In this document: in pieces, positions 1 through 64,000 of the stretch | How positions within the stretch are numbered: position 1 is the first letter of the stretch | How the letters are laid out: every line of letters starts with the position of its first letter | NCBI GenBank assembly: GCA_030646915.1 | Contig: JAUSKT010000012.1 | Location: 4,663 to 68,662 of the forward strand | From: a bacterium | GTDB taxonomy: Bacteria; Patescibacteriota; Minisyncoccia; UBA6257; 02-FULL-45-10c | Reading direction: 5' to 3' | DNA length: 64,000 bases | Position numbers and translations under genes: made by a program | Notes under the pieces: generated by a model | Databases searched by the model: none | Seen by the model: the letters and a program-made list of their open reading frames with translations, nothing else | What the model was told of the DNA's origin: nothing

Positions 1-151
1 GGTAGCTTAGCTCCCCTTTTTCTAATTTTCCTTTAGCAAAATTCCAATAGCCCCTGCCATGATAAAGTAAAAGATATTTTGTATCTATTTTCTCGTCCCT
101 ATCCTTTTCCCGCTTATATATAATTATCCCCGACGAAATCTCACGTGGCAT
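1..151 (-). CDS. NUDIX-family hydrolase, N-terminal part only (gene runs off window start)
   Basis: Manual minus-strand translation from the ATG at 149-151 gives MPREISSGIIIYKREKDRDEKIDTKYLLLYHGRGYWNFAKGKLEKGE..., which is the start of a Nudix box (G-x5-E). It is absent from the ORF track because there is no stop inside the window. Confidence 0.5.
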   Translation of the reverse strand, partial: MPREISSGIIIYKREKDRDEKIDTKYLLLYHGRGYWNFAKGKLEKGELSY

Positions 152-194
152 AAGAAATATAAAGAAGTTCTTTATAACTCTTATAGTATAACTC

Positions 195-1946
195 TTATTT
201 CAAAAATTTCAACATTTTTTCTAACGGCCAAGCATTTATAATATCCTCTTTTTCCGCCCAGCCCCGCCTTGCTTGCGCAATGCCATATTCTAGCCATTCA
301 AAATGAGATGTGTGATGCGCATCAGAATCAATAGCCATTTTTACTCCAGCTTCCGCGCATTTCCGGATATATTCATCTTTAAGATCAGAACGGTCTGAAG
401 CGTTTATTTCTAAAATCGTATTAGTCTTTTTAGCATGTTTTATTAATTCTTCAACATCCACATCATAAGGTTCACGCTTATTAAGAATCCTCCCAGTTGG
501 GTGGAAAATAATATCCACATGCGGATTAGACATAGCGCGCTTAATTCTTTCTGTCTGATCTTTTCTGGATAAATTAAAAAGTGAATGCACTGAGGCGCCA
601 ACCACTTCGCATTTTGCCAAAATTTCACCCGGCAAATCCATAGAACCATCTTTTAAAATATCACACTCAGTACCCTTAAGAACTTTAAACTTTAAACCTT
701 TAACTTTTAACTTATGATTTACTTCATCAATCTCTTTCCACTGCTTCTGAATTCTTATTTCATCTAGGCCGTGAGTCATTGCTAATCGCTTGGTATGGTC
801 TGTAATAGCAATATATTCTAATCCCATTTTCATCGCTACTTCTGCCATTTCTTGTATAGAATTTGCGCCATCAGTCCAATTAGTCTGAATCTGCAAATCA
901 CCCCTTAAATCTCCGTAACCGATAAGTTTTGGAAGTTTATTTTTTTGAGCAGCTTCAATTTCGCCCCGCATTTCTCTTAATTCCGGCTCAATATAATCCA
1001 TTCCTAAAGCTTTATATAATTCTTCTTCTGTTCTGCCGGCAATCTGTCTCCCTACGGGAGATCTCCCGTAGGGAGACTTTTTCATATCAAATAAACCGTA
1101 TTCGCTGAGTTTATAGCCCTTATTAAGGGCGATCCGCCTAAGTTCAATATTATGGTCTTTAGAACCGGTAAAATAATTAAGCGCCGCGCCATAAGATTCT
1201 GCCGAAACCACTCTTAAATCCACATCCAATCCATTTTTTAATTTAATTGCAGATTTAGTTTCACCATGAGCAAAAACTTGGGCTACTTCCGGCATAGAAA
1301 TAAAATAATCCATTATAGATTTTGGCTTTTTTGAAATAACTAAAATATCCGCATCGCCAATCGTATCTTTTCTTCGGCGGATTGATCCGGCAACCGCCAC
1401 CCGCTCCACTTCTTTTAATTTTTCCAGTCGAGATTCAATTTCCCTGACCTGCGGAATTGCTAATCCCAAAACAAACCGGCCGCCGATTTTTTTTAAAAAC
1501 TCTAAACCTTTTAAAATATTTTCTTCGCTCTTTATTCCAAATCCCTTCAAATTTCTTATTCTTCCACTTGCAAGTGCTTTTTCTAAATCTCTAAGGCCGA
1601 TAATTCCTAGTTCTTCATATAATTTTTTTAAAGTTTTAGACCCCAGCCCATTAATGCCTTCAAAATCTTTTAACCTAATGGGAATTTTCTTTTTAAAATC
1701 TTCATAATATTTTAAATGTCCAGTTTTAATCAGCTCCTCAATTTTTTCCGCAATAGAAATTCCAACTCCCGAAATCGCCCCTAAAGCTTTTAATCCGCCC
1801 TTTTTATAAATTTCTGAAGTTTTTTCTTCTAAATTTTCCAAAGCTTCCGCCACTTTTTCATAAGCCCGAGCTTTAAAAAACTCATTATCCATTTCAAGAT
1901 AAATCCCAATTTCTTTTAAAATTTTAACGATTTCCTGATTGTCCAT
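195..1946 (-). CDS. polX: Family X DNA polymerase with C-terminal PHP domain (PolX)
   Basis: 583-aa ORF with HhH motifs, a pol-beta-type nucleotidyltransferase core (GSIRRRKDTIGDADILV) and a C-terminal PHP domain (ITDHT..., DSDAHH). Contains a 32-nt palindrome at 1046-1077 and heptad repeats at 681-715. Confidence 0.9.
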   Translation of the reverse strand: MDNQEIVKILKEIGIYLEMDNEFFKARAYEKVAEALENLEEKTSEIYKKGGLKALGAISGVGISIAEKIEELIKTGHLKYYEDFKKKIPIRLKDFEGINGLGSKTLKKLYEELGIIGLRDLEKALASGRIRNLKGFGIKSEENILKGLEFLKKIGGRFVLGLAIPQVREIESRLEKLKEVERVAVAGSIRRRKDTIGDADILVISKKPKSIMDYFISMPEVAQVFAHGETKSAIKLKNGLDVDLRVVSAESYGAALNYFTGSKDHNIELRRIALNKGYKLSEYGLFDMKKSPYGRSPVGRQIAGRTEEELYKALGMDYIEPELREMRGEIEAAQKNKLPKLIGYGDLRGDLQIQTNWTDGANSIQEMAEVAMKMGLEYIAITDHTKRLAMTHGLDEIRIQKQWKEIDEVNHKLKVKGLKFKVLKGTECDILKDGSMDLPGEILAKCEVVGASVHSLFNLSRKDQTERIKRAMSNPHVDIIFHPTGRILNKREPYDVDVEELIKHAKKTNTILEINASDRSDLKDEYIRKCAEAGVKMAIDSDAHHTSHFEWLEYGIAQARRGWAEKEDIINAWPLEKMLKFLK

Positions 1947-2051
1947 CCCGTTTAGAAAATTAAAGCTAGCGTCTTTCGACTATAAAACTTCCGATAATAC
2001 TTGGGAGAATTTTTTCTATTAGTAAACATATTGGTTAATTTTCTAACGGGA
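1946..2051 (-). mobile_element. TIR element, long subfamily A (106 nt), on the polX start codon
   Basis: Ends are TCCCGTTAGA and TCTAACGGGA. A 4-bp direct repeat TGGA (gene sense) sits at 1942-1945 and 2052-2055. An internal 34-codon frame runs from ATG 2054-2056 to the TAA at 1952-1954. Confidence 0.85.
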
Positions 2052-2134
2052 TCCATTTTCATTATTTTACCTTAATTGACGAATAGAAAAAAATAAGCGA
2101 CAATAGATGCAGTTCACTTATAATTAAATAACAA

Positions 2135-2611
2135 ATGAAAGGGGTGTTTTCTTTATTTTTGGTGACAGCTTTATTTTTAAGCGGCTGCGGGATTAACAAG
2201 TCCATTCTCATTAAGGGAACTCCTTTTTATCAAAAAACTGATGACAGTCTTGATAGATTAGTTTTATATCTCAATAATGCCTGCAAAGAAAAATTTTCTA
2301 AAAAAGAGATTGCCAAGATTTTCCCAGAAAGACCGGAAAAGAAAATTGATGAAAAATCAGAAAGCTGGCACTATTCCCATTCTGAAACAAAAGGGAAATT
2401 AGTATTAAAACTTTCCCATCTCGAGAAAAAAGAAATAAAAGAGGCTGAAGAAATGGAATTAATTTTTAACCCGGAAGGCACTCTAGTGGCCTATAAAATT
2501 AAAATTAATCAACCTGAAGAATCCATTGAGCGAGTAGGTTATGCCTATGCAACGCTTCAAGGATTGATTATCGGCGGATCAGCTGGAGTAGCATTTAGCT
2601 TTATGAAATAA
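2135..2611 (+). CDS. Hypothetical lipoprotein
   Basis: 158-aa ORF with a signal peptide and lipobox (LFLSGCG). Confidence 0.6.
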   Translation: MKGVFSLFLVTALFLSGCGINKSILIKGTPFYQKTDDSLDRLVLYLNNACKEKFSKKEIAKIFPERPEKKIDEKSESWHYSHSETKGKLVLKLSHLEKKEIKEAEEMELIFNPEGTLVAYKIKINQPEESIERVGYAYATLQGLIIGGSAGVAFSFMK

Positions 2612-2633
2612 TTCCCATCTTTGATGGGAATTT

Positions 2634-3293
2634 TTATTTTAACCCCATCTGGATATGATCTCTTACTTGCGGCGGTCCGGAAGATTTTTTAGGCAAAATC
2701 AAATCTGGAACTAAAAGCAACATCCCGGCGCTTAAAAGCCCCATTAAGCCCACTAAAAGAAATAATAATTTAAAACCAAAAAAACTCGCTATAATCCCAC
2801 CAAGAAATCCAGCCGCCCCAATTCCAAAACTGACTGAACTGCTGCTTATTGCCCAATCATAAGCCGTATGATCTTTATCTAGGTGACGGGAAAAAATTGC
2901 AGACCAGGCTGGAATATAAAGGGCAAAACCAACGGCTTTTATAAATTGGATTAAATACACCTGCCAAATAGTATCTACTAGGATCAAGCTAAAAGCGCCA
3001 ACGCTCATTATCATTAAACCAAAAATCAAGGCGTAAAAATCATCCCGTTCGCCATCAGTTTTATCCAAAAAAAGCGAAATTGGTATCTGTAAAATACCTT
3101 TGCCAACCCAATAAATCGTGGCAAGAAGTCCAATAGACACCAATGTGGCGCCAGAAATTTTTTCAATCACAAAAATCGAAAAAAGTGGGTCTAGTAGCCC
3201 CCACCCTGACCACATAATCAGATCTCCAATAATAAAATAACGAACTATCCGATTAAGGGAAGGAATAAAGTTTAAATTTAATTTAATTATCAT
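2634..3293 (-). CDS. Hypothetical polytopic membrane protein (MFS-like half)
   Basis: 219-aa ORF with about 6 hydrophobic helices. Overlaps the next gene by 11 nt. Confidence 0.5.
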   Translation of the reverse strand: MIIKLNLNFIPSLNRIVRYFIIGDLIMWSGWGLLDPLFSIFVIEKISGATLVSIGLLATIYWVGKGILQIPISLFLDKTDGERDDFYALIFGLMIMSVGAFSLILVDTIWQVYLIQFIKAVGFALYIPAWSAIFSRHLDKDHTAYDWAISSSSVSFGIGAAGFLGGIIASFFGFKLLFLLVGLMGLLSAGMLLLVPDLILPKKSSGPPQVRDHIQMGLK

Positions 3294-5826
3294 GGCGGCT
3301 ATTAAATATTAATTCATTCCCGGAAAACTCAACTAAAATATTACTGCCCCGTTCAATTTCATTTTTTAAAATTTTCTCCGCGAGCACACTCCGAATTTTA
3401 TCAGAAATCACGCCCCTAAGAGGCCTTGCCCCGAATACAGGATCATATCCCCATTCAGCGATTTTTTTAACCGCTACGTCAGAAAACTGCATATCCATCC
3501 CCTGACTTTCTTTTAAATCGCCGGATAAATCCGCCAAAAGAATTTTTGCTACTGCAACCGTATCTTCAGGAGATAAACTTTTAAATACAATAATGCCCGA
3601 AAAACGGTTAATTAATTCCGGCCGGAAATAATCTGATAATTTCTTTTTTAGATTTTCGCTGACTTCAGACATTTCTTTTCCGGCTTCCAGCTCTTCTTTA
3701 ATAAAATTAGAATTCGCATTACTAGTAGCAATAATAATAGTATTTTGAAAATCAACCAGTTTGCCAAAATTATCAGTCAGCCTACCGTCATCAAATACCT
3801 GCAGAAAAATATTTAAAATGTCCGGATGAGCTTTTTCAAATTCGTCCAGTAATACCAAGCTATATGGTTTTTGAATTACAGCTTCCGTTAAACTGCCAGC
3901 CATTGTACCATCTGGTGAACCAATGAACCTAAAAAGGCTTTGCTTGTCTTGATATTCAGACATATCAAAACGAATCATTGAATCTTTAGAACCAAATTGG
4001 ATATTGGCTAAAATCTTGGAAAGTTCGGTTTTCCCCACGCCGGTCGGGCCGACAAAAAGAAAACTGGCAATTGGTCCTCCCTTCCTAGAAAGACCGCTCC
4101 GATATTCTCTAAGCGCTCGAGAAACTGCCCTAACAGCTTCCCCTTGATCTACTAAGCGCTGATGAATCAATTCTTCAAGATTTAATAATTTTTTAGCTTC
4201 CGCGTCTTTTGCCTGCCGAAGCGGGATACTAACCCGTCGCTGAGCAATATCTATGACATCGTCAATATTTAAAACTTTATCGCCCTTATCCTTGGCGTCA
4301 GATAAGGCTTCTTTTAAAAGTTCTTCCGCGCTTGAAGGCAATAATTTATCCCGAAAATATTTCGAAGCTAAAATTACTGCTTGCTTGATTGAACCAAAAG
4401 TAATCGTAATGCCAAATTGTTTTTCTAAAATTATGCTGTCATAAACCAAAAGCCGCGTGGCGTCTTGAATAGAAATTTCTTTAACCGGAATAACTTCAAA
4501 AACTTTTGAAAAATCAACTTGTGGTTCAATAGATTGTTTATATTCTTTGGCATAAGTGGCGCCGACTACAGAAAAAGCGCTGGAGGCAAATGCCGGCAGG
4601 AAAATATCAGCGGCATTTATTCCCAGCCTTCCGGAAGTTTTCATTAAATTATGGATGTCAGGTATAAATAAAATAATATTTCCCGCCTGGACAATTTCTT
4701 CAATAATTTTAGTGATCCGAGACTGCAATTCCCCGGATTCACTAGCGCCAGCCATTAAACTTCCTACCCGCAAAAGCACTAATCTTTTATCAAAAAGTTC
4801 CGGCGGCACATCGTCTTCGGTAATTTGATGAGCTAGGTGGCTTATTAAAGTTTCCTTTCCCGAACCTGGGTCGCCAACCAATAATACATTTGGCCGTGTC
4901 GGCCGGGATAAAACATCGGTCATCCGATCATATTCGTCTTCGTGGCCGACTAAAAAGCCAATTTGTTCCAGCCTTGCATAATCAGTAAGATCCTCGCTAA
5001 ATTGGTCAAGAATTGGCGTTGGGCGGGCACTCCAAGCGCGATTCATAGTACGATGCCTAATTTTATACGGCCTATAAACAAAACCACCAAGATTAACTGG
5101 TAAAGTTTTTAACCAGCCGAAGTAATCTTTATATCGGCTGAAAATCAAAGCGTTTTGAAGATCGCCGGAGTCAATATTAAAAAACTGCAAAACCTTTAAA
5201 ACTCCGCTGCTATCGCAATGGCTTAATGCCGCAAAAACGTCTTTCGGCTCAATAAACCGATTATCTGCCAAAATTGCCTGGCCTAAAGAAATCTTCAGGA
5301 TTTTTTCAATTTCCATCAATAAGTTTTTTGCCTGTTCTTTCGGATCGCCTAAATATTTTTCATCTCCTATGCTGGTTTTCAGCAATTCATCAACTTTGTT
5401 ATAAACCTCCTCCGGCTTGAGATCCATTCTTACTAATCCGACTTTAATATCCTTTCTATCAACCAGCCTTCTCATTAAAAAAAGATAAAAATTTCCCTTG
5501 GCAACCAGCGCTCGTTCAAATGCATATTCCAAAATTGCAAAAGTGCTGGGTGTAATATATTTCGCCAAATTAGAATTTTCTTTCAGTCCATCTCTCAACA
5601 ACGAACGGTCTGCCTGGCCGAAATGCTTTAACCTGTCCAATAGAATCAACAAAAGTAGGACTCCAGTCCAAAAAAGCCATTTAATATCCGATAATAAAAA
5701 AACTAGGCAGGCAGCGGCTAAAATTCCATAAGTGGCGTAAAAAACCGTCCTTAAAAAAAGCCGGCCGGCATGGGTCATTTGAAAACGCGGATCAGAAAAA
5801 TATAAATTTGAAATCGGCTGGCTCAT
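3283..5826 (-). CDS. ClpB/ClpC-like double AAA+ ATPase with N-terminal transmembrane segment
   Basis: 847 aa with two Walker A motifs (GDPGSGKET, GPTGVGKTE), a Clp D2-small C-terminus (GARPLRGVI) and two N-terminal hydrophobic helices. Confidence 0.85.
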   Translation of the reverse strand: MSQPISNLYFSDPRFQMTHAGRLFLRTVFYATYGILAAACLVFLLSDIKWLFWTGVLLLLILLDRLKHFGQADRSLLRDGLKENSNLAKYITPSTFAILEYAFERALVAKGNFYLFLMRRLVDRKDIKVGLVRMDLKPEEVYNKVDELLKTSIGDEKYLGDPKEQAKNLLMEIEKILKISLGQAILADNRFIEPKDVFAALSHCDSSGVLKVLQFFNIDSGDLQNALIFSRYKDYFGWLKTLPVNLGGFVYRPYKIRHRTMNRAWSARPTPILDQFSEDLTDYARLEQIGFLVGHEDEYDRMTDVLSRPTRPNVLLVGDPGSGKETLISHLAHQITEDDVPPELFDKRLVLLRVGSLMAGASESGELQSRITKIIEEIVQAGNIILFIPDIHNLMKTSGRLGINAADIFLPAFASSAFSVVGATYAKEYKQSIEPQVDFSKVFEVIPVKEISIQDATRLLVYDSIILEKQFGITITFGSIKQAVILASKYFRDKLLPSSAEELLKEALSDAKDKGDKVLNIDDVIDIAQRRVSIPLRQAKDAEAKKLLNLEELIHQRLVDQGEAVRAVSRALREYRSGLSRKGGPIASFLFVGPTGVGKTELSKILANIQFGSKDSMIRFDMSEYQDKQSLFRFIGSPDGTMAGSLTEAVIQKPYSLVLLDEFEKAHPDILNIFLQVFDDGRLTDNFGKLVDFQNTIIIATSNANSNFIKEELEAGKEMSEVSENLKKKLSDYFRPELINRFSGIIVFKSLSPEDTVAVAKILLADLSGDLKESQGMDMQFSDVAVKKIAEWGYDPVFGARPLRGVISDKIRSVLAEKILKNEIERGSNILVEFSGNELIFNSRHDN

Positions 5827-5838
5827 AATCTTAATATT

Positions 5839-6195
5839 CTACAAACTGCTGATAATTTTATAAATAACATATGGCGGCAATAAAGCCCATAAAATAAATA
5901 AGATGGAGGATAAAATTATAAATATTCCGTAAATAACAAGACTAGCAAAAATTCTTGCCGTCCTAAAAACAAAGCCCCAAAGATAGCCTATGATGCTGTA
6001 ATCCTGATAAAGGGGCTGAAACCAGTTTTTTGCGGTAATCTGAAGAGCAAAAATCTTATCTAATTTTTCTAAGATATTATAAGATACGTCAATAGCCCTT
6101 AAAAAACCATGAATATACCAATGCCTTAAAAAATCTAAAATCCGCCTGCCCAGATGAGCTAAAAGATAAACTATTGAAACATTATTAGCTTCCAT
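5839..6195 (-). CDS. Hypothetical membrane protein
   Basis: 118-aa ORF with a hydrophobic C-terminal half. No competing ORF. Confidence 0.45.
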   Translation of the reverse strand: MEANNVSIVYLLAHLGRRILDFLRHWYIHGFLRAIDVSYNILEKLDKIFALQITAKNWFQPLYQDYSIIGYLWGFVFRTARIFASLVIYGIFIILSSILFILWALLPPYVIYKIISSL

Positions 6196-6228
6196 TACTT
6201 TTATTATATCAGGAAATTGGCCTGCCCA

Positions 6229-7503
6229 TCATTTCTTCCTATCTTTTCCGCTAAAAATTTTAACCACTCCAAATTCTCCATCATAACCAGGCCGAATCGT
6301 TAATTTGCCCTCGCGCATCCGCCCGACTCCTTCGGCAATTTTTTGATTAGAAGCTGCGGCTATTTCTTTAATCGGCGCATCCCGAAGTACGGCAAATTCC
6401 GAACCAAGTGCCTTTATCAATTTTATATATTCTTTCATTACTGATTTAGTTGCCCTTCCAACATCCAGCGCTTCTCCAATAATCGAATCTAGAGTTACTA
6501 AATTTTTATAAGGAACTCTTTTGGAATCTTGATAACCTTCCGGCCGTTTTGGATCGGCCAGCTGATCTACTCGATAAACTACGCCTATGGTCATTTTTTT
6601 CTTGCACTTCGGGCATATATCTTTTAACTTTTTACTTTCTGCCGGCGACATCACTACTCCGCAAGCCCTATGCCCGTCATAGTGGTATTTTCCTTCTTCT
6701 GGAAAGAATTCGATCGTCTCGATAAAGCGAGATGATCGTCCTGAGTTTGTCGAAGGACTACTTTTTATCGCTTCTATAATTCCTTTATACGAAAGTTCTG
6801 CATTAAAAACATTTGCTTCCCGGCCAATCCGCTGAAGACTATGCGAATCAGAATTAGAAATAAAAGCGATTTTGTCCAGTTTTTTCACGCGCCAATTCAT
6901 TGCCGGATCAGACGAAAGCCCGGTTTCAATAGCAAAAATCTTACCAGTATATTTTCCAAAACATTCTTCCAGTGAATCAAATCCGGACATTGAACCAAAC
7001 ACCGAAAACCACGGCGTCCAGGCATGTGCCGGAATAATTACTGCTTCCGAATTCGCATTAAAAACAATATCTGCCAGTTTTTCTGAATCCAACCCTAAAA
7101 TCGGCCGGCCGTCAGAAGCCAATTTTCCAACCCAGCCAAGTTGAGTATTAATTTTTCCTGCAGTTTCCAAGTCCGGAGCTAAAATAATATGGTGCACTCG
7201 CCGAGTTTTACCGCCCCGAGAATAAATGCAGGAAATTTCCACTGAAAGCATAAATCGGGTTTCCGAAAAGGTGTTTTTTATTGTTTTAAGTTTTAATTTC
7301 TTTTTTAATTTAAAAAGCCCCTGTTCCGCGGGTTCTAATTTTTCTTTAATTTCTTTAAACCAGGCCGGATGGGTAAAATCACCCGTACCCATCACCAAAA
7401 TACCCTTATCATCCGCCCATCTGTCCAGCTCTTCCAAAACCATATTTTTTGAAACTGCGCGGGAATATTTAGAATGGATATGCAGATCAGCTACGAATTT
7501 CAT
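6229..7503 (-). CDS. PHP-domain protein of the endonuclease Q (EndoQ)/TIGR00375 type
   Basis: 424 aa with an N-terminal PHP motif (ADLHIHSKYSRA...GTGDFTHPAW) and a C-terminal Zn-finger-like CPKCKKKMTIGV. The length and layout match EndoQ. Confidence 0.65.
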   Translation of the reverse strand: MKFVADLHIHSKYSRAVSKNMVLEELDRWADDKGILVMGTGDFTHPAWFKEIKEKLEPAEQGLFKLKKKLKLKTIKNTFSETRFMLSVEISCIYSRGGKTRRVHHIILAPDLETAGKINTQLGWVGKLASDGRPILGLDSEKLADIVFNANSEAVIIPAHAWTPWFSVFGSMSGFDSLEECFGKYTGKIFAIETGLSSDPAMNWRVKKLDKIAFISNSDSHSLQRIGREANVFNAELSYKGIIEAIKSSPSTNSGRSSRFIETIEFFPEEGKYHYDGHRACGVVMSPAESKKLKDICPKCKKKMTIGVVYRVDQLADPKRPEGYQDSKRVPYKNLVTLDSIIGEALDVGRATKSVMKEYIKLIKALGSEFAVLRDAPIKEIAAASNQKIAEGVGRMREGKLTIRPGYDGEFGVVKIFSGKDRKK

Positions 7504-7948
7504 GTTTTTTAGATAATAAAATTGCCGCGCTTGGCAAAATTAGCATTTGTAAAATTGGCAAAAGGCCAATGCCAAAAATCAAAGGCATTGCCGGCGCATA
7601 TGCCCAGCGGTGATATAAATATACAGAATAATATTCAATAACAGCCTGCCACAATGGCAACAGAAGCCATAGCATTACCCAACCTAGATTAAAAGATTTA
7701 GACCAATCCTGTTCCTTCGGGACATCTCCCGTAGGGAGACAATTCCTAATTAAAAATCCAATTATTAAATATGCCGACATAATCATTAGGGCGTCTTTTA
7801 AAGAAACCGCCCAATGAATTTTTAAAAATTCTATATAATTATTCCTGATTCCCATGCCTAATTCTGAATAAAAAACCATCTGGGAAATTTCCCAGACAAA
7901 ATTCAAAAGAAAGCTGATAAAAAATAAATTGGCTAAAAATTTAAACAT
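7487..7948 (-). CDS. Hypothetical membrane protein
   Basis: 153-aa ORF with 4-5 hydrophobic helices. Contains a 15-nt palindrome at 7725-7739. Confidence 0.5.
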   Translation of the reverse strand: MFKFLANLFFISFLLNFVWEISQMVFYSELGMGIRNNYIEFLKIHWAVSLKDALMIMSAYLIIGFLIRNCLPTGDVPKEQDWSKSFNLGWVMLWLLLPLWQAVIEYYSVYLYHRWAYAPAMPLIFGIGLLPILQMLILPSAAILLSKKHEIRS

Positions 7949-7949
7949 G

Positions 7950-8021
7950 TGCCCTCGGCAAGAATCGAACTTGCATCACCTCCTTCGGAGGGAGGCGTCC
8001 TATCCATTGAACGACGAGGGC
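7950..8021 (-). tRNA. tRNA-Arg (anticodon CCG)
   Basis: Minus-strand cloverleaf read by hand: acceptor GCCCTCG/CGAGGGC, anticodon stem CCTCC/GGAGG with loop CTCCGAA, T arm GCAAG-TTCGATT-CTTGC. CCA is not encoded. Confidence 0.85.
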
Positions 8022-8043
8022 GGGTAATCTTTTTATGAAATAT

Positions 8044-9168
8044 TTATTTTATTATCGCATAAATTAAAGTCATTATAAAAACCAAAAGAAGGAATGGGGC
8101 GCTATTTTTCACTATCCGCCCTGGCAAAATTGGCGGCATTTCTAATTTTTTATTCGCCTTGAGCCACATAAAAATTATAAAAATGCTTTCTAATGGCAAA
8201 AAAATTGATCCAACAAAACCGACTAAACCGATAAAGCTTTGGAAACCGGCTAAATATAATCCGACCGGCGCAAAAATAACCAATAACCTGCTAACTAAAC
8301 TAGATAACGAAAGATCATATTCTAAAATTCTCCTTGCATTTAAGCCTATGACAATATAGGAACTAATTAAAGATAAAAAGCCTAAAATCCCAACAAGCGC
8401 CAATAACCAAATAGGCAGTCCGGCCACAAGGCCAGTTACCGCATCTTCGGTAACCAATTTTGATAATCCTAAAATTCCAATAACAAATCCGGCATAAATA
8501 AAAACAGGCGCCATTGCCCCGAGAAACAACGATTTTTTTAGAAAGGAAATGGGGGTATTAGTTTCTCTAAAATAACTGATTATCTCTGGGATTGCGATTG
8601 CTCCGGATAAAGAAAATAGTATCGGCCCAACAACTAAAAATTTGGAAATATCAATATTCCCCCAATAAATTCCTTTGGATAAAAATTCATTAAATCCAAA
8701 ACCAAAAATCAAAGCGATGATCGCAATAATTCCTCCGACAATTAAAAATTCCAGGAGGGCAACTCGTTTGGTATTAAATAAAATCGCTATTGATCCGATC
8801 AACCAAAAAACCAAAAAATGATAAAAATAACCGTTATTTATAAAAAGAAGAGAAAAGCTTGGGGCTAAGACTAAATAAATAGTGAGTACGAAAAATAGCT
8901 GGATTAGGCCAATAAAAAGCGCGGCCCAAAAACCGTTTATGCCAAGATAAATCTTTGCCAAACCGACAAAGCGGTGCTCGCCCGGAGTTCTAATAATTAA
9001 ATCCGCGTATAAAAAATATATAAAGAGGTAAACTAGCGAAAAAATCGCCAAATAAAAAAAGCTGGTAGAAAGGCCAACTTCTTTAAAAATAAACGGCAGG
9101 GAAAATATTCCCGCCCCAATAATAGTTCCTGCTAAGATGCTGGCTGGGAACAGTAAGTTTTTATACAT
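8044..9168 (-). CDS. Amino-acid permease-like transporter (Trp/Tyr-permease type)
   Basis: 374 aa with about 11 TM helices and an N-terminal GTIIGAGIFSLPF motif. Confidence 0.55.
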   Translation of the reverse strand: MYKNLLFPASILAGTIIGAGIFSLPFIFKEVGLSTSFFYLAIFSLVYLFIYFLYADLIIRTPGEHRFVGLAKIYLGINGFWAALFIGLIQLFFVLTIYLVLAPSFSLLFINNGYFYHFLVFWLIGSIAILFNTKRVALLEFLIVGGIIAIIALIFGFGFNEFLSKGIYWGNIDISKFLVVGPILFSLSGAIAIPEIISYFRETNTPISFLKKSLFLGAMAPVFIYAGFVIGILGLSKLVTEDAVTGLVAGLPIWLLALVGILGFLSLISSYIVIGLNARRILEYDLSLSSLVSRLLVIFAPVGLYLAGFQSFIGLVGFVGSIFLPLESIFIIFMWLKANKKLEMPPILPGRIVKNSAPFLLLVFIMTLIYAIIK

Positions 9169-9204
9169 TTTGAGGATTATTAAGATATAGAGAACCCATC
9201 TTAC

Positions 9205-9663
9205 TTAATCCGATCCTGAATCCCCTCCTCTTGAAAATCTTTTAATAAATTTTTGTTCGAGCGGCCACAATACGACAAAAACTAAAATAGTAAGAATAGT
9301 GGAAAAAATCGCAATATCATAAAATTTAAATCCAATTGCCATGCCAATAGCTGATGCCACCCAAACACCCGCTGCGGTAGTAAGCCCCTTAACCTTAGAC
9401 TGGTCAAAAACAATCAACCCAGCGCCCAAAAAGCCAATACCAGTCACAATCTGAGCGGCAATTCTAGTAGGATCAACGGTTGGGCCACTAACTGATTGGG
9501 AAACGATAGAAAAAAGCGCTGAACCAAGCGACACTAAAGCATGGGTCCGCATTCCAGCAGATTTATGGGCAACTTCTCTTTCAATTCCAATTAAAGACCC
9601 CAATAAAACCGCCAAAAGCAGCTGCCAAAAAACTTCTAAAGTTTGTTTATCTAAAAAATCCAT
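9205..9663 (-). CDS. mgtC: MgtC/SapB family membrane protein
   Basis: 152 aa carrying LLGSLIGIEREVAHKSAGMRTHALVSLGSALF, which is typical of the MgtC family. Confidence 0.8.
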   Translation of the reverse strand: MDFLDKQTLEVFWQLLLAVLLGSLIGIEREVAHKSAGMRTHALVSLGSALFSIVSQSVSGPTVDPTRIAAQIVTGIGFLGAGLIVFDQSKVKGLTTAAGVWVASAIGMAIGFKFYDIAIFSTILTILVFVVLWPLEQKFIKRFSRGGDSGSD

Positions 9664-9665
9664 TA

Positions 9666-9962
9666 CTAATTAAGATATACCTTATCTCCTTCCCGAACTT
9701 TATCTTTAACTTTAAGCCCGATCTCTTTTCCTTTTGGTGCAACAGAAACCTTCTTATGATCAAATTCCATAGAATTCAAATCTTGCGAAAAATCAGACGT
9801 AGATCCCTGAAAAGTGACATTCTTGCCCTCTGGCATATCCTGATGGAATTTTACTATGGCAACTCCAAGACCGCCATAATAATGGGTCACTTCCCCGACT
9901 GGCTTATCAGCCCTTGCCACCTTCTTGGAAAGTCCGAGCATTCTTAATAATTTTTTTAACAT
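9666..9962 (-). CDS. Hypothetical small beta-barrel protein
   Basis: 98-aa ORF tightly packed between neighbours. No family recognised with confidence. Confidence 0.45.
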   Translation of the reverse strand: MLKKLLRMLGLSKKVARADKPVGEVTHYYGGLGVAIVKFHQDMPEGKNVTFQGSTSDFSQDLNSMEFDHKKVSVAPKGKEIGLKVKDKVREGDKVYLN

Positions 9963-10004
9963 AATTTATAATTTTATCTTTTAATTTTGACCTTTATTAA
10001 TTAT

Positions 10005-10607
10005 TTATCCTTTAACGTAACGATTATTGCCGTGATTTTTTTTATCTTTTTCAATCTCTGCCACGACTTTATCTAATAATTCTTTTACATCTTTTGAATA
10101 AACTACCCTTCCCGGTCCGCGGTGCATTCTTCCCACTATATCGCGAAGTTCGTCGGCGGTGCCCCCAGTACCCTCTAATACTCCGATTGGCTTGCCATCT
10201 TCAAAGGCAATAGTAAATTCATTTAAGGTTCCCATCCGGCCGCAAATATTTATTACCGCATCCGCAGATCGGGTCAAAAGCAAATTTCTTCCAGAATATT
10301 CAAAACCGGTGTAAACAATGACGTCGTGATAATCGGTGGGTAATTTATAAGTTTTTATATGGGCTGCTTCTGATGCCGCTGGAGAAAGGCCGATTACCAT
10401 ACCACCCTCTTCTTTTGCGCCTTTTGCCGCCCAATAAGGAATTCCAATAGTCGCGCCGGTAACAAGCACCATTCCACGACGGGCAATTTCCCGCCCCATT
10501 TCCTCCGCTTTTTCCGACGCATCAATAGCGCAATGACCTGTGTCCGCGGCTCCGGAAATGCAAATTTTATATTTTAACTGGTGCCTTCGGCTAAGTTTAG
10601 TTGCCAT
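10005..10607 (-). CDS. LOG/SLOG (TIGR00725-type) Rossmann-fold protein
   Basis: 200 aa with ICISGAADTGHC...VTGATIGIPYWAAKGAKEEGGMVIGLSP, the pattern of DprA/LOG-like SLOG proteins. Confidence 0.55.
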   Translation of the reverse strand: MATKLSRRHQLKYKICISGAADTGHCAIDASEKAEEMGREIARRGMVLVTGATIGIPYWAAKGAKEEGGMVIGLSPAASEAAHIKTYKLPTDYHDVIVYTGFEYSGRNLLLTRSADAVINICGRMGTLNEFTIAFEDGKPIGVLEGTGGTADELRDIVGRMHRGPGRVVYSKDVKELLDKVVAEIEKDKKNHGNNRYVKG

Positions 10608-10634
10608 AAATATAAATTAATTACTTATATTATA

Positions 10635-11975
10635 TCATAATTCTTGGGTTTCTCCTTCTTTTGGAATTTCAACGCGTAACGCTAAATTATCCACTATTTT
10701 TTTTGCCAAAGCAGCACTTGCTTCTTCTTCCCCATGCACGATAAAAACTTTTTTTAAACTCATCCGCATGGGCGAAAGCCACCCTAAAAGCTGCGGCTGA
10801 TCAGCATGAGCTGAATAACCTTCTACATTTACAACTCGGCAACGAACCGGCACTTCTTCACCGAAAATTTTAACAGTCTTTGCTCCATCTAAAATTTTTC
10901 TTCCCAAAGTACCATTTGCCTGATAACCAATAAATAAAATTGTGCTTTTAGAATCTGGTAAATATCTTTTTTCGTGGTGAAGTATCCGTCCGCCATTAGA
11001 CATTCCGGAACCGGCAATAATTACCTTTGGCGGCGGGACTTCGTTAATTTTTTTAGATTCCTCTGCGGTTAAAGTTTTTTTAAGTCCTGGAAAATCGAAT
11101 AACATTTCATCACTTATTAATAAATCGGATGTTTCTTTATCAAAATAGTCTGTGTATTTTTTATAAACATCAGTGATTTTAATGGCTAGCGGGCTATCTA
11201 AAAAAATGGGGATCTTCGGTATTCGGCCATTTTCTGCCAACTCATTAATCTCAAAAAGAAGTTTTTGAGTTCGTTCCATCGCAAAAGCTGGAATCATCAG
11301 CGTTCCACCCGCCCCAACAGCTTCTTCAATTAAATTTTCAATAAATCCTTCGGGGGTTGGCTTATGAAATCGATTTCCATAAGTAGATTCAATTAGCGCG
11401 TAATCAGCTTCTTCTAAAAATTCTTTATTGCCAATAATCGGGGCTGGGCTATTTCCTAAATCGCCGGAAAAAACTATTTTCTTGCCCTCAACTTCTACTA
11501 ATACACTAGAAGATCCAAGTACGTGGCCAGCGTTGTATAAAGTAATTTTAAACGGACCAATATCAGTTTTTTGGTGATACAAGACGCCCTCCCAGCGAGC
11601 CATCAATTCTTCTATTTCCCGAACGCCATAAAGCGGCGGCATTTTAGTTCTTTCTGATTCTTGCAATAAAACATGTTCTGAATCTAATAATAAAAGATTG
11701 GAAAATTCTTTAGTTGGAGGAGTAGAATAAGCTTTTCCGATAAATCCATCTTTTACTAATTTCGGCAACCGACCAGTATGGTCAATGTGAGGATGGGTTA
11801 TAAAAACTGCACTTATAGACTTTGGTTCATAAGAAAAGGGGTCCCAATTATGATGGCTGGAAAAATGTCCGCCCTGTCGCAAACCGCAATCAATTAAAAT
11901 TTTCGTACTGCCGCTTTCTAATAAATAATTGGAGCCGGTCACCTCTCCAGCGCCTCCGCAAAAAGTTAAACGCAT
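10635..11975 (-). CDS. Beta-CASP metallo-beta-lactamase nuclease (CPSF/RNase J-like)
   Basis: 446 aa with the MBL motif THPHIDHTG, a beta-CASP region and C-terminal SAHADQ...VHGE motifs. Confidence 0.85.
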   Translation of the reverse strand: MRLTFCGGAGEVTGSNYLLESGSTKILIDCGLRQGGHFSSHHNWDPFSYEPKSISAVFITHPHIDHTGRLPKLVKDGFIGKAYSTPPTKEFSNLLLLDSEHVLLQESERTKMPPLYGVREIEELMARWEGVLYHQKTDIGPFKITLYNAGHVLGSSSVLVEVEGKKIVFSGDLGNSPAPIIGNKEFLEEADYALIESTYGNRFHKPTPEGFIENLIEEAVGAGGTLMIPAFAMERTQKLLFEINELAENGRIPKIPIFLDSPLAIKITDVYKKYTDYFDKETSDLLISDEMLFDFPGLKKTLTAEESKKINEVPPPKVIIAGSGMSNGGRILHHEKRYLPDSKSTILFIGYQANGTLGRKILDGAKTVKIFGEEVPVRCRVVNVEGYSAHADQPQLLGWLSPMRMSLKKVFIVHGEEEASAALAKKIVDNLALRVEIPKEGETQEL

Positions 11976-12026
11976 AAAATCATCTTAATTATATACAAAA
12001 ACAAGCTATAGCGATATAATTAAAAA

Positions 12027-12698
12027 ATGTTAAAAGAATCCTTTAAAGAAGGCGGTCAAAAAGAAAATAAGGCTGCCAACCTCCTAAAAACACTGGCAAT
12101 GTCGTTTGCCTTAGCTATGGGAGGAATAGCAGAGACTGGATTTGCAAAAGAACCAAAGGTGGAGAAACTTCAAGAATCAGTTATTAAAATAGAAACTCTT
12201 GTTAAAAAATCTCCTGATAAAAATGGGGAGAAATGGCTGAATGGAAAATCCATAGGAAAAGCTTATGAAAAAACTATTGGGGATTTTAATTTAGAATTAG
12301 AAAAACGTGGCCTATTTATTAAGGTTGATCTTACCAAAGATGATAAACCCCTAACTCAATTTTATTTTGACGAGGGAGGAGATGGTACCCTTGATGCGCT
12401 GGTTTCTATAAATAGGGAAATAAAATCTATTGGTCAAAGCGAAAATTTTAAAATAGATCTGACAGAAAAAGATTTTGACGTGCTTCAACAAAGAATGGAA
12501 TTAGAAAATATTAACCCTTCAAAAACCGTGCTTCAATATTTATTTTTTGACCACAATAAAAAAGAGGCTACAATGATAAATTCTCAAGAAGATAAGGTAA
12601 TTAAAGTTTCTAATCCAAAAATCCTTATAGAACACGCACAACAGCTCTATGGAACAGTTTTGAATGAGGTTTTAAAAGAATCTGAAAAGGGGAAATAA
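12027..12698 (+). CDS. Hypothetical secreted protein
   Basis: 223-aa ORF with an N-terminal hydrophobic signal-like segment. Confidence 0.5.
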   Translation: MLKESFKEGGQKENKAANLLKTLAMSFALAMGGIAETGFAKEPKVEKLQESVIKIETLVKKSPDKNGEKWLNGKSIGKAYEKTIGDFNLELEKRGLFIKVDLTKDDKPLTQFYFDEGGDGTLDALVSINREIKSIGQSENFKIDLTEKDFDVLQQRMELENINPSKTVLQYLFFDHNKKEATMINSQEDKVIKVSNPKILIEHAQQLYGTVLNEVLKESEKGK

Positions 12699-12702
12699 AA
12701 AA

Positions 12703-12880
12703 TCTAACCAAGCGAGCTATATCCTTTAAGCGAATATTGCGTAGCGATAGTTACAGAATAATGAGCGAGTAAGAAAAATTCCGGGTGCCCAGGAGGAACG
12801 ACTAGGGCGGAATTTTTCTGTTAAACGAGTGAATATATTTTGTTTATCGCGAAGCAGCTATGAGTGAAAAGGATATAACG
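12703..12880. repeat. About 180-nt structured hairpin repeat (copy 1 of 2) at a convergent gene junction
   Basis: Nested stems: agaaaaattccg/cggaatttttct, gcgtagcgata/tatcgcgaagc and ctatatccttt/aaaggatata around a GC-rich loop cccaggaggaacgactaggg. Homologous to the reverse complement of 51841-52013. Confidence 0.7.
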
Positions 12881-12882
12881 AG

Positions 12883-14097
12883 CTAAATCTCTATTCTCTC
12901 ATTATTCAAAATCTTCATAACAATTTCACGCTCATTCCAAGAGATTTTCTTTCCGCCCGCGACCCGCATAAACGGTTCTGATCCTTTTCCGGTAATAATT
13001 ACTGTGTCGTCTTTTTTGGCAATTTTAATTGCCGCGCGGATGGCTTCTTTCCTGTCTAAAATCTTTTTTACTTTTTTTCTTCCATCGCCCATTATTCCGG
13101 CTTCAATTTGATTTAAAATTTCCCCAGGATCTTCGTCAAATGGATCCTCATTAGTTAAAATTATCTGATCGCAATATTTAGCGGCAATTTCTCCCATTAC
13201 GGGGCGCTTCCACATATCCCGCCCGCCGCCCGCCGCTCCCAAAACACATAATAACCTTTGGCTCCCAGCCTTTGACTTTTTACTTTTCAATGTCTGATAA
13301 ACCTTTTCCAAAGAATCCGGTGTATGCGCATAATCAATAATTACTGAAAAAGGAATTTTCTGGATAAACTCTAATCTTCCGGGAACGCCGTCAAAGCTCT
13401 CTATTGAATTTTTAATAGTATCCCAATCAATGTTTCTCGCCCTGGCAAAAGCAACTGCGGCGGCAATATTTTCCAAATTAAACTCACCTAAGAGCTTGGT
13501 CTTAATTTTAATTTTAGAAACATCTTTCCTGCTATAAGGAAGATAGTGGCCGAATCCCTTGATGACTTGAAAAAAATAATCATGATCCTTTGCGTCTTTA
13601 TTAATAAAAAATAGTTTTGGGTTTTTATGGGAATTATGGGCAACATTCTCAAAAAAACTGGATTTACTTTTACGATAATTCTCAAAGGATCCATGAGCTT
13701 CAATATGTTCTGCCTCTAAATTAGTGAATAGCGCAGAATTAAAATCAATAAATTTATGCCGATGCTGCAGAATTCCCTGGGAAGTAACCTCAATTAAAAT
13801 ATAATCACAATCCTTTTCTACTGCCTCTCGCATAAAACGCTGAATAAAAAATCTTCCCGGCATCGTCATTCCGGTCAAATTCGGACGGTTAAAATTATCT
13901 ACCTTAAGGCGAACCGAAGAAATTAAAGCGGTTTTTTTGCCAGCAGCTTCCAAAATCGCATTAATTAATTCTAAAACTGTTGATTTGCCTTTTGTTCCGG
14001 TAACTCCTAAAACAAAAATTTCCTTGGAGGGATTCCGATAAATTAAACTTCCCAGCCAGGCCAATAAATAATGATACAAGGAGCGGAGTCGTATCAT
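12883..14097 (-). CDS. Mur ligase family protein (MurE-like, lacking the N-terminal domain)
   Basis: 404 aa with the P-loop GVTGTKGKST, a Mur ligase central domain and a C-terminal domain (DYAHTPDS). Confidence 0.75.
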   Translation of the reverse strand: MIRLRSLYHYLLAWLGSLIYRNPSKEIFVLGVTGTKGKSTVLELINAILEAAGKKTALISSVRLKVDNFNRPNLTGMTMPGRFFIQRFMREAVEKDCDYILIEVTSQGILQHRHKFIDFNSALFTNLEAEHIEAHGSFENYRKSKSSFFENVAHNSHKNPKLFFINKDAKDHDYFFQVIKGFGHYLPYSRKDVSKIKIKTKLLGEFNLENIAAAVAFARARNIDWDTIKNSIESFDGVPGRLEFIQKIPFSVIIDYAHTPDSLEKVYQTLKSKKSKAGSQRLLCVLGAAGGGRDMWKRPVMGEIAAKYCDQIILTNEDPFDEDPGEILNQIEAGIMGDGRKKVKKILDRKEAIRAAIKIAKKDDTVIITGKGSEPFMRVAGGKKISWNEREIVMKILNNERIEI

Positions 14098-14669
14098 GAT
14101 TTTAATATTTTTAAAGCGGTTTTAATTCGATCTTCCATTTTATTTATTTTTGCGTCAACTTTGCCAAGTGCCTCTTTAGCTTGACCCTTTGTATATCCTA
14201 AATTAGAAAGCGCTTCAACGATATCATGATCTGATTCCATTAAGCCGACAATTTTCCCGGAATCTTCTTGGGTCATTTTAGTACGCAATTCCAAGACAAC
14301 TCTTTCCGCGATTTTCTTGCCAATTCCAGAAGCCCTTGTTAAAAGCTCGGAGCGGCCCTCGCTGATTGCCGCTTTTAATTTTTCCGGCTTTTCTATGCCT
14401 AAAATTCCAAGAGCGGATTTCGGCCCTACTCCGGAAACGCTAATTAGCAGTTCAAAAAGTTTAAGCTCATCTTCATTTAAAAAACCGTATAATTCCAGCG
14501 CATCTTCCCGAACATGAAGATAAGTAAAAATATTAACCATTTCACCGGCTTGCGGCAAACTCTTCAAAACATTAAGAGATGATTTGATCTTAAAAGCCAA
14601 ACCATTTAAATCTACGACAAAAAAGTTTTCTTTTTTTGTTATTAATTTTCCTTTAATCGAATAAATCAT
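14094..14669 (-). CDS. ruvA: Holliday junction helicase subunit RuvA
   Basis: Canonical N-terminus MIYSIKGKL and HhH motifs (GVGPKSALGIL, GIGKKIAERV). The start was moved from track position 14720 to the internal Met at 14669. Confidence 0.85.
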   Translation of the reverse strand: MIYSIKGKLITKKENFFVVDLNGLAFKIKSSLNVLKSLPQAGEMVNIFTYLHVREDALELYGFLNEDELKLFELLISVSGVGPKSALGILGIEKPEKLKAAISEGRSELLTRASGIGKKIAERVVLELRTKMTQEDSGKIVGLMESDHDIVEALSNLGYTKGQAKEALGKVDAKINKMEDRIKTALKILKS

Positions 14670-14700
14670 TATTTTAAGTATAAGCCAAAGCATAAAAATA

Positions 14701-14738
14701 AGAAAAAAAGACCCCGACAAGTTTTACCTTGTCGGGGT
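14701..14738 (-). terminator. Rho-independent terminator of the GC-rich gene 14750-15289
   Basis: Hairpin accccgacaag/cttgtcggggt followed on the minus strand by a T-run. Confidence 0.7.
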
Positions 14739-14749
14739 TTGTTCCCGCC

Positions 14750-15289
14750 TTAAGCGGCGAGGGTTGCTTCGGGCTGGCTCACGGGCGCCGGCTCCTTCAC
14801 TGGCAATGCTTTGCCAGCGAGCTCCATCACTTCTTTGATGCGCGGAGCCCGGCCTTCTACGGCATCGATTTCGAGCTCGCTGAGCGCTGAGGTTCCCCGG
14901 CAACCCATCTTGTCGAGAACCTCTGCCATCTGCTTGCCGCGCCTGTAAGGAAGTTTGGGGTCTTTATGGGAGGAATATCCTTCCAGATATTTATCCATAA
15001 GGTCAGCCAAATATTCCTTAGAATTCTCGCTTCTGGCCTTATCCAGAAACGGCGCGACCCACCCTTCGCCCATCAAGGCAAAAAGGGTTTCAGTTCCCTC
15101 CTTGCCGTCATCATCCATGACGAGCGCCAAGCGGGCAGCTTCCAAAAAACCCTGATTCCGGATCGACTGAGTCAGAATATGCGCCCCTGTCTTGGTTATG
15201 GACTGGTGATCCTTGTTGCCGATGCCCTTGGACTTTTCGTTGCCCTTCTTTTTTTCCTCGTCACCTTTCTTCTTCTTTTTTCTTCCCAT
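14750..15289 (-). CDS. Hypothetical protein with Lys-rich N-terminus, in a GC-rich cassette
   Basis: 179-aa ORF with TAGGAGG upstream of the ATG, its own TTGACA-17-TAAAAT promoter and a terminator. It is visibly GC-richer than its surroundings. Confidence 0.65.
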   Translation of the reverse strand: MGRKKKKKGDEEKKKGNEKSKGIGNKDHQSITKTGAHILTQSIRNQGFLEAARLALVMDDDGKEGTETLFALMGEGWVAPFLDKARSENSKEYLADLMDKYLEGYSSHKDPKLPYRRGKQMAEVLDKMGCRGTSALSELEIDAVEGRAPRIKEVMELAGKALPVKEPAPVSQPEATLAA

Positions 15290-15333
15290 GACAGCCTCCT
15301 ATAAGCGAGTTTAAAGTCTAAGCTTCTAGATAT

Positions 15334-15362
15334 ATTTTACACTATAAATTGCTATTTGTCAA
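15334..15362 (-). promoter_or_regulatory. Sigma70-type promoter for 14750-15289
   Basis: On the minus strand: TTGACA (15357-15362), 17-nt spacer, TAAAAT (15334-15339). Confidence 0.55.
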
Positions 15363-15368
15363 TACTTG

Positions 15369-15418
15369 TCCCGTTAGAGGCAGAGGCGCGCTGCGTGTCC
15401 TCGTGGCCTCTAACGGGA
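15369..15418. mobile_element. TIR element, short GC-rich form (50 nt), intergenic between divergent promoters
   Basis: tcccgttagaggcagaggcgcgctgcgtgtcctcgtggcctctaacggga, flanked by TTG on both sides. The right-hand TTG is part of the rpsT -35 hexamer. Confidence 0.8.
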
Positions 15419-15447
15419 TTGACACCAACCTATAAAAGTAATAAAAT
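15419..15447 (+). promoter_or_regulatory. Sigma70-type promoter for rpsT (near-leaderless)
   Basis: TTGACA (15419-15424), 17-nt spacer, TAAAAT (15442-15447). The ATG lies at 15458. Confidence 0.55.
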
Positions 15448-15457
15448 AATAAATACT

Positions 15458-15715
15458 ATGATTACTAAATCTGCAAAAAAGGCTTACCGCCAGAACCTCC
15501 GAAGAAACGCGAGAAACCTTCAAGTAAAAAGCGCGCTTCAAAAGGTTTTAAAAAATTACAAAAAATTAGTCTTGGATAAAAAATTTGACGCCGCCAAGGG
15601 AGAACTTTCAAAAGTTTACCAGGCACTTGATAAAACCGCTAAAGCGGGAGTAATCAAAAAAAATAAAGCGTCTCGCTTAAAATCTCGATTAACTGCCCTA
15701 GTCAATAAAAAATAA
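15458..15715 (+). CDS. rpsT: 30S ribosomal protein S20
   Basis: MITKSAKKAYRQNLRRNARNLQVKS... is a typical S20. The track ORF start at 15356 reads through the repeat element and was rejected. Confidence 0.9.
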   Translation: MITKSAKKAYRQNLRRNARNLQVKSALQKVLKNYKKLVLDKKFDAAKGELSKVYQALDKTAKAGVIKKNKASRLKSRLTALVNKK

Positions 15716-15735
15716 TCCATAAATGGATTATTTTT

Positions 15736-16530
15736 TTAAAGAGACAGTTCTAAAAGGACTTCTTCATATTCCAATTTTCCAGATTTTATTGAGGCGTCGT
15801 AATCAGCAATTCTTTTTTTCCAATCAGCATCTGCGTAAGGAGAAACTGCCAGAATATTAAAAATCATTGCCGGGTCGCCGCTTTCTAATAACTTTTCTAA
15901 AATAGCCAGTCTTTGTCCGATATTTTCAGAATTCCTCATCTGGGGAATAAGGTAAAAAATATTAATCGGCAACGATGCATTAAGATGGTTTTCTAAAATT
16001 GCTTTGGTTATTTTCTTTTCGTCCAATAAAGAAAGTTTATCCAGTTCAGTAATTAATCCCCAGCTGTCGTTCCCATAAATTTGGGCTAATAAATTTTGGC
16101 TTTCTCTATCTAAAGATAATTTTCTTGCTTCGGATTCTTTTTCTAAAAAATTTTCTAGTTCTGCTCCGGTTAAATTTTCAAATTCCCAAACTACAACTGG
16201 TTTTTTTAAAAGAAAATTAAAATCTTTGGTCGGTTTTTTATCTTCGCTAATTATTAGAGTTAGGTCTTTGGATTCCAAGTTTTCCTTTAAAATTTCAATC
16301 ATTTCCTTTTTACTTTCCGCGTCTCCGATATTAAAAAGCATACCCAATTTAGAACTTTCAAAAAGCGATTTAGACCGGGAAAAATCTTTAAATTTAGCCC
16401 AATCCTCTTCCTGGCCAAAATCAAAATTGCTTAAAGAAAATGCTTCGTATTTCGCTTTATATCTCTCAATGTATTCTTTTAATTTTTGGCTACGCCGATA
16501 AGAATCGGATCCATATAAAAATATGATCAT
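15736..16530 (-). CDS. DNA polymerase III delta subunit-like protein
   Basis: 264 aa with an N-terminal MIIFLYGSDSYRRSQKL pattern and a helical C-terminus, typical of short HolA-like proteins. Confidence 0.5.
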   Translation of the reverse strand: MIIFLYGSDSYRRSQKLKEYIERYKAKYEAFSLSNFDFGQEEDWAKFKDFSRSKSLFESSKLGMLFNIGDAESKKEMIEILKENLESKDLTLIISEDKKPTKDFNFLLKKPVVVWEFENLTGAELENFLEKESEARKLSLDRESQNLLAQIYGNDSWGLITELDKLSLLDEKKITKAILENHLNASLPINIFYLIPQMRNSENIGQRLAILEKLLESGDPAMIFNILAVSPYADADWKKRIADYDASIKSGKLEYEEVLLELSL

Positions 16531-16570
16531 TTTATTTCAGTATATTACTTTTCAAAAAAGAAAAACACCG

Positions 16571-17296
16571 TTAAGGTGTTTTTTTATCTGGATTTTCTTT
16601 TTTTAATTCTTTGCCTAATTTAGTTTCGGAAATTAATTCTGTACAAAACTCGCAGCTAAGAACGTGCTTTTTGACATCATCTTCCAAATGATAATCGGGG
16701 TTGTTTTCAATTTCTTCTAATTCATGTGGGAGAAGACATTCGTCTATTGGAAATTTTGATGAATGTTTTTTTATTTCCTTTATTATGTCTGGAGGCAATC
16801 CTAATTCCCTAATCGATCTGAGCCTCAACATTCGCCCCAATTCATCTGGGGTGTGATAGGCTACAACCGATTTTATCACCAATAAAAGTTTCTCATGAGA
16901 TGCGGGCTGATATCTTTCTACTTCTTTTTTAATCTCTGCAAGAGCCAGCTCAAAGGCGATTCTCATATCATTAGGAGAAACAACTTTTACTTCCTGATGC
17001 TTAACAGATTCTAAGGCAATCAAATCCACTAAATTACTTAATTCTCTGAATAAAAGGCGGCTATATTCTAGAGATTCAGAACTATAACCGACAACGTCAC
17101 TGGCTGTCTTTTTTTCTTTTTTTACAAGAAAACTTAGAACGATATGAGCTAGAGAAAAATATATGATAACTACAATAATAGCAGCTAAAAATCCGGCCAA
17201 AGAAGCACTTAGATTTGAATAAGTAATAGTGAAAGCAGTCAACAAAAACGCAACAGCTACAAAAATTGTACCCTTCATTCTATTTCCAATTTTCAA
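16571..17296 (-). CDS. Hypothetical membrane-anchored protein
   Basis: 241-aa ORF with two N-terminal TM helices. A terminator hairpin overlaps its stop (about 16559-16585). Confidence 0.5.
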   Translation of the reverse strand: MKIGNRMKGTIFVAVAFLLTAFTITYSNLSASLAGFLAAIIVVIIYFSLAHIVLSFLVKKEKKTASDVVGYSSESLEYSRLLFRELSNLVDLIALESVKHQEVKVVSPNDMRIAFELALAEIKKEVERYQPASHEKLLLVIKSVVAYHTPDELGRMLRLRSIRELGLPPDIIKEIKKHSSKFPIDECLLPHELEEIENNPDYHLEDDVKKHVLSCEFCTELISETKLGKELKKENPDKKTP

Positions 17297-17343
17297 CTAA
17301 TCTACTCTAGATAATAGATTTATCTAAGATGATTGTCAATAAT

Positions 17344-18327
17344 TTATAGCTTCTGGCACTTTGGGCAAAAATGCGCAGAACGCCCACCCAACTTTACCCG
17401 AACGATAGCCGTTTTGCATCTTCGGCAAGGCTCATCCTCGCGCTGATAAACTAGACGATAATCCGCATATCCCCCCTCTTTTCCCGAAGTATCCCGATAA
17501 TCGCTATAAGAAGTGCCGCGCAATTTCAAGGCCTTTTCCAAAACTTTTCGTATTGCCTTATACAAACTTCCTAATTCCTGATTCCCCAACTTATTCGCCG
17601 GCTTGAATGGATGGATTTTCGCAGCCCATAAAATATCGTCAGAATAAATATTTCCGATTCCCGCAATAACTTCCGGATCCATTAAAACTTGCTTGATTTT
17701 GCGACGCTCGGACTTTATTAATTTTACAAACTCCGCGAATTTGAAACTTGGGTCTAATGGTTCCGGCCCCAAATTTTTTATCTCCGGCAAATTTTCAATC
17801 TGTTCTTTGGTGCCTAAAAGGGCTTTGGCAAATTTACGAAGATCAGAAAGCGCCAACATTGCACCATCATCCACCCCGTTAGAAGCCGCCCTCGCTTTTA
17901 GCGAGTGGCTACGGCCACCTTGGGGCGACCTGCTTCTAACGGGGTCAAGATAAAAAATTAAATGAATATATTGATTATAAGGATCCTCAACTACTTCTTT
18001 CGGCTCAAGCGGAATAGTTTTTTTGCCCACGACTTTCCACTTGCCAATTAGCAGATGCCCGGTCATTTTCAAATGAATCAGCAATAAAAAATCACCGCTT
18101 AAATAAATTAAAATATTTTTTGCCCGGCGGACTACTTTTAAAATTTTCTTTCCTTTAATTACTTTTTCAAAAATCGCCACGTGCTTATGGGCTATTTTAT
18201 TTTTCTGCTGGTCAAGCGGGTCTTTGAGCATTTTCGGCCAATCAAACCAAACGCCGACTATTCGTCGGCCAACTACTTTCTTATTCAGATCATTAACTAT
18301 GGTTTGTACTTCTGGAAGCTCTGGCAT
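17344..18327 (-). CDS. mutM: Formamidopyrimidine-DNA glycosylase (Fpg/MutM) with an in-frame repeat insertion
   Basis: N-terminal MPELPEVQT, H2TH region and C-terminal Zn finger CRRCKTAI...CPKCQ. A 23-codon GC-rich insert lies at 17875-17943. Confidence 0.9.
   Translation of the reverse strand: MPELPEVQTIVNDLNKKVVGRRIVGVWFDWPKMLKDPLDQQKNKIAHKHVAIFEKVIKGKKILKVVRRAKNILIYLSGDFLLLIHLKMTGHLLIGKWKVVGKKTIPLEPKEVVEDPYNQYIHLIFYLDPVRSRSPQGGRSHSLKARAASNGVDDGAMLALSDLRKFAKALLGTKEQIENLPEIKNLGPEPLDPSFKFAEFVKLIKSERRKIKQVLMDPEVIAGIGNIYSDDILWAAKIHPFKPANKLGNQELGSLYKAIRKVLEKALKLRGTSYSDYRDTSGKEGGYADYRLVYQREDEPCRRCKTAIVRVKLGGRSAHFCPKCQKL
17874..17944 (-). mobile_element. TIR element, short GC-rich form (71 nt), in frame inside mutM
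   Basis: ccccgttagaagc...gcttctaacgggg, translated as PVRSRSPQGGRSHSLKARAASNG. Flanks are TTGA/TGGA (gene sense). Confidence 0.75.
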
Positions 18328-18330
18328 ATT

Positions 18331-19557
18331 TTAACTTGCTTCTCCGTAAGCAACTTCTTTTTGGGGAATAAGTCTTGGATCGGTCGGCAAAGTAAAATGG
18401 AAAGTTGTGCCCCTTCCCATCACCGACTCCACCCAAACTTGTCCGCCATGCCTCCGGATAATATTTTTTACAATATAAAGCCCAAGTCCGGAACCTTCGG
18501 TCGCTTTGGTAATAACATTCTCCGCTCTGAAAAACTTACCAAAAAGCTTGTCCATTGCATCTTCCGGAATGCCTAAACCGGTATCGGAAATATTAACCTG
18601 AATAAAAGGGGCATCTGACCGGCGTTCAACGCTAAGAATAACTTGTCCGCTTGGCACATTATATTTGATTCCATTTTCCAAAAGATTGGAAACTGCGAGC
18701 CCTAATTTTTCCGAATCAACTTCCAGAAGAATCTGCGATTCCTGCGGGGGTTCCATATAAACTTTCACATTGTATTCTTTAGCTACTAAATCAGCCTGAT
18801 CCAAAATTGACTGTAAGAATTTCACTAAATCAATTTTTTGGAAATTATATCCAAACTTCCCTTCTTCAATTTTAGAAACATTCAGTAAATCTTCAACGAT
18901 TTTTAAAAGATTGCCGGAAGCAGCCAGGCCAGTATCCACTAATTCCTTCTGGCCGTCGCTTAAAGTTTCATTTTTTAAAGATTGGAACGTCCAGCTTACG
19001 GCAGAAAGCGGGGTCCGGAGCTGATGCGCCGCCACGGTAATAAAATCATTTTTAGATTTTATTAACTCTGCTTCCCTGGTGTGGTCGCTGACAATTTTTA
19101 AAAAACCAACTGCTTGTTTAGCCTCATTTAAAACCCGGTCAGTAATAACCCTAAGTTCCAGCCTTGGATTATCAAAAGAAATATCCACTACCTGCGGATA
19201 AACTCCCTCCGGAGACTGGCGAACTACTAAGGGAGCGAGGGATTGAAAAACGGTTTTTGCTAAAATTTCCAGTTTAGGATTCTTAATGCTTTCCGGAGAT
19301 AATTTCTGTCCGATAATTTCTTTTGCCGATAAATTAAAAATTGCTTCGGCGCCGCTATTGAAAATTTGGATTGTAAAATCTTGGTCGTATAAAATTACCC
19401 CGTCGCTCATACTGGCAATAATATTTTCCAGCTTTAATTTTTCTGCCTTAAATTTACCCAGCTCCTTAACTTGATCGCCGGCTTTGATAAATAAAAACAC
19501 TGCCGCGCTTCCGGCGATTAAAGTTAAAATTATTAATACAAAATTCAAAATCATCAT
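18331..19557 (-). CDS. Sensor histidine kinase (TM + PAS + HisKA + HATPase_c)
   Basis: 408 aa with the H-box AAHQLRTPL, plus N, G1 and G2 boxes (NLLENGIKYN, DTGLGI, GSGLGL). No adjacent response regulator. Confidence 0.9.
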   Translation of the reverse strand: MMILNFVLIILTLIAGSAAVFLFIKAGDQVKELGKFKAEKLKLENIIASMSDGVILYDQDFTIQIFNSGAEAIFNLSAKEIIGQKLSPESIKNPKLEILAKTVFQSLAPLVVRQSPEGVYPQVVDISFDNPRLELRVITDRVLNEAKQAVGFLKIVSDHTREAELIKSKNDFITVAAHQLRTPLSAVSWTFQSLKNETLSDGQKELVDTGLAASGNLLKIVEDLLNVSKIEEGKFGYNFQKIDLVKFLQSILDQADLVAKEYNVKVYMEPPQESQILLEVDSEKLGLAVSNLLENGIKYNVPSGQVILSVERRSDAPFIQVNISDTGLGIPEDAMDKLFGKFFRAENVITKATEGSGLGLYIVKNIIRRHGGQVWVESVMGRGTTFHFTLPTDPRLIPQKEVAYGEAS

Positions 19558-19568
19558 TTAAATAGGTT

Positions 19569-21047
19569 TTAGTTTAAATCTCCCCAATTCTTTCCAATTT
19601 TCACATTAACTCTTATAGGAACTTCAATTTCATAAACGCCCTCCATTAAGCGCTGAATGAGCTTGGTTGCTTCTTTTATTATATCATCGCTCATCTCAAA
19701 TATCAGTTCATCGTGAATGGTAAGAAGCATTCTTACTTTATCCTCCCATTTTCTTTTCTTAATCTCTTCAGCAATTTTCACCATGGCCATTTTAATAATA
19801 TCCGCTGCCAGTCCCTGCACCGGCATATTAATTGCTGCCCGCTCTGCCTCGGCCGCCTCGCCGCGGAACGTTGAAGTGGCTTCCAATAGCCAGCGTCTAC
19901 GGCCATTTAAATTAGTAACATAACCATGAGTTCTTGCCTGCGATTTTATTTCTTCCTGCCATTCTTTAATTTTTTTAAAGTCATTGAAATATTCTTCAAT
20001 AAACTTTTTTGCTTCGGAAAAATTCAGTCCGCTGGTTTTAGAAAAGGCGATCGCGCCCATTCCATAAACCACGCCGAAATTTAAAGTTTTTGCGAGCCGC
20101 CGCATTTCTGGCGTAACTTTTTCAAGCGGAACATTAAACACATTCGCCGCAGTCAATTTATGAATATCCAAATCATTATTAAAAGCTTCAATCATTTTTG
20201 GGTCGCCAGAAAGCGAAGCGAGAACTCGGAGCTCAATTTGAGAATAATCAAAAGAAGCTAGTTGGTATCCTTTTTCTGAAATAAAAGTCTGGCGCAATTT
20301 AGTCGCCCAATCGCTTCCAGTTGGGATATTCTGCAAATTTGGATTTTGCGAACTCAATCTTCCAGTAGAGGTTCCAGTTTGGATATAAGTTGTATGCACT
20401 CGCGCATCCTTATCTATTAGGTCTTGAAGTGGGCGGACATAAGTAGATTGCAATTTAAAAAGTTCCCGATATTCTAAAAGGTATTTTACAATCGGGTGAC
20501 GATTTTGAATCGTCATCAAAGTTCCTATATCAGTGGAGATTGCTCCGCCCCGGGTTTTTTTAACTCCAGTAATATCTATTTTTAAACTCTGAAATAAAAT
20601 CTGGCCGAGTTGTTTTGGTGAATTAATATTAAAAGTTTTTCCGGCTTCTTTATAAATGGCTTTTGTGAGTTTTTGCAGCTGGCCACCTAAATCCTTATCT
20701 AAACTCTTTAGACTTTGGACTTTTGACTTTATGCCTCTAATTTCCATATCTGCCAATACTTCCGCAAGCGGCATTTCTACATCATAAAAAAGCTTTTCTA
20801 ATTTATATTCTTTTAGCTTTTTTTGAGCGAATTTATAAAGCTCTTCATTACTCGCCCGCTCTTTGTGGAAAAATTTCTTACTTAAATATTCCGATGTATA
20901 TTCTTCCTCGTCCGGATTTATAAGCCAAAAAGCAACCCCTAGGTCAAAATAATCTTTTGGCAATTTTCCTGCCCTGAGCCCAGCCGAAGGGTTGCCTTCT
21001 TTTTTCAACTCCTTAAATTTTTCTTTAAGATTGAAATCAATTAGCAT
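19569..21047 (-). CDS. polA: DNA polymerase I, polymerase domain only
   Basis: 492 aa with family A motifs (DYSQIELRVLA, RRLAKTLNFGVVYG, QGLAADIIK..HDE). The start ATG directly follows the TAA of the 5'-3' exonuclease ORF in the same frame. Confidence 0.9.
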   Translation of the reverse strand: MLIDFNLKEKFKELKKEGNPSAGLRAGKLPKDYFDLGVAFWLINPDEEEYTSEYLSKKFFHKERASNEELYKFAQKKLKEYKLEKLFYDVEMPLAEVLADMEIRGIKSKVQSLKSLDKDLGGQLQKLTKAIYKEAGKTFNINSPKQLGQILFQSLKIDITGVKKTRGGAISTDIGTLMTIQNRHPIVKYLLEYRELFKLQSTYVRPLQDLIDKDARVHTTYIQTGTSTGRLSSQNPNLQNIPTGSDWATKLRQTFISEKGYQLASFDYSQIELRVLASLSGDPKMIEAFNNDLDIHKLTAANVFNVPLEKVTPEMRRLAKTLNFGVVYGMGAIAFSKTSGLNFSEAKKFIEEYFNDFKKIKEWQEEIKSQARTHGYVTNLNGRRRWLLEATSTFRGEAAEAERAAINMPVQGLAADIIKMAMVKIAEEIKKRKWEDKVRMLLTIHDELIFEMSDDIIKEATKLIQRLMEGVYEIEVPIRVNVKIGKNWGDLN

Positions 21048-21938
21048 TTACAATCTTTCAACTAATGATTTAAAACCCAATTCTTCAAAATATTTTTTAA
21101 GTCCATCTTTGTCTGGCGTCTCTTGTTTTAAATCGGCCAAAGTTAATTCTAATGGCACGTCCCGTTTTATCATTGCCAGTTTTTTTGATAAAAAAGCGCT
21201 TTCGCGGTTTTTTTCCAGTTTTTCTTGCAAAACTTTTTTTGGAATCAGACCGACTTCTTCATAAATTTTTTCCACTGATCCGTATTCCTTGATTAAATCT
21301 GTCGCGCCTTTCGGGCCAATGCCATTAACGCCAGGAATATTATCCGATACATCGCCGACTAAAGCTTTATAATCCACTAATTGTTCCGGTGAAAATCCGT
21401 ATTCCTGCAAAAATAAAACTTTATCATAAGAAATGGTCTTACTGACGCCGGTTCTTAAAAGCTCGACAATAACTTTATTATCATCAACCAATTGCAAATT
21501 ATCTTTGTCGCCAGAGAAAATGATAACTTTGAGTTCAAAGTTATCACCCTGAGCCCGCCGAAGGGTTCCCGAATCTTTAAACATTTCGGCTAAAGTTCCT
21601 ACAATATCATCTGCTTCAAAACCGGCTTTTTCCACCACTTTAATTCCAAATTTCTCAAAAGTATTGTGCGCTTCATGAAGCTGAGAAATCAATTCATTAG
21701 CAGTCGGCGGACGATGGGCTTTATATTCTTTATACATTTCCTTGCGAAAAGTCGGTTCTGGCCGGTCAAAGGCAGCGGCCGTATAATCCGGCTGATGTTC
21801 GCGCAAAATCTTTAAAAGAATGCTGGAAAGCCCATAAACTGCATTAATCGGTTCGCCCCTGGGAGTCGTCAGCGGCGGAAGCGCATGAAAAGAGCGGTGA
21901 ATCAAGGAGTTTGCGTCAATTAAAAGAAGTTTTTTCAT
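21048..21938 (-). CDS. 5'-3' exonuclease (FEN-like N-terminal domain of Pol I) as a separate ORF
   Basis: 296 aa with LLLIDANSLIHRSFHA, GFEADDIVGT and GDKDNLQL motifs plus an HhH region. Confidence 0.9.
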   Translation of the reverse strand: MKKLLLIDANSLIHRSFHALPPLTTPRGEPINAVYGLSSILLKILREHQPDYTAAAFDRPEPTFRKEMYKEYKAHRPPTANELISQLHEAHNTFEKFGIKVVEKAGFEADDIVGTLAEMFKDSGTLRRAQGDNFELKVIIFSGDKDNLQLVDDNKVIVELLRTGVSKTISYDKVLFLQEYGFSPEQLVDYKALVGDVSDNIPGVNGIGPKGATDLIKEYGSVEKIYEEVGLIPKKVLQEKLEKNRESAFLSKKLAMIKRDVPLELTLADLKQETPDKDGLKKYFEELGFKSLVERL

Positions 21939-22043
21939 CCCGTTTAGAAAATTAAAATAAGTGTCTTGCCGACTAAATACTTCCGATAGTGCTCTATAAA
22001 ATTTTTATTGCGATTAAACATGGTTATTAATTTTCTAACGGGA
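21938..22043 (-). mobile_element. TIR element, long subfamily A (106 nt), on the 5'-3' exonuclease start codon
   Basis: TIRs are intact and the TGAA duplication is at 21934-21937 and 22044-22047 (gene sense). A 34-codon internal frame starts at ATG 22046-22048, which overlaps the tsaE stop TGA. Confidence 0.85.
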
Positions 22044-22047
22044 TTCA

Positions 22048-22512
22048 TCACATTTCTATTATACGCTCTTTTTCGTTTTTGCCGTGCTTAAAATTAAGCA
22101 AAATCATATTTTTAGGCAAAATCTTTTTTGCTCTTTCCGGCCATTCAATTAAAACTATTACGCGCGGATCTTTAAGTATTTTTTTAAATCCTAAATCTAA
22201 AAGCTCTTTGGGCTTATTTATTCTGTATAAATCCAGATGATAAACATTAAAGAACATTTGACTTTTGACTTTTGACTTTTGACTTTTTAATTTATATTTC
22301 CTGCATATCACGAAGGTTGGGCTGGTAATCCGATTTTTCACGCCAAGCGCTTTCATAAAACCCTGCACGAAAGTAGTTTTCCCAGCGCCAAGTTCTCCGC
22401 GAAGAGCGACAATAGTAGCACCTCGTACTTGTTGTAAATGGCGAGCTTTTAATATTTTATTTACTAAGCCAACCGCTAACTTTTGAGTTTGGGTTTTGGA
22501 TTTACTTATCAT
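22048..22512 (-). CDS. tsaE: tRNA t6A biosynthesis ATPase TsaE (YjeE)
   Basis: 154 aa with the P-loop GELGAGKTTF and SPTF...YHLDLYRI. Contains a heptanucleotide tandem repeat at 22254-22288. Confidence 0.85.
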   Translation of the reverse strand: MISKSKTQTQKLAVGLVNKILKARHLQQVRGATIVALRGELGAGKTTFVQGFMKALGVKNRITSPTFVICRKYKLKSQKSKVKSQMFFNVYHLDLYRINKPKELLDLGFKKILKDPRVIVLIEWPERAKKILPKNMILLNFKHGKNEKERIIEM

Positions 22513-22534
22513 TAAAATAAGCTTATATCTAAAT

Positions 22535-23173
22535 TTATTTTTTAACTTTTTTAAAGCGATCTTCCAGTTCTTTCAGCCGCCGTTCGTCAAATTTAAAACT
22601 TTTTAGGGCTTGAAGTCCGGCAGTTAGGCGCTTTACGGTTTTAGTTTTATTAATTGAATCGGGGTCAGAATATCTTAATAATTTCTCCTCATTTTCTGTT
22701 AATGGCACCAGCTCGCCTTTTTCCATTGTTTTTGATTTTTTTAAAAGCTCTAGAGTTTCCAATTCATACTGCAATTCTTGAAAAGAATGTTCTAGCGCCT
22801 TCAGCCAATTTTCTTTATAAATTTGATCCCATAATTTTCTTTTTGATTCAGAATCCAAATCGTCTTTGGCATCCAAAAATTCACGGATAGAATTTTCTAA
22901 TTCGGCTTGTTTTTGAAAATCATCCATTTCATATTCCTCAGGCTTTTCATCTCTCTTTTGCCCACTATCTAGAGAAAACATTTTTATAAATCCGTCTAAA
23001 TCTAAACCCAATAAAGAGTCTTTAAATTTCTCCATTTTTTTCATAGACATAGATTCTTTCTTCAATTCTTCCCTAACGAGTTCTGATTTTTTTTCTAAAA
23101 GCCCGCGCAATTTTGCTAACGGATCTTCTTTTTTATTTTGTTCCGGTAATGGAATCTGTTCTGGTGATGTCAT
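22535..23173 (-). CDS. Hypothetical coiled-coil protein
   Basis: 212-aa charged, helical ORF. Its start overlaps the ruvB stop. Confidence 0.45.
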   Translation of the reverse strand: MTSPEQIPLPEQNKKEDPLAKLRGLLEKKSELVREELKKESMSMKKMEKFKDSLLGLDLDGFIKMFSLDSGQKRDEKPEEYEMDDFQKQAELENSIREFLDAKDDLDSESKRKLWDQIYKENWLKALEHSFQELQYELETLELLKKSKTMEKGELVPLTENEEKLLRYSDPDSINKTKTVKRLTAGLQALKSFKFDERRLKELEDRFKKVKK

Positions 23174-24189
23174 AAAAGTCCGCCTTCATCTTTTTGTTTA
23201 ATTCCCAGGTGCTTATAAGCCGCTGGCGTAACCAAGCGCCCGGCCGGCGTACGGTTTAAAAGACCGATACTCATTAAATACGGCTCATAGACATCCTCAA
23301 TAATTCCCCGGTCATCATTAAGTGCTGCGGCTAAAGTCTGGATGCCCACTGGTCCGCCGCGGAATTTTTCAATAATAATAGTCAAAAGCTGTCGGTCGGT
23401 CGGCTCCAAGCCAAGATGATCAATTTCAAGCATTGCCATAGTTTCTTGGGCGGCTTCTTCAGTAACCTCTTTTAAATTATTAACCTCTGCATAATCCCGA
23501 ACCCGGCGCAAAATGCGATTGGCAACTCTCGGAGTAAATCGGGAGGCTTTGGCAATTATATTAACAGCCGAATCTGCAACTTTCATTCCTAAAAGCCTGG
23601 CTGATCGCCGGACAATTGCTTCAATATCAGCTACTTCGTAATAATCTAGCTTAAAAGAGGCGCCAAAACGGGAACGAAGCGGGCCGGAAAGTAAATTCGC
23701 GCGGGTCGTAGCGGCAATTAAAGTAAATGGTGGGAGGTCTAAGGATAGAGTTCGCGCGCCCGGACCCTTGCCAACTATCAAATGCAACTTTCTCGATTCC
23801 AGCGCTGGATATAAAACTTCTTCAATTTGGCGATTCAACCGATGCGCCTCGTCAATAAATAAAATCTCTCCTTTGTCTAAATTGCTTAAAATAGCGGCGA
23901 GATCTCCCATCTTTTCCATTGTCGGTCCGGAAGTAATTTTAAAGCTTGCGCCCATTTCTTTTGCCACTAAATGCGCCAATGTAGTTTTTCCTAAGCCCGC
24001 CTGGCCATAAAATAAAAGATGATCGGCTGGCTCGCTCCGTTTTTTGGCAGCATCCAAAATTACACGCAAGTTTTTCTTTACTTTTTCCTGTCCGACGTAA
24101 TCACCCCACTGGGTCGGTCGAAGCGCCAAATCAATGTGCGTGTCGTCTTCAGTTTTATCAGTTTTAGCTGTAATTTTCTTTAATTCCAT
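23170..24189 (-). CDS. ruvB: Holliday junction helicase RuvB
   Basis: Walker A GQAGLGKTT, Walker B LFIDEAHRL and a winged-helix C-terminus. The start is set at MELKKITAK (24189). The track start at 24246 lies inside the repeat element. Confidence 0.93.
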   Translation of the reverse strand: MELKKITAKTDKTEDDTHIDLALRPTQWGDYVGQEKVKKNLRVILDAAKKRSEPADHLLFYGQAGLGKTTLAHLVAKEMGASFKITSGPTMEKMGDLAAILSNLDKGEILFIDEAHRLNRQIEEVLYPALESRKLHLIVGKGPGARTLSLDLPPFTLIAATTRANLLSGPLRSRFGASFKLDYYEVADIEAIVRRSARLLGMKVADSAVNIIAKASRFTPRVANRILRRVRDYAEVNNLKEVTEEAAQETMAMLEIDHLGLEPTDRQLLTIIIEKFRGGPVGIQTLAAALNDDRGIIEDVYEPYLMSIGLLNRTPAGRLVTPAAYKHLGIKQKDEGGLL

Positions 24190-24297
24190 CCCGTTTAGAA
24201 AAATAAATAATAATATCTTGTAACTAAAAAGCTTCCTATAATGCAATTATAATATTTTGACTTATTTATTGATACGGCTGTTATTTTTCTAACGGGA
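24189..24297 (-). mobile_element. TIR element, long subfamily B (109 nt), on the ruvB start codon
   Basis: Ends tcccgttagaaaaataa...ttatttttctaaacggga, with the TGGA duplication at 24185-24188 and 24298-24301 (gene sense). A 35-codon internal frame ends at a TAA 5 nt before the ruvB ATG. Confidence 0.85.
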
Positions 24298-24316
24298 TCC
24301 ATAAAATTTATTTAAC

Positions 24317-24345
24317 TTGACAGTTTAATTCTTTTATGCTATACT
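24317..24345 (+). promoter_or_regulatory. Strong sigma70-type promoter (extended -10) driving a non-coding transcript
   Basis: TTGACA (24317-24322), 17-nt spacer, TGcTATACT (-10 at 24340-24345). Confidence 0.6.
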
Positions 24346-24351
24346 ACTTAT

Positions 24352-24527
24352 AATCTTTGACTTTGGTATAGAAAGCTTTGTTCTGTGGGCGGGAATTACT
24401 TCTATATGGATGACTTGGCTCAGGCGAGGTCACTCCTTAGAATAATTCTAACCTTTTCTAAAATTTATTTTAGGAAAGTTCCACTTTTTCCCTGACGGGA
24501 TTTTTGCCCACAGAACAAAACTTTTTA
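24352..24527 (+). ncRNA. Candidate structured sRNA (about 175 nt), family unknown
   Basis: Lies downstream of the promoter. A 16-bp closing helix pairs gctttgttctgtgggc (24375-24390) with gcccacagaacaaaac (24506-24521) and is followed by a T-run. There are two internal hairpins (24393-24447, 24450-24480). No ORF is present, and it is antisense to both flanking genes. Confidence 0.45.
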
Positions 24528-24543
24528 TTAATAAGTTACTGTT

Positions 24544-26220
24544 TCATAATTCCAAAGCACCAGTTACTTTTTCGACCTCATCTAACGTAGTAACTCCGCT
24601 CATAACTTTTAAAATTCCGTCTTGCTGCATAGTGGCCATTCCTTCTTTCAGTGCAAATTCTTGGATTTCAATTTCTCCAGCCTCCTTATTCATAAGGAGT
24701 TCAATTTCTTTGGAAATCTGCATTAATTCATAAATCGCAATTCTGCCCTTATATCCGGAATTACCGCAATTCACGCAGCCTTTTGGTTTATAAATAAAAA
24801 TTTTTTCATAATCTTTTTTATCCACCCTCTCCGGCAAAGATTTTAATAATTTTTCCAATTTTATTTTTAATTCGGAATCTAATTTATCAGCAACTTTGCA
24901 TTTTTCGCACAAACGCTTAACCAGCCGTTGAGCAATCACCAAATTCAAAGCCGGACCGATACTATTCGGCTTTACTCCAAGATCAATAAGCCTGGGTATC
25001 GCGCCAGCCGCCCCATTGGCGTGAACAGTGGAAAAAACCAGATGGCCGGTAAGCGCCGCTTGAATTGCAATTTCTGCGGTTTCTTTATCCCGAACCTCGC
25101 CGATTAAAATAACGTCCGGATCCTGCCGCATCAAAGACCGGAGGCCGTTTACAAAAGTATAATTAGCTTCCGGATCAACCTGAGTCTGTTCAATCCCATC
25201 CAAATGATATTCAATCGGATCTTCAATGGTAATGATTTTTATATCTGAAGAGTTTTTGTGTTTTAAAAAGGCGTAAAGCGTGGTGGTTTTACCAGACCCA
25301 GTCGGGCCGGTATTTAAAACCATTCCATTCGGCCGTTTTAATTCCGCTTCAATTATTTTTAAATCGTCTTTTCGAAGGCCAAGGTCGGGCAAGCTTAAAT
25401 TAATCGCGTCCGGATCCAAAACCCGCATTACGATAACTTCTCCAAATTCCGATGGCGCCACCGCTACCCGGATTTCAATTTCTTTTTTTCCAAGGCCAAT
25501 GGTAAATCTCCCGTCTTGCGCTTCGTCTCGGACATTCAATTTTAAATTAGAAAGCAGTTTAATCCGCGAAGCTACGTGGAAATAATTTACGGATTTAAGA
25601 TCGTCTAAAACATCGTGTAAATCTCCGTCAATCCGATAACGAATCCTCGTTGCGGATTTAATCGGTTCAAAATGGATATCCGAAGCGCGGTTGCTTAAAG
25701 CGCCGGCTAAAATGATTTCTAAAATCTGAGCAGTGGAAAATTTTTTAAAATCAAAGTTTTCAATTTCTTCTTTAACCAATTCCAGCTTGGTTAATTTTTT
25801 AATCAGCCCCTCCACCCTTTCTTTATCAACATCAATCCGGCCGGTAATCGGTCCGGTTTTTTTTGTAACATATTTATAAAAATCCCAGGCTCGCTTGAGG
25901 CTAGTTAAAGAAACAACAAAAATTTTAAGCTTTAAGCCTTTTTTATTTAAATCTTCAATTAAGGATTTAGTTTTGGGGGCGGTCGGATCTAGGGCTACAA
26001 AAACCACCCGATCAGCTTTTTTTTCAACAGTGGCAACCCTAAGTGCCCTGGCAGTTTCTTCCGCAATAAGTTCCAGCGCATCGGTTTCCACCGGCTGAGT
26101 TGCCAAATTAATATAGGAAAATCCTATTTTAATAGCGAGACGTTCTGCTTCCCGTTCTTCTGATTCGCGCCCCGTCTTTTCTAAAACCCTTTTTAAATTG
26201 TCCTGAGCCATTATTAACAA
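24544..26220 (-). CDS. Type II/IV secretion / type IV pilus assembly ATPase (GspE/PilB family)
   Basis: 558 aa with Walker A GPTGSGKTT, Asp and His boxes and a tetracysteine motif CEKC...CVNC. Confidence 0.9.
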   Translation of the reverse strand: MLIMAQDNLKRVLEKTGRESEEREAERLAIKIGFSYINLATQPVETDALELIAEETARALRVATVEKKADRVVFVALDPTAPKTKSLIEDLNKKGLKLKIFVVSLTSLKRAWDFYKYVTKKTGPITGRIDVDKERVEGLIKKLTKLELVKEEIENFDFKKFSTAQILEIILAGALSNRASDIHFEPIKSATRIRYRIDGDLHDVLDDLKSVNYFHVASRIKLLSNLKLNVRDEAQDGRFTIGLGKKEIEIRVAVAPSEFGEVIVMRVLDPDAINLSLPDLGLRKDDLKIIEAELKRPNGMVLNTGPTGSGKTTTLYAFLKHKNSSDIKIITIEDPIEYHLDGIEQTQVDPEANYTFVNGLRSLMRQDPDVILIGEVRDKETAEIAIQAALTGHLVFSTVHANGAAGAIPRLIDLGVKPNSIGPALNLVIAQRLVKRLCEKCKVADKLDSELKIKLEKLLKSLPERVDKKDYEKIFIYKPKGCVNCGNSGYKGRIAIYELMQISKEIELLMNKEAGEIEIQEFALKEGMATMQQDGILKVMSGVTTLDEVEKVTGALEL

Positions 26221-26274
26221 AATAGCTTATTGTTTACCCCTACACAAGTAAAAATGTGAATAAGCATCCTGGGA

Positions 26275-26303
26275 TTGACTTATTACATATAATTTGTTAT
26301 AAT
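26275..26303 (+). promoter_or_regulatory. Sigma70-type promoter for the GC-rich lipoprotein gene
   Basis: TTGACT (26275-26280), 17-nt spacer, TATAAT (26298-26303). Confidence 0.6.
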
Positions 26304-26332
26304 ATAAAAAGATCTGCTAAAGGAGGAATTAA

Positions 26333-26833
26333 ATGAAAAGAATGGTGCTGATGATCGGAATAGTGGCAGTGCTTGGAAGCGGCTGTGCCACGCTTCCGCA
26401 AGGAAGCCTGGTAACAGTCCGGACCACGGGATTCACGTTCTTCCAGTCAAAGATAACCGCCTACAACAACGCAGGCCAAAACGTGACAATCCAACCGTTC
26501 TCAAGCGAAAAAGGATTCGTGGCCGAATACCAACTTGGAAAACGGGACTGGGCGTGCCTGTGGCTCTGCCGTAAGAAGATTCCGACGAAGGTGTTCGTAC
26601 TCAGACACGGCGACCACCTCCGGATTCCGATGCAAATGAACATGACCGGCCAATATCGCCAGGAAAGCATCGGGCTCCTGATAAAAGAACGTGGGCGAAT
26701 AATTGGAGCATACAGCTACTGCGTATACGTTCCGTATGACCGCGCCATCACAGAAGACATCGTCTTCGGCCCGCAAGAGCTTGCGGAGCTGAAACAAGGA
26801 AACAGTGGACGGCCATGCCGAAGCGGATGGTAA
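26333..26833 (+). CDS. Hypothetical lipoprotein, in a GC-rich cassette
   Basis: 166 aa with lipobox LGSGCA and AAGGAGG upstream of the ATG. The GC-rich body gives long antisense ORFs. Confidence 0.7.
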   Translation: MKRMVLMIGIVAVLGSGCATLPQGSLVTVRTTGFTFFQSKITAYNNAGQNVTIQPFSSEKGFVAEYQLGKRDWACLWLCRKKIPTKVFVLRHGDHLRIPMQMNMTGQYRQESIGLLIKERGRIIGAYSYCVYVPYDRAITEDIVFGPQELAELKQGNSGRPCRSGW

Positions 26834-26843
26834 TCAACAAACT

Positions 26844-26882
26844 CCCCGCATATTATGAAAATAATATGCGGGGAATTTTTTT
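26844..26882 (+). terminator. Rho-independent terminator
   Basis: ccccgcatattat-gaaa-ataatatgcgggg followed by a T-run. Confidence 0.8.
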
Positions 26883-26905
26883 ATAAAATTCTGTATAATA
26901 GAAAT

Positions 26906-35709: not shown

Positions 35710-36777
35710 TTATTCTAAACTAAGGCTATAAAGCTTATTATCGTATCTGTTTTTAAAGAGCAGTTTTCCGCCAGCGAATTCTAGATGTTCAGCGTCAATT
35801 ATGATATCGGAATTTTCTAATAATAATTTTGAAGCCGCAGTGGCTAGGTTTATTTCATACAAATTATCGTCAAAATATACAGATTTTTTAAAATAATCAT
35901 CTGGTAAAAGCACCCCCTCTTTTATAAGTTTTGGAATGGCGCAATAAATTTTTTCCTTTTCCACCAAGCATTTGCTTGGAAGGGTAATAAAAGAAAGGTT
36001 GGTCAGATCATCCCCGGCTTTATTGATAATGCCAGTAACCGGAGAACGATTTTCATTGTGGTTTTTAATGCCGAATTCTCCATTTGGATACCACTTTATC
36101 CACAAACCGGATTGATTCTTTGTAACCGGAACCAGGCTTTTGGTAGACAGATTTAATGACCAGAGCGAAGAAGGTGTATCTGCGCTGGGGGTTTCATATA
36201 GAAGCAAGGTGTCGCCGGAAACCCAATTTAAAACCAAGTCTTTTTGGGTTAATTTTAAAACATCTCTGGTTTTTTGAGTGTCCGGATTAAAAATTTTTAA
36301 TCCCTTATCATCAAGATAAATTATTTCTTGGTTAGTCGGAGACCAATCCGCCGCTGAAATATTAGGCGGCAAAGCCTGCCAATTGTTAGTGGCGGTATTG
36401 AAAATACTGAAGCTGATTGCATCCGGATAATTTAATTTTACCAAAGCTAAAACCCCGCTATTGGAAGCTTTTAAATTATTAAATTTATTAATAGTTTGAG
36501 AATTTACCAATTCTTCTCCGCCAGAGCCAATCTTAATTACTTGCCCTAAGGGATTGAGGTAATAAATAAAATTATTTACCCGATTTACCCAATAATCAGA
36601 GATTTCATTATTAGATAAAAGTTTTAATTTTTGCGGAAGCTCGGTTGGCTGGGTATTTTCGGTATCTGGAGAAATCAGTTTTTTAAATAAATTTTGCCAA
36701 AGAAAATATCCTCCAACGAGTATTCCAAGCGTTATTAAAATTCCTAAACCAGTTTTTAAATATTTTTTCCAGTTCAT
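35710..36777 (-). CDS. Membrane-anchored beta-propeller-like protein (TolB/PD40-like), last gene of the T4SS-like cluster
   Basis: 355 aa with an N-terminal TM helix and a repetitive beta-strand-rich body. Confidence 0.45.
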   Translation of the reverse strand: MNWKKYLKTGLGILITLGILVGGYFLWQNLFKKLISPDTENTQPTELPQKLKLLSNNEISDYWVNRVNNFIYYLNPLGQVIKIGSGGEELVNSQTINKFNNLKASNSGVLALVKLNYPDAISFSIFNTATNNWQALPPNISAADWSPTNQEIIYLDDKGLKIFNPDTQKTRDVLKLTQKDLVLNWVSGDTLLLYETPSADTPSSLWSLNLSTKSLVPVTKNQSGLWIKWYPNGEFGIKNHNENRSPVTGIINKAGDDLTNLSFITLPSKCLVEKEKIYCAIPKLIKEGVLLPDDYFKKSVYFDDNLYEINLATAASKLLLENSDIIIDAEHLEFAGGKLLFKNRYDNKLYSLSLE

Positions 36778-36882
36778 CCCGTTTAGAAAATTAAAATAAA
36801 CGTCTTGTCGACTGAAGACTTCCGATACTGCTCTATAAAATTATTGCTATGTATAAACATATTTATTAATTTTCTAACGGGA
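36777..36882 (-). mobile_element. TIR element, long subfamily A (106 nt), on the start codon of 35710-36777
   Basis: TIRs are intact. Flanks are TGCA/TGAA (3 of 4 match). The internal frame encodes MHPVRKLINMFIHSNNFIEQYRKSSVDKTFILIF. Confidence 0.85.
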
Positions 36883-36888
36883 TGCATA

Positions 36889-38022
36889 CTATTTAATTAC
36901 GCAGCGCCCGCCGTCATCCATAGAATAACCTTTATCAATGTCACAAACTGAACAATCAGATCCATAACGGCCAGTAGAACAAGTTAAGCAGACAATTTTT
37001 GATTTATTTTCGCCATTCACGATAACTGACACCTGCATACTTGTTGAACAAGCGCTGGCGTGTTCTGGATTAATTACTTCTCCCGGGACGGGGCTTTGTT
37101 CTTGGCCCGTGCTTTGATCTGTACCTTGATTTCCCCCAGGAAGATTTTCTATATTAATAATTTCTGCGTTTGGGTTTCGTAAGTTTACTAAATCCGGATT
37201 AATCGTATAAAGAACTATATAGGCTCCTAATAATAGCGCCAATCCTAGAATTGCCTGAGTGATTTGATCTTTGGCGTCTTGCTGGTTAGTAATACTTCCG
37301 GCCGACAAAATATACTTTACTGAGCCAAAAATAATAGAACCAAATGCCACAAGGCCGGCAATCATCAGTCCGAATTGATAAAGCCTGGCAATATAACCAG
37401 CTGGAGTCGCAGTTGTTGGACAAGCTCCGCCGGCGATATTGGGGTCGCAAGGAATTGGGACGGAAAGCTCGTATGGTTTTACGGTTCCGCTTATTTTGGG
37501 CAATTCCGGCGCCGTACCTTCTTTAATATCCCCAATTAAGGCATCCTTTTCTGATTTAGCAGCTACGCATGCCTTCATATATTTTCCTTCCCCTAGTGGC
37601 ATATCTATTGGTTGTATATGAGTACTTTCTTTTGGCCAAGTTAGTCCAAATACATCTTTTTCAACTCCAGTTGGACACTTGCCATCTGTCTGGGTAGTCA
37701 CAAAATAAGTTTTTTTATAAGTTTCAGGAATTTTACTGACGCTGAACGGAACCTCAATTTTGACTTGGCTGGCATCATCAATCTTTGTCCAAATAGTATT
37801 GCCATTATCGGACGGGATTGGGCAACTCTTTTCTTCACCTACTATAATCACTGGGATTGGATTTCTATCCAACCATTTTCCATTTTTATCCTGGGCGTAG
37901 CATTTTGTTTCAGCAAAAACTACCGTCATGGGCTGAATTAAAATAAATCCAGTTAATAAAATCACCGCCCAAAGTTTTTTATTTATGATGTTTATGTTTT
38001 GATGTTGCATTTTATTTAACAA
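36889..38022 (-). CDS. Secreted Cys-rich protein with an embedded T4SS-pilin-like (TrbC/VirB2-type) two-helix domain
   Basis: 377 aa with a signal/TM at the N-terminus. The central hairpin of two hydrophobic helices (LMIAGLVAFGSIIFGSVKYILSAG...AILGLALLLGAYIVLYTI) follows the CPR T4SS pilin pattern. Confidence 0.5.
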   Translation of the reverse strand: MLNKMQHQNINIINKKLWAVILLTGFILIQPMTVVFAETKCYAQDKNGKWLDRNPIPVIIVGEEKSCPIPSDNGNTIWTKIDDASQVKIEVPFSVSKIPETYKKTYFVTTQTDGKCPTGVEKDVFGLTWPKESTHIQPIDMPLGEGKYMKACVAAKSEKDALIGDIKEGTAPELPKISGTVKPYELSVPIPCDPNIAGGACPTTATPAGYIARLYQFGLMIAGLVAFGSIIFGSVKYILSAGSITNQQDAKDQITQAILGLALLLGAYIVLYTINPDLVNLRNPNAEIINIENLPGGNQGTDQSTGQEQSPVPGEVINPEHASACSTSMQVSVIVNGENKSKIVCLTCSTGRYGSDCSVCDIDKGYSMDDGGRCVIK

Positions 38023-38713
38023 TTAAATTTAAACTTTTTCCGGCCAACTCCAGCTGATTAAAAACATTTTGAATTGTGGCGCCGACACTAAGTTCGGTTT
38101 TAATTGGCGTTCCCTGGGAATTTAAATCAAGCTCCAATATTTCCGGATTTTCCGCAAAGCCGGAGACCTTTTTTCCGTTTAAAGACCAAGAAAAATTCAA
38201 ATTTTTTAAATTATTCACATTAAAAAAGTATGGCTGGGCGACAATTCTGCGCAAGCCGGTTCTAATTTCTTTATAAGGGACCTTCGCATCAATTACCACG
38301 CTTGGGCTGGCAACTGGGATGGAAAATAAATAATCAAGGTCGTTGCCCTTATAACCAACAGTTATTCTTATTAATTGGCTAGTTCCGCCGGATTTGATTT
38401 CTTGGAATTTTATTGATTTTAATCCAGTTCCAGAAGATATTAATTGTTCGTCTTGATACCACCGGATATTGCTGGCGGATAAATCTACCACTTTATTTTT
38501 ATCAATTAAATCAAAACCGGCCTCAATAAAGCTATTTTTAGTTGGAAAAATTTTGCCAAGATAATTTGCCGGCACATAACTGCTGGCTTTCCAAGAAACT
38601 AAAAATTCCGGAGTAGTTTGGGCGGAAGCACTAATAAGTAAAAAGCAAAAAGTCAAAAGTAGAAATAAGATTAAGCCAAGAATTATTTTAAATTTTATAC
38701 TTTGAGTTTGCAT
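38012..38713 (-). CDS. Hypothetical secreted protein (T4SS-like cluster)
   Basis: 233 aa with an N-terminal signal peptide. Overlaps the downstream gene by 11 nt. Confidence 0.5.
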   Translation of the reverse strand: MQTQSIKFKIILGLILFLLLTFCFLLISASAQTTPEFLVSWKASSYVPANYLGKIFPTKNSFIEAGFDLIDKNKVVDLSASNIRWYQDEQLISSGTGLKSIKFQEIKSGGTSQLIRITVGYKGNDLDYLFSIPVASPSVVIDAKVPYKEIRTGLRRIVAQPYFFNVNNLKNLNFSWSLNGKKVSGFAENPEILELDLNSQGTPIKTELSVGATIQNVFNQLELAGKSLNLIVK

Positions 38714-39079
38714 TTATTTTATCGGTTTAGTAAATTTAGTTGCTTTTCCAACCGCCTCTTTTGCTTTTGGCGGGAGGTTGTCTTCTACTATAGTAGCGAT
38801 TATTGCGAGAGTATAAAACGGAAGGGCATTAAGAATGGGTATAAGCTCGCCAATGCCTCCACCCAAAAGCCATTTAACACTCACCCCCTTCATATTAAGC
38901 CAAAAAAGCAGTATTAACCAAATGGCAATGCCACAAAACCAAGCAATTATGGGGAACATAACACCAACCAAAGGAATGGCTAGGCCGGCAATCCCAGCGA
39001 CTCCGGACACATCAGCTATTACTGCAAGAATAAGCATAAACATTCCCTCAACAACATTAATTTTTGAATTTTTCTCCAT
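38714..39079 (-). CDS. Small polytopic membrane protein (T4SS-like cluster)
   Basis: 121 aa with 3-4 TM helices. Abuts the next gene with no gap. Confidence 0.5.
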   Translation of the reverse strand: MEKNSKINVVEGMFMLILAVIADVSGVAGIAGLAIPLVGVMFPIIAWFCGIAIWLILLFWLNMKGVSVKWLLGGGIGELIPILNALPFYTLAIIATIVEDNLPPKAKEAVGKATKFTKPIK

Positions 39080-39148
39080 ATGTAAAATTCCTAATTTCTA
39101 AATTTTAAATATTTCATTAGGAATTAGATATTAGGTATTAGAAATTAT

Positions 39149-40864
39149 TTATCCCCTTTGTTCCAATATTTGTTCGGGCTTGGTGGTGACAATTTTATCT
39201 TCAAGATAAGAGGCTATAACTTGGATTGCCACATGATTTAATCCGGCAAAAAACAGCCCCTCCCCAATTTTTGCTTCCAAGAGAAGGCTTTTTTCTCCCT
39301 CGGTTAAATTAAAAGTTTTAGCAACCATATCAATCATTGCCGGGGCCTGTTTTAAAAGAAGCTGTAAAGATGAGTTGGTAATAATCGGCCGGCCATATGG
39401 AGATTTTAAGAAATCTTCCACATCTTGAGTAATAGTAGTTACGCCCATAAAATATTTCCGGCATCGTTTTACCAATCCAAATAAGAAAGTGGCGCCATCT
39501 TCATGTTTCATAATTACCCAAGCTTCATCAATAACCAGCACTCGTTTTTTAAGATTGGCGCGGATTAAGTTCCAGATGAAATTCAAAACAATATACATTG
39601 CAATCGGCCGGAGTTCGTCTTCCAGGTCTCGGATAGAAAAAACAATCAAACGATTTTTAATATCCACATTAGTCGGTTGATTGGTAAATCCTCCATAGCT
39701 GCCTTGGGTATATTTATATAATCTTTCCGCAAGTCCCCGCCCGCCCTCCATATTTTCCATAACTTTTTGGAGGTCTTCTAAAAGCGGAGGCGCGGCATTA
39801 GAAAAATCTTTTCCGGGAATAATATCGTGGGAAGCGTAAGTTTCTGAAAGCGCCCTGTCTAAAATCGCATCTTCTTCGGGAGTAATTTTTCCAAGCATTA
39901 TTTTTAAAAGTCCGGCTAAGTTTACGATATGGGAACGAAGAACATCACTAGGATCTTCGTCTGTAGGAATTATCGGAATATCAAAAGGATTGACGTGGTG
40001 ATCAGATGCTAAAGAAATTTTAAAATAGCTTCCGCCGACGGCGGCAGTAAGATTTTCATATTCATTTTCCGGATCAATAACAATGACATCTATTCCAAGC
40101 ATCAAAAGCCTTAAAATTTCCAGTTTAGTGGCATAAGATTTTCCACTTCCAGATTTGGCGAAAATCACCATATTGGCATTTTCTAAAGAAAATCGGTCGA
40201 AAATTACAAGCGTATTATTAAGCCGGTTAATGCCATACATAAGGCCGTCATTTGAAGTAAGTTCAGAGGAGGTAAAGGGAAAGACAGAAGAAAGCGGGCC
40301 GGAATTCAATGGTGAATGGATTAATAATTTATCTTGGCCGATAGGCAGAGTTGATCCAAAGCCTTCTAATTGTTGAAAAAGCGCCGGTTTGACATAGATC
40401 AGGCGGCTTTCGAGTAAAGAGGTTATTTTATTTTCTAATTTATGGAGAGCTTCTATAGTATCGGCATAAACAGTGATATAGACGCCGACATTAAATAAAT
40501 GTTCTCTTGATTGCTGTAAAGAATCCCGCAAAGATTCAATGTCTTGAAAGGCGGTTTCTAGCATAGGATCGCGCACCATTCCCTTCTCCTGCCTTTCAAT
40601 TACTTGAGATTCTACTTGAGCAGCCTTTTTACGGAGTCTTTTAAGGGCCATTGGCGTTTCTACTGGATGAATAAAGATGGAAATATCCAGAAGTTCCGGC
40701 ATATCAATAATTCCGGAAAACCAGCCAGTGGCCAAATATCTGGGATAAGTAAAAATGAAAATAGTTTTTACAAACTTATCTCCAAGTTTTAAATAATTGG
40801 AATTCACTTCCAGCGCCGGTGGCGCAATTGCATTGATTAAATTTTTATTTTGTTCTTCAGCCAT
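39149..40864 (-). CDS. virB4: VirB4/TrbE/PrgJ-type conjugation/T4SS ATPase
   Basis: 571 aa with Walker A AKSGSGKSY, Walker B VLVIDEAW and a C-terminal TTITQDVEDF region. Confidence 0.8.
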   Translation of the reverse strand: MAEEQNKNLINAIAPPALEVNSNYLKLGDKFVKTIFIFTYPRYLATGWFSGIIDMPELLDISIFIHPVETPMALKRLRKKAAQVESQVIERQEKGMVRDPMLETAFQDIESLRDSLQQSREHLFNVGVYITVYADTIEALHKLENKITSLLESRLIYVKPALFQQLEGFGSTLPIGQDKLLIHSPLNSGPLSSVFPFTSSELTSNDGLMYGINRLNNTLVIFDRFSLENANMVIFAKSGSGKSYATKLEILRLLMLGIDVIVIDPENEYENLTAAVGGSYFKISLASDHHVNPFDIPIIPTDEDPSDVLRSHIVNLAGLLKIMLGKITPEEDAILDRALSETYASHDIIPGKDFSNAAPPLLEDLQKVMENMEGGRGLAERLYKYTQGSYGGFTNQPTNVDIKNRLIVFSIRDLEDELRPIAMYIVLNFIWNLIRANLKKRVLVIDEAWVIMKHEDGATFLFGLVKRCRKYFMGVTTITQDVEDFLKSPYGRPIITNSSLQLLLKQAPAMIDMVAKTFNLTEGEKSLLLEAKIGEGLFFAGLNHVAIQVIASYLEDKIVTTKPEQILEQRG

Positions 40865-40968
40865 CCCGTTAGAAAATTAAATTAAACATCTTGCCGACTA
40901 AAGACTTCCGATATTGCTCTATAAAATTTTGGTTTAGTTTAAACATATTTATTAATTTTCTAACGGGA
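40864..40968 (-). mobile_element. TIR element, long subfamily A (105 nt), on the virB4 start codon; supplies the stop codon of the upstream gene
   Basis: TIRs are intact and no flanking duplication is seen. The TAG of ORF 40960-41631 (40960-40962) lies inside the element terminus cccgTTAGaaaa. Confidence 0.85.
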
Positions 40969-41631
40969 TTCTTCTCCGCCTATTTCCACTCCTCTTTTTT
41001 CGGTGGTGGCTGGATTATAAAGATTATAAAAAAGTTCAATTAATTCATCGTCGTTTAAGGGGACGGCTCGGAGGCCAATTTGATTTAAACCGTCAATTAC
41101 TTGATCTACTCTTTGATCGAGCTGTTCCTGGATTTCTTTAAGATTTTCTTTTTGAGCTTCGCCCTCACCGGCGCTTTTAGATTTGAACCAGCCGGTGATT
41201 TTTTCCGCGACATCCAGCCCGGCCTGGGGAATTTGGATTGGATCGTAAGGCACCACCAAAAAAAACCTCTTTTGCATAATGGCATTTTGAGAAACAAAAG
41301 CTTTGATGAATTCCCTGTATTCCACGATTTGATTCCGCAAAAGCTCGTTTTCTTCCTGGGTTTCCCGCTCTTCAAGCTTGGAAAGATACTCCTCTATATT
41401 TAATTTTCTGGAATGGATAAAAATTTGAATCGAGAAATCCAGAGAGTTTAAAAACCCCTGAAAGGCATAAGTAATTATTCCCTGCTCTTCTTCGGATTTC
41501 AGGGCAAAATTAGTGCCGGAAACTAAAAGGATTTTTCTAAGCGTTCCGCTTTTTAATTTAATTACCCCATCTTCTATCGATTGGATATCGATAAATTCTT
41601 GTGTAGGCAATGATTCAGATTTTTGCATCAT
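40960..41631 (-). CDS. Hypothetical soluble protein (T4SS-like cluster; weak resemblance to VirB4 N-terminal domains)
   Basis: 223 aa. The pattern GTLRKILLVSGTNFALKSEEEQ...IQIFIH parallels the N-terminal part of the following VirB4. Confidence 0.5.
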   Translation of the reverse strand: MMQKSESLPTQEFIDIQSIEDGVIKLKSGTLRKILLVSGTNFALKSEEEQGIITYAFQGFLNSLDFSIQIFIHSRKLNIEEYLSKLEERETQEENELLRNQIVEYREFIKAFVSQNAIMQKRFFLVVPYDPIQIPQAGLDVAEKITGWFKSKSAGEGEAQKENLKEIQEQLDQRVDQVIDGLNQIGLRAVPLNDDELIELFYNLYNPATTEKRGVEIGGEESR

Positions 41632-41645
41632 AAGCTTATTATATA

Positions 41646-42161
41646 TTATCTATAGTCTACTCTTTTAGCTATTTCCCTTTCTCCGGTGATTTTCCGCATC
41701 ATTTCAAAGCGTTCCTTGCTGCTTTTTTCTCGGTCAGTGATTGCTGGGGCGAAAGCTTTTTCTCTTTTTGGAACCGGCTGTTTGCTGGTTTTTAATTGAT
41801 CCCAAAGATTATCAAGCAGCGATTTCGCCTGAGTTATTTTAAATCCGCCGGTTTTTAATTTCGGTTCAGCTATTTTGGGAGCAGCCTCCCTTCTCCAGAG
41901 ATAAAATCTTGGCTTCCAATAAAAATTAAAAGCCGCAAACACGATTATTGATAATGGCCGCCCATTTACTTTTATAAAGGCAAAAGATAAAGAAATAACA
42001 GCCAATACGAAAGTTATTAATATCCAAAGCCAGAGCTGTAAAAAGAAGAAAAGAAAAAAACTTATTCCGCCCGCAGTTGCAACGTATAAAAACTGCTTCA
42101 GGGTAAGCGGTCCAATAATCCTGTCTTCGGTTTCTATAAATTGCGGGACTTGAAAGTTCAT
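41646..42161 (-). CDS. PrgI/VirB3-like membrane protein
   Basis: 171 aa with an N-terminal VPQFIETEDRIIGPLTLKQF followed by two TM helices, the PrgI family pattern. Confidence 0.6.
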   Translation of the reverse strand: MNFQVPQFIETEDRIIGPLTLKQFLYVATAGGISFFLFFFLQLWLWILITFVLAVISLSFAFIKVNGRPLSIIVFAAFNFYWKPRFYLWRREAAPKIAEPKLKTGGFKITQAKSLLDNLWDQLKTSKQPVPKREKAFAPAITDREKSSKERFEMMRKITGEREIAKRVDYR

Positions 42162-42268
42162 CCCGTTAGAAAAATAAATTATAACGCCTTACGACTAACA
42201 GGTTTTCTATAATGCAATTATAAAATTTTGAATTATCTTTACACATGATTGTTATTTTTCTAACGGGA
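42161..42268 (-). mobile_element. TIR element, long subfamily B (108 nt), on the start codon of 41646-42161
   Basis: TGAA duplication on both sides. The internal frame encodes MNPVRKITIMCKDNSKFYNCIIENLLVVRRYNLFF and ends at a TAA 4 nt before the ATG. Confidence 0.85.
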
Positions 42269-42272
42269 TTCA

Positions 42273-42301
42273 TCCCTTCGTTAGTATTGTCTCTAACGGG
42301 A
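42273..42301 (-). mobile_element. 29-nt stub of a TIR element in tandem with the previous copy
   Basis: Gene sense reads tcccgttagagacaatactaacgaaggga between two further ATGAAT repeats. It is 9 codons long and in frame with the downstream element frame. Confidence 0.6.
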
Positions 42302-42305
42302 TTCA

Positions 42306-43220
42306 TTATTTATTTTTTAAATCAATAATGTTATCGCCTGATTTTTCGAATTTCCGCAAATCAATCCTGTTTTGATCCGCGGGATTTTTTGGCGTTCCAA
42401 TATTAGTAATTGGGGTTCTTGGGCCGCTGTAGTGAACTACTCTAGCAGCCGGATTATTTTCGGGTGTTTCCAGTCTTACTGATACTGCCTTAGAAGCAGA
42501 TTTTTTTTCTTCAGAAGCCGGCCGCGAATAGTTTTGAATTTTAATAGAAAGATCCGGCCTAGCATTAAAAGTTGGCTTAGGGGAAGAAACTTCTGTTTCT
42601 TGATGTAAGATAAATGGAGAAGATGGCGCTTCCAAAGATTGGAGATCAATTTTAGCTTCCTCTTTTTTAGGAGCAAGAGATGGCTCTAAAAAATCTTTAA
42701 ATGATTTTTGTACGCTAGCTTGTCCTAGTGATGAGGCTGGTCCCGTTAGAGACTCCGCCCGCGCTTGCGCGCCCGAAGGGCCTATGGGGCGGGCTGTCTC
42801 TAACGGGATGGCTGCTGATTGTGTCGCTGGTTCAGTTGCAGGTTTTTGCGCGGCAGAAGCTGATCCTGGCTTGCCAAAATAAATTAATTTTACATCCACG
42901 CCAACATCCCGCCTTAATTCATTTTCAATTGGTTTTAAAATTTTATTTTCAATATCTTCGGCGATGGATTTTGCGGTTGTAAAACTAACCATAAGTTCGT
43001 GACTTAGGGCATTTATAAACTCCGTAGGTTCAATATCTTGGGTTACAAGCCTAAATATTAGCTTCGGTATAATTATTCCCCGTTCATTCTTTATTCCCAG
43101 TCTTTGGTTTATTTCAGTAACTAGATAAGTAGTTTGTAGGGAAGAAAGCCGCTCTTTAACGTTTGGGGGCAATGACTCAAATGCAGCCCCCAAATTTTTA
43201 AATTCTTTAGTGTCGTCCAT
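42306..43220 (-). CDS. Hypothetical protein with Ala/Ser/Pro-rich linker (T4SS-like cluster), carrying an in-frame repeat insertion
   Basis: 304-aa ORF. A 22-codon GC-rich insert lies at 42742-42807. Confidence 0.5.
   Translation of the reverse strand: MDDTKEFKNLGAAFESLPPNVKERLSSLQTTYLVTEINQRLGIKNERGIIIPKLIFRLVTQDIEPTEFINALSHELMVSFTTAKSIAEDIENKILKPIENELRRDVGVDVKLIYFGKPGSASAAQKPATEPATQSAAIPLETARPIGPSGAQARAESLTGPASSLGQASVQKSFKDFLEPSLAPKKEEAKIDLQSLEAPSSPFILHQETEVSSPKPTFNARPDLSIKIQNYSRPASEEKKSASKAVSVRLETPENNPAARVVHYSGPRTPITNIGTPKNPADQNRIDLRKFEKSGDNIIDLKNK
42741..42808 (-). mobile_element. TIR element, short GC-rich form (68 nt), in frame inside 42306-43220
   Basis: tcccgttagagac...gtctctaacggga with a TGG duplication. 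It is read in a different frame from the other intragenic copies (IPLETARPIGPSGAQARAESLTG). Confidence 0.75.
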
Positions 43221-43223
43221 GGT

Positions 43224-45107
43224 TTATAAATTTATGACTTCTACAAAGTCTCCTGGCTCAGTATAAGATTGAAGAGCAACATTATTTTTAATAAACTCCC
43301 TTTTCTCATTTAATGAAGTCAACGGCCCCCTTCTTTGGTCTTTATCATTTATTTGTGCGACGTCTACTATTGCTTTCTTAAGCGCCCTGACTATAGCCAC
43401 TTTTTGTTCATTAGTGCCAAATTTAGTTATTTGTTCTATATGGCCAGTGCTTAAACTTAAGAATACTTCAGGATTTTCTAGCGCTTTTGCCGAAATGTCA
43501 TCTGCCTCTTTAACTTTTATTTTTTCTACTATTTTTTTAATGCCCCCCCCTATTCGTTTTGCCAAATCCGGCCTTGCCTTTGTTATTTCTTTATCAGTTC
43601 CAAATTTTTGGGCGATTTTCATTAATTCAGTAATTCGATCATCGCTGATTTTAATATTTGGACTGCCTTCAATAATTCCTTTCTCTCCAAGGGCTGCGGC
43701 AATTGCTGCGGTTTTAGCAGGATTAGTTAGGGCAGTTGTGCTATTTGCTAAAGAAGCTAAGCCATCAGGAGATAAATTACTAAATCCTTTTTTATAATTG
43801 GCGACATCTTCTTTTGCCGTTGTAGTGGCGTACTCATTAATTTTTTGGCCCAGCGTTGAAAGTCCAGTTGAAAACAGGGGCACTGCTCGGCTTTGGGCCA
43901 GATAAGACCCAGCTCTCTGTAAATAACTTTCTTTCTTTTCTGCTGGATTAGCTCCAAGATTAACCGCCCTATCCCTTATCCAACTTCCAACTCCTCCACC
44001 TACATATTTTCCAGCCCCAATCGGTGCCCCTATAATCATATTTTTTGCTCCTTGCGCCGCTTGCATAGTTAACGCTGCGCCTTCAATTCCCATATCATTT
44101 GCCACTTTTAAGCCGATACTTAAAAGTCCAATTACCGCGATCATTTGGCCGATAACTTCTGGAGCATTTGCCTGGAGGGGTAAAAATTGTTCTGCGCCTG
44201 GTATCGAAACATTGGTTACCGCGCTAGTTCCTTTTTTATCTACTAGCGCCAGAGCAAGATAAACAAATAAAGAAGTTGCCGGAGCAAACCAGACCCATTT
44301 GAAAAATTCGCCCCACCATTTACTCCAGCTGCCCGCGGTTTCCGGCCAGATCCAAAGCAGGCAGGCAATCGGCATTATAACCAGTAAAATATTCAGCATT
44401 ACATATCTTATAAAAAGCATTAAAGAGAGTCCCATGAGAGAAATGCCCGCGATAACGGTAAAAAAGGTTGCAAAAAACATTGAGCCCAGGAAAACTACGA
44501 AAGTATTAAAATCTGTAAGACCGCTGGTTAAATTTCTTAAAGTTTCTACACTACCAGATGGCTGGGTAAGATTTTGAACCCTAAATGCCCCCGCAAGTTC
44601 TGCGCCAAGATTTCCTATATTGCCGCCAGTAGCCTTGCTGATAAAAAAGTCAGTCATTACGCCGGAAAAATCAATAAATACTCCGGCAATCACCAAGCTG
44701 AAATTTACTAGGAGCGCGGCGGCGATTAATTTCCAGAGAGTTTGCTTCATTGCGTAGCTTTCAATCCTAAGAATAGTGGCAAAAGAAATTAAAATTATTG
44801 CAAGAACAAATCCTAAATTGGCAAGATCTCTTGAAATTACCCAGCCTATTTTAACCGTGCTGCTTTGTAAGATATTACTGTTTAAATTTAAAGACCAATT
44901 AGCTAAAGTGCCGCCAAATTGGACAAAAACTCCCCCAACATAGCCAATTAAATAAGTGATGACGGACGCCCCCTTAGAAAAGAAAGTCAAAGATGCGCCT
45001 TCTAAAAAGCTCATTTCTGCAAAGGCTGGCCGAACAATTAACAATGTTAAAACTACAACAGCCAGAGCTATAAGAAAGAATTTTTGTTTATTGTGGATTA
45101 TCGTCAT
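43224..45107 (-). CDS. VirB6/TrbL-like polytopic membrane protein with a soluble C-terminal domain
   Basis: 627 aa with a signal/TM, about 7 further TM helices, and then a hydrophilic tail of about 230 aa. Confidence 0.5.
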   Translation of the reverse strand: MTIIHNKQKFFLIALAVVVLTLLIVRPAFAEMSFLEGASLTFFSKGASVITYLIGYVGGVFVQFGGTLANWSLNLNSNILQSSTVKIGWVISRDLANLGFVLAIILISFATILRIESYAMKQTLWKLIAAALLVNFSLVIAGVFIDFSGVMTDFFISKATGGNIGNLGAELAGAFRVQNLTQPSGSVETLRNLTSGLTDFNTFVVFLGSMFFATFFTVIAGISLMGLSLMLFIRYVMLNILLVIMPIACLLWIWPETAGSWSKWWGEFFKWVWFAPATSLFVYLALALVDKKGTSAVTNVSIPGAEQFLPLQANAPEVIGQMIAVIGLLSIGLKVANDMGIEGAALTMQAAQGAKNMIIGAPIGAGKYVGGGVGSWIRDRAVNLGANPAEKKESYLQRAGSYLAQSRAVPLFSTGLSTLGQKINEYATTTAKEDVANYKKGFSNLSPDGLASLANSTTALTNPAKTAAIAAALGEKGIIEGSPNIKISDDRITELMKIAQKFGTDKEITKARPDLAKRIGGGIKKIVEKIKVKEADDISAKALENPEVFLSLSTGHIEQITKFGTNEQKVAIVRALKKAIVDVAQINDKDQRRGPLTSLNEKREFIKNNVALQSYTEPGDFVEVINL

Positions 45108-45138
45108 AATTTTCCAATATTATTTAAACCGATGGCGT

Positions 45139-46581
45139 TTACGGGCAGGAGCTTTGGGCGCTTGGCAATTTTGCTTCCACGTCAGTTTTAATTTCATCTC
45201 TTTCTGCTTCGGCATCAGTTAATAATTTTTCCGCAGCTAACCCATCTAAAATTGGCTGGAGATTTGAAAATTGGGAAGCAAGTAAAAGAGAATCAGTATT
45301 TTCCGGATCGCTAAGATTGTCCACTGCTGTTTGCAGCTGGTCTAGCGCGCTTTGATTGTTATCAAATTCTTCATTTAACGCGGCGAGAGTGGCTTCTTCA
45401 ATTGACCTGTCAGTAATATTTGGAGGCAGGGTAGTGCAGTTCTCTATCGCGTTAACTAATTGATTTTGTAAATTCAGAGATTCAGTTATAAATTCCTGCG
45501 CTTTTTGCCTTGGTTCCAATGAAGTATTGATTTGAGTTAACATCGAGAATTTATCATTTTGATTTGAGGCATTATTTGCAATCTGCAATCTTGAGCAAGC
45601 AATAAATGCATCGCCAGTTAAGCCGGCGCACGGCGAAGAAAGAGTTGTTTTTGCCGGCGGCTTACTTAGGTCTTGGAGCCAGCTGATTCCTTGCTTGATA
45701 ACAAATTGATTAATTGCCGCGTTGGTAATGGCGGTAACATAAGTTGCAAAACGTTGGGCGCCGATAATTCGGTCAATTGGCGTTTTAATTGCAACAGTTT
45801 TTGCTGCCTCACCAACTATTCCTCCTGGAGTAGTAGTTACACAATGCGTTCCGTCTGGATCACATTTTTTAAAATTAAGAAATCCACCTCCCGCCATTGC
45901 TTCATTTTGAGCTGCTGATTTTGCATCAGCTTTTTTAGTCTCTAGTTCATCAAGAGCAATTAAGGTTGCTCCATAAAAGTTATTTACCGGCCTCCATGAT
46001 TCTTGATAAGCAATCCAGCCTCCTTTTTGAAAATCCTGGTAAAAATTTTCAATATTTTCAGTGATATCATCTAGCGTGCAAGTAATTTTGTTTTCGAAAT
46101 CCGTAACCGGCAAAAGCGCCAGCTGAATCTGAAGATTAAACGGCTTACACAAAACCCCTTTGCCGAGTTGCTGGGCGAATAATCCTACCGCTTTTTGCTC
46201 TGCGTCTTTCAGATAAGCATCCCAATCCACAACAAAGCTTCCTTTTCCGCCATTTTGAATCCAGCGGATCATTTGATTTACGATTTGATCCAGAACCGCA
46301 CTCCGAAGAGCTTCAAGGGCAGCTTCTGTGGCAAGAGTTCCCAACTCTTTTATCCATGTGCCATAAGTATTGAGATTAATCGCTGTTTGTTCAAAGCTTT
46401 GTTTTGGAATAGCAGGGATAGATAAGTTACTGAAAGCTACAAAATTAGGATCAGTAATGGAATTAATATTTGAACTAAATTGGGCCAATGCAGCTTTATT
46501 TTCAAAAAGAAAAGAAATTGGCGAATAAATTACCGAAGTTGCTACCAATAAGCTTAATATTTTAGAAATATTTTTTTTCAT
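45139..46581 (-). CDS. Hypothetical secreted protein (T4SS-like cluster)
   Basis: 480 aa with a signal peptide and a helical C-terminal part. Confidence 0.5.
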   Translation of the reverse strand: MKKNISKILSLLVATSVIYSPISFLFENKAALAQFSSNINSITDPNFVAFSNLSIPAIPKQSFEQTAINLNTYGTWIKELGTLATEAALEALRSAVLDQIVNQMIRWIQNGGKGSFVVDWDAYLKDAEQKAVGLFAQQLGKGVLCKPFNLQIQLALLPVTDFENKITCTLDDITENIENFYQDFQKGGWIAYQESWRPVNNFYGATLIALDELETKKADAKSAAQNEAMAGGGFLNFKKCDPDGTHCVTTTPGGIVGEAAKTVAIKTPIDRIIGAQRFATYVTAITNAAINQFVIKQGISWLQDLSKPPAKTTLSSPCAGLTGDAFIACSRLQIANNASNQNDKFSMLTQINTSLEPRQKAQEFITESLNLQNQLVNAIENCTTLPPNITDRSIEEATLAALNEEFDNNQSALDQLQTAVDNLSDPENTDSLLLASQFSNLQPILDGLAAEKLLTDAEAERDEIKTDVEAKLPSAQSSCP

Positions 46582-46584
46582 AAA

Positions 46585-47400
46585 TTATCCGTTAATTCCG
46601 GACTTCTTAATAAAAATTCCCAATTCTTCGCTTAAAGCCGTAAATTCTTTTTGCAATCCACCCAATTCTTGAGTAGCTAGAATTGCCACCATCGGATCTT
46701 CTTGGTAATTTTTGATGTTTTTATAAATATTGGCGCTAGTTCCCAAAAGCCCCATTTCCTTTTTATGTATAGCAAGAACCGAAGAAGGAACTCCTATTTT
46801 TTTAAATTCATCAAAACTAGATTGATAAATATTCGCTAAAATTTCGAAGGTTTTTGTATTAACGCTAGACGGGTCTGTGAAAATTTCAGGCGGAAATTTT
46901 CCCGCAGCATCATCAATGATTTTATTAAAAGCTAAAAGATAATTTATAAGCGCAGCCTTGCTATTGTCAGTAGAAATTTTTAAATCACTATTTTGGATTA
47001 TCGGCCGGAGAGATTTTGGATCAAAGTTTTTTTGGGCTTCAGTGATTAAATCATTGGAAATTTGATCCGGGTCAGGAGTATTAAGCCATGGTTCTCCGTC
47101 TAAAATTTCCGGACCATTGGGATTTGCCTCCACAATAGTTTGGGCAAGTTTGTTTGTAAATAAAGTGGTAAGATTTTTTGTTTCTTGGATTGAAGCCTGG
47201 GAAAGATTAGTCAATTTTTCAGTAGAGCCGGGGGTTTCTTGGATAATTTGATTTTGAGCAAGCTCTGGAGGTTTTGGAGTCGGATTTTGATTTAAAACCT
47301 GGGACTGATTAAGCCTATTATTATTTTGAATAACAAAAACCGCCCCGGCGATCCCGAGAGATATAATCGCGGTCACGGTAAAAGTTTTTATTAAACCCAT
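46585..47400 (-). CDS. Hypothetical membrane-anchored protein, first gene of the T4SS-like cluster
   Basis: 271 aa with a single N-terminal TM helix. Confidence 0.5.
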   Translation of the reverse strand: MGLIKTFTVTAIISLGIAGAVFVIQNNNRLNQSQVLNQNPTPKPPELAQNQIIQETPGSTEKLTNLSQASIQETKNLTTLFTNKLAQTIVEANPNGPEILDGEPWLNTPDPDQISNDLITEAQKNFDPKSLRPIIQNSDLKISTDNSKAALINYLLAFNKIIDDAAGKFPPEIFTDPSSVNTKTFEILANIYQSSFDEFKKIGVPSSVLAIHKKEMGLLGTSANIYKNIKNYQEDPMVAILATQELGGLQKEFTALSEELGIFIKKSGING

Positions 47401-47489
47401 TTTGCAGCTTCTTTATTATAAGTTATAAAAAAGAAGCCTAATTAGATTATACAGCCTTTTATTTATGGGTACTAGCCTAGTTAGTGGAT

Positions 47490-47695
47490 AAATGGAGGGC
47501 GTTCGCTATCTTATCTGCCTACCGGCACCGGCGTCGCTCTGCTCCTGCGGCAGAGCGCGCCTACCCCTCGGCGCTAAAACCGAGCACATAAAATTTATGT
47601 GCTCGGACCAAGCTTTTAGCGCCTCCGTAGTTGTCGCACGGCAGATAAATAGCTCACTTAGGCAGGTGTTGGCGAGAGAGTTGGTTGAGCGGAAT
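47490..47695. other. GC-rich highly structured intergenic segment (possible ncRNA or leader)
   Basis: Outer stem gctatcttatctgcc/ggcagataaatagc. Inner hairpins are cgctctgc/gcagagcg and ggcgctaaaa-ccgagcac...gtgctcgg-ttttagcgcc. Its 3' block gttggcgagagagttggttgagcg recurs (reverse complement) at 51812-51835. Confidence 0.5.
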
Positions 47696-47700
47696 TGTAG

Positions 47701-48543
47701 TTATCGGAAAATATTAGCCAGAGACTTTATTTGTTCCAGTGATAAATTTTGCGGACGATCTAGGGGGTTGATATTCAGAAATTGCAGGCTTTTTTTAATA
47801 TCTTCTTCTTTGGTTTTAAGACCAGTCCTAAGGTTATTAAAGATTGTTTTTCTCGGTTGTTTAAAAAGAATGTGGATTAATTTGTAGTAATTTTGCTGTA
47901 GTTGTCTGTGGTTATTTGTAGTTGTTTGTGGTTTTGTCGTTAGTTTAATTACTGCAGAATCTACTTCCGGCGGCGGATTAAAATCCGCCGGTTTTAAGCT
48001 AAAAAGTATTTTAGGTTCTGCCCAGAATTGGACAGCAGCTGCCAGCAGATTCATCCCGTTAGAGGCAGAGGCGCGCTGCGGGCCCTCGCGGCCTCTAACG
48101 GGATTCATTCTCCGGGGTTGGGAAACAATTCTTTCCGCAACTTCTTTTTGAATCATTAAAACAGAAATATTAGGCTTATTATTTAATTCACTTAAAACCC
48201 TTAGCAGTTTACCGGTAATATAGTAGGGAATGTTTCCTACAAGTTTAAAACTTGAAGAATCAAGTTTAAAGCAAATTTTTGACAATTCTTTTAGGGCATC
48301 TCCGTGGATAACTTCTATTTTTTCTTCATGTTTAATAAGTTTTACCGCAAGATCTCGGTCTTTTTCAATTGCAATTAATTTGCAGCCAACCTTTTTACAT
48401 TCTTCTAAAAGCGGAAAAGTCAGCGCTCCATCGCCTGGACCAATTTCAATAATTGTTTCTCCGGATTTTAAATCTAAATCAGCAATTATTTTTTTAATTG
48501 CAGATTTATTTGTAAGAAAATGCTGGCCTAATTGTTTATTCAT
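47701..48543 (-). CDS. rsmA: 16S rRNA (adenine1518/1519-N6)-dimethyltransferase RsmA/KsgA with an in-frame repeat insertion
   Basis: 280 aa with LGQHFL, the SAM motif EIGPGDGALT and NIPYYIT. An 18-codon insertion lies at 48049-48102. Confidence 0.9.
   Translation of the reverse strand: MNKQLGQHFLTNKSAIKKIIADLDLKSGETIIEIGPGDGALTFPLLEECKKVGCKLIAIEKDRDLAVKLIKHEEKIEVIHGDALKELSKICFKLDSSSFKLVGNIPYYITGKLLRVLSELNNKPNISVLMIQKEVAERIVSQPRRMNPVRGREGPQRASASNGMNLLAAAVQFWAEPKILFSLKPADFNPPPEVDSAVIKLTTKPQTTTNNHRQLQQNYYKLIHILFKQPRKTIFNNLRTGLKTKEEDIKKSLQFLNINPLDRPQNLSLEQIKSLANIFR
48054..48103 (-). mobile_element. TIR element, short GC-rich form (50 nt), in frame inside rsmA
   Basis: Flanked by the direct repeat ATGAAT (gene sense; 48049-48054 and 48103-48108). 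Translated as PVRGREGPQRASASNG. Confidence 0.85.
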
Positions 48544-48665
48544 CCCGTTAGAGACAGGTCATCTTTAGATGACCGTAACTCGGCCGCCTAAACGACTCCT
48601 GACGATTAATTATTGATTCTGATTTTATATATATATTAAACATAGTTTAGTTGTCTCTAACGGGA
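48543..48665 (-). mobile_element. TIR element, long subfamily C (123 nt), on the rsmA start codon
   Basis: Ends tcccgttagagac...gtctctaacggga with TGAA duplications. The internal frame has an early TAA at codon 8, then an in-frame ATG leading to the terminal TAA. Confidence 0.85.
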
Positions 48666-48676
48666 TTCATAATTCT

Positions 48677-50470
48677 TTACTCAATATAAATTGTTTCATC
48701 GTCCCAATCGGCATCCCTGGTTCCATAAGAAGTTATTTTTTTAAATTCAATTAATTCTGGGGGTATTTCTCCTAAAAATCTGGATGGCAGATTATAAAAA
48801 CTTATATATAAATTTTGTCTGGCTCTGGTCATGGCAACATACATCAATCGGCGCTCCTCTTCTATGTCGTGGCTTTTAAAGAAAGATCGTTCGTGCGGCA
48901 AAAGTCCGTCATTGGTTCCGATAATAAATACTTGGTTGAACTCCAGTCCTTTTGCGAGATGTATGGTCATCAATTTTACCGCATTTTCCTGCAATTTCGG
49001 CCGCCCATCCAGGCTTGATACCAAGGCAACTTGCTCTAAAAATTCATGGGCATCTTTGAAAGACGAAGCGAAATTAATCAATTCCCGGATGTTTTCTCTC
49101 CGTTCCTCCGGATTTTTAAAGTGTTTTTCCAGATATTCCAGATAATTGGTGTTTTCCAGAAAAAAATTTATTAATTCCACGATAGATAATTCTCCGGCAA
49201 GCCTCGGCAGTTCCGAAAGGAGGGCTGCGTTTTGGGGCTTGGTAAAAGTTTTTTTAAGCCGTTCAATGCTGGCGGCATCTTTCGGATTAAAGGCGTACCG
49301 GAGGCCGGCGATGATATCTTTGATTTCTTTTCTTGCGTAGAATTTTAATCCGCCGAAAATTTCGTAAGGAATTCCGCTTTGAATGAAGGCTTGTTCAATT
49401 GCCCGGGATTGCGCATTGGTTCTGTAAAGGATTGCTATTTCTTTTACGGTTTCGCCATTTTTAATGAGCTCTAAAATTTTATCTGCGACTCCAAACGCCT
49501 CTTCTTCGGCACTTGAAAATGCGGATAATTTTATTAATTCCCCTTCTTGATTTTGGGTCCAGAGGTCTTTTGGTTTTTGCAGCTTATTATTTTTAATCAG
49601 TTCGGAAGCGGCTCGGATTATATTTTTAGTGGATCGATAATTTTCTTCCAGTTTTATTACGGTTGCATCCCAATCTTTTTCAAAATTAAGAAAATTTCGG
49701 AAATCAGATCCTCGGAAAGCATAAATGCTTTGGGCGTCGTCCCCGATTACAAAAAGATTTTTATGCTTTCCGGCAAGCAGTTTAATCAAAAGGTACTGGC
49801 TGGTATTAACGTCCTGGAATTCATCTACTAAAATATGCTGCCATTTATTCTGGTATTTTTCCAAAATCTCTTTATCAGATTGGAAAATTTTAACTGGTTT
49901 TTCAATCAAGTCGTCAAAATCAAAAGCGTTGCTTTTTAAAAGCTCATCTTCATATTTTTTGAAAGCGGTTATTACTACTTTGTCGTAATGGCTTTCAGAT
50001 GCTAAATCCTCAATTTCTAAAAGTTCATTTTTAATTTGAGAAATTTTAGCCATTACGGTTAGTGGGCTAAAACGGTCTTTTGATAAATTCATTTCGAGCA
50101 GAATTTTTTTCAATAAGCTTAGGGCGTCATCTTCATCAAAAATTGTGAAGTTTTTAGCGCGCCCGACTTTCTCCGCTTCTTCTTTTAAAATTTGAACTCC
50201 TAGGGAGTGGAAGGTGCCAATAAATGGACTAATGGCAAGTGTTTTATGGCTGGCGACCCTGCTTCTCATTTCTTTCGCTGCTTTATTAGTAAAGGTAATG
50301 GCGATAATATTTTCCGGTTTTATGCCATTTTCCAATAAATAAATTAATCGGTTGGTAAGAGTTTTAGTTTTTCCTGATCCGGCGCCGGCGGCAATTAAAA
50401 TCGGGCCCCCGCTATGCGCGGCAGCCCTTTTTTGAACCTCATTTAATTCAGTAGTTTTTTTAGTATTCAT
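48677..50470 (-). CDS. UvrD/PcrA/Rep-family DNA helicase (short form)
   Basis: 597 aa with motifs I (AGAGSGKT), Ia, II (VDEFQD), III, V and VI (VAMTRAR). Confidence 0.9.
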   Translation of the reverse strand: MNTKKTTELNEVQKRAAAHSGGPILIAAGAGSGKTKTLTNRLIYLLENGIKPENIIAITFTNKAAKEMRSRVASHKTLAISPFIGTFHSLGVQILKEEAEKVGRAKNFTIFDEDDALSLLKKILLEMNLSKDRFSPLTVMAKISQIKNELLEIEDLASESHYDKVVITAFKKYEDELLKSNAFDFDDLIEKPVKIFQSDKEILEKYQNKWQHILVDEFQDVNTSQYLLIKLLAGKHKNLFVIGDDAQSIYAFRGSDFRNFLNFEKDWDATVIKLEENYRSTKNIIRAASELIKNNKLQKPKDLWTQNQEGELIKLSAFSSAEEEAFGVADKILELIKNGETVKEIAILYRTNAQSRAIEQAFIQSGIPYEIFGGLKFYARKEIKDIIAGLRYAFNPKDAASIERLKKTFTKPQNAALLSELPRLAGELSIVELINFFLENTNYLEYLEKHFKNPEERRENIRELINFASSFKDAHEFLEQVALVSSLDGRPKLQENAVKLMTIHLAKGLEFNQVFIIGTNDGLLPHERSFFKSHDIEEERRLMYVAMTRARQNLYISFYNLPSRFLGEIPPELIEFKKITSYGTRDADWDDETIYIE

Positions 50471-50561
50471 TTGTTATAATTCTTATATTATTAATATTTT
50501 ATATCAACAACTAGATAAAGCTAAATTATTTCTGGATTTTTTAAAAGATTGGACAACCGCA

Positions 50562-51539
50562 ATGACGGTTGTTTTTGTTGTGGCGATGTCTGCCTTTAAT
50601 TTAATCTTTATTGGGTATCTTAATCAATCAACAAGGATATCCGGAACGAGTCTTTTAAATCAAGATTTATTTCAGGAAAATTTAACTTATACCGGACTTG
50701 CTTCGGCAGAGGGATTGGGAATGGTGGATTCCAGTTTTGGCGGCGAAGCTAAAGAAACAAGATTTATTATTATTGAAAGCGATTCGCTTTTAAATTCAGG
50801 AAATCCCTTAAGTAACATCTTGCCTACCAGGGAAGGGCTTATAATTTATAAAATTCAAAAAGGCGACAATCTTTCCAGGATTGCCGCGAACTTTGGAATT
50901 TCTTTAAATACTATTTTGTGGGCGAATAATGATTTGAAAGTTAATTCCTTAAAGCCGGGACAGGAAATTGTTATTTTGCCGGTAACCGGCATTTTGCACC
51001 AAGTTCAGGAAGAAGAGACTTTAGAAAGCATCTCCGCTAAATATGAAGTTGCTTTGCAAAGAATTTTAAATGCCAATCCTGTTTTAGTTCCAGCAAAACT
51101 TTCGGCCGGCGCTACGATTATTATTCCCGATTCCAGTCCGATCCGCAATAATCAATCCAGCTTGACCAAGCTCCCGAATCTCGCAGGTTATTTTTCAATC
51201 CCGACTACCGGCTGGAATTGGGGCCAGCTCCATAATTATAATGCCGTGGATATTGCCAATGCCTGCGGTACGCCGATTTATGCGGCCGCAGAAGGATTAG
51301 TAGTGGAAGAATCTTCTGGCGGCTGGGGAGAGGGATATGGAACTTATATTGTTATTGAACATCCGAATGGCACAAAAACTAAATATGGCCATAATCAGAA
51401 AAATTTAGTTTCGGTCGGAGATTATGTTTTGAAGGGCGATCAAATCGGCACCATTGGAAATACTGGCTTAACTCACGGCCCGACCGGCTGTCATCTGCAT
51501 TTCGAAGTAAAAGGAGCTAAGAACCCTTTTTCTAAATAA
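50562..51539 (+). CDS. LysM-domain M23 family peptidoglycan endopeptidase
   Basis: 325 aa with an N-terminal TM, two LysM repeats (YKIQKGDNLSRIA, HQVQEEETLESIS) and M23 motifs (HLHFEV). Confidence 0.88.
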   Translation: MTVVFVVAMSAFNLIFIGYLNQSTRISGTSLLNQDLFQENLTYTGLASAEGLGMVDSSFGGEAKETRFIIIESDSLLNSGNPLSNILPTREGLIIYKIQKGDNLSRIAANFGISLNTILWANNDLKVNSLKPGQEIVILPVTGILHQVQEEETLESISAKYEVALQRILNANPVLVPAKLSAGATIIIPDSSPIRNNQSSLTKLPNLAGYFSIPTTGWNWGQLHNYNAVDIANACGTPIYAAAEGLVVEESSGGWGEGYGTYIVIEHPNGTKTKYGHNQKNLVSVGDYVLKGDQIGTIGNTGLTHGPTGCHLHFEVKGAKNPFSK

Positions 51540-51540
51540 T

Positions 51541-51840
51541 TTACTAACGCGATACAAGCCAATTTTATTCAGAACCAGGCAGGAGGAGCGAAATGTATCT
51601 TTAGATACACGAGCGACAACTAACGCAGTTATGGATAAAATTGGCTGTATCCCGGAGGGTTGCGATTAAATTTACTTATTACTTCGTTGCTCGTCGGAAA
51701 GGCAGCTATGGCTGCGATTTCCTCCTCGCGCCTTGTACTAACTAAATTTAATTTGCAACGCGTTTAGAAATTTTTTAGAAAAAGGGTTCTAGAACCCTTT
51801 TGCAAAATAACTTTCGCTCAACCAATTCTCTCGCCAACCG
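51541..51840. other. Intergenic block of dense nested/interleaved inverted repeats
   Basis: Paired segments include ctaacgcg/cgcgtttag, acaagccaattttat/ataaaattggctgt, gttgcgattaaattta/taaatttaatttgcaac, gcagc-tatg-gctgc, gtatc-ttta-gatac and aaagggttctagaaccctt. Confidence 0.5.
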
Positions 51841-52013
51841 CTGCTCTAGCATAAACAAAACTAATTCGCTCATAGCGGAAATTTATCACCCTAGTCATTC
51901 TTCCTGGGTATCCCGATAAATTTCCTATTCGCTCAAAGTTTTGTAATATGCCTATGCAATGTTGGCTTAAAAATTGGTTTCGCTTACTGGTTTTAACTTG
52001 GTTTGTAAAATAA
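51841..52013. repeat. About 175-nt structured hairpin repeat (copy 2 of 2, inverted relative to copy 1)
   Basis: The reverse complement aligns with 12703-12880. The same stems are present but with different base pairs (aggaaatttatc/gataaatttcc, ACCC/GGGT in place of GCCC/GGGC). Confidence 0.7.
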
Positions 52014-52062
52014 TTTTTTAAAAATAAAAAAGCCCCAATTTACGTTTCCGTAAACTGGGGCT
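52014..52062 (-). terminator. Rho-independent terminator of the beta-CASP gene
   Basis: Hairpin agccccaatttacg/cgtaaactggggct followed on the minus strand by a long T/A run. Confidence 0.7.
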
Positions 52063-52074
52063 AAAGATAATTTA

Positions 52075-53550
52075 TTAGTCTATCTGAATTTCTTTAAGAT
52101 GAACTGCTCTTTTGGCTGGAATATTCAAGTTGGCCGCTTTTATCCGCCGCTCGAAGCCGTTGTAGCTATCAGTATCGCCATGGTGGCCGATGACTAATTC
52201 TACCGGACAGTATTCTTCGTGCATGCGAACAATGCGCTCAACCAATTTATCCGCGGGATCATGTCCTGAGAGGGAAAAATGAGCAACCTCGCAGCTTACC
52301 GGTATGTTTTTGGTTATTTCCCGGCGCTCTTTGGCGTCCCAAGTATTCATTTTGACGTTGCCGCCCTTTTGAACCTTGAGAACCTGTTCGCCAACGCTAT
52401 TCGGGAAAACATAGCCAGTAAAAGCTACAGCCGCATTTCGATTGGGAAGAATCCTTTCCGCATGCACCACGCTCATTCCTTTATCCATCATTGCCGATGA
52501 GCTGATGATCGGAGAGGGCTTTCCCATCCCACAGCAGTTTCCAAGGTCAGTATCGTGCCGGTGAATTTCTTCGCCAACTCGATCTTCTTGGGCGCTTTCA
52601 GCTCCGAGTTTCTTATAGGGAATTGCCAATTTATTTTTAATCAATGCGTCCAGTTCCAACTTGATGTCTTGAGGACACCAAGTGTAATTTTGGTACATTT
52701 GGCAGAATTCTCTGACCATTCCATCTACGTGGCAGGCAATCCCAATATCTGTAAGATCTTTCAGGGTTCCCGGGCCGCGATCTCCGAAGGATGGCAGGAG
52801 TAAGGGCATTCTTTTTTCTATCCGGTCTTTTGCCCACTCTCGGAATTCCTTCCGAAGATTAGCCATCGGAGCTTTGAGCTCGCGGTTGCCATAGGTAGTT
52901 TCCGTGATAATGATTATCTTCCGATTTTTCAGCCGATCGCCGAAAAATTCTTTCGGCGGAAGCATTACGCCTTTTATCAGCGGCTGATCGTGGGAAGAAA
53001 TATCACCGGTCACAAGATAAGCAAGCCCATCGGGCGGAAGAATGATGATCATTGTTGCGCCGCGAGTGTGGCCAGCAGAATAGAATCCAAATTCCCATCC
53101 AGGCCAGATTTGATACCAGCCGGGCTTAGGGATTTTTTGTGAACGCTTGAATAATGAGCTTATATCTTCTTCGTTATAGAAAAACTGCTTTGCTTCGCCG
53201 CCAGCGCGGATAATCGCTTTTTGTTCATTATTATGGATTTTGAGAGAATCCTTAAGCATGATTTCAGCGCCTCTGCCGGTCGGCTCAGTCATAGCAATTA
53301 TTGCATTCGGATTCATCTTGGCGATAAACGGCAATCCGCCGGAATGATCCAGGTGATGATGAGTTAGAAGAATCAAATCCAGCTTAGTTGAGAGTTCGGT
53401 CATTTTTGAAAGATAATTGGCTTCGCCAGCGGCTTTGTTGCCGATGGCCATGCCAAAATCAATGCAGATATTTTTTCCAGAAATAGAAAGTAAGGTATTA
53501 GTATTGCCAGGAGCCAGCCTTTGTTCACCAGCCTGCATTATAAGGCTCAT
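52075..53550 (-). CDS. Beta-CASP metallo-beta-lactamase nuclease (second, divergent copy) in an accessory island
   Basis: MBL motif LTHHHLDHSG, with beta-CASP motifs after ITETTYG, HFSLSGH and GHHGD. The start is set at MSLIMQ (53550), which is preceded by AAGGAGG. The track start at 53616 has no SD. Confidence 0.8.
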   Translation of the reverse strand: MSLIMQAGEQRLAPGNTNTLLSISGKNICIDFGMAIGNKAAGEANYLSKMTELSTKLDLILLTHHHLDHSGGLPFIAKMNPNAIIAMTEPTGRGAEIMLKDSLKIHNNEQKAIIRAGGEAKQFFYNEEDISSLFKRSQKIPKPGWYQIWPGWEFGFYSAGHTRGATMIIILPPDGLAYLVTGDISSHDQPLIKGVMLPPKEFFGDRLKNRKIIIITETTYGNRELKAPMANLRKEFREWAKDRIEKRMPLLLPSFGDRGPGTLKDLTDIGIACHVDGMVREFCQMYQNYTWCPQDIKLELDALIKNKLAIPYKKLGAESAQEDRVGEEIHRHDTDLGNCCGMGKPSPIISSSAMMDKGMSVVHAERILPNRNAAVAFTGYVFPNSVGEQVLKVQKGGNVKMNTWDAKERREITKNIPVSCEVAHFSLSGHDPADKLVERIVRMHEEYCPVELVIGHHGDTDSYNGFERRIKAANLNIPAKRAVHLKEIQID

Positions 53551-53660
53551 CTTTACTACCTCCTTTTTTTTGCAAACAAAATTTTGCGGGTTGTCTTTCT
53601 CGTGTTGAATTTGCAAAGAACTTATCTGAAAAAACTTTTAATTTTCTCGGATAAATTCTC

Positions 53661-53718
53661 TGTTTTAAAAATTGAGCCCGGGCCCCGATACGATTTTCAT
53701 CGTACCGGGGCTCCGGGC
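53661..53718 (-). terminator. Long GC-rich terminator hairpin after 53742-54455
   Basis: gcccgggccccgatacgat-tttc-atcgtaccggggctccgggc, followed on the minus strand by an A/T run. Confidence 0.65.
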
Positions 53719-53741
53719 TTCTGTCCTGGCGCCGGTTACCC

Positions 53742-54455
53742 TTAGCGCGTGTGGCCGCCACGTCGGGTCAGCTTCTCGGGCTTCGCGCTGGTCTGAGCCG
53801 ACGCGACTTCCGTTACGCCGAGGCTCTGCCCCATGGTGAACGGCTTGGACGACTGCTCCCGAGGCTTGAGCCACCCGAGCGACCGCTCGGCCGTGGCGTA
53901 CTGATCATTGAACTTGATCGCCTTGGCCTTGTCCTGGGTCTTCTTGATGAGCTCATCCAGCTTTCGGAGGCCGAACTGGACGGAGTTGTAGTTCATCCCG
54001 CCCTGGGGAACCACGCTTCCATCCTCGTGGACATTGAAGAGTTCGGCGAACATCTTCGCGCTGAATCCGCGCTTGCCGATCTCCTTCGTCCGTTCGTCTT
54101 CCGAACCCTTATTCACGGCCTTCAGGGCGTTCTTCAAGCTCAGGTACATGCTGGTCGCCTTCGAGGCGATCCGCTTGTCCCACTTGCTCTTGCCCTTGCC
54201 GAGGATGGCGACCGGTTCGTGGCTGACGCGGTACTGCAGGTGGTTGCAGAGTTCGACGATCTTGGACTTGTCGTAGTCCCTGACCGCGTTGCCCACCGTT
54301 TCCAGCGCCGTGACCTCTTCCATCCGGGCCTTACTGATCACGTCTTCCTTCCCGCTTTTCTCCACGGCGCGTACGTTGCCGTAGGCGGTGACGTGCTTTA
54401 CGAGGAGATCGGTCACCCGATCTCTTTCTTCCACGGACAGTGTCCTGTTGTTCAT
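53742..54455 (-). CDS. Hypothetical protein, the most GC-rich gene of the window
   Basis: 237 aa with AGGAGAG upstream of the ATG and promoter and terminator on the minus strand. Its composition is K/E-rich and protein-like, unlike the R/L/G-rich antisense ORF 53751-54479. Confidence 0.65.
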   Translation of the reverse strand: MNNRTLSVEERDRVTDLLVKHVTAYGNVRAVEKSGKEDVISKARMEEVTALETVGNAVRDYDKSKIVELCNHLQYRVSHEPVAILGKGKSKWDKRIASKATSMYLSLKNALKAVNKGSEDERTKEIGKRGFSAKMFAELFNVHEDGSVVPQGGMNYNSVQFGLRKLDELIKKTQDKAKAIKFNDQYATAERSLGWLKPREQSSKPFTMGQSLGVTEVASAQTSAKPEKLTRRGGHTR

Positions 54456-54532
54456 TTTTCTATACTCTCCTTGCCTTGATAGGCAGTGCGTCTATGTCGT
54501 TGCTTTATTCATGATGCAGGGTACTAAAATAA

Positions 54533-54588
54533 ATATTATCATAAAAAAAGACCCTTGTCAATACCCGCGTAGCAGGATTAACAAGGGT
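54533..54588 (-). promoter_or_regulatory. Terminator hairpin of 54601-55296 overlapping a TTGACA-17-TAATAT promoter for 53742-54455
   Basis: Hairpin acccttgt...acaagggt (54551-54588) plus a T-run. The minus-strand -35 is at 54556-54561 and the -10 at 54533-54538. Confidence 0.5.
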
Positions 54589-54600
54589 TAATGATTGAAA

Positions 54601-55296
54601 TTAGAGAGGAAAAGTCGGGGTATTTTTCAAAAATTCCGGAACATCAGTTGCCGTTATCCGTGAAACCATTACGACGATATTTCTTTTTTCATCGAAATTC
54701 GCGTCAATTTTGAGATAGCCGAATTCTTGAGATCTGAATGCCGGCGCTCCAAACTTGAGACGATACTTCACGAGAAGCGGATTCCAGCATTCGGTTTTGG
54801 AATACCAGTCTAGCCAGATATCACCATGAATTTCGTTTTCGGTTTGGTTTTGGTGCTGGATGGAAAATGCGGATTTTTCTTCGCGATCCGGAAACATAGT
54901 AAATCGGCCACAAAGAAGCCCGAGGACTGGCAGCGCTTTTTGGGTATGCCGGAAATGCATCCGCTGGAAAAGATAATCCAGGTCATCCGGAATTTTAGGA
55001 AAGGTAACGATGAGTGGTTTCGCGTCGGTCGACATCGAAAAAAGAAGTTCCTTTTCCAATTCAACTTCATTGCGAGTTCCAAGATGGCGGAGATAAATCG
55101 TTTTAGCTTCTGGCTTGCTGCCATCGGCATTCGGATCAAAAGCTGATATGCCATCCGGAAGAATTAAGCCGTTCTTTAGCGCGATTTCAAATTCAGATTT
55201 TAGGACCGTAGTTTCCAATCCCAGTTTCAATGCCTTTCCAATAATTCCCGCAAATCGCCTTTCAGGAGTTTGTTTGGGTGCGATGGCCGTTTCCAT
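54601..55296 (-). CDS. Hypothetical protein (accessory island)
   Basis: 231 aa with AAGGAGG upstream of the ATG. No recognisable family. Confidence 0.6.
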   Translation of the reverse strand: METAIAPKQTPERRFAGIIGKALKLGLETTVLKSEFEIALKNGLILPDGISAFDPNADGSKPEAKTIYLRHLGTRNEVELEKELLFSMSTDAKPLIVTFPKIPDDLDYLFQRMHFRHTQKALPVLGLLCGRFTMFPDREEKSAFSIQHQNQTENEIHGDIWLDWYSKTECWNPLLVKYRLKFGAPAFRSQEFGYLKIDANFDEKRNIVVMVSRITATDVPEFLKNTPTFPL

Positions 55297-55325
55297 GACG
55301 CCTCCTTATTCAAATGTGAACGAGC

Positions 55326-55381
55326 TTGTAACTTACAATATATTGTACACTATTTTTTTAATTTTGTAAAGGGCTTTACAA
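55326..55381. promoter_or_regulatory. Operator-like palindromes built on the TTGTAA/TTACAA half-site
   Basis: ttgtaacttacaa (55326-55338), ttgtaca (55343-55349) and ttgtaaagggctttacaa (55364-55381), lying between divergent genes. Confidence 0.35.
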
Positions 55382-55403
55382 AAATTTTTACTAATAATAA
55401 ACT

Positions 55404-55754
55404 TTGAGCATGCCTAATTTAAATGAAAAACAATTACAGGAATTAAAAGAACAATTAGAAAAAGAAGCTGGAGAGCTTGAGGCCCAGATGGGTTCAGTTA
55501 AAAAAACTCCAGAATTCGGCAGCGATGTTGAGAGCGATCTTTCAGAAGAGGCGGATGAGGCGGAAGAATTTTCCAATAATTTAGGAACAAAAGACGTTCT
55601 TAAAGAAAGGCTTCGTGATATTGAAGCTGCTTTGGATAAAATAATTAAAGGAGGATATGGAAAATGTGAAAAGTGCGGAATGGATATAGAATCAGAAATT
55701 TTGAAAGTAAATCCGGAATCCAGGCTTTGTAAAATGTGTAAGGCGGGAAAATAA
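55404..55754 (+). CDS. DksA/TraR-family C4 zinc-finger protein
   Basis: 116 aa with a coiled-coil N-terminus and C-terminal CEKCGMDI...CKMCK. Confidence 0.8.
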   Translation: MSMPNLNEKQLQELKEQLEKEAGELEAQMGSVKKTPEFGSDVESDLSEEADEAEEFSNNLGTKDVLKERLRDIEAALDKIIKGGYGKCEKCGMDIESEILKVNPESRLCKMCKAGK

Positions 55755-55758
55755 TGAA

Positions 55759-55881
55759 TCCCGTTAGAGACAACCAAACTATGTTTTATATATATCCAAA
55801 ATTTGAATCAATAATTAATAATCAGAAGTCAGTTAGGTGGCCGAGTTACGGTCATCTAAAGATGACCTGTCTCTAACGGGA
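55759..55881 (+). mobile_element. TIR element, long subfamily C (123 nt), on the comM start codon
   Basis: TGAA duplications at 55755-55758 and 55882-55885. The upstream ATG (55754-55756) overlaps the dksA-like stop TAA. The internal frame is 40 codons (MNPVRDNQTMFYIYPKFESIINNQKSVRWPSYGHLKMTCL). Confidence 0.88.
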
Positions 55882-57416
55882 TGAATCTTTCTAAAGTTTT
55901 TTCCGCCTCAATTGATGGCATTGAGGCTAAATTAATTGAAATTGAGACCGACGTTCACGTCGGTCTTCATAGTTTTAATATCGTCGGGCTGGCGGATAAA
56001 TCTTTATCAGAAGCAAAGGAGCGGGTCAGTTCAGCTTTGAAAAATAGCGGAGTAAAGCCGCCGACTAAAGAAAATCGGAAAATCGTGGTAAATCTTGCTC
56101 CGGCAGATTTAAAGAAAACCGGATCGCATTATGATTTGGGAATTGCAGTCGGCTATCTTTTGGCGACAAAACAAATAAAAGAATTTAATGCAAAAGATAA
56201 AATTTTTGTTGGAGAATTAGCGCTGGATGGCTCGCTTCGCCCGATTGGCGGAGTTTTGAATATTTCCCGCATGGCAGAGAAAGAAAAATTTAAAGAAGTT
56301 TTTGTGCCAAAAGAAAATGGAGTGGAAGCGGCGATTGTTGAGGGTGTAAAAGTTTTTCCTGTGAATAATTTATTGGAATTAATAAATCATTTAGAAAATC
56401 GGACTTTGATAAAACAGCAGCCAAAAACAGAAATTGAGCCGTCAATATCTTCCGAGCATAATTTAGTGGATATTTCTGATATCAAGGGCCAGGAAAATGC
56501 TAAGCGCGCTTTAATGATTGCTGCAGCCGGCGGGCATAATCTTTTAATGCAAGGAACGCCAGGCGCCGGTAAAACCATGCTTGCCCAAGCCTTGAATTCA
56601 ATTCTGCCCCCTCCGGATCTGGATGAAATTATGGAAATTACTCAAATCTACAGCGCGGCCGGACTTTTAAAAAATAATTCTTTTATTAATTGGCGCCCAT
56701 TTCGGGCTCCGCATCAGACCGCGTCTCCTGTCGCGGTTTTCGGCGGCGGGCAGAATCCGCGCCCCGGAGAAATCAGCTTGGCGCACCGGGGAATTTTATT
56801 TCTGGATGAACTTCCGGAATTCCGGAGAGATTTATTGGAATCCCTCCGCCAGCCGCTAGAAAGCGGGAAAGCAGTAATTTCCAGAATAAAAAATAATTTA
56901 GTTTTTCCAGCTAAGTTTACATTAGTAGCGGCAATGAATCCCTGCCCTTGCGGATATTATGGAGACGAAGAAAAAGACTGCAAATGTTCTGCGTTTGAAG
57001 TTTTCCGTTATCAAAAGAAAGTTTCCGGCCCGCTTTTAGACAGGATTGATTTGCAGATTAATGTGCCTCGGGTAAAAATAGAACATTTGCAGAATAAAAC
57101 TAGGGATGAAAAATCTGCCAATGAAATGCGGAAAAAAGTGGCAAATACCCGGAATATCCAAAAGGCCAGGTTGAAGAAATTTAAGATTTTAACTAACTCA
57201 GAAATGAGTTCCAAGATGTGTGATGAAATGATTGAACTTAATAAGGAAGCGGATAAATTCTTAAAAGATATTTTTGAAAAATCTTTAATTTCTGCCCGCG
57301 GTTATTACCGGATTTTAAAAACCGCCCAGACAATCGCTGATTTGGAAGAAGTTAAAAATGTGGATGTTGGGCATTTAGCTGAAGCATTTCAATATCGTTT
57401 AAGGGAGAATAGCTAA
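55881..57416 (+). CDS. comM: YifB/ComM Mg-chelatase-like AAA+ ATPase
   Basis: 511 aa with a Lon-protease-like N-domain, Walker A GTPGAGKT and Walker B LFLDELPEF. Confidence 0.9.
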   Translation: MNLSKVFSASIDGIEAKLIEIETDVHVGLHSFNIVGLADKSLSEAKERVSSALKNSGVKPPTKENRKIVVNLAPADLKKTGSHYDLGIAVGYLLATKQIKEFNAKDKIFVGELALDGSLRPIGGVLNISRMAEKEKFKEVFVPKENGVEAAIVEGVKVFPVNNLLELINHLENRTLIKQQPKTEIEPSISSEHNLVDISDIKGQENAKRALMIAAAGGHNLLMQGTPGAGKTMLAQALNSILPPPDLDEIMEITQIYSAAGLLKNNSFINWRPFRAPHQTASPVAVFGGGQNPRPGEISLAHRGILFLDELPEFRRDLLESLRQPLESGKAVISRIKNNLVFPAKFTLVAAMNPCPCGYYGDEEKDCKCSAFEVFRYQKKVSGPLLDRIDLQINVPRVKIEHLQNKTRDEKSANEMRKKVANTRNIQKARLKKFKILTNSEMSSKMCDEMIELNKEADKFLKDIFEKSLISARGYYRILKTAQTIADLEEVKNVDVGHLAEAFQYRLRENS

Positions 57417-57422
57417 ATAAAA

Positions 57423-57456
57423 CCGCCCCAATACACATCGGGGCGGTAATTTTTTA
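57423..57456. terminator. Bidirectional rho-independent terminator
   Basis: accgcccc-aatacacatc-ggggcggt with A-runs before and T-runs after, lying between convergent genes. Confidence 0.75.
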
Positions 57457-57467
57457 ATAAAAATATT

Positions 57468-58544
57468 TTATGGGACGAGGCTGCTGAGAACTTTTTTAAG
57501 TCCGTTATAGGAAGTGCTTAGTACTAATTTGTCTCCAGACCAAACTATATTGAGTCCGGCGCCTTTTTTGGAATAGGTTAAATAACGAGTTGAAAGCCCG
57601 TTTAATTGTCCAGTTTTAAATCCGCTTGCACTTGGCGTTCCGGGAGAAGTTAGAAAAAGATTCTGGAGATTTGTAGAGGTTTCTAAAATAGTTGAGAAAG
57701 TCTGGCCGTCTGCAAGATTTGCATTAGGAGCAAGTTTTAAAATATAGGCCGGCCAAACACCATCTTGGTCGTAAAAAAGTCCAGTAGTAAAGTCTTCGCC
57801 AAAAAGGCTTTTTATATTATCCATGGATAATTCTGGAAAAACAGCCGATAAAAATTTGGAAGCATCTAGCGGGCCGTTGGCATCGCTTAAAGAAACCTCT
57901 ATCAAATTTCCAGAAGGATTGGATTTTTGGGCTTCTTGATTTAAAGCGTTAGTTAAAGATGTTAAGTCGGAACTCGCTAAATTTACTTCAACTGCGCTAT
58001 CTGAAGATTGCAAAAGAGATTGGTGAATGCGCCCCTCATTTTCCGTTGTTGCGACTGGAACCTCTGGGGTTTCTGTAGTTGTTGGCGGAGTTACGGCTGG
58101 GGGTGGGGGCGGAGTTTGTGTTGGAAAAAGCATTGGAAAGAGTACAAAGTAGCTTAGCAGTCCAACTCCAACCGCAACAACAACTACCCCTCCCCAAAGT
58201 AAAAGCTTTTTTCCTCTTCCACTGGCAGCCGGCTCTTCTTCAATAACTGGCGCCATTTCTTTTTCCATTTCTGCCTTTAGATTTTCTCTTGGAGAGCCAA
58301 AATCAGCAGGAGTAATTTTAGGCGGCGGCGGAGGCGGGGTTGTTGGCGCGGACCATTCTTTTTTTAGTTCCGGAGGAGTAAATGGTTTTGGCGCCGGGCC
58401 AGATCCGCCGGTTTCTTTTAGGGATTCCAAATCAGACTTCATAGTTCGAAGCGTAATTTCTGGAGGAGGTGGAGGCAGAGGCATAGTCGGCCGTCCGCCA
58501 GGTGGCGGAGGAAAACTAGATGGCTGCGGATTTAAATCATCCAT
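57468..58544 (-). CDS. Hypothetical proline-rich single-pass membrane protein
   Basis: 358 aa with PPPPP tracts, one TM helix and an extracytoplasmic C-terminal domain. Confidence 0.55.
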   Translation of the reverse strand: MDDLNPQPSSFPPPPGGRPTMPLPPPPPEITLRTMKSDLESLKETGGSGPAPKPFTPPELKKEWSAPTTPPPPPPKITPADFGSPRENLKAEMEKEMAPVIEEEPAASGRGKKLLLWGGVVVVAVGVGLLSYFVLFPMLFPTQTPPPPPAVTPPTTTETPEVPVATTENEGRIHQSLLQSSDSAVEVNLASSDLTSLTNALNQEAQKSNPSGNLIEVSLSDANGPLDASKFLSAVFPELSMDNIKSLFGEDFTTGLFYDQDGVWPAYILKLAPNANLADGQTFSTILETSTNLQNLFLTSPGTPSASGFKTGQLNGLSTRYLTYSKKGAGLNIVWSGDKLVLSTSYNGLKKVLSSLVP

Positions 58545-58649
58545 CCCGTTTAGAAAATTAAATTAAACGTCTTGCCGACTGAAGACTTCCGATAATGCTC
58601 TTTAAGACAATTTAGTACTATAATCATATTTGTTAATTTTCTAACGGGA
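58544..58649 (-). mobile_element. TIR element, long subfamily A (106 nt), on the start codon of 57468-58544
   Basis: TGGA duplications on both sides (ATGGAT/ATGGAT). The internal frame encodes MDPVRKLTNMIIVLNCLKEHYRKSSVGKTFNLIF. Confidence 0.88.
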
Positions 58650-58721
58650 TCCATATTTTTTATTGTAACATAAACAAAATCCCCGGCTTTTTAGGCTGGG
58701 GATAAAAGAACCTATTTGATT

Positions 58722-60830
58722 CTATTTATTTAACTGCTTTATAGAAAGCCCGATTTTTCCGTTTTCTGATTTTATAATTTTTGCTCGGACAAAATCTCCA
58801 ATTTTCACCACATCTTCCACTTTTTTAACAAAACCTTCTTTTAATTCGGAAACGTGAATCATACCGTCTTTGCCGCCACCAAACTCTACGATAGCGCCGA
58901 ATTCCAAAATTTTAACCACATTTCCTTCCACAATATCTCCGATTTTATATTCTTTAACTATTGCCATTACTTGTTCCAGCGCTTTTCTACCAGTTTCTTG
59001 GTTTGGAGCAGTGATAAATACTTGGCCATCGTCTTCTATATCAATAGAAGTAGCGCCAGTTTTTTCAATGATTCCATTTATAACTTTTCCTCCAGAGCCG
59101 ATAACGTCGCCGATTTGAGATGGATTAATTTTTAAGCTTAAAATACTTGGCGCAAATGGGGATAATTCTTTTCTTGCTTCGGGAAGAGCTTTAACAATAG
59201 TTTTTAATATATGAAGACGGGCTTCTTTTGCCTGCGCTAAAGTTCTATCCAGCATTTCTTCTGTAATTCCCTGAATTTTTACGTCCATTTGGATTGCGGT
59301 TACTCCAGAATCAGTTCCGGCTACTTTAAAATCCATATCTCCATGATGGTCTTCCGGCCCTTGAATGTCAGTCAGGATTTTATATTTATTTCCTTTCTCA
59401 TCAAGCATTAATCCCATAGCAATTCCCGCTGCTGGTTTTCTAATTGGCACTCCGGCATCCATTAAAGATAAGCTTCCGGCACAAACTGTCGCCATTGAAG
59501 ATGATCCATTAGAAGATAAAATTTCTGAAACTAATCTAATTGTGTAAGGAAATTCTTCCTGAGTTGGAAGTAAAGCGTTAAGGGCTTTATGGGCGAGATT
59601 TCCATGGCCAATATCTCTCCTGCTTGGACCGCGGAATGGTCCGATTTCGCCCACTGAATATGGAGGGAAATTATAATGGAGTAAAAATCTTTTTTTGCCG
59701 GAAAATTCTACAGTTTCCACTAATTGTTGGTCGCCGGGACCGCCAAGCGTGGTAACGGCGAGCGATTGAGTATTGCCGCGGACAAATAAGGCTGAGCCAT
59801 GGACTCTTGGTAGAATCGCGACTTCGGCGTGGAGATCCCGCACCTCATCTAATTTTCTGCTATCCGGACGTTTTTCCTCTTTAAGGACTTTTTCATGGAC
59901 TAAGGCATTTACTTCTTCTTCAAAAATAGCCTCAACTTCTTTTAAGTCGTCTTCGGCGTGCTTTTCCAAAACCAAAAATTCTTTTAAAGATTCTCTTAGG
60001 GCGGCCATATTGTTATACATTTCAGTTTTATTGGGATTATAAACTGCCTTTTCTAATTTTCCTTTTAAGAAAGTTACAATTTTTTTCTTTAATTCTTGGC
60101 TTGGATTAGCAAGCTGAATTTTAGTCTTGGGTTTTCTGATTTCTTTTATAACGGATTCTTGCCAGGAAATTAATTTTTGGATTTCTTTATGGCCTTGGGT
60201 AAAAGCGCTGACCACATTTTTTTCTGGAGCTTCATCGCCTTCAAGTTCAATCATATTGATCCTTTCTTTGGTTCCGGAAACAAAAGCATTAAATTCCACT
60301 TTATTGCCGGCTATTTCTGAAAAAGTCGGATTAAATTTAGCTGAAGAATCGTCTTTGAATTTTACGATTTTTATTCCTGCTACCGGGCCGTCCCAAGGAA
60401 TAGGAGAAATGGCGATTGCAGTTGAGGCGCTTAAAAGCCCGATAAAATCCGGGTCATTTTCATTATCTACAGAAAGCACCGTCACTACTATTTGCACTTC
60501 CCTGCGGATTCTTTGGTCAAAAAGCGGGCGGATAGTCCGGTCAATCAATCTTCCGCTTAAAATCGCTTCATCAGAAGACCTTCCTTCCCGGCGCATAAAC
60601 CGGCTGCCTAGAATTTTTCCGGCGGCATAAAATTTTTCTTCATAATTAACCATTAACGGAAAATAATTACTATCTTTATCTTTTCCGCCCATAACTGCGG
60701 TGGCAAGCACGGTTGTTCCGCCGTAAGTTCCGATTACCGCGGCGTCAGCAAACTCAGCAATTCTGGAAACTTCCAGGGTTAATGGTTTTCCCGCAAATTC
60801 AGTTTTAAATTGTTTTCTTTGTAAATCCAT
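58722..60830 (-). CDS. pnp: Polyribonucleotide nucleotidyltransferase (PNPase)
   Basis: 702 aa with two RNase PH domains, a KH domain and an S1 domain. Confidence 0.95.
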   Translation of the reverse strand: MDLQRKQFKTEFAGKPLTLEVSRIAEFADAAVIGTYGGTTVLATAVMGGKDKDSNYFPLMVNYEEKFYAAGKILGSRFMRREGRSSDEAILSGRLIDRTIRPLFDQRIRREVQIVVTVLSVDNENDPDFIGLLSASTAIAISPIPWDGPVAGIKIVKFKDDSSAKFNPTFSEIAGNKVEFNAFVSGTKERINMIELEGDEAPEKNVVSAFTQGHKEIQKLISWQESVIKEIRKPKTKIQLANPSQELKKKIVTFLKGKLEKAVYNPNKTEMYNNMAALRESLKEFLVLEKHAEDDLKEVEAIFEEEVNALVHEKVLKEEKRPDSRKLDEVRDLHAEVAILPRVHGSALFVRGNTQSLAVTTLGGPGDQQLVETVEFSGKKRFLLHYNFPPYSVGEIGPFRGPSRRDIGHGNLAHKALNALLPTQEEFPYTIRLVSEILSSNGSSSMATVCAGSLSLMDAGVPIRKPAAGIAMGLMLDEKGNKYKILTDIQGPEDHHGDMDFKVAGTDSGVTAIQMDVKIQGITEEMLDRTLAQAKEARLHILKTIVKALPEARKELSPFAPSILSLKINPSQIGDVIGSGGKVINGIIEKTGATSIDIEDDGQVFITAPNQETGRKALEQVMAIVKEYKIGDIVEGNVVKILEFGAIVEFGGGKDGMIHVSELKEGFVKKVEDVVKIGDFVRAKIIKSENGKIGLSIKQLNK

Positions 60831-60832
60831 AA

Positions 60833-60939
60833 TTTTAGCTTCTTAGGTTTTAGCTTATTAGCTTTTTAGATTTGATAATATTTTGTTTAACATTTTCATT
60901 ATTCCCAATAAGCTAAGAAGCTAACTGGCTAAAAAGCTA
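60833..60939 (-). promoter_or_regulatory. Long imperfect hairpin in the pnp 5' leader
   Basis: About 34-nt arms built from tagcttNttag words (60833-60869 versus 60906-60939) around a loop of about 36 nt, immediately upstream of the pnp ATG. Confidence 0.5.
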
Positions 60940-61437
60940 TTTCTTTAATAATATTTTTGGCAATTTTTCCAAATCAATGAATTCATCCGCCGCTTCTTTT
61001 ATTTTTCCGGATCCGCTTCTTCCGAAAGCCGCTACCTCCACCGTTCTGCCCATTCCCCATTTTAGATATTCCACTAACGGGACAAAATCTCCGTCGCCAG
61101 TTACTAAAATTACTACATCTAAAAGATTAGACATTCGGATTGCGTCTACTGCCATGCCGACATCCCAATCAGCTTTTTTCATTCCGCCTGGATAAATTTG
61201 AAGATCCTTACTGCGAAGTTCTAATCCGGCTTTTTCCAGGGCGTCAAAAAATTCCGCTTCTCCTTTGGCGGTATCGCTTTTTACTACATAGGCCATGGCG
61301 ATTACAAGCTGCCGGCCGCTCACAAGCTCTTTCATCAATTCTTTATAATTGACCCGAGCGTGATATAAATTTTTAGAAGAGTGGTAAAGATTTTGAATAT
61401 CAACAAATATTCCCACTCTCTGATCTTTTCGTTTCAT
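60937..61437 (-). CDS. NYN/LabA-like domain protein
   Basis: VGIFVDIQNLYHS...VILVTGDGDFVPLVEYL. The start is set at MKRKDQ (61437) rather than the track position 61479. Confidence 0.7.
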   Translation of the reverse strand: MKRKDQRVGIFVDIQNLYHSSKNLYHARVNYKELMKELVSGRQLVIAMAYVVKSDTAKGEAEFFDALEKAGLELRSKDLQIYPGGMKKADWDVGMAVDAIRMSNLLDVVILVTGDGDFVPLVEYLKWGMGRTVEVAAFGRSGSGKIKEAADEFIDLEKLPKILLKK

Positions 61438-61560
61438 TACTGATTGCGCTTCGCAAAGCCAAGATACAAATGCACACAAATGATACCAATTTTATCCCAG
61501 TATCATTTGTATGAATTCGTACTTTAGATGGGGAAGCGCTTAATTAATTTAGTTTATAAT

Positions 61561-61827
61561 TTATTTTTTCAATCCCAATTTTTTAATAGTTGAGCTGTAA
61601 GATTTAGGATTTTTCTTTGAAAGATAATCCAATAATCTTTTTCTTTTGCCGACCATTTTTAATAACCCTCTTCGGGAATGGTTGTCTTTCCGGTGTTTTT
61701 TAAGGTGGCCGGTTAATTCCTCGATTTGCCTGGTTAAAAGCGCAACTTGAACAGCCGGAGATCCGGTATCTTTATCATGTTCCTGATGTTCTTTTAAAAC
61801 GTTAATTTTTTGCCTGACACTTAACAT
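61561..61827 (-). CDS. rpsO: 30S ribosomal protein S15
   Basis: 88 aa with [37 protein letters not shown]. Confidence 0.93.
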
Positions 61828-61895
61828 TGTTGTCTATTATAGACTATTTGTTTAAAAAAATCAACCCCCCCATTTTATTAATTAAAAAACCGGCA

Positions 61896-62162
61896 TTATT
61901 CTGCCGGTTTGAATTTATCTGCAAGCCATTCAAGATCAGATCCGTCTGCTCCTAAAACTTCTTCAAGATATACCAAGCCGCATTTCCATTCTTCTAGAAC
62001 TTTTCCTTTCAGCCACCAATCGGATTTGAGATGCCGTTTTTGATATTCTTCTAAAGAAACATGTTCTTTTATGGTATAGATTTTATTAGTGCTGAACATT
62101 GCCTTATCCATAAAATCTAGTTTGCCTTCAATGCAAACTACTCGATCGCCTGGTTTGAACAT
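61896..62162 (-). CDS. Hypothetical small protein
   Basis: 88-aa ORF. A terminator hairpin aaaccggc/gccggttt overlaps its stop. Confidence 0.45.
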   Translation of the reverse strand: MFKPGDRVVCIEGKLDFMDKAMFSTNKIYTIKEHVSLEEYQKRHLKSDWWLKGKVLEEWKCGLVYLEEVLGADGSDLEWLADKFKPAE

Positions 62163-62263
62163 TTTAGCTTTTTAATTGAATAAGTTCTAAAAAGATATTA
62201 GCAGAAGCTTCCAGAAAAAACAACACTTACCTGTCGCAAAATGTTAAATGGTATAATTAGTTT

Positions 62264-63214
62264 ATGGCAGCCATTGAAAAATCCTTAAAAGACTACTTAG
62301 ATTATCTGGAAATTGAAAAAAACCGTTCGCCGAAGACGCGAGAAAATTATGAACGATATTTAAAAGCCTTTATTGATTTTTCTAGAATTAAAAAACCGGA
62401 AGATATTACAATGGAGACGGTGAAAGAATTCCGGATATGGTTAGCGCGCAGTCCCGTTAGAGGCCGCGAGGGCTCGAAGCGCGCCTCTGCCTCTAACGGG
62501 ATAAAAAAAGTTACCCAGACTTATTACGCCATTGCCATCCGGAATTTTTTAAAATACTTGATTAAAAACGATTTTGAAGTTTTGTCTCCGGATAAAATTG
62601 AATTGCCGAAAATTCCCCGCCGGCAGATAGATATTATTGAATACGCGGATTTGGAAAGGTTTTTAAGCGCGCCGGCGCAAAATACTTTGCGCGGACTTAG
62701 AGACAGAGCTATCCTGGAAATGTTTTTTTCCACCGGACTCCGGATTTCCGAACTTTGCAATTTAGATAGGTATATTAATTTGGATAGAGGAGAAATCACG
62801 GTAAGAGGCAAGGGCGAAAAATTGCGGGTGGTTTTTCTTTCAGATCGGGCAAGAGCGGCTATAAAAAATTATCTGGATAAAAGAAGTGATACCACAGAAC
62901 ATTTATTTATCAGCCTTTCCAAGCAAACTTCTCCATTGAAAGAGCCGAAAGTTATTGGAAAAATCACTTCGCGAGCAGTCCAGCGGTTGGTAGAATTTTA
63001 CCGGCGGAAAGCTGGCATCGCCAAAAAAATAACTCCGCATCAGATCCGCCATCAGTTCGCGACTGATTTATTAATAAATGGCGCAGACCTCCGCTCGGTG
63101 CAGGAGCTTCTTGGCCATAGCAATATTTCCACCACTCAAATTTATACCCACATTACTAATAAAGAACTTCGGGAAATTCATAAATCTTTCCACGCAGCCA
63201 GGCGGAGAAAATAA
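62264..63214 (+). CDS. XerC/XerD-type tyrosine recombinase with an in-frame repeat insertion
   Basis: 316 aa with an N-terminal SAM-like domain (LEIEKNRSPKTRENYERYL) and catalytic R...HQIRH...LLGH...Y residues. A 16-codon insert lies at 62453-62500. Confidence 0.88.
   Translation: MAAIEKSLKDYLDYLEIEKNRSPKTRENYERYLKAFIDFSRIKKPEDITMETVKEFRIWLARSPVRGREGSKRASASNGIKKVTQTYYAIAIRNFLKYLIKNDFEVLSPDKIELPKIPRRQIDIIEYADLERFLSAPAQNTLRGLRDRAILEMFFSTGLRISELCNLDRYINLDRGEITVRGKGEKLRVVFLSDRARAAIKNYLDKRSDTTEHLFISLSKQTSPLKEPKVIGKITSRAVQRLVEFYRRKAGIAKKITPHQIRHQFATDLLINGADLRSVQELLGHSNISTTQIYTHITNKELREIHKSFHAARRRK
62452..62501 (+). mobile_element. TIR element, short GC-rich form (50 nt), in frame inside the Xer recombinase gene
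   Basis: 46 of 48 core positions are identical to the rsmA copy, in the same orientation and frame (PVRGREGSKRASASNG). No flanking duplication is recognisable. Confidence 0.8.
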
Positions 63215-63216
63215 TT

Positions 63217-63237
63217 TGGTGCCCTCGGGAGGATTTG
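63217..63237 (-). repeat. Duplicated 3' end of tRNA-Leu (with encoded CCA)
   Basis: The 19-nt segment gtgccctcgggaggatttg at 63219-63237 is identical to 63345-63363, the T-arm and acceptor 3' strand of tRNA-Leu. There is no matching 5' half, so it is not a gene. Confidence 0.7.
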
Positions 63238-63345
63238 CCTCTCCTTTCAGTCGAGACCTCATCACTTCGTGATTTCGGCCTTCGGTTCAATATCCTCAAA
63301 ACAAAAAATAATAAAAACCGAACAAACTTCAGTTTTTATTATTTG

Positions 63346-63427
63346 TGCCCTCGGGAGGATTTGAACCTCCAATCCTTGCGGAACATGGTCCTAAGCCATG
63401 CGCGTCTGCCAGTTTCGCCACGAGGGC
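63346..63427 (-). tRNA. tRNA-Leu (anticodon UAG)
   Basis: Minus-strand cloverleaf: acceptor GCCCTCG/CGAGGGC, anticodon stem CATGG/CCATG with loop CTTAGGA, a long variable arm, and T arm GGAGG-TTCAAAT-CCTCC. Confidence 0.88.
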
Positions 63428-63544
63428 AAATTCTCATACTAGTTTAGCTTAAATTAGCGTCGTTGACAAATAGATTTTTTTATGATATTTTATGATTAGT
63501 ATAAAAGTCCGCTAAAGCGGGCTAGTTTGAAAAAGGAGGCAGAG

Positions 63545-64000
63545 ATGACAAGTCTGATAGTTCTTTCAGTATTAATAATTCTTGTAGCAATACTTTTTTT
63601 CATTTCAGGATTAGTTCTTAGCTGGGCATATGAGCCGCCTCTTGATCCGCCAACGGCGATCGTCAAAAGGAGATTTGGCAAAATTGTTTGGGTAAAAATT
63701 GCCAGGGAATGGATTTTTGTCATTCCCAATATTGAATCTTTAGAAACACTTCCTATTCAAAGAAGTTCTTTAAAGGTCTCTCCCGCAGAAGTCCGGACTC
63801 CGGATAATGTGGCATTGGCTATGGAAGTTACTTTGTATTTGATTCCTGATTCGGATAATTCGGATAATTTAATGAATTATGTAAAATCTGGAAAAGAAGA
63901 AGGCGTTAAGAAAATTCTAAATGATATTACCGAACAAGAAATCCGCCAATGGGCAAGCGACCCAGGACAGACTCCGAAAACATGGGAAGAAGCCCGAAGT
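63545..64000 (+). CDS. SPFH/band-7-like membrane protein, N-terminal part (runs off window end)
   Basis: Manual translation from ATG 63545, preceded by AAGGAGG, gives MTSLIVLSVLIILVAILFFISGLVLSW... followed by ...VRTPDNVALAMEVTLYLIP.... The frame stays open to the end of the window. Confidence 0.55.
   Translation, partial: MTSLIVLSVLIILVAILFFISGLVLSWAYEPPLDPPTAIVKRRFGKIVWVKIAREWIFVIPNIESLETLPIQRSSLKVSPAEVRTPDNVALAMEVTLYLIPDSDNSDNLMNYVKSGKEEGVKKILNDITEQEIRQWASDPGQTPKTWEEARS

Follow-up and report, generated by a model that had tools for sequence, protein, structure and literature searches.

The window analyzed here, a stretch of 64,000 nucleotides, carries on its minus strand the gene prgI (41646-42161), which encodes a 171-aa PrgI-family T4SS protein (PF12666) that is 100% identical to NCBI MDO8430016.1. 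The start of prgI at 42161 is backed by about 120 PrgI homologues of 164 to 181 aa that open with MNF/MQFQVPQFIE. Upstream lies a T4SS-operon gene encoding a 304-aa protein (42306-43220, minus strand), and the junction between the two genes reads, on the minus strand from 42308 to 42156, TA-ATGAAT-(27 nt)-ATGAAT-(106 nt)-ATGAAC. The upstream gene stops at a TAA (42306-42308) that overlaps the first ATG by its final A (TAATG). This first ATGAAT repeat (42301-42306, with the ATG at 42306-42304) represents the original copy of the start codon and retains the stop/start overlap with the upstream gene. It is followed by a 27-nt stub (CCCGTTAGAGACAATACTAACGAAGGG; 42274-42300), by the second ATGAAT repeat (42268-42273), which forms the junction common to both elements, by a 106-nt non-autonomous element of subfamily B (42162-42267; 80% identical to another element at 24190-24296), and finally by the third repeat, ATGAAC (42156-42161), the true start of prgI.

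The stub is in frame and comprises nine stop-free codons; together with one repeat, it accounts for 33 nt, or 11 codons, so that the frame is kept. A 46-codon open reading frame runs from the first ATG through both elements (42166-42306, minus strand; translation MNPVRDNTNEGMNPVRKITIMCKDNSKFYNCIIENLLVVRRYNLFF) and ends at a TAA within the right terminus (42168-42166), from which the prgI ATG is separated by the four nucleotides CGGG. An earlier note on this DNA had described the stub, the three ATGAAY repeats, the core, the TAATG overlap and the frame that reaches a TAA 4 nt before the real start; its anatomy was correct to the base, and the open reading frame listing confirmed the frame. The 106-nt element has 16-nt inverted ends (CCCGTTAGAAAAATAA and TTATTTTTCTAACGGG) and an 18-bp terminal stem (AUCCCGUUAGAAAAAUAA/UUAUUUUUCUAACGGGAU), and the terminal hairpin beside the start codon folds at -42.6 kcal/mol (z = -4.95). 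At codon 10 of its own frame, the element has an in-frame ATG, at the position where the GIY-YIG protein of its full-length relatives starts.

The stub retains both ends of a GAGACA-type element in minimal form, the right end being damaged (CTAACG-AA-GGG / CTAACGAAGGG). Its left arm is identical at 14 of 14 nt to the 121-nt subfamily represented in the window at 48544-48664 and 55760-55880, whereas it shares with the adjoining subfamily-B core only the universal 9 nt; positions 10 to 14 read GACAA, as in the 121-nt subfamily, compared with AAAAT in the core. Since the left arm thus matches a different subfamily from that of its neighbor, the two inserts represent independent events. It is conceivable that the stub arose locally from the 106-nt element, by replication slippage, by a partial tandem duplication of its end or as an excision footprint, as it contains both terminal motifs, has the same ATGAAT flank and is damaged at its right end. 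We regard such an origin as very improbable, given that the 14-nt identical prefix points away from the adjoining core and that independent ATGAAT-flanked short forms occur elsewhere, one of them (L032) also 27 nt long; comparable minimal forms measure 23 nt in one case and 24 nt in three. The stub may be what is left of a longer GAGACA-type element after deletion in situ, and it would then still stand for a separate insertion.

Corresponding loci in other genomes were compared with this junction. The ATGAAY site of prgI is empty in six relatives with the same upstream gene, and four further prgI loci in a different upstream context are likewise insert-free. When metagenomes were scanned with a degenerate pattern for the prgI N terminus, 11 loci were returned, of which nine were insert-free, one (L205) carried a single, different element on the prgI start codon, with the flanks ATTCAT…ATGAAT, and one (L209) retained a remnant, a decayed palindrome at the prgI start. 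As judged from these empty sites, both inserts are real insertions. The claim of a tandem double insertion was therefore borne out, as opposed to a duplication of one copy, by the fit of the stub arm to the 121-nt subfamily and by the empty site of the relatives. The earlier note had also suggested that relatives be compared for junctions with zero, one or two inserts; empty sites and one single, different element were indeed recovered, but the databases held no true 0→1→2 series, the nearest PrgI relatives being 77-70% identical. As a possible case of in-situ shortening, inserts of 38 and 57 nt occur at similar flanks at another pair of loci, but this similarity extends for only about 60 nt on the upstream side and 20 nt on the downstream side, and the two loci may not be orthologous.

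The sequence comes from a metagenome-assembled genome in which the repeat occurs about every 4 kb, and a chimeric join or a mis-resolved repeat could in principle have produced the tandem. We consider such an artefact highly improbable. The two inserts differ in sequence and have only about 15 nt in common (ATGAATCCCGTTAGA), which is presumably shorter than the usual assembly k-mers and makes mis-assembly unlikely; the genes on either side keep the order that the operon has in relatives; and similar tandems occur in independent assemblies, where we found two double arrays and one triple array (L025). The locus is probably best read as two independent insertions, at the ATGAA of prgI, of non-autonomous (MITE-like) members of a mobile family that spans the Patescibacteria.

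This family is abundant in the window, where we identified 16 elements with the termini (AT)CCCGTTAGA…TCTAACGGG(AT). The terminal 16-mer occurs 21 times in the window at up to three mismatches, compared with 2.64 occurrences expected, and none of 100 shuffled sequences reached 21, so that the terminus repeats are not due to chance. Subfamily A is represented on the minus strand by copies at 1947-2050 (ATGGAT…ATGGAC, before the gene at 195-1946), 21939-22042 (ATGAAT…ATGAAA, before the gene at 21048-21938, with the upstream stop TGA overlapping the first ATG), 36778-36881 (ATGCAT…ATGAAC, before the gene at 35710-36777) and 58545-58648 (ATGGAT…ATGGAT, before the gene at 57468-58544), and on the plus strand at 35026-35129 (ATGGAT…ATGGAC, before the gene at 35130-35555). 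A further subfamily-A element, of 103 nt (40865-40967, minus strand), directly precedes the ATG of a virB4-like gene (39149-40864), and the upstream TraC-like gene ends in the TAG of its left terminus. The subfamily-B copy at 24190-24296 (minus strand) has the flanks ATGGAT…ATGGAA. As a separate observation, the called start of the gene at 23170-24246 is a TTG inside an element, i.e., a wrong start.

Two 121-nt GAGACA-type elements, both flanked by ATGAAT…ATGAAT, precede ksgA (47701-48543; element at 48544-48664, minus strand, in which a TAA occurs early and an in-frame ATG follows it) and the gene at 55881-57416 (element at 55760-55880, plus strand, with an open frame, …MFYIY…). The remaining copies are short and GC rich. 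A 48-nt hairpin element with ATGAAT on both sides lies in ksgA at an internal Met-Asn (48055-48102, minus strand), where it constitutes an 18-codon in-frame insertion, an addition of 54 nt. Other 48-nt hairpin elements lie in the 5′ region of rpsT (15370-15417) and in frame inside a XerC/D-like integrase gene (62453-62500); a 69-nt element with the flanks AC…GT lies in frame inside fpg/mutM (17875-17943), and a 66-nt family member (IPLETARPIGPSGAQARAESLTG) lies in frame in a variable linker of the 304-aa gene upstream of prgI (42742-42807, minus strand). The window copies range from 27 to 121 nt, are consistently oriented in the sense of the downstream gene and encode peptides without a Pfam match. 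Since they are 70-94% identical to each other, the copies may have inserted long ago and lost their mobility. Searched at the gathering threshold, Rfam returned two tRNAs for the whole window and no match to an element.

A scan of species genomes yielded at least 119 loci, mostly in Patescibacteria of many classes and nearly all with the layout ATGRAT-element-ATGRA. The scan was biased toward start-codon copies, as its pattern contained ATGNAT; support free of this bias is provided only by the window and by the secondary copies of the fetched loci. Among the matches listed, the fourth base was identical on both flanks in 104 of 108 ATG-flanked copies (A-A in 81, G-G in 22 and C-C in 1), which indicates that part of the start-codon region is duplicated on insertion; in the same 108 copies, position 5 of the right flank was A in 97%, position 6 was free and the upstream side was unconserved. 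At prgI itself, the empty ATGAAY of the relatives corresponds to ATGAAT…ATGAAC in the window. The target can be written as ATG-R-A, with A at about 75-79% and G at about 20%, and five window copies sit at ATGGA. The extent of the duplication lies within 2 to 5 bp: the triple-array locus L025 (ATGAGT…ATGAGA) favors 5 bp, whereas three copies with A on the left and G on the right at position 5 (L054, L086 and L109) favor a 2-bp duplication in which the AT belongs to the element. The copy at 40865-40967 fits neither and carries no duplication, as is also the case for short GC-rich copies with GT…AT or AC…GT flanks and for L205.

The window contains 325 occurrences of the pentamer ATGRA, about 24 of them at gene starts, and about 10 of these roughly 24 start codons are occupied; all ATGRAT-flanked window insertions but the one inside ksgA are found at gene starts. 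Selection, or a need of the element itself for a start codon, therefore adds to the sequence preference, and the restriction to gene starts probably reflects selection. The earlier note had taken the re-targeting of a duplicated copy as an argument for TGAA in an ATG context as a preferred site. Targeting in the ATG context is real, as the agreement of the flanks demonstrates, but the target is ATGRA and not strictly TGAA, and the tandem alone is weak evidence, since one double among about 10 occupied sites is within chance re-use (a Poisson estimate predicts roughly two double-hit sites, and one was seen). It is the family-wide data, rather than this tandem, that carry the targeting argument.

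Full-length relatives of these elements measure about 285 bp, have the same termini and contain as their sole open reading frame an 85-aa GIY-YIG nuclease. In two of them, L022 and L091, this single frame is in phase with the upstream ATG, matches PF01541 at E values of 1e-17 and 2e-15, respectively, and ends with …KRFLSLTG* inside the right terminus, where the TGA overlaps the regenerated host ATG; a third full-length copy, L123, has an N-terminal frameshift. The nuclease is of the UPF0213/YhbQ type, with 1zg2 as the closest solved structure (E value of 8.5e-9) and with the GIY-YIG motif positions conserved. An I-TevI-type identity was rejected (TIGR01453 scored 19.8 bits against a cut-off of 56). 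The nuclease family comprises more than 5,650 clusters; in the best 120 of these, the C-terminal LSLTG is present in 102, and an M[NSG]P[VA]R extension was called in about 26. One copy of the nuclease gene overlaps ruvX by 4 nt. Identical copies of the nuclease P0227 always precede ruvX and represent one genome seen in many samples, and they are therefore no evidence of recent transposition.

The view that the window copies are deletion derivatives of the nuclease-coding element is supported at the sequence level. The in-frame ATG at codon 10 (MF…) is kept in 8 of the 10 long window copies, and the coding tail TTTCCTATCTCTAACGGG in 22 of the 99 MITE-sized copies among the matches listed. A tblastn search of the window for a full-length GIY-YIG copy gave only chance-level matches, and one candidate, an EYLKWGMGR match at 61045-61071, was rejected as it lies inside an NYN-domain gene.

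Could the repeats be MITEs of the usual kind that depend on a conventional transposase gene located elsewhere, of the DDE type or IS200/IS605-like, the GIY-YIG gene being only a passenger or the decayed gene of a host? The known role of GIY-YIG proteins is that of a nuclease rather than a transposase; in a review of transposable-element classes, GIY-YIG appears only under homing endonucleases and Penelope-like elements, and the window is devoid of a GIY-YIG gene but contains a tyrosine recombinase (62264-63214). We nevertheless regard this explanation as unlikely. The full-length elements contain the GIY-YIG frame alone, its first and last codons coincide with the termini (as seen in the LSLTG endings and MNPVR extensions), and purifying selection acts on the nuclease across thousands of clusters. 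A screen of about 1.4 Mb of fetched loci for terminus pairs at most 330 nt apart revealed no transposase gene bounded by these termini. An IS200/IS605 mode is additionally contradicted by the co-varying flanks, since that mode makes no duplication.

We next consider the reading frames. Among the listed loci, 34 of 78 elements of 90 to 135 nt have an open frame starting at the upstream ATG, compared with 7.1 expected, as do 8 of 9 in the window, compared with 0.4 expected; for the window copies of subfamily A, the joint probability of a stop-free frame is about 0.012. Half of the 108 listed copies elsewhere carry a premature stop in the upstream frame, so that translational coupling is not universal. 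Shine-Dalgarno-like motifs are rare on both sides (11 and 8 of the 108 listed copies), and a Shine-Dalgarno motif in the right end of the element was rejected, an SD-like tetramer lying 4 to 17 nt before the second ATG in only those 8.

The excess of open upstream frames, the stable hairpin that the termini form beside the start codon and the sense orientation throughout the window would also suit host cis-regulatory devices, such as leader peptides or hairpins of upstream frames that gate downstream translation and are kept for that function. Several observations make this explanation very unlikely. Presence and absence vary at orthologous junctions, and the elements lie before unrelated genes and inside coding regions, form several subfamilies with nested and tandem copies, have duplicated flanks and possess nuclease-coding relatives. 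An Rfam match is absent, and only one or two compensatory pairs were seen, all of them in the termini, including one change in the terminal stem between subfamilies A and B.

Returning to mobile insertions, we propose the following mechanism. The family inserts at ATG-R-A and duplicates part of the motif, and because each insertion thereby regenerates the target to its left and to its right, the start codon was open to a second element. The GIY-YIG nuclease would presumably mobilize the window copies in trans, possibly by a cut staggered by 2 nt across the G-N of AT|GN|AT. The layout takes over the translation signals of the host: the upstream ATG copy opens a frame through the left terminus (MNPVR…), and the right terminus TCTAACGGGATGA, depending on the frame, ends it at a TAA that precedes the host ATG by 4 nt or at a TGA that overlaps this ATG, or else fuses it in frame to the host gene. 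At prgI, ribosomes leaving the upstream gene at TAATG would translate the 46-codon frame, stop at the TAA and re-initiate 4 nt further on, and termination-reinitiation of this kind would presumably feed prgI. The layout of the insertion could thus keep the host gene translatable.

We tentatively suggest, as a possibility somewhat short of an even chance, that these elements form an unrecognized class of prokaryotic DNA transposons. In such a class, the role of transposase would fall to an 85-aa UPF0213-type GIY-YIG nuclease, the sole protein of the element, which would recognize the termini, cut the pseudo-palindromic target AT|GN|AT with a stagger of 2 nt and insert the element on start codons. 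There, the element would be translated from host signals and hand the ribosomes back via a terminus that is harmless in all three frames; miniatures would occupy a large share of the eligible start codons of Patescibacteria, and shorter forms would reside in proteins in frame. The family is apparently undescribed and spread across the ultra-small Patescibacteria (CPR), as a literature search, with most subscription journals outside its coverage, found no published description of it.

If this proposal is true, thousands of Patescibacteria genes annotated as "GIY-YIG nuclease family protein" would be selfish start-codon parasites rather than repair enzymes, and the element, with an 85-aa nuclease as its sole protein, would rank as the smallest autonomous DNA element of this type and might provide a very small nuclease that is directed by sequence. 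It would also illustrate how selfish DNA can persist in packed genomes of about 1 Mb, namely by sitting on a start codon, borrowing host initiation and returning the ribosomes by stop-restart or in-frame fusion. For annotation of the window, gene callers would yield spurious open reading frames of 34 to 46 aa and N-terminal MNPVR extensions. The in-frame copies in ksgA, fpg and the integrase gene create variation in the encoded proteins, much as Rickettsia palindromic elements do, and presence or absence at start codons would serve as a fine strain marker for uncultured lineages.

Among known systems, bacterial MITEs (the Correia elements of Neisseria, ERIC and RUP) resemble the present family in being small and transposase-free, in ending in terminal inverted repeats between duplicated flanks, in occurring as many dispersed copies of several subfamilies and in sharing their termini with a longer coding element. 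The copies described here are likewise short, have terminal inverted repeats (degenerate in the right arm of the stub) and a duplication, and number 16 per 64 kb; their putative autonomous partners, L022 and L091, which lie outside the window, share the termini. In contrast to bacterial MITEs, the longer partner codes for a putative mobilizer of the GIY-YIG nuclease type and not for a known transposase, the target is the ATGRA of a start codon, and the orientation and frame of the elements are linked to those of the downstream gene. A review of MITEs (PMC10969869) does not mention start codons.

Rickettsia palindromic elements (Ogata et al. 2000/2002) are presented in the same review, PMC10969869, as palindromic selfish repeats that lie in frame inside protein genes. 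The 48-, 66- and 69-nt copies in ksgA, fpg, the XerC/D-like integrase gene and a T4SS gene are similar in this respect, and both the short GC-rich copies and the stub lie in frame, whereas the frame of the 106-nt core is ended by a TAA. The Rickettsia elements differ in taxon and probably also in sequence, termini included, and most long copies here are not intragenic but sit exactly on start codons. The Rickettsia elements are not known to have an autonomous partner.

MIRUs are reportedly intergenic repeats of operons whose short open reading frames overlap or abut the flanking stop and start codons, an arrangement said to suggest translational coupling. The repeat-borne frame described here, with TAATG on its 5′ side and TAA-CGGG-ATG on its 3′ side, bears a functional resemblance to them, as far as sequence can tell. 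MIRUs are direct tandem units of 46-101 bp in Mycobacterium, without terminal inverted repeats, start-codon duplication or a nuclease-coding relative; the units here, unlike MIRUs, end in inverted termini, and the interiors of the two tandem units are unrelated to each other.

IS200/IS605 elements and the PATEs derived from them also insert beside a specific motif of 4-5 nt, have hairpin-forming ends and give rise to small derivatives. The IS200/IS605 family uses an HUH transposase, makes no target duplication and has sub-terminal hairpins in place of terminal inverted repeats. In the present family, by contrast, the flanks co-vary as duplications and the ends are perfect inverted repeats.

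GIY-YIG homing endonucleases, such as those of the phage T4 seg genes and the I-TevI family, recognize a long site in a single cognate gene, and this site is lost upon insertion. Their free-standing genes, described as a class in PMC5718144, share with the present family the form of a small selfish nuclease gene that sits between host genes and does little harm. The two prgI inserts themselves are non-coding remnants, GIY-YIG coding being confined to the full-length relatives (PF01541). Unlike homing endonuclease genes, the family described here uses a 5-nt motif before hundreds of unrelated genes, regenerates this motif twice by insertion, and has inverted termini and miniature derivatives.

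The minus strand of the window reads, from 42308 to 42156, TA-ATGAAT-CCCGTTAGAGACAATACTAACGAAGGG-ATGAAT-CCCGTTAGAAAAATAAC…GTTATAATTTATTTTTCTAACGGG-ATGAAC, with a 27-nt stub and a 106-nt subfamily B core set between three start-codon repeats, and every statement of the earlier note on this anatomy proved correct. The 304-aa ORF upstream (42306-43220) ends in a TAA that overlaps the first ATG by its final A, as had been claimed. The predicted 46-codon frame across both elements was also recovered (ORF 42166-42306, MNPVRDNTNEG-MNPVRKITIMCKDNSKFYNCIIENLLVVRRYNLFF*); its TAA stop is followed by CGGG and then by the prgI ATG, 4 nt away. The next ORF (41646-42161, 171 aa) encodes a PrgI-family T4SS component with 100% identity to the MAG protein NCBI MDO8430016.1, and because about 120 homologues of 164-181 aa begin with MNF/MQFQVPQFIE, the true prgI start lies at 42161. 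By itself, this locus is a modest curiosity; its value lies in exposing a start-codon-seeking, phylum-wide and apparently undescribed family of elements built around a GIY-YIG mini-gene.

Relatives with zero, one or two inserts had been proposed as a check on the double insertion. In the corresponding operon of Ca. Harrisonbacteria and other Paceibacteria (PrgI 77-60% identical), the upstream gene overlaps or abuts the prgI ATG and no insert is present, for example '…tttttaagaa ATGAACTTCCAG' in L002 and '…ggaaaaaaca ATGAATTTTCAA' in L003 (L numbers denote loci from other genomes or metagenomes). Scanning metagenomes with a degenerate pattern for the N terminus of prgI yielded 11 further loci, of which 9 lacked an insert; the same upstream gene reached the prgI ATG in L199, L201, L204 and L206, and the upstream context was different or less clear in L200, L202, L203, L207 and L208. 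At the prgI start codon, L205 (2010-2206; JGI Ga0210057_1000360) carries one different, A-like element, and L209 carries a decayed palindrome within which the …ESR* end of the upstream gene falls. The start codon of prgI has been struck independently in other lineages. The check therefore returned empty junctions and a single, different element, but no relative close enough to serve as a direct intermediate. The two flanks in L205, ATTCAT on the left and ATGAAT on the right, are inverted complements of each other and lengthen the palindrome to 15 nt; the sequence ATGAAT is close to a palindrome even by itself.

The stub cannot be a slipped copy of the adjacent core, because it agrees with the 121-nt subfamily at every one of its first 14 nt and has only the universal 9 nt in common with the core. 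On these matches, the two are insertions independent of each other. The right arm of the stub is damaged (CTAACG-AA-GGG), and minimal end-to-end forms were found elsewhere too, such as 27 nt between two ATGAAT copies in L032.

The terminus 16-mer (≤3 mismatches) occurs 21 times in the window versus 2.64 expected, and pairing of the termini gave 16 elements: eight AT-rich copies of 103-107 nt (six of subfamily A and two of subfamily B), two of 121 nt with GAGACA-type ends, three GC-rich hairpins of 48 nt, two GC-rich copies of 66 and 69 nt, and the 27-nt stub. The termini pair as a stem of 18 bp, in which the subfamilies differ by one compensatory change, and an Rfam search of the window elements gave no match. 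All ten long copies share the same orientation relative to the downstream gene, whose ATG directly adjoins; nine read ATGNAT-element-ATGNAN, the exception being 40865-40967, which has no upstream ATG. GC-rich copies also lie in frame inside ksgA (48055-48102, 48 nt; ORF 47701-48543), fpg (17875-17943, 69 nt; ORF 17344-18327), an XerC/D-like integrase gene (62453-62500, 48 nt; 62264-63214) and the 304-aa T4SS gene (42742-42807, 66 nt), each length being a multiple of 3. The ksgA copy has ATGAAT on either side, sits at an in-frame internal Met-Asn and adds exactly 54 nt. ORF calling was misled by the elements: the gene after 24190-24296 (23170-24246) was given a more distant start, at a TTG within the element, and spurious ORFs of 34-46 aa arose, such as 42166-42306. 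Bearing no relation to the terminus family, tandem heptamer-like repeats (CTTTTGA and CTTTAGA types) occur in intergenic regions just 5′ of genes (683-722, 6606-6638, 13254-13286, 20706-20745 and 22254-22301) and 5′ of prgI in L203, L207 and L208, with four CTAACAG units facing AGCTTTT repeats in L207.

When one genome per species was scanned, ATGNATCCCGTTAGA was matched at 119 loci or more; by our own arithmetic, about 4,000 chance matches are expected for a 14-mer in 596 Gb. The matches listed came overwhelmingly from Patescibacteria of many classes (Saccharibacteria, Paceibacterota, Kaiser-, Wolfe-, Nomura-, Yanofsky-, Kerfeld- and Levyibacteria), and a few were labelled Omnitrophota or Planctomycetota. 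In nearly all listed Patescibacteria matches, the motif stands at the head of an element of 23-196 nt (mode 115-120), whose far end is TCTAACGGG, with ATGRA next to it; the copies have only their termini in common, and their interiors are very diverse. MAGs labelled Planctomycetota (L057, L078, L080) and Omnitrophota (L060, L081) contain short elements that share these termini and are flanked by ATGAAT, and 9 of 69 pattern matches in IMG/VR viral contigs were true elements (L144, L146, L154, L173 and L193 among the loci). These non-CPR and viral occurrences could reflect real spread, phage carriage or mis-binning. Short GC-rich elements flanked by GT…AC or GT…AT are nested in the sub-terminal 3′ hairpin of longer elements (L042 4712-4773, L050 3309-3357); such forms may prefer a different target, with 'ACTTGT' recurring on one side, also at window position 15370. 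In the Harrisonbacteria relative L003, 17-nt palindromes CCCATTAGACTAATAGG directly 3′ of two T4SS operon genes (10531-10547 and 13303-13319) look like a minimal, diverged version of the termini.

Three scan hits (L022, L091, L123) ran on for about 275 nt and contained a single ORF, read in the frame of the host's upstream ATG (MNPVRDNPS-MFYTYVIENKNKQWYTG…KRFLSLTG*), with a GIY-YIG domain (PF01541, E values of 1e-17 and 2e-15) of the UPF0213/YhbQ type (1zg2, E value of 8.5e-9). ATGAAT and the left terminus together make up the first five codons of the extended frame, and the right terminus supplies the last codons (…CTC TCT CTA ACG GGA TGA), the TGA overlapping the host ATG. The protein forms more than 5,650 clusters; among the best 120, the LSLTG end is present in 102 and an M[NSG]P[VA]R extension is called in about 26. 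In public GIY-YIG entries of 94-95 aa, the MNPVR extension derives from the host start codon. The named proteins are from Patescibacteria, the positions of the GIY-YIG motif are conserved, and one copy, seen in many samples, overlaps ruvX by 4 nt. The window contains no such GIY-YIG gene. However, in eight of its ten long copies codon 10 is still an in-frame ATG, with TTT, TGT or ATT as the next codon, the 121-nt copy at 55760 still encodes MFYIY, and outside the window the TTTCCTATCTCTAACGGG coding tail is kept in 22 of 99 MITE-sized copies, which makes the window elements deletion derivatives of the mini-gene. The long elements carry nothing besides this gene, and the ends of its coding sequence coincide with the termini, so that the most economical reading is that the nuclease would mobilise the elements in trans.

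The left end ATGAATCCCGTTAGA leaves the ATG frame open and places TGA and TAG in the remaining two frames, so that an upstream gene overlapping the start codon would be terminated at once. The TraC-like gene 5′ of virB4 ends in the left terminus of 40865-40967 (…GGEESR*, at the TAG of CCCGTTAG), a copy that lacks ATGNAT on its left side, and the gene 5′ of prgI in L209 ends …DESR* in the decayed palindrome (around 100-122, minus-strand numbering); host genes can evidently use the element terminus as a stop codon. Depending on the frame, the right end TCTAACGGGATGA gives a TAA 4 nt before the ATG, a TGA overlapping it or in-frame read-through, outcomes seen in 31, 12 and 11 of 108 copies, with an earlier stop in 54. 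The ATG frame is open in 34 of 78 elements of 90-135 nt versus 7.1 expected from shuffling, and in 8 of 9 window elements versus 0.4 expected. Given the observed substitutions in subfamily A, all six window copies would be stop-free with a probability of about 0.012 in a rough test treating copies as independent. Copies with a recognisable sub-terminal hairpin are sense in 24 cases and antisense in 5, none of the latter having an open frame. These data support selection for translation through the element, with a stop and restart at the host ATG, although not in every lineage. At prgI, the chain would run from the upstream gene via TAATG to the 46-codon ORF and via TAA-CGGG-ATG to prgI.

In 108 ATG-flanked copies, collected with a pattern that constrained the left side only, the fourth bases on the left and right are A-A in 81, G-G in 22, C-C in 1 and discordant in 4; position 5 of the right flank is A in 97%, position 6 is free, and the sequence before the first ATG is not conserved. 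These flanks define ATG-R-A as the pre-insertion site, with at least position 4 duplicated. A 5-bp duplication of ATGNA around T-CCCG…CGGG and a 2-bp duplication of GN inside AT|GN|A(T) around a symmetric AT-CCCG…CGGG-AT fit equally well, and individual copies side with one or the other. GIY-YIG nucleases leave 2-nt 3′ overhangs, which the 2-bp duplication would match; it would also create a perfect new ATGNAT to the left of every insertion. Because the target is regenerated on both sides, the site is open to a second insertion, and other arrays comprise doubles in L111 (115 + 117 nt) and L028 (100 + 116 nt) and a triple with four ATGAAT repeats in L025 (5893-6290), whose middle element differs in its termini (CCCGTAGTAG…TCACTACGGG), a hint at related families with a common target.

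The earlier note had argued from the re-targeted copy that TGAA in an ATG context is a preferred site. Targeting of the ATG context is upheld by the 104 of 108 matching fourth bases, but the target is ATGRA and the tandem alone is no proof: about 10 of roughly 22-24 window genes starting with ATGRA are occupied, and one double in about 10 occupied sites is not above chance re-use (rough Poisson estimate of about 2). The prgI tandem illustrates the preference; the observation is confirmed and its interpretation supported with these refinements. Both strands of the window contain 325 ATGRA pentamers, about 7% of them at gene starts, where 10 of 11 ATGRAT-flanked insertions lie (the eleventh is the ksgA copy at 48055-48102), and sequence preference alone is insufficient to explain this location. 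Since nearly every other ATGRA in this compact genome is intragenic, purifying selection is a sufficient filter, to which the element's own need for a start codon may add.

No account of the family was found in a literature search of incomplete coverage, and an earlier one may exist. MIRUs carry ORFs abutting the stop and start codons of neighbouring genes, as do the present elements. The likeness to free-standing GIY-YIG homing endonuclease genes lies in the enzyme class, but the elements depart from homing in that their site is 5 nt long, generic and regenerated, and from IS200/IS605 in having duplicated flanks and true inverted repeats at the ends. In a review of transposable-element classes (PMC5718144), GIY-YIG appears only under homing endonucleases and the Penelope-like elements of eukaryotes. 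Structurally, the inserts match MITEs in all but one respect: their putative autonomous partner codes for no known transposase. Finally, Rickettsia palindromic elements are present in frame inside genes (PMC10969869), and the copies in ksgA, fpg, the integrase gene and the T4SS gene resemble them in being tolerated in this way.

Follow-up and report, generated by a model that had tools for sequence, protein, structure and literature searches.

An apparently undescribed family of small hairpin elements at ATGAA/ATGGA in Patescibacteria, with one copy in frame inside rsmA

A gene for an rRNA methyltransferase on a contig of an uncultured, ultra-small bacterium of the Patescibacteria (CPR) is interrupted, without loss of its reading frame, by a GC-rich palindrome that stands between two copies of ATGAAT, which raises the question of whether this segment is an inserted mobile repeat, an old loop of the protein or a sequence that is removed or skipped before the protein is finished. 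The window, i.e., the whole stretch of DNA analysed here, comprises 64 kb. The interrupted gene encodes the RsmA/KsgA 16S rRNA dimethyladenosine transferase. A profile search matched its product (280 aa) to Pfam PF00398 at 1.3e-43, whereby the match is broken into two stretches by the insert, and KsgA chains from the PDB matched at about 1e-28 (best 4e-28). Both the SAM motif (GxGxG) EIGPGDGALT and the NxPY motif GNIPYYIT are present and invariant among orthologues, and the Rossmann methyltransferase domain as well as the helical C-terminal domain are borne out by the AF2 model, for which Foldseek returned KsgA structures as best matches (TM-score about 0.75-0.85). With an open ORF, conserved motifs and a mean pLDDT of 89.8, the reading frame has the appearance of an intact gene rather than a pseudogene.

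In gene sense the interruption reads ...CGG AGA ATGAAT CCCGTTAGAGGCCGCGAGGGCCCGCAGCGCGCCTCTGCCTCTAACGGG ATGAAT CTG CTG..., which corresponds to SQPRR-MN-PVRGREGPQRASASNG-MN-LLAAAVQFW in the protein, meaning that 18 residues are added, 16 of them (residues 148-163) by the core and two by the duplicated Met-Asn pair (146-147 and 164-165). The original prediction, which was made from the sequence of the window, had described an in-frame insertion with an ATGAAT direct repeat, and the sequence reads exactly so, with the ORF open throughout; the direct repeat stands, but the true duplication is not the 6 bp ATGAAT that had been assumed but the 5 bp ATGAA, the following T belonging to the element. 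The core had furthermore been described as a GC-rich hairpin, which is borne out by a GC content of 75% as compared to about 38% in the window and by the folding of the 60-nt segment, both as RNA (-34.3 kcal/mol, z = -5.3; none of 200 shuffles folds as well) and as DNA (-16.6 kcal/mol, z = -3.1). Alignment with B. subtilis KsgA revealed a 16-residue gap precisely at PVRGREGPQRASASNG, in line with the expectation that an uninterrupted KsgA-like sequence is left once the core and one repeat are taken out, and the long copy that had been proposed for the start codon of the same gene was recovered as a 121-nt element with ATGAAT on both sides. This second element folds into one closed hairpin (-44.2 kcal/mol, z = -5.3), and its upstream mini-ORF is truncated (MNPVRDN, then a stop).

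Both elements belong to a dispersed family, of which the window holds 16 paired copies (Table 1). The 16-mer ATGAATCCCGTTAGAG occurs 18 times in the window with at most three mismatches, as compared to 0.67 expected occurrences, and the 10-nt arm occurs 26 times as compared to 1.9. Ten copies are located precisely on start codons, while four short GC-rich copies lie in frame within unrelated genes, namely rsmA, fpg, the Xer-like recombinase gene and a hypothetical gene. An ATGRA flanking repeat was identified for 10 of the 16 copies and is missing from several others, namely those listed under 15370, 17875, 40865, 42742 and 62453. The eight type A copies share a mutual identity of only 75-85%, and the strand of the copies relative to the dnaA-side origin tracks gene orientation. 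For the Xer-like protein, alignment with PDB sequences gave no clean gap at its copy, the region being too divergent.

Table 1. Elements of the hairpin family and related features in the window (positions count from the first base of the window).
Position	Strand	Feature	Flanks, basis or remarks
1947..2050	-	type A, 104 nt, AT-rich, PolX start codon	ATGGAT / ATGGAC
15370..15417	-	type C, 48 nt, intergenic	directly upstream of TTGACA-N17-TAAAAT promoter-like site before rpsT
17875..17943	-	type D, 69 nt, Y-shaped fold, in frame in fpg/mutM (17344-18327), reads PVRSRSPQGGRSHSLKARAASNG	
21939..22042	-	type A, 5'-3' exonuclease start codon	ATGAAT / ATGAAA
24190..24296	-	type A, 107 nt, ruvB start codon	ATGGAT / ATGGAA
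35026..35129	+	type A, jag/R3H start codon, fold computed	ATGGAT / ATGGAC
36778..36881	-	type A, start codon of hypothetical 355-aa gene	ATGCAT / ATGAAC
40865..40967	-	type A, VirB4/TraG-like ATPase start codon	no flanking repeat (AAGAAT / ATGGCT)
42162..42300	-	tandem pair on PrgI-like start codon: 27-nt mini-hairpin (42274-42300) and 106-nt type A (42162-42267)	middle ATGAAT common to both
42742..42807	-	type D, 66 nt, in frame (different codon phase) in hypothetical 304-aa gene (42306-43220)	
47701..48543	-	rsmA/ksgA ORF, 280 aa, carries both elements	Pfam, PDB, AF2/Foldseek
48049..48054	-	downstream repeat ATGAAT, Met164-Asn165	original conserved Met-Asn of ...MNLLAAAVQ
48055..48102	-	48-nt GC-rich palindromic core, type C, in frame as PVRGREGPQRASASNG	hairpin, B. 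subtilis KsgA gap
48103..48108	-	upstream flanking repeat ATGAAT, codons Met146-Asn147	ATGAA, duplicated target; T, first base of the element
48544..48664	-	type B, 121 nt, rsmA start codon	ATGAAT at 48665-48670 and 48538-48543
55760..55880	+	second type B, start codon of comM/yifB-like gene (55881-57416)	ATGAAT / ATGAAT
58545..58648	-	type A, start codon of hypothetical 358-aa gene	ATGGAT / ATGGAT
62453..62500	+	type C, 48 nt, in frame in Xer-like tyrosine recombinase gene (62264-63214), reads PVRGREGSKRASASNG	not ATGRA

A scan of one genome per species, which was seeded with ATGRAT plus the arm, identified at least 119 loci, overwhelmingly from Patescibacteria and there from many lineages; the 129 paired elements in these loci share their arms but differ widely in their interiors. 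Owing to this seed, target statistics from other genomes are biased, and the census of the window is the sole unbiased count for this purpose. The arms, (T)CCCGTTAGAR...YTCTAACGGG, are inverted over 9-11 nt and enclose an interior that varies in length from 27 to about 280 nt; they are conserved across very distant CPR lineages. Nine arm bases are invariant, the stems covary outside of these, and no relationship links the interiors of different subfamilies. A perfect 5-bp flanking repeat was found for 114 of 140 elements, mostly ATGAA or ATGGA and rarely ATGCG, ATGTA or ACTAA, whereby a T follows the left repeat in 111 of the 114 and the sixth position on the right is not fixed. Orientation at the ATGRA target is fixed within subfamilies, an extra arm base occurs only on the right arm in gene sense (12 versus 0, in several subfamilies), and in tandem arrays the middle repeat is common to both units. 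ATGAA/ATGGA is a specific target common to the whole family; whether a true 5-bp duplication is formed or the element carries its own right-hand ATGAA cannot be told from the sequence alone. The features that define MITEs are fulfilled (terminal inverted repeats, small size, no transposase coding capacity, multiple copies), and so is the flanking repeat, with the same reservation as to an element-borne right copy. No Rfam family was matched at gathering or permissive thresholds, an intron-like one included, full-text literature searches that included the arm sequences brought up no description of the hairpin family, and comparison of the translated element (three reading variants joined) with a protein database yielded only 39 candidates and 6 weak matches, which says little, as this kind of comparison relies on longer shared words. 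The elements are taken to represent a family of small hairpins at ATGAA/ATGGA that is widespread and apparently undescribed. Several other identities were considered and dismissed: integron attC sites, as the arms GTTAGAG...CTCTAAC with GTT outside have the opposite polarity to the RYYYAAC and GTTRRRY cores of attC and the copies sit on housekeeping start codons and not on cassettes; a dif/lox-like recombinase site of the form arm-ATGAAT-arm, dismissed only as a simple explanation, as the flanks of 114 insertion sites are unconserved beyond ATGRA; and phage as vector, as only 3 of 12 IMG/VR matches are complete elements.

The preference for start codons is pronounced. Among the start-flanked elements, 101 of 114 adjoin an ORF of at least 80 aa, and of the 23 gene starts in the window that read ATGRA, 9 are occupied as compared to none of 19 non-start ATGRA sites between genes (Fisher p = 0.002), while of the ATGRA sites within coding sequence 1 in 273 is occupied. 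This enrichment need not reflect targeting, as purifying selection could also bring it about in a genome that is 91% coding. The upstream ATG of start copies opens a mini-ORF, the usual stop of which is the right-arm TAA, located 4-5 nt before the real start. All eight type A copies keep this upstream ORF open up to the arm TAA, with interiors that differ in length by exactly 3 nt, and of 109 upstream ORFs from the various genomes 43 extend as far as the right arm, with 13.6 being expected from shuffled interiors. Coupling of the mini-ORF to the real start was inferred. An SD-like motif was found for only 5 of 62 window genes and boxes similar to the -10 promoter element are most frequent 6-10 nt ahead of the ATG; the genome is largely Shine-Dalgarno-less and probably leaderless.

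Of the copies that reside within genes, nine possess the family arms (27, 66 and 75 nt, and three each of 48 and 69 nt) and two possess other arms (24 and 30 nt), and all of these are GC-rich, stop-free and multiples of three in length; the one exception in length is a nested copy in locus L033, which has 62 nt. Outside genes, lengths of, for example, 42, 49, 64, 65 and 74 nt occur. That the rsmA insert is translated is inferred, with indirect support from the reading frame and without proteomic or transcript evidence. The junction peptides predicted for the translated allele are IVSQPRRMNPVR, EGPQR, ASASNGMNLLAAAVQFWAEPK and ...QPRRMNPVR, and the peptide to be expected if the insert were skipped or spliced is ...RMNLLAAAVQFWAEPK.

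Within the AF2 model the insert is located in coil with a pLDDT of about 50, between helices 133-140 and 166-174. The added residues are predicted to make up a disordered loop where KsgA has its "loop12". In KsgA this loop touches the rRNA helices h45 and h27 and helps to build the G1516 pocket (bioRxiv 10.1101/2021.09.15.460497; PMC9386465); it is an RNA-recognition loop, the length of which differs between methyltransferases (bioRxiv 10.1101/2021.09.15.460497). The question had been posed whether the extra residues fall in a surface loop; the loop is not an inert or neutral surface one, the position being that of the rRNA-contacting loop12. Given the functional importance of loop12 in KsgA, impairment of the enzyme by the insert is possible, and that RsmA with the insert stays active is inferred only. 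In CPR, rsmA is among the less conserved ribosome-biogenesis genes (PMC12641178).

The explanation suggested for the locus starts from what is observed, i.e., the anatomy of the element, its family membership, the target repeat, the empty orthologous sites described below, the recurrent independent strikes and the structural position, and holds that the 54 extra bases of rsmA are, as a whole, one non-autonomous hairpin mobile repeat plus a copy of its target, which is regarded as quite probable. The element would insert at ATGAA or ATGGA and leave the pentanucleotide on both sides. Since the target begins with ATG and is regenerated, insertion into a start codon would be tolerated: the old ATG would open a short ORF through the hairpin, which is usually closed by the right-arm TAA before the regenerated start is reached, and for these two reasons, the regenerated start and the arm-supplied stop, most copies would accumulate on start codons. 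The conserved Met-Asn codons of rsmA (ATGAAT) would offer the same target in mid-gene, where only short, GC-rich, stop-free multiples of three would survive, to be transcribed and translated as part of the protein.

Against this explanation several other readings have to be weighed, one of which is that CPR RsmA has an ancestral, lineage-specific loop here and no insertion took place. In several orthologues the corresponding position is indeed taken up by a segment about as long, as such a loop would require. However, an empty site reading ...PP(K/R)-ATG-AAT/C-CTN was found in about 60 of 70 readable CPR metagenome orthologue loci, just as the original prediction had anticipated for related genomes, about half of the 40 closest RsmA proteins lack any insert, and filled and empty alleles are sisters in an NJ tree of RsmA; as close relatives differ in being filled or empty, insertion has to be assumed and not an ancestral loop, the finding that had been named beforehand as refuting. 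The segment moreover has dispersed copies, some of them outside genes, these copies are not rsmA fragments, and neither the flanking direct repeat nor 75% GC within an AT-rich gene is accounted for by a loop, leaving this reading with hardly any credence. At this Met-Asn site of rsmA, palindromes of 24, 27, 30, 48, 69 and 75 nt were found, each with ATGAAT flanks and together with at least three different arm sequences, and the site has been struck independently by at least five different palindromes. A mobile origin would still allow for removal or bypass at the RNA level, either by excision between the ATGAAT repeats or by a programmed hop of the ribosome from the first AAU to the second, as in phage T4 gene 60 or the yeast mitochondrial byps, so that the 18 residues would be absent from the protein. 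The identical take-off and landing sequences (AUGAAU) and the very stable hairpin right after the first AUGAAU speak for this reading, and so does the GC-rich nature of a mobile hairpin in an AT-rich gene, which the element has in common with byps. Yet none of the in-gene copies has a stop in the frame of its host, the length of all but one is divisible by three, and skipping is disfavoured because this constraint would be unnecessary if the copies were skipped. Neither a stop nor a rare codon follows the take-off site, the next codon being CCC, no intron-like Rfam family matches, and the upstream ORFs of start-site copies are kept open more often than by chance, which argues that ribosomes read through the start-site hairpins. 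Bypass or removal was thus judged very unlikely.

The remaining two readings concern the retention and the movement of the elements. It can be argued that the elements serve the host, with 5' hairpins tuning translation or stability of leaderless mRNAs and a basic loop12 extension altering rRNA recognition by RsmA. This is compatible with a mobile origin, and it would go along with the arms being kept across very distant CPR lineages, with the conserved frame and stop of the upstream ORFs, with a start-site association that exceeds simple sequence availability and with a net charge of +2 for an insert that extends an RNA-recognition loop of variable length. On the other hand, the ten start-site genes (PolX, exonuclease, RuvB, Jag, VirB4-like, PrgI-like, RsmA, ComM and two hypothetical ones) have no common function, subfamily interiors are unrelated, most orthologues manage without the insert, and the distribution is patchy, as 346 kb around 80 other rsmA genes hold 2 elements as compared to 16 in the 64-kb window; a host-serving role was consequently considered improbable. 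As to movement, the elements may be ordinary MITEs of a classical DDE transposase with a 5-bp staggered cut and an unusually strong target preference. Terminal inverted repeats, a 5-bp direct repeat, small size, many copies and the occurrence of tandem and nested copies are what such elements would show, and bcr1 of Bacillus cereus, with its specific 5-bp duplication TTTAT, provides a precedent. The target is, however, non-palindromic, the ends are asymmetric with the T only on the left, the arm bulge is specific for one side, units of 24-27 nt are too short to pair two double-stranded ends unless they shrank in place, and neither the window nor the other loci analysed yielded an IS whose ends match. 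An ordinary DDE mechanism was hence rated unlikely, albeit clearly possible.

Instead, insertion as a single strand, directed by the hairpin as in IS200/IS605 or REP-RAYT elements, is favoured over a classical double-strand cut-and-paste transposase, whereby the mode is inferred from the asymmetry of target and ends, the extra base on the right arm only, the existence of 24-27-nt units with repeats and the covariation of the stems. IS200/IS605 palindrome-associated elements and REP/BIME elements (Y1 HUH, RAYTs) are hairpin-centred and lie in a specific orientation beside a 4-5-nt sequence; they have no long protein-binding terminal repeats and their minimal units can be very small. The hairpin and the orientation-specific insertion by a fixed 4-5-nt sequence are features that the CPR elements fulfil. 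These systems leave no target duplication, however, whereas the CPR elements have the pentamer on both sides, so that a single-strand model would need identical left and right cleavage sites, and the absence of a duplication fits only if the right pentamer copy belongs to the element. Neither a transposase nor an HUH enzyme nor an autonomous copy was identified in the window or in roughly 1.3 Mb of other loci, and mobility is therefore inferred from distribution only. A Pfam scan of 60 window ORFs for transposases, HUH enzymes and integrases returned only the Xer-like tyrosine recombinase, which is itself interrupted by a copy. With only small parts of the genomes being covered, a Y1 HUH transposase was not among the Pfam matches of the window ORFs, and no transposase is enclosed by arm pairs spaced 0.4-4 kb, whether in the window or in the 119 loci. 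Four candidates for an autonomous parent (loci L119, L062, L075 and L026) were rejected, as they enclose ordinary genes.

Among known systems, the Rickettsia palindromic elements (RPEs) come close, being dispersed palindromic repeats that often lie in frame in unrelated housekeeping genes and the extra peptides of which are thought to be compatible with the fold (PMC10969869). The likeness to RPEs that had been proposed for the rsmA insert is supported by the four window genes with in-frame copies, dispersed palindromes in frame in unrelated protein-coding genes being common to both. The arm sequences are nevertheless presumed to be unrelated, the host phylum differs (Patescibacteria), RPEs span about 100-150 nt as compared to 24-75 nt for CPR in-gene copies, and the CPR elements have a defined pentanucleotide target with a flanking repeat and lie mostly on start codons; by analogy, they are treated as an RPE analogue and not as an RPE member. 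With bacterial MITEs (Correia/NEMIS, ERIC, RUP, bcr1) they have in common that they are small, non-coding and multi-copy, with inverted and direct repeats and co-transcribed hairpins, but they differ in having asymmetric ends, units down to 24-27 nt and no known parent IS; start codons are not mentioned in a review of MITEs (PMC10969869). The phage T4 gene 60 gap, the Magnusiomyces byps and mitochondrial GC clusters are likewise GC-rich hairpins within AT-rich coding sequence, with identical short flanks and an ancestry in mobile elements. Of the features of bypass elements, the rsmA insert fulfils the matching AUG AAU on both sides and the hairpin from the next base on, but not the stop or unreadable codon after take-off (CCC is found) nor the unconstrained gap, as frame is kept except for the 62-nt copy in L033, and copies of the rsmA type are most probably translated rather than skipped. 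Coding palindromes of Nematomorpha mitochondria also are inverted repeats in genes with both arms translated (PMC6649704), but they are long, perfect, gene-internal and organellar, and do not make up a dispersed family with a target repeat.

Taken phylum-wide, the elements can be viewed as Patescibacteria hairpins that home to the first five bases of genes, are translation-neutral and move as single strands by an unrecognised enzyme, a proposal that remains tentative and is given slightly less than even credence. In largely leaderless genomes, ATGAA/ATGGA would also be the transcript start, and translation-neutrality would be given by the element sequence itself: the target repeat would rebuild the start codon, the left arm would read open as Pro-Val-Arg, and the right arm, immediately ahead of the true start codon, would provide a stop (TAA), a fusion in frame or an overlap of stop and start in ATGA, while short GC-rich derivatives would be benign loops on internal Met-Asn or Met-Asp codons. 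If true, start-codon targeting and rebuilding would be a new way to live in a compact, 91%-coding genome, and the elements may couple translation through their built-in stop codon. That the arms are conserved over very deep divergences points to an unidentified, widely distributed enzyme recognising them. About one sixth of the window genes have an extra hairpin on the start codon, and 4 of 62 carry in-frame repeat segments that are read, by inference, as translated; gene callers and protein-family models will misplace starts and split domains at such copies, and knowledge of the family would improve CPR annotation. For rsmA, the repeated strikes amount to a natural series of loop12 extensions, which can be used to probe loop tolerance in a universally conserved rRNA methyltransferase.

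The 48-nt insert of rsmA was found to be one member of a large Patescibacteria (CPR) family of hairpin repeats that seemingly targets ATGAA or ATGGA, mainly on start codons. The host gene (47701-48543, minus strand, product of 280 residues) is rsmA, as its product scored 1.3e-43 against PF00398 (Pfam), whereby the match is broken in two at the insert, KsgA chains in the PDB matched it with scores down to 4e-28 and KsgA structures were the top Foldseek matches of its AlphaFold model (40 orthologues as input; mean pLDDT 89.8). Relatives of the protein were identified in Patescibacteria (Harrisonbacteria, Wolfebacteria and others), the nearest being just 62% identical, and rsmA was reported to be among the less conserved ribosome-biogenesis genes in CPR (PMC12641178). 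In gene sense the insert region reads ...CGG AGA ATGAAT CCCGTTAGAGGCCGCGAGGGCCCGCAGCGCGCCTCTGCCTCTAACGGG ATGAAT CTG CTG..., with the frame open throughout (SQPRR-MN-PVRGREGPQRASASNG-MN-LLAAAVQFW); residues 148-163 come from the core, and Met-Asn stands twice, as residues 146-147 and 164-165. The GC content of the core is 75% as compared to a window average of about 38%, and core plus flanks fold with -34.3 kcal/mol as RNA (z = -5.3; 0/200 shuffles as good) and with -16.6 kcal/mol as DNA (z = -3.1). Sequence, ORF and folding hence all agree with the original prediction of a GC-rich, in-frame hairpin between two ATGAAT hexamers, and the further long copy it had placed on the rsmA start codon was recovered as a 121-nt element (48544-48664) with ATGAAT on either side.

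Whether the extra segment is an insertion, as originally predicted, or an ancestral loop of equivalent length present across the phylum, which would have refuted that idea, was decided by orthologues. Alignment with B. subtilis KsgA revealed a 16-residue gap precisely at PVRGREGPQRASASNG, and about half of the 40 nearest orthologues read ...ERIxAxPPxMNLLAAAVQ... without insert. Eighty rsmA loci were fetched from metagenomes, 70 of them readable at the site, and in about 60 of these the site is uninterrupted (...CCN CCN AAR ATG AAT/C CTN...), so that the empty site, ATGAAT or ATGAAC, encodes the Met-Asn of a conserved motif. In a neighbour-joining tree of RsmA, built after the insert columns had been taken out, filled and empty alleles are sisters in four orthologue pairs (P0003/P0014, P0004/P0083, P0059/P0101 and P0019/P0097). 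The refuting condition is accordingly not fulfilled, and the segment is an insertion. Filled sites carry ATGAAT on both sides in all but one case, in which the left copy is mutated, and the inserts found there (see table) represent several independent events, which imply a mechanism recognising ATGAAT. Other repeat-like peptide inserts (...LDSRLRGND...; ...ITNYQLPITN...) were seen elsewhere in RsmA of other CPR lineages (P0059, P0083, P0101; P0008, P0018, P0020, P0083, P0107), and in-frame repeat insertions may be common in CPR proteins.

The structural model places helices 133-140 (QKEVAERI) and 166-174 (LLAAAVQFW) with confidence, while residues 141-165 are modelled as coil (mean pLDDT 56 and 49 for two 10-residue blocks). 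The coil aligns to ADPSSKEYGS of B. subtilis KsgA, the part swapped in the chimeric structure 6IFX, and the insert-bearing segment was inferred to be 'loop12', the loop where the methyltransferase domain meets the C-terminal one. When KsgA is bound to the 30S subunit, loop12 grips rRNA helices h45 and h27 and helps to build the G1516 pocket, and its length varies among related methyltransferases, contributing to substrate choice (bioRxiv 10.1101/2021.09.15.460497; PMC9386465). Given this inferred identity, the insert, which contributes three Arg and one Glu, would reside in a loop that is functionally engaged. The surface loop looked for at the outset was thus found in so far as the modelled loop is exposed and length-variable, but it is not an idle one if loop12 is correctly assigned; the effect on RsmA activity is not known.

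Four window genes carry in-frame copies (see table), in line with the earlier comparison to Rickettsia palindromic elements (RPE), to which the rsmA insert is analogous, as an in-frame palindromic repeat, but apparently not related; it may be described as MITE/RPE-like. PDB homologues of Fpg lack about 41 residues in the region of the fpg/mutM copy. In the fetched DNA, in-gene copies of 27, 48, 66, 69 and 75 nt (family arms) and of 24 and 30 nt (other arms) are all multiples of three, stop-free and of 44-75% GC; one more hit, a nested 62-nt copy (locus L033), departs from the multiple of three. Non-genic copies have lengths of, e.g., 42, 49, 64, 65 and 74 nt. Such a pattern is the mark left by selection on translated sequence. 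A strong hairpin between two identical AUGAAU is formally like a bypass site, but removal of the insert from the product by splicing or ribosomal bypass is argued against by the frame-preserving, stop-free nature of the in-gene copies. In-frame translation of the rsmA insert is therefore inferred to be almost certain, without direct evidence of translation.

Features of the hairpin repeat family and of palindromes with a similar layout (positions refer to the window; L, fetched loci; P, RsmA orthologue proteins)
Feature	Position, gene or locus	Strand	Size (nt)	Remark
ATGAAT hexamers, rsmA insert	48103-48108; 48049-48054	minus		direct repeat
Core, rsmA	48055-48102	minus	48	near-perfect palindrome
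In-frame copy	rsmA		48	
In-frame copy	fpg/mutM		69	
In-frame copy	Xer-like tyrosine recombinase gene		48	
In-frame copy	hypothetical protein gene		66	other codon phase
Type A	window (n = 8)		103-107	AT-rich
Type B	window (n = 2)		121	
Type C	window (n = 3)		48	GC-rich
Type D	window (n = 2)		66-69	GC-rich
Mini-hairpin	window (n = 1)		27	tandem with type A copy
Type A copy without flanking repeat	40865-40967			flanks AAGAAT / ATGGCT; SD-like GGCGGAG precedes
Intergenic type C copy	15370-15460 region			directly upstream of TTGACA-N17-TAAAAT before rpsT
rsmA Met-Asn site: core	this genome, P0002, P0006		48	
rsmA Met-Asn site: core + nested insert	L120		75	
rsmA Met-Asn site: Y-shaped relative	L153; by peptide P0004, P0005, P0059, P0064		69	
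rsmA Met-Asn site: mini-hairpin	L025		27	Giovannonibacteria genome from separate element scan
rsmA Met-Asn site: different-arm palindrome	L147, L194		30	CCCACRCATAGAA...TTCTATGTGTGGG
rsmA Met-Asn site: different-arm palindrome	L163		24	CCCCCACATAAAATTATGTGGGGG
Different-arm palindromes	L113:707-822; L113 ~2035 (minus); L018:6018-6160; L147:3050-3091; L163:2960-2995			
Complete elements, IMG/VR viral contigs	L202:10175-10215; L207:377-417; L211:150-251			ATGAAT flanks

The family arms CCCGTTAGAR / YTCTAACGGG were counted 26 times in the window, where 1.9 would be expected, and pair up into 16 elements, about 2% of its length. A scan for ATGRAT plus arm, with each species represented by a single genome, identified at least 119 loci, the overwhelming majority in diverse Patescibacteria lineages (Kaiser-, Nomura-, Wolfe-, Jorgensen-, Yanofsky-, Ryan-, Taylor-, Lloyd-, Giovannoni-, Levyi-, Kerfeld-, Sungii-, Lipton- and Zambryskii-bacteria, also bins labelled Saccharibacteria); the few non-CPR matches carry little weight, since chance matches to a 14-base pattern are expected in a 596-Gb collection. 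These loci hold 129 paired elements with the family arms and highly diverse interiors of 27-281 nt (mode about 115-120 nt). In 346 kb of DNA surrounding 80 other rsmA genes there are just two elements, both in the closest relative, a patchiness that would fit lineage-specific blooms of a mobile element. No Rfam family matches the elements, no description of the family was found in full-text searches of the published literature, arm sequences included, and a 2024 review of prokaryotic MITEs (PMC10969869) does not mention start codons; the family is apparently undescribed.

In 114 of 140 elements the left five bases are repeated exactly on the right, mostly as ATGAA or ATGGA. As rarer pentamers (ATGCG, ATGTA, ATGAG, ACTAA) are repeated too, the pentamer tracks the site and is no fixed part of the element. 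A T directly follows the left pentamer in 111 of the 114, any base may come sixth on the right and the flanks outside the pentamer lack conservation, so the unit is read as [ATGRA]-T-CCCG...CGGG-[ATGRA]. The direct repeat originally proposed as a target duplication in rsmA is thus present, yet it comprises 5 bp (ATGAA) plus the element's T and not 6 bp. Compensatory changes mark the stem where it extends past the nine invariant arm bases, and in type D, whose stems covary, the fold is a conserved Y. Tandem arrays with a common middle repeat occur (42162-42300, L089, L021 and L018), as would be expected if the regenerated target were open to a second hit. Other arm families share the layout (CCCGCACCTTCT... 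twice in L113, CCCGTAGTAG... in L018), the apparent constants being target, T and CCCG/CGGG ends. The arms CCCGCACCTTCT, CCCGTAGTAG, CCCACRCATAGAA and CCCCCACATAA are quite unlike one another within a common ATGAA-T-CCC...GGG-ATGAA, which suggests a superfamily defined by target and outermost bases. The copy without flanking repeat may derive from recombination between copies or from insertion between A and TG of the start codon. The other flank of the intergenic type C copy, ACTTGT, also adjoins elements in unrelated genomes (L006, L019, L040, L058), hinting at a second preferred context.

The ten type A and B window copies are each placed exactly on a start codon that belongs to a substantial ORF, and all have one orientation; the genes (PolX, 5'-3' exonuclease, RuvB, Jag, VirB4/TraG-like ATPase, PrgI-like, RsmA, ComM/YifB and hypotheticals of 355 and 358 aa) have no functional theme in common. 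Elsewhere, 114 elements have start-like flanks, and 101 of them adjoin an ORF that is 80 aa or longer. Within the window, ATGRA is occupied at 9/23 gene starts versus 0/19 intergenic non-starts (Fisher p = 0.002), and rsmA is the one occupied site among 273 in coding sequence. Across the window (for instance at 5839-6195, 12027-12698, 40960-41631, 61561-61827 and 62264-63214), an SD-like motif precedes just 5 of 62 genes, and -10-like (TATAAT-like) boxes peak 6-10 nt upstream of ATG; in other genomes, 107 elements show the same picture, with such boxes peaking 6-7 nt before their left ATG and SD-like motifs in only 15. This suggests leaderless or very short-leader mRNAs to be widespread in this organism, and with many genes inferred to be leaderless the transcript would begin with the five bases of the target.

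From the upstream ATG a mini-ORF starts (ATG RAT CCC GTT AGA...). The eight type A copies, 75-85% identical to each other with interior lengths differing by exactly 3 nt, all keep it open for 34-35 codons up to the right-arm TAA (TTC TAA (A)CG GG ATG). Element length sets which of three endings the right arm yields: a TAA that precedes the real ATG by 4-5 nt, an in-frame fusion or, with ATGA targets, a TGA that overlaps the ATG. Counted across genomes, the right arm is reached by 43 of 109 mini-ORFs, versus 13.6 with shuffled interiors and 21 with the element flipped. Ribosomes would thereby read through the start-site hairpin and restart at the regenerated start codon, a model which these data support but which is not obligatory, as the mini-ORF of the rsmA start copy stops early (MNPVRDN*). 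Folded elements bring the two ATGRAT flanks side by side at the stem base.

A transposase, an HUH enzyme or an autonomous copy was searched for without success, both in the window and between arm pairs lying far apart in the fetched loci. Complete elements were seen on three IMG/VR contigs only, and phages of these bacteria could carry elements between hosts. A true 5-bp duplication and insertion of an element-borne right ATGAA 3' of an identical target cannot be separated by sequence. With no enzyme at hand, the mechanism was weighed by rough subjective judgement. A single-strand, hairpin-directed process of the IS200/IS605 or REP-RAYT kind is tentatively leaned to, because the target is non-palindromic, the element ends are asymmetric, the extra arm base occurs in the right arm only (gene sense, 12 versus 0, several subfamilies), stems covary and units of 24-27 nt keep intact repeats. 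A classical DDE transposase is considered unlikely, and a site-specific recombinase somewhat more so: the joined ends (arm-ATGAAT-arm) do resemble a recombinase core site, but the target flanks lack arm-like sequence. The remainder falls to an unknown mechanism outside these options. The integron attC core, alike in arm sequence, was rejected for its wrong polarity.

Further observations concern the window itself. DNA polymerase I is apparently split into adjacent minus-strand ORFs (19569-21047 and 21048-21938), one for the 5'-3' exonuclease, whose start codon carries a type A element, and one for the family A polymerase domain. An origin-type cluster (30806-35555; dnaN and dnaA minus; rnpA, yidC and jag plus) includes a 490-bp gap (33476-33965) after dnaN/dnaA and before rnpA, which is a candidate oriC. 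The minus-strand cluster 39149-45107, encoding the VirB4/TraG-like ATPase, the PrgI-like protein and large membrane proteins and bearing two start-codon elements, may be a type IV secretion or competence-like system. Finally, GC is 0.44-0.47 at 52001-56000 versus 0.36-0.40 in the rest of the window.

Follow-up and report, generated by a model that had tools for sequence, protein, structure and literature searches.

The xer gene considered here encodes a Xer-type tyrosine recombinase and lies in a 64 kb stretch of DNA, the window, in which the positions below are counted. At least 15 elements with the ends (T)CCCGTTAGA...TCTAACGGG(A) were found in the window, and they are given here by class together with the xer gene.

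62264..63214, + strand: xer, Xer-type tyrosine recombinase of 316 aa, Pfam PF00589 plus N-terminal SAM-like domains
62452..62501, + strand: class C element in xer, a 48-nt core (62453-62500) plus a terminal T/A pair
48054..48103, - strand: class C copy in frame in the rsmA ORF (47701..48543), ATGAAT on both sides, 4-bp duplication TGAA
15369..15418, - strand: class C copy, intergenic, about 41 nt upstream of the rpsT (S20) start at 15459
17875..17943, - strand: class D element, 69 nt, G+C-rich, in frame (23 codons) in fpg/mutM (ORF 17344..18327)
42742..42807, - strand: class D element, 66 nt, in frame (22 codons, second permitted frame) in a 304-aa ORF (42306..43220)
1947..2050, - strand: class A element, 104 nt, A+T-rich, adjoining the ATG of the PolX gene (195..1946)
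21939..22042, - strand: class A element at the ATG of a 5'-3' exonuclease gene (21048..21938)
24190..24296, - strand: class A element, 107 nt, at the ruvB ATG (24189)
35026..35129, + strand: class A element at the ATG of an R3H/Jag-like gene (35130..35555)
36778..36881, - strand: class A element at the ATG of ORF 35710..36777
40865..40967, - strand: class A element, 103 nt, at the ATG of a TraG-like ATPase gene (39149..40864), upstream ATG copy lost (AAGAAT)
42162..42300, - strand: class A element (42162-42267) at the ATG of a PrgI-like gene, plus a remnant
58545..58648, - strand: class A element at the ATG of ORF 57468..58544
48544..48664, - strand: class B element, 121 nt, at the rsmA ATG
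55760..55880, + strand: class B element at the ATG of a comM/Mg-chelatase-like gene (55881..57416), ATGAAT on both sides

The insert in xer encodes PVRGREGSKRASASNG, and the product reads ...WLARS-PVRGREGSKRASASNG-IKKVTQTYY. An earlier note on this DNA had reported a near-identical core in xer and rsmA, in the same orientation and frame. Both observations hold: the xer core on the + strand and the rsmA core (48055-48102) on the - strand share 46 of 48 bases, 0 of 100 shuffles gave such a match, and both copies are sense to the host gene and read CCC as a codon. The rsmA element starts 441 nt (147 codons) past the rsmA start, and the Pfam RrnaAD match of this protein is broken at the insert. 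The intergenic copy at 15369..15418 lies next to a TTGACA hexamer, and its duplication is only partial (TTG). The earlier note overlooked this third 48-nt copy (15370-15417), as well as the terminal palindrome and at least 12 more elements with the same ends in the window.

The xer core is a perfect terminal palindrome whose 13-nt inverted repeats, TCCCGTTAGAGGC and GCCTCTAACGGGA, are complementary at 13 of 13 bases; as RNA or DNA the element is predicted to form a hairpin of -34.8 kcal/mol (z = -5.9). The class D element at 17875..17943 combines a terminal stem with two inner hairpins (-50.7 kcal/mol). The xer insert is stop-free, is 48 nt long (3 x 16) and stands between the codons AGT and ATA, and all four intragenic copies of the window (those in xer, rsmA and fpg and the one in the 304-aa ORF) are in frame and free of stops. 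The bases flanking the xer copy, GCAG and TAAA, form no direct repeat and thus no target duplication, as the earlier note had stated. An independent Logan assembly, of run SRR13727527, has at locus L253 the same 2108 nt as window positions 61159-63266, insert included; therefore, the insert is not the product of one assembler.

At the PolX gene, ATGGAT is duplicated and the upstream ORF, MDPVRK...LIF*, stops 5 nt before the ATG; at the PrgI-like gene, a 27-nt mini-hairpin (42274-42300) is the remnant of a second element in tandem with the class A element. For two elements (55760..55880 and 58545..58648), syntenic relatives demonstrated clean insertion with duplication: opposite the class B element, L128 and L122 have an empty site with a single ATGAAT/ATG, and opposite the class A element, L128 has the empty site ...aaaattATGGACgat. 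These two relatives contain 0 elements in 33 kb. Rfam searches of the window elements, at gathering and at permissive thresholds, assigned no family to any of them and returned two tRNAs and chance-level matches only. Promoter and terminator scans at two class A sites found no more than expected by chance, and the idea of leaderless mRNAs at class A sites came from -10-like hexamers seen by eye only.

The Xer protein and its relatives

The catalytic domain of Xer is intact, all family-invariant residues being kept in the homologue alignment, and the structures matched in the PDB are XerA and XerD. The insert lies inside the Pfam N-terminal SAM-like domain (residues 8-101), in agreement with the core-binding domain named in the earlier note. 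That note had also proposed a comparison with Xer orthologues and structures. In the alignment with XerD (1A0P), the insert falls between two helices of the N-terminal domain, and an AlphaFold model likewise places it in an inter-helix loop, with flanking helices 50-62 and 82-101 predicted confidently and residues 66-78 as coil with pLDDT below 50. The model was used for the N-terminal domain only, as its C-terminal domain was poor owing to a shallow alignment.

The closest Xer relatives (P0002 and P0004-P0008, 84-87% identical) lack the 16 residues, which answers the question raised earlier of whether close relatives are without them. Among the best 120 Xer homologue clusters, 102 have a short loop at this site and 8 carry PVR...SNG inserts at the same spot with differing interiors, one of them being two inserts in tandem. 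The same-site interiors are unrelated across clusters and range from 9 to 46 residues. The segment is neither present nor alignable across orthologues, contrary to what a conserved Xer domain requires; an intein or protein-level domain was ruled out by its size and by its absence from relatives.

The earlier note had left two possibilities for the missing flanking duplication, namely that the flanks had diverged or that the copy had arrived by another route, and each seems partly true. Relatives L124-L126 have additional flanking codons and an imperfect repeat (TTCA/TGAA) around the xer insert, which indicates that the flanks have decayed; L124 carries a tandem pair of elements at the site. 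The window allele, for its part, is a mosaic that resembles filled alleles within about 50 nt of the insert and empty alleles farther away, which suggests arrival by homologous recombination.

An element family and its GIY-YIG members

The earlier note held that the same DNA in xer and rsmA was repetition at the DNA level and not protein homology, and this is borne out by the palindromic multicopy mobile family to which both copies belong. The note overlooked the family itself, which is large and includes a candidate autonomous form. In metagenome assemblies, the data source throughout, the family occurs across Patescibacteria and also in Omnitrophota and Planctomycetota. Its members range from 46 to 121 nt, and the 48-nt element has no coding capacity of its own. 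The family usually inserts with a 4-bp target duplication, since perfect 4-bp direct repeats flank 94 of the 130 elements in the genome scan and 64 of the 104 class C copies. The repeats include the form TCCCGTTAGAGAT, and among their subtypes are CCCGTTAGA with LSLTG and CCCGAACGAGA with LSRTG. Only four stretches of viral contigs had the repeat pattern; therefore, phages are no obvious reservoir.

The elements survive where they are harmless, in two niches. In the first, they sit exactly at host start codons and regenerate the ATG, because the element ends in ...GGGA and its final A joins the duplicated TG..; the upstream frame is usually kept and stops 0-5 nt before the ATG. In the second, they lie inside genes, only in frames in which the repeat reads without a stop, and their length, unlike that of the start-codon copies, is a multiple of 3 in 14 of 16 cases in the genome scan.

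The 48-nt class C was found in at least 120 metagenome stretches. Of its 104 unique contexts, 54 are inside ORFs, 44 of these in the sense PVRGREG... frame. By our own count, with shadow ORFs discarded, about 31 host families carry sense copies and about 6 carry antisense copies; the host proteins were clustered with element peptides masked, since the shared peptides linked unrelated proteins. Hosts include a P-type ATPase, a pseudouridine synthase, UvrA, a PolI exonuclease domain, UvrB and PBP2. The stem covaries, with G:C in 90, A:T in 19 and G:T in 1 copy at positions 10/39, and G:C in 95, A:T in 12 and A:C in 3 at positions 11/38.

The autonomous form was sought as repeat pairs 300-5000 nt apart with matching duplications. 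A first pass gave only neighbouring small elements, and a pass restricted to unpaired ends yielded 277-nt elements with the same repeats, 4-bp duplications and start-codon position, which encode an 85-aa GIY-YIG nuclease of Slx1/UPF0213 type (for example L156 5508-5784, L181, and L254 10001-10285 at the rpoD start; duplication TGAA). The protein encoded by these full-length elements, as distinct from the 48-nt copy, matches Pfam GIY-YIG (PF01541) with E = 3e-15 to 2e-19; it consists of the catalytic domain only, and its nearest solved structure is UPF0213 BH0048 (1ZG2). Homologues formed 5794 clusters, and among the best 120 of these the repeat-encoded LSLTG terminus is present in 84 and an M(N/S)P(V/E)R start, read from the duplicated host ATG, in 33. 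The GIY-YIG elements are inserted at many unrelated genes. A survey of 1.75 Mb of loci revealed no transposase of any known class, and no full-length GIY-YIG element lies in the 64 kb window.

Alignments match class B and A elements with the 5' and 3' ends of the full-length element, and in the class B element at 48544..48664 the first ~45 nt align with its 5' end, the ATGTTT(T)A start included; the class A and B elements of the window may thus be internally deleted copies of GIY-YIG elements. A class C-like copy and a full-length element were found 6.4 kb apart on one contig. The likely candidate for the mobilising gene is that of the 85-aa Slx1/UPF0213-type nuclease, as judged from the shared ends only. 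A 277-base element with these ends and only a small GIY-YIG gene is apparently undescribed. In the open-access literature, we found nothing on the repeat sequence, on MITEs in Patescibacteria, or on GIY-YIG genes with inverted repeats or MITEs, which is weak evidence. One paper reports horizontal transfer of GIY-YIG genes from Patescibacteria, and a 2006 survey described stand-alone Slx1-like proteins as vertically inherited repair enzymes.

In the proposed mechanism, the unit of about 277 bp would land exactly on a host start codon with a 4-bp duplication and be translated from the host's ATG, the MNPVRD start of many copies being the duplicated ATG plus the left repeat. The right repeat would encode ...LSLTG, with a stop that overlaps or directly precedes the regenerated host ATG, so that ribosomes would be passed on to the host gene. 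To our knowledge, strand transfer by GIY-YIG nucleases has no precedent, and we know of no autonomous DNA transposon that is not far larger than this unit. Characterised GIY-YIG nucleases leave short 3' overhangs; therefore, the 4-bp duplication is not obviously accounted for.

Origin and fate of the xer insert

We consider it probable that the xer insert is a non-autonomous, hairpin-forming element of MITE type, a member of the family defined by the shared ends. A more tentative proposal, which we hold at slightly below even chances, is that the hairpin is a passenger of the class of about 277 bp, with its 13-nt terminal inverted repeats around a single 85-aa GIY-YIG gene; the class C interior has no similarity to that gene, and the link consists of the repeats (10-13 nt) only. 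The frame, length and stop-freeness of the insert suggest that it is translated. Ribosomes would then read through it and add a 16-residue surface loop rich in Gly, Ser and Arg between the third and fourth helices of the N-terminal core-binding domain, leaving the recombinase otherwise intact. Most likely, judging by the sequence comparisons, the insert is a tolerated, translated loop that is neutral or nearly so. The strong sense bias and the stem covariation could mean a function of the hairpin or the peptide beyond toleration.

Because the xer copy has no target duplication, its own insertion event is unreadable from the sequence. A plausible history is that an element entered the site in an ancestral xer allele, that its interior was later exchanged by tandem insertion followed by deletion between identical repeats, as the tandem pair in L124 might illustrate, and that the filled segment then spread between alleles by homologous recombination. 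Such a history would account for the lack of a duplication, for the mosaic flanks and for the close match with the rsmA copy of the same genome.

Alternatively, the hairpin might be retained for a role in RNA or DNA, as a site of processing by RNase III or another enzyme, as a ribosome pause that tunes Xer synthesis, or as a protein-binding site, with the peptide as a by-product. Its great stability, the strong orientation bias in ORFs and the covariation of stem pairs even where residues change, for example from Gly to Ser or Asp, are in keeping with such a role. However, covariation is equally expected if the copies derive from active masters that need the hairpin for mobility, a gene-specific role is made less likely by the presence of the element in dozens of unrelated genes and between genes, the closest Xer relatives do without the insert, and no Rfam family matches; we regard this reading as unlikely. 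Somewhat less likely still is that the 16 residues were co-opted as a basic, flexible loop that alters the contacts of Xer with DNA or partners and is under selection as protein. Inserts at this loop do persist in several diverged lineages, the sense peptide is hydrophilic and rich in Arg and Lys, and sense copies in ORFs outnumber antisense ones by about 5:1. Yet the interiors at this site are unrelated and of 9 to 46 residues, so that no particular peptide is conserved, the loop is short in 102 of the best 120 homologue clusters, and AlphaFold gives a low-confidence coil.

That the 48 nt are not translated at all, through ribosome bypass as in T4 gene 60 and the mitochondrial byps or through removal from the mRNA, seems very improbable. 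A stable G+C-rich hairpin within an A+T-rich gene would suit such a mechanism, as would the identical short repeats that flank many family members as possible take-off and landing sites, but the codons flanking the xer insert differ (AGT and ATA) and no stop follows the 5' junction. Moreover, a length divisible by 3 and a host frame free of stops were found for 4 of the 4 intragenic copies of the window and for 14 of the 16 from the genome scan, properties that would be unnecessary if the copies were skipped, and gene callers and Pfam run straight through the insert. A programmed bypass element was rejected for the unmatched AGT/ATA codons, the lack of a stop and the length of 3 x 16. An integron attC site was rejected as well, its GTTRRR/YYYAAC-like cores being wrongly ordered, each hairpin having its own duplication and the neighbours being housekeeping genes. 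The least credible reading, with a negligible probability in our estimate, is an artefact of assembly or binning such as a chimeric join through the repeat, a concern raised in the earlier note. The genome does contain several copies of the repeat and was itself assembled from a metagenome; against this, the independent SRR13727527 assembly carries the identical 2108 nt, the reading frame is intact, and relatives in other samples have inserts at the same xer site.

The reading of the insert as a member of a mobile family has consequences for annotation: thousands of proteins in candidate-phyla-radiation (CPR) metagenomes with PVR...SNG segments or MNPVR... N-termini are element-derived in these parts and not ancestral, and wherever an element occupies the ATG, the start site is systematically called wrongly. 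Insertion at a start codon with the ATG regenerated and a coupled upstream frame kept is an unusual strategy, and the element may mark recombination and gene flow among uncultivated groundwater bacteria. If the GIY-YIG gene does drive mobility, this nuclease family would join the short list of enzymes that move DNA transposons, and a GIY-YIG unit would have spawned hairpin MITEs that now lie in frame in many CPR proteins. It would also be a minimal autonomous element, relevant to the origins of transposons and to compact genome-engineering tools.

Comparison with known systems

The yeast mitochondrial G+C clusters and byps and the insert of T4 gene 60 resemble the xer insert in being G+C-rich hairpins inside genes of an A+T-rich genome without being lethal. 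Bypass inserts are free of the triplet rule in length, include stop codons and depend on take-off and landing codons that match, and the xer insert has none of these properties. REP/BIME sequences with RAYT and IS200/IS605-derived palindromes are, like the present elements, short, G+C-rich multicopy hairpins in which structure is conserved over interior sequence, which suggests recognition of folded DNA. They lie outside genes and do not duplicate their target; they have a GTAG-type head, or hairpins that are subterminal, and are linked to HUH Y1 enzymes. The elements described here differ in having repeats at their very ends, duplications of 4 bp and copies inside genes; the loci examined showed no HUH gene, and the elements were not assigned to REP/BIME with RAYT.

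The GIY-YIG homing genes, such as I-TevI and the Seg proteins, are also selfish nuclease genes, and the mosaic flanks in xer resemble the co-conversion that homing leaves. Homing enzymes have two domains and about 250 aa, cut one long target in the cognate allele, and their genes have neither terminal repeats nor duplications (PMC1564403, PMC3664794). The full-length relatives of the xer element share the GIY-YIG domain, but their protein is a bare 85-aa domain that lacks the C-terminal DNA-binding part, and instead of a single cognate target the element, with its repeats and duplications, has hundreds of unrelated sites.

Further counterparts are the bacterial MITEs (Correia/NEMIS, ERIC, RUP, Nezha), which are likewise small, non-coding and multicopy, with terminal inverted repeats and target duplications; they fold as transcribed hairpins, are polymorphic in presence and absence, and are thought to need in trans the enzyme of an element with the same ends. 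The xer element has the small size, the terminal inverted repeats and the dispersed copies with presence/absence of a MITE; as to duplication, the family has perfect 4-bp repeats at the frequencies given above (94/130 and 64/104), whereas the xer copy has GCAG against TAAA. Known MITE families derive from insertion sequences with DDE transposases and are mostly intergenic, whereas the sole coding element found here with the same ends encodes a GIY-YIG domain only. The interiors are also extremely diverse, and insertion of these ends at ATGRA regenerates the start codon and couples the upstream frame.

In behaviour the elements resemble the Rickettsia palindromic elements (RPEs), described by Ogata et al. 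(2000) and summarised in PMC10969869. Both are short palindromes of a small A+T-rich genome that have entered many unrelated housekeeping genes in frame and can be translated there; they sit in surface loops and are missing from the orthologues of relatives. RPEs are much longer, at roughly 100-150 nt, compared with 48-69 nt here. The present elements share the in-frame, stop-free insertion, with tens of distinct host families in metagenomes. Unlike RPEs, they have sharp terminal repeats of 10-13 nt with 4-bp target duplications, a second and dominant niche exactly at start codons, and a candidate autonomous element that can be identified. Their hosts are Patescibacteria, Omnitrophota and Planctomycetota and not Rickettsiales, and it is by hosts and description that the two are set apart; in sequence they are probably unrelated. 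The element thus works like an RPE but is none, and the family provides a second, independent and much broader case of Rickettsia-type selfish DNA in the coding genes of reduced genomes.

The 48-nt insert and its element family

The 48-nt core at positions 62453-62500 (CCCGTTAGAGGCCGCGAGGGCTCGAAGCGCGCCTCTGCCTCTAACGGG), in the gene of a Xer-type tyrosine recombinase (xer), has one other occurrence in the window at three or fewer mismatches, namely 48055-48102 (minus strand) in rsmA, with 2 mismatches, and the same search in 100 shuffles gave 0 matches. A third, more diverged 48-nt copy was located by the repeat finder at 15370-15417. The two host reading frames are as follows.

62264..63214, plus strand: xer, a 316-aa tyrosine recombinase with Pfam PF00589 and N-terminal SAM-like domains
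47701..48543, minus strand: rsmA, with the copy in the same sense and frame as in xer

The insert in Xer reads PVRGREGSKRASASNG, flanked by WLARS and IKKVTQTYY, and the copy in rsmA interrupts the RrnaAD domain match in Pfam. The ORF coordinates bear out the earlier note, which had reported near-identical copies in one sense and frame; its description is correct, and the match is far above chance. The assembly artefact that it had raised as a refutation is very unlikely, as window positions 61159-63266 are identical, insert included, in an independent Logan assembly of run SRR13727527.

The ends of the 48-mer form a palindrome (TCCCGTTAGAGGC...GCCTCTAACGGGA), and the predicted fold is a 14-bp stem with a small inner stem (-34.8 kcal/mol, z = -5.9). 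A search for the ends CCCGTT(T)AGA and TCTAA(A)CGGG revealed 15 paired elements and one 27-nt remnant in the 64 kb, together about 2% of the window, which is bacterial, has about 38% G+C and includes genes for PNPase, S15, S20 and RuvB; the proteins that its Xer matches are annotated as coming from Candidatus Harrisonbacteria and further Patescibacteria. We distinguished four classes, and Rfam contained no family for any element of these.

Paired elements in the window, by start position
Class A: 1947, 21939, 24190, 35026, 36778, 40865, 42162, 58545; 8 copies, about 104 nt, A+T-rich
Class B: 48544, 55760; 2 copies, 121 nt
Class C: 15370, 48055, 62453; 3 copies, 48 nt, G+C-rich
Class D: 17875, 42742; 2 copies, 66-69 nt, G+C-rich, terminal stem and two inner hairpins

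Each of the 10 class A and B copies runs straight into the start codon of the gene that follows it (...AACGGG-ATG; hyphens mark element boundaries), and a second ATGRAT copy precedes 9 of them; the genes encode PolX, a 5'-3' exonuclease, RuvB, an R3H protein, a TraG-like ATPase, a PrgI-like protein, RsmA, a ComM-like protein and two unknowns. One class C copy, at 15370, lies between genes, about 41 nt before the S20 start, and touches a TTGACA hexamer. The four intragenic copies (xer, 48 nt; rsmA, 48 nt; fpg, 69 nt; a 304-aa ORF, 66 nt) all have lengths divisible by three and no stop in the host frame.

Complete elements have 27-nt mini-remnants and nested or tandem elements as neighbours in the window (42274-42300), in a relative's xer (L127; L-numbers denote metagenome or genome loci from relatives or other bacteria) and in L040 and L109, which suggests repeated insertion beside existing repeats, then decay by deletion. 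Copies of another palindromic repeat, CCTACGGGAGATCTCCCGTAGGGAGAC, whose ends bear no relation to those of the CCCGTTAGA family, occur at 1045-1072 and 7714-7741, and short tandem hexamer runs of the TTTGAC/TTTAAC type lie near gene boundaries (670-719, 20706-20745, 22242-22301).

Insertion sites, reading frames and hairpins

Two loci of close relatives, L122 and L128, share synteny with the window and lack such ends altogether over 33 kb. In L128 the empty site at the ComM start reads ...aattATGAATtta, and the filled site in the window is ...aataATGAAT[121 nt]ATGAATctt; for the gene that comes after PNPase, the empty site in L128 reads ...aaattATGGACgat and the filled one in the window ...aaaatATGGAT[104 nt]ATGGATgat. 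Judged from these sequences, the family members are insertions with a 4-bp target duplication. A genome scan, using one genome per species and the pattern TCCCGTTAGA-N28-58-TCTAACGGGA, returned at least 120 stretches; those listed come mostly from many Patescibacteria lineages, with several Omnitrophota and Planctomycetota assemblies. Among the matches listed, perfect 4-bp direct repeats bound 94 of the 130 elements with enough flank (TGAA/TTCA 44, TAAA/TTTA 12, TTGA 11, CTCA/TGAG 10, TCCA/TGGA 8), TTGA often being followed by C, as in TTGACA, and 70 of the listed elements are at an ATG opening an ORF of at least 60 codons. The outermost repeat pair is T:A, sometimes C:G, and since the element ends in ...GGGA, insertion into A-TGRA restores ATG RA on the right side.

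The repeat carries a stop in one frame only (CC CGT TAG), and a TGAA duplication brings a TGA into a second frame too; for this reason copies inside ORFs nearly always read CCC GTT AGA ... TCT AAC GGG. The frame that starts at the duplicated upstream ATG has three outcomes: an in-frame fusion to the host (length 0 mod 3), a TAA within TCTAACGGG (1 mod 3), or, with a TGAA duplication, a TGA overlapping the host ATG (2 mod 3). In 8 of 8 class A copies this frame is open through 25%-G+C sequence until a TAA 4-5 nt before the host ATG, and the other two are closed in every copy; it is kept despite 63-94% pairwise identity and lengths of 103, 104, 106 and 107 nt, and chance in shuffled class A interiors opens it in 0.04-0.08 per copy. 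Of 89 start-codon elements, 55 have an interior open in the upstream-ATG frame and 26 in the neighbouring frame; in several elements of other phyla, a GGAGG lies 9-14 nt ahead of the host ATG. We infer that translational coupling to the host gene has shaped the elements, or filtered them.

About 7 nt before the (duplicated) ATG there are -10-like hexamers (TAAAAT, TACAAT, TTAAAT) upstream of 2050, 24296, 35026 and 58648 in the window, and likewise before the ATG of a relative's empty site (L128, about 6860-6930). Going by these hexamers, many genes in the window may have leaderless mRNAs, an idea on which a consensus promoter scan was uninformative.

Outside the window, a degenerate class C pattern retrieved at least 120 stretches from a metagenome collection, mostly groundwater and sediment. 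Among the matches listed, 64 of 104 unique contexts have perfect 4-bp duplications and 54 are inside ORFs, 44 of these 54 in the sense PVRGREGSQR(A/P)SASNG frame. With element-derived peptides masked and shadow ORFs removed, clustering of the listed hosts gave about 31 independent families with the sense reading and about 6 antisense; hosts include a P-type ATPase, an RsuA-like pseudouridine synthase, UvrA, a PolI 5'-3' exonuclease domain, UvrB and PBP2. At the two stem positions left free by the search pattern, covariation among the listed copies is near-perfect despite the altered peptide (10/39: G:C 90, A:T 19, G:T 1; 11/38: G:C 95, A:T 12, A:C 3). These counts point to the hairpin as what is conserved in class C, as expected if the copies derive from masters needing structure for mobility. 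The excess of sense readings suggests an additional filter that favours a hydrophilic peptide over an Ala/Leu-rich one.

The xer site and its history

In a HMMER alignment, the insert is opposite a short segment between two N-terminal-domain helices of E. coli XerD (1A0P). The shallow depth of our Xer homologue alignment A1 makes the AlphaFold model poor as a whole (pLDDT 56), but the N-terminal domain was modelled with confidence (helices 3-18, 23-40, 50-62, 82-101), and residues 66-78 are coil with pLDDT <50. Alignment and model thus uphold the placement in the N-terminal domain made in the earlier note. That note had also proposed asking whether relatives lack the residues: 102 of the 120 best Xer homologue clusters have a short loop (e.g. 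LAR-KEN-LKK), and PVR...SNG inserts occupy the same place in 8, all sharing the local motif FRIWLAR. All family-invariant catalytic-domain residues are present in the window Xer. The gene is probably intact and the insert translated, forming a tolerated and presumably neutral surface loop.

The Xer homologues P0003, P0019 and P0047 (A1, columns ~310-385) have further unrelated insertions of up to 48 residues at another position, following LFVSLSK in the catalytic domain. Two nt past the xer stop, 29 nt (63216-63244) repeat the 3' end of tRNA-Leu(tag) at 86% identity, about 100 nt from an intact tRNA-Leu (63345-63427, minus strand), and the independent Logan contig ends just past this partial copy, at 63266. 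A partial tRNA duplication in this place, next to a tyrosine recombinase gene, could be the scar of a former attachment site.

The DNA junctions GCGCGCAGT-CCC and GGG-AT(A/G)AAAAA are common to the window, L123 and L127, and the interiors differ.

Contents of the xer site
Window: class C, 48 nt
L123: 69-nt class D type
L127: 27-nt remnant
L125 and L126: other 69-nt interiors, with extra codons and an imperfect TTCA/TGAA pair kept
L124: two tandem elements, the first that of L125, the second resembling that of L123

Tandem insertion, then deletion between identical repeats, would swap the interior and keep the junctions, and the L124 layout suggests that a swap via such an intermediate happened here. 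Far from the insert, the window allele follows the empty L121 (87-96% identity) more closely than the filled L123. Near it, over about 50 nt upstream and 25 nt downstream, the order is reversed, with 82-95% identity to L123 and 33-67% to L121. This mosaic looks like a conversion tract, and the filled segment probably came into the window allele by homologous recombination, which would explain both the absent target duplication and the near-identity with the rsmA interior of the same genome.

A candidate autonomous element and known systems

A search for unpaired ends in 253 loci (1.75 Mb) found elements of 277 and 278 nt with the family's repeats; the 64-kb window contained no full-length GIY-YIG element.

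L156 5508-5784: full-length element, acaATGAA-TCCCGTTAGAGAT...ATCTCTAACGGGA-TGAAatc
L181 8674-8951: second full-length example
L254 10001-10285: full-length element between dnaG and rpoD, exactly on the rpoD start codon, with TGAA duplication and stop overlapping the ATG
L254 3550-3597: in-frame class C-like 48-mer inside a PCMT-type methyltransferase gene, 6.4 kb from the full-length element on the same contig

The L156 and L181 elements each encode an 84-85-aa protein (MFYVYVL...KRFLSLTG; Pfam GIY-YIG, E = 3e-15 to 2e-17), whose C-terminal F L S L T G is encoded by the right repeat and whose stop overlaps the host ATG (GGGATGA) or is the TAA within the repeat. A protein search gave 5794 clusters, and among the best 120 the C-terminal end is LSLTG in 84 and LSRTG in 20, and 33 start with M(N/S)P(V/E)R, their translation beginning at the duplicated host ATG and crossing the left repeat. 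Class B in the window aligns with both ends of the full-length element, ~45 nt at the 5' end (the ATGTTTTAT start among them) and ~15 nt at the 3' end, and ATGTTTA is kept in class A; by this alignment, classes A and B are internally deleted derivatives of the full-length element. Other GIY-YIG mini-genes are bracketed by different inverted repeats (L125 352-609, minus strand; L087, L187, L240; L255-L257), such as CCCACACATAAC/GTTATGTGTGGG adjoining the PNPase start codon in L125 and the variant CCCGAACGAGA/TCTCGTACGGG with a protein ending LSRTG. The gene-plus-repeat layout thus seems general and the repeats lineage-specific.

GIY-YIG nucleases cut DNA, and joining it is not a known activity of theirs. 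The sequences document repetition, palindromic ends, 4-bp duplications, empty and filled sites, start-codon and in-frame niches, stem conservation and ends common to the GIY-YIG mini-gene; that the GIY-YIG protein mobilises the family is the weakest of the inferences made here. The closest solved structure is UPF0213 protein BH0048 (1ZG2), placed by a 2006 GIY-YIG survey among the bacterial Slx1-family structures; prokaryotic members of this family are described there as the minimal stand-alone form and, in earlier work cited in it, were predicted to act in DNA repair. One plausible speculation is that an Slx1-like structure-specific enzyme acts on the extruded hairpin and host repair finishes the process. 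A GIY-YIG mini-transposon, if confirmed, would be of a new kind.

No description of the family was found in the searchable literature of open-access papers. Membership tests rejected a Rickettsia palindromic element (RPE), REP/BIME, an IS200/IS605 derivative, a classical homing endonuclease gene, a bypass element and a conserved Xer feature. Functionally, the family equals the RPE phenomenon, reviewed in PMC10969869; unlike RPE, it inhabits a different and much wider set of reduced genomes, and its elements are shorter, with sharp repeats and duplications, a start-codon niche and a candidate autonomous form.
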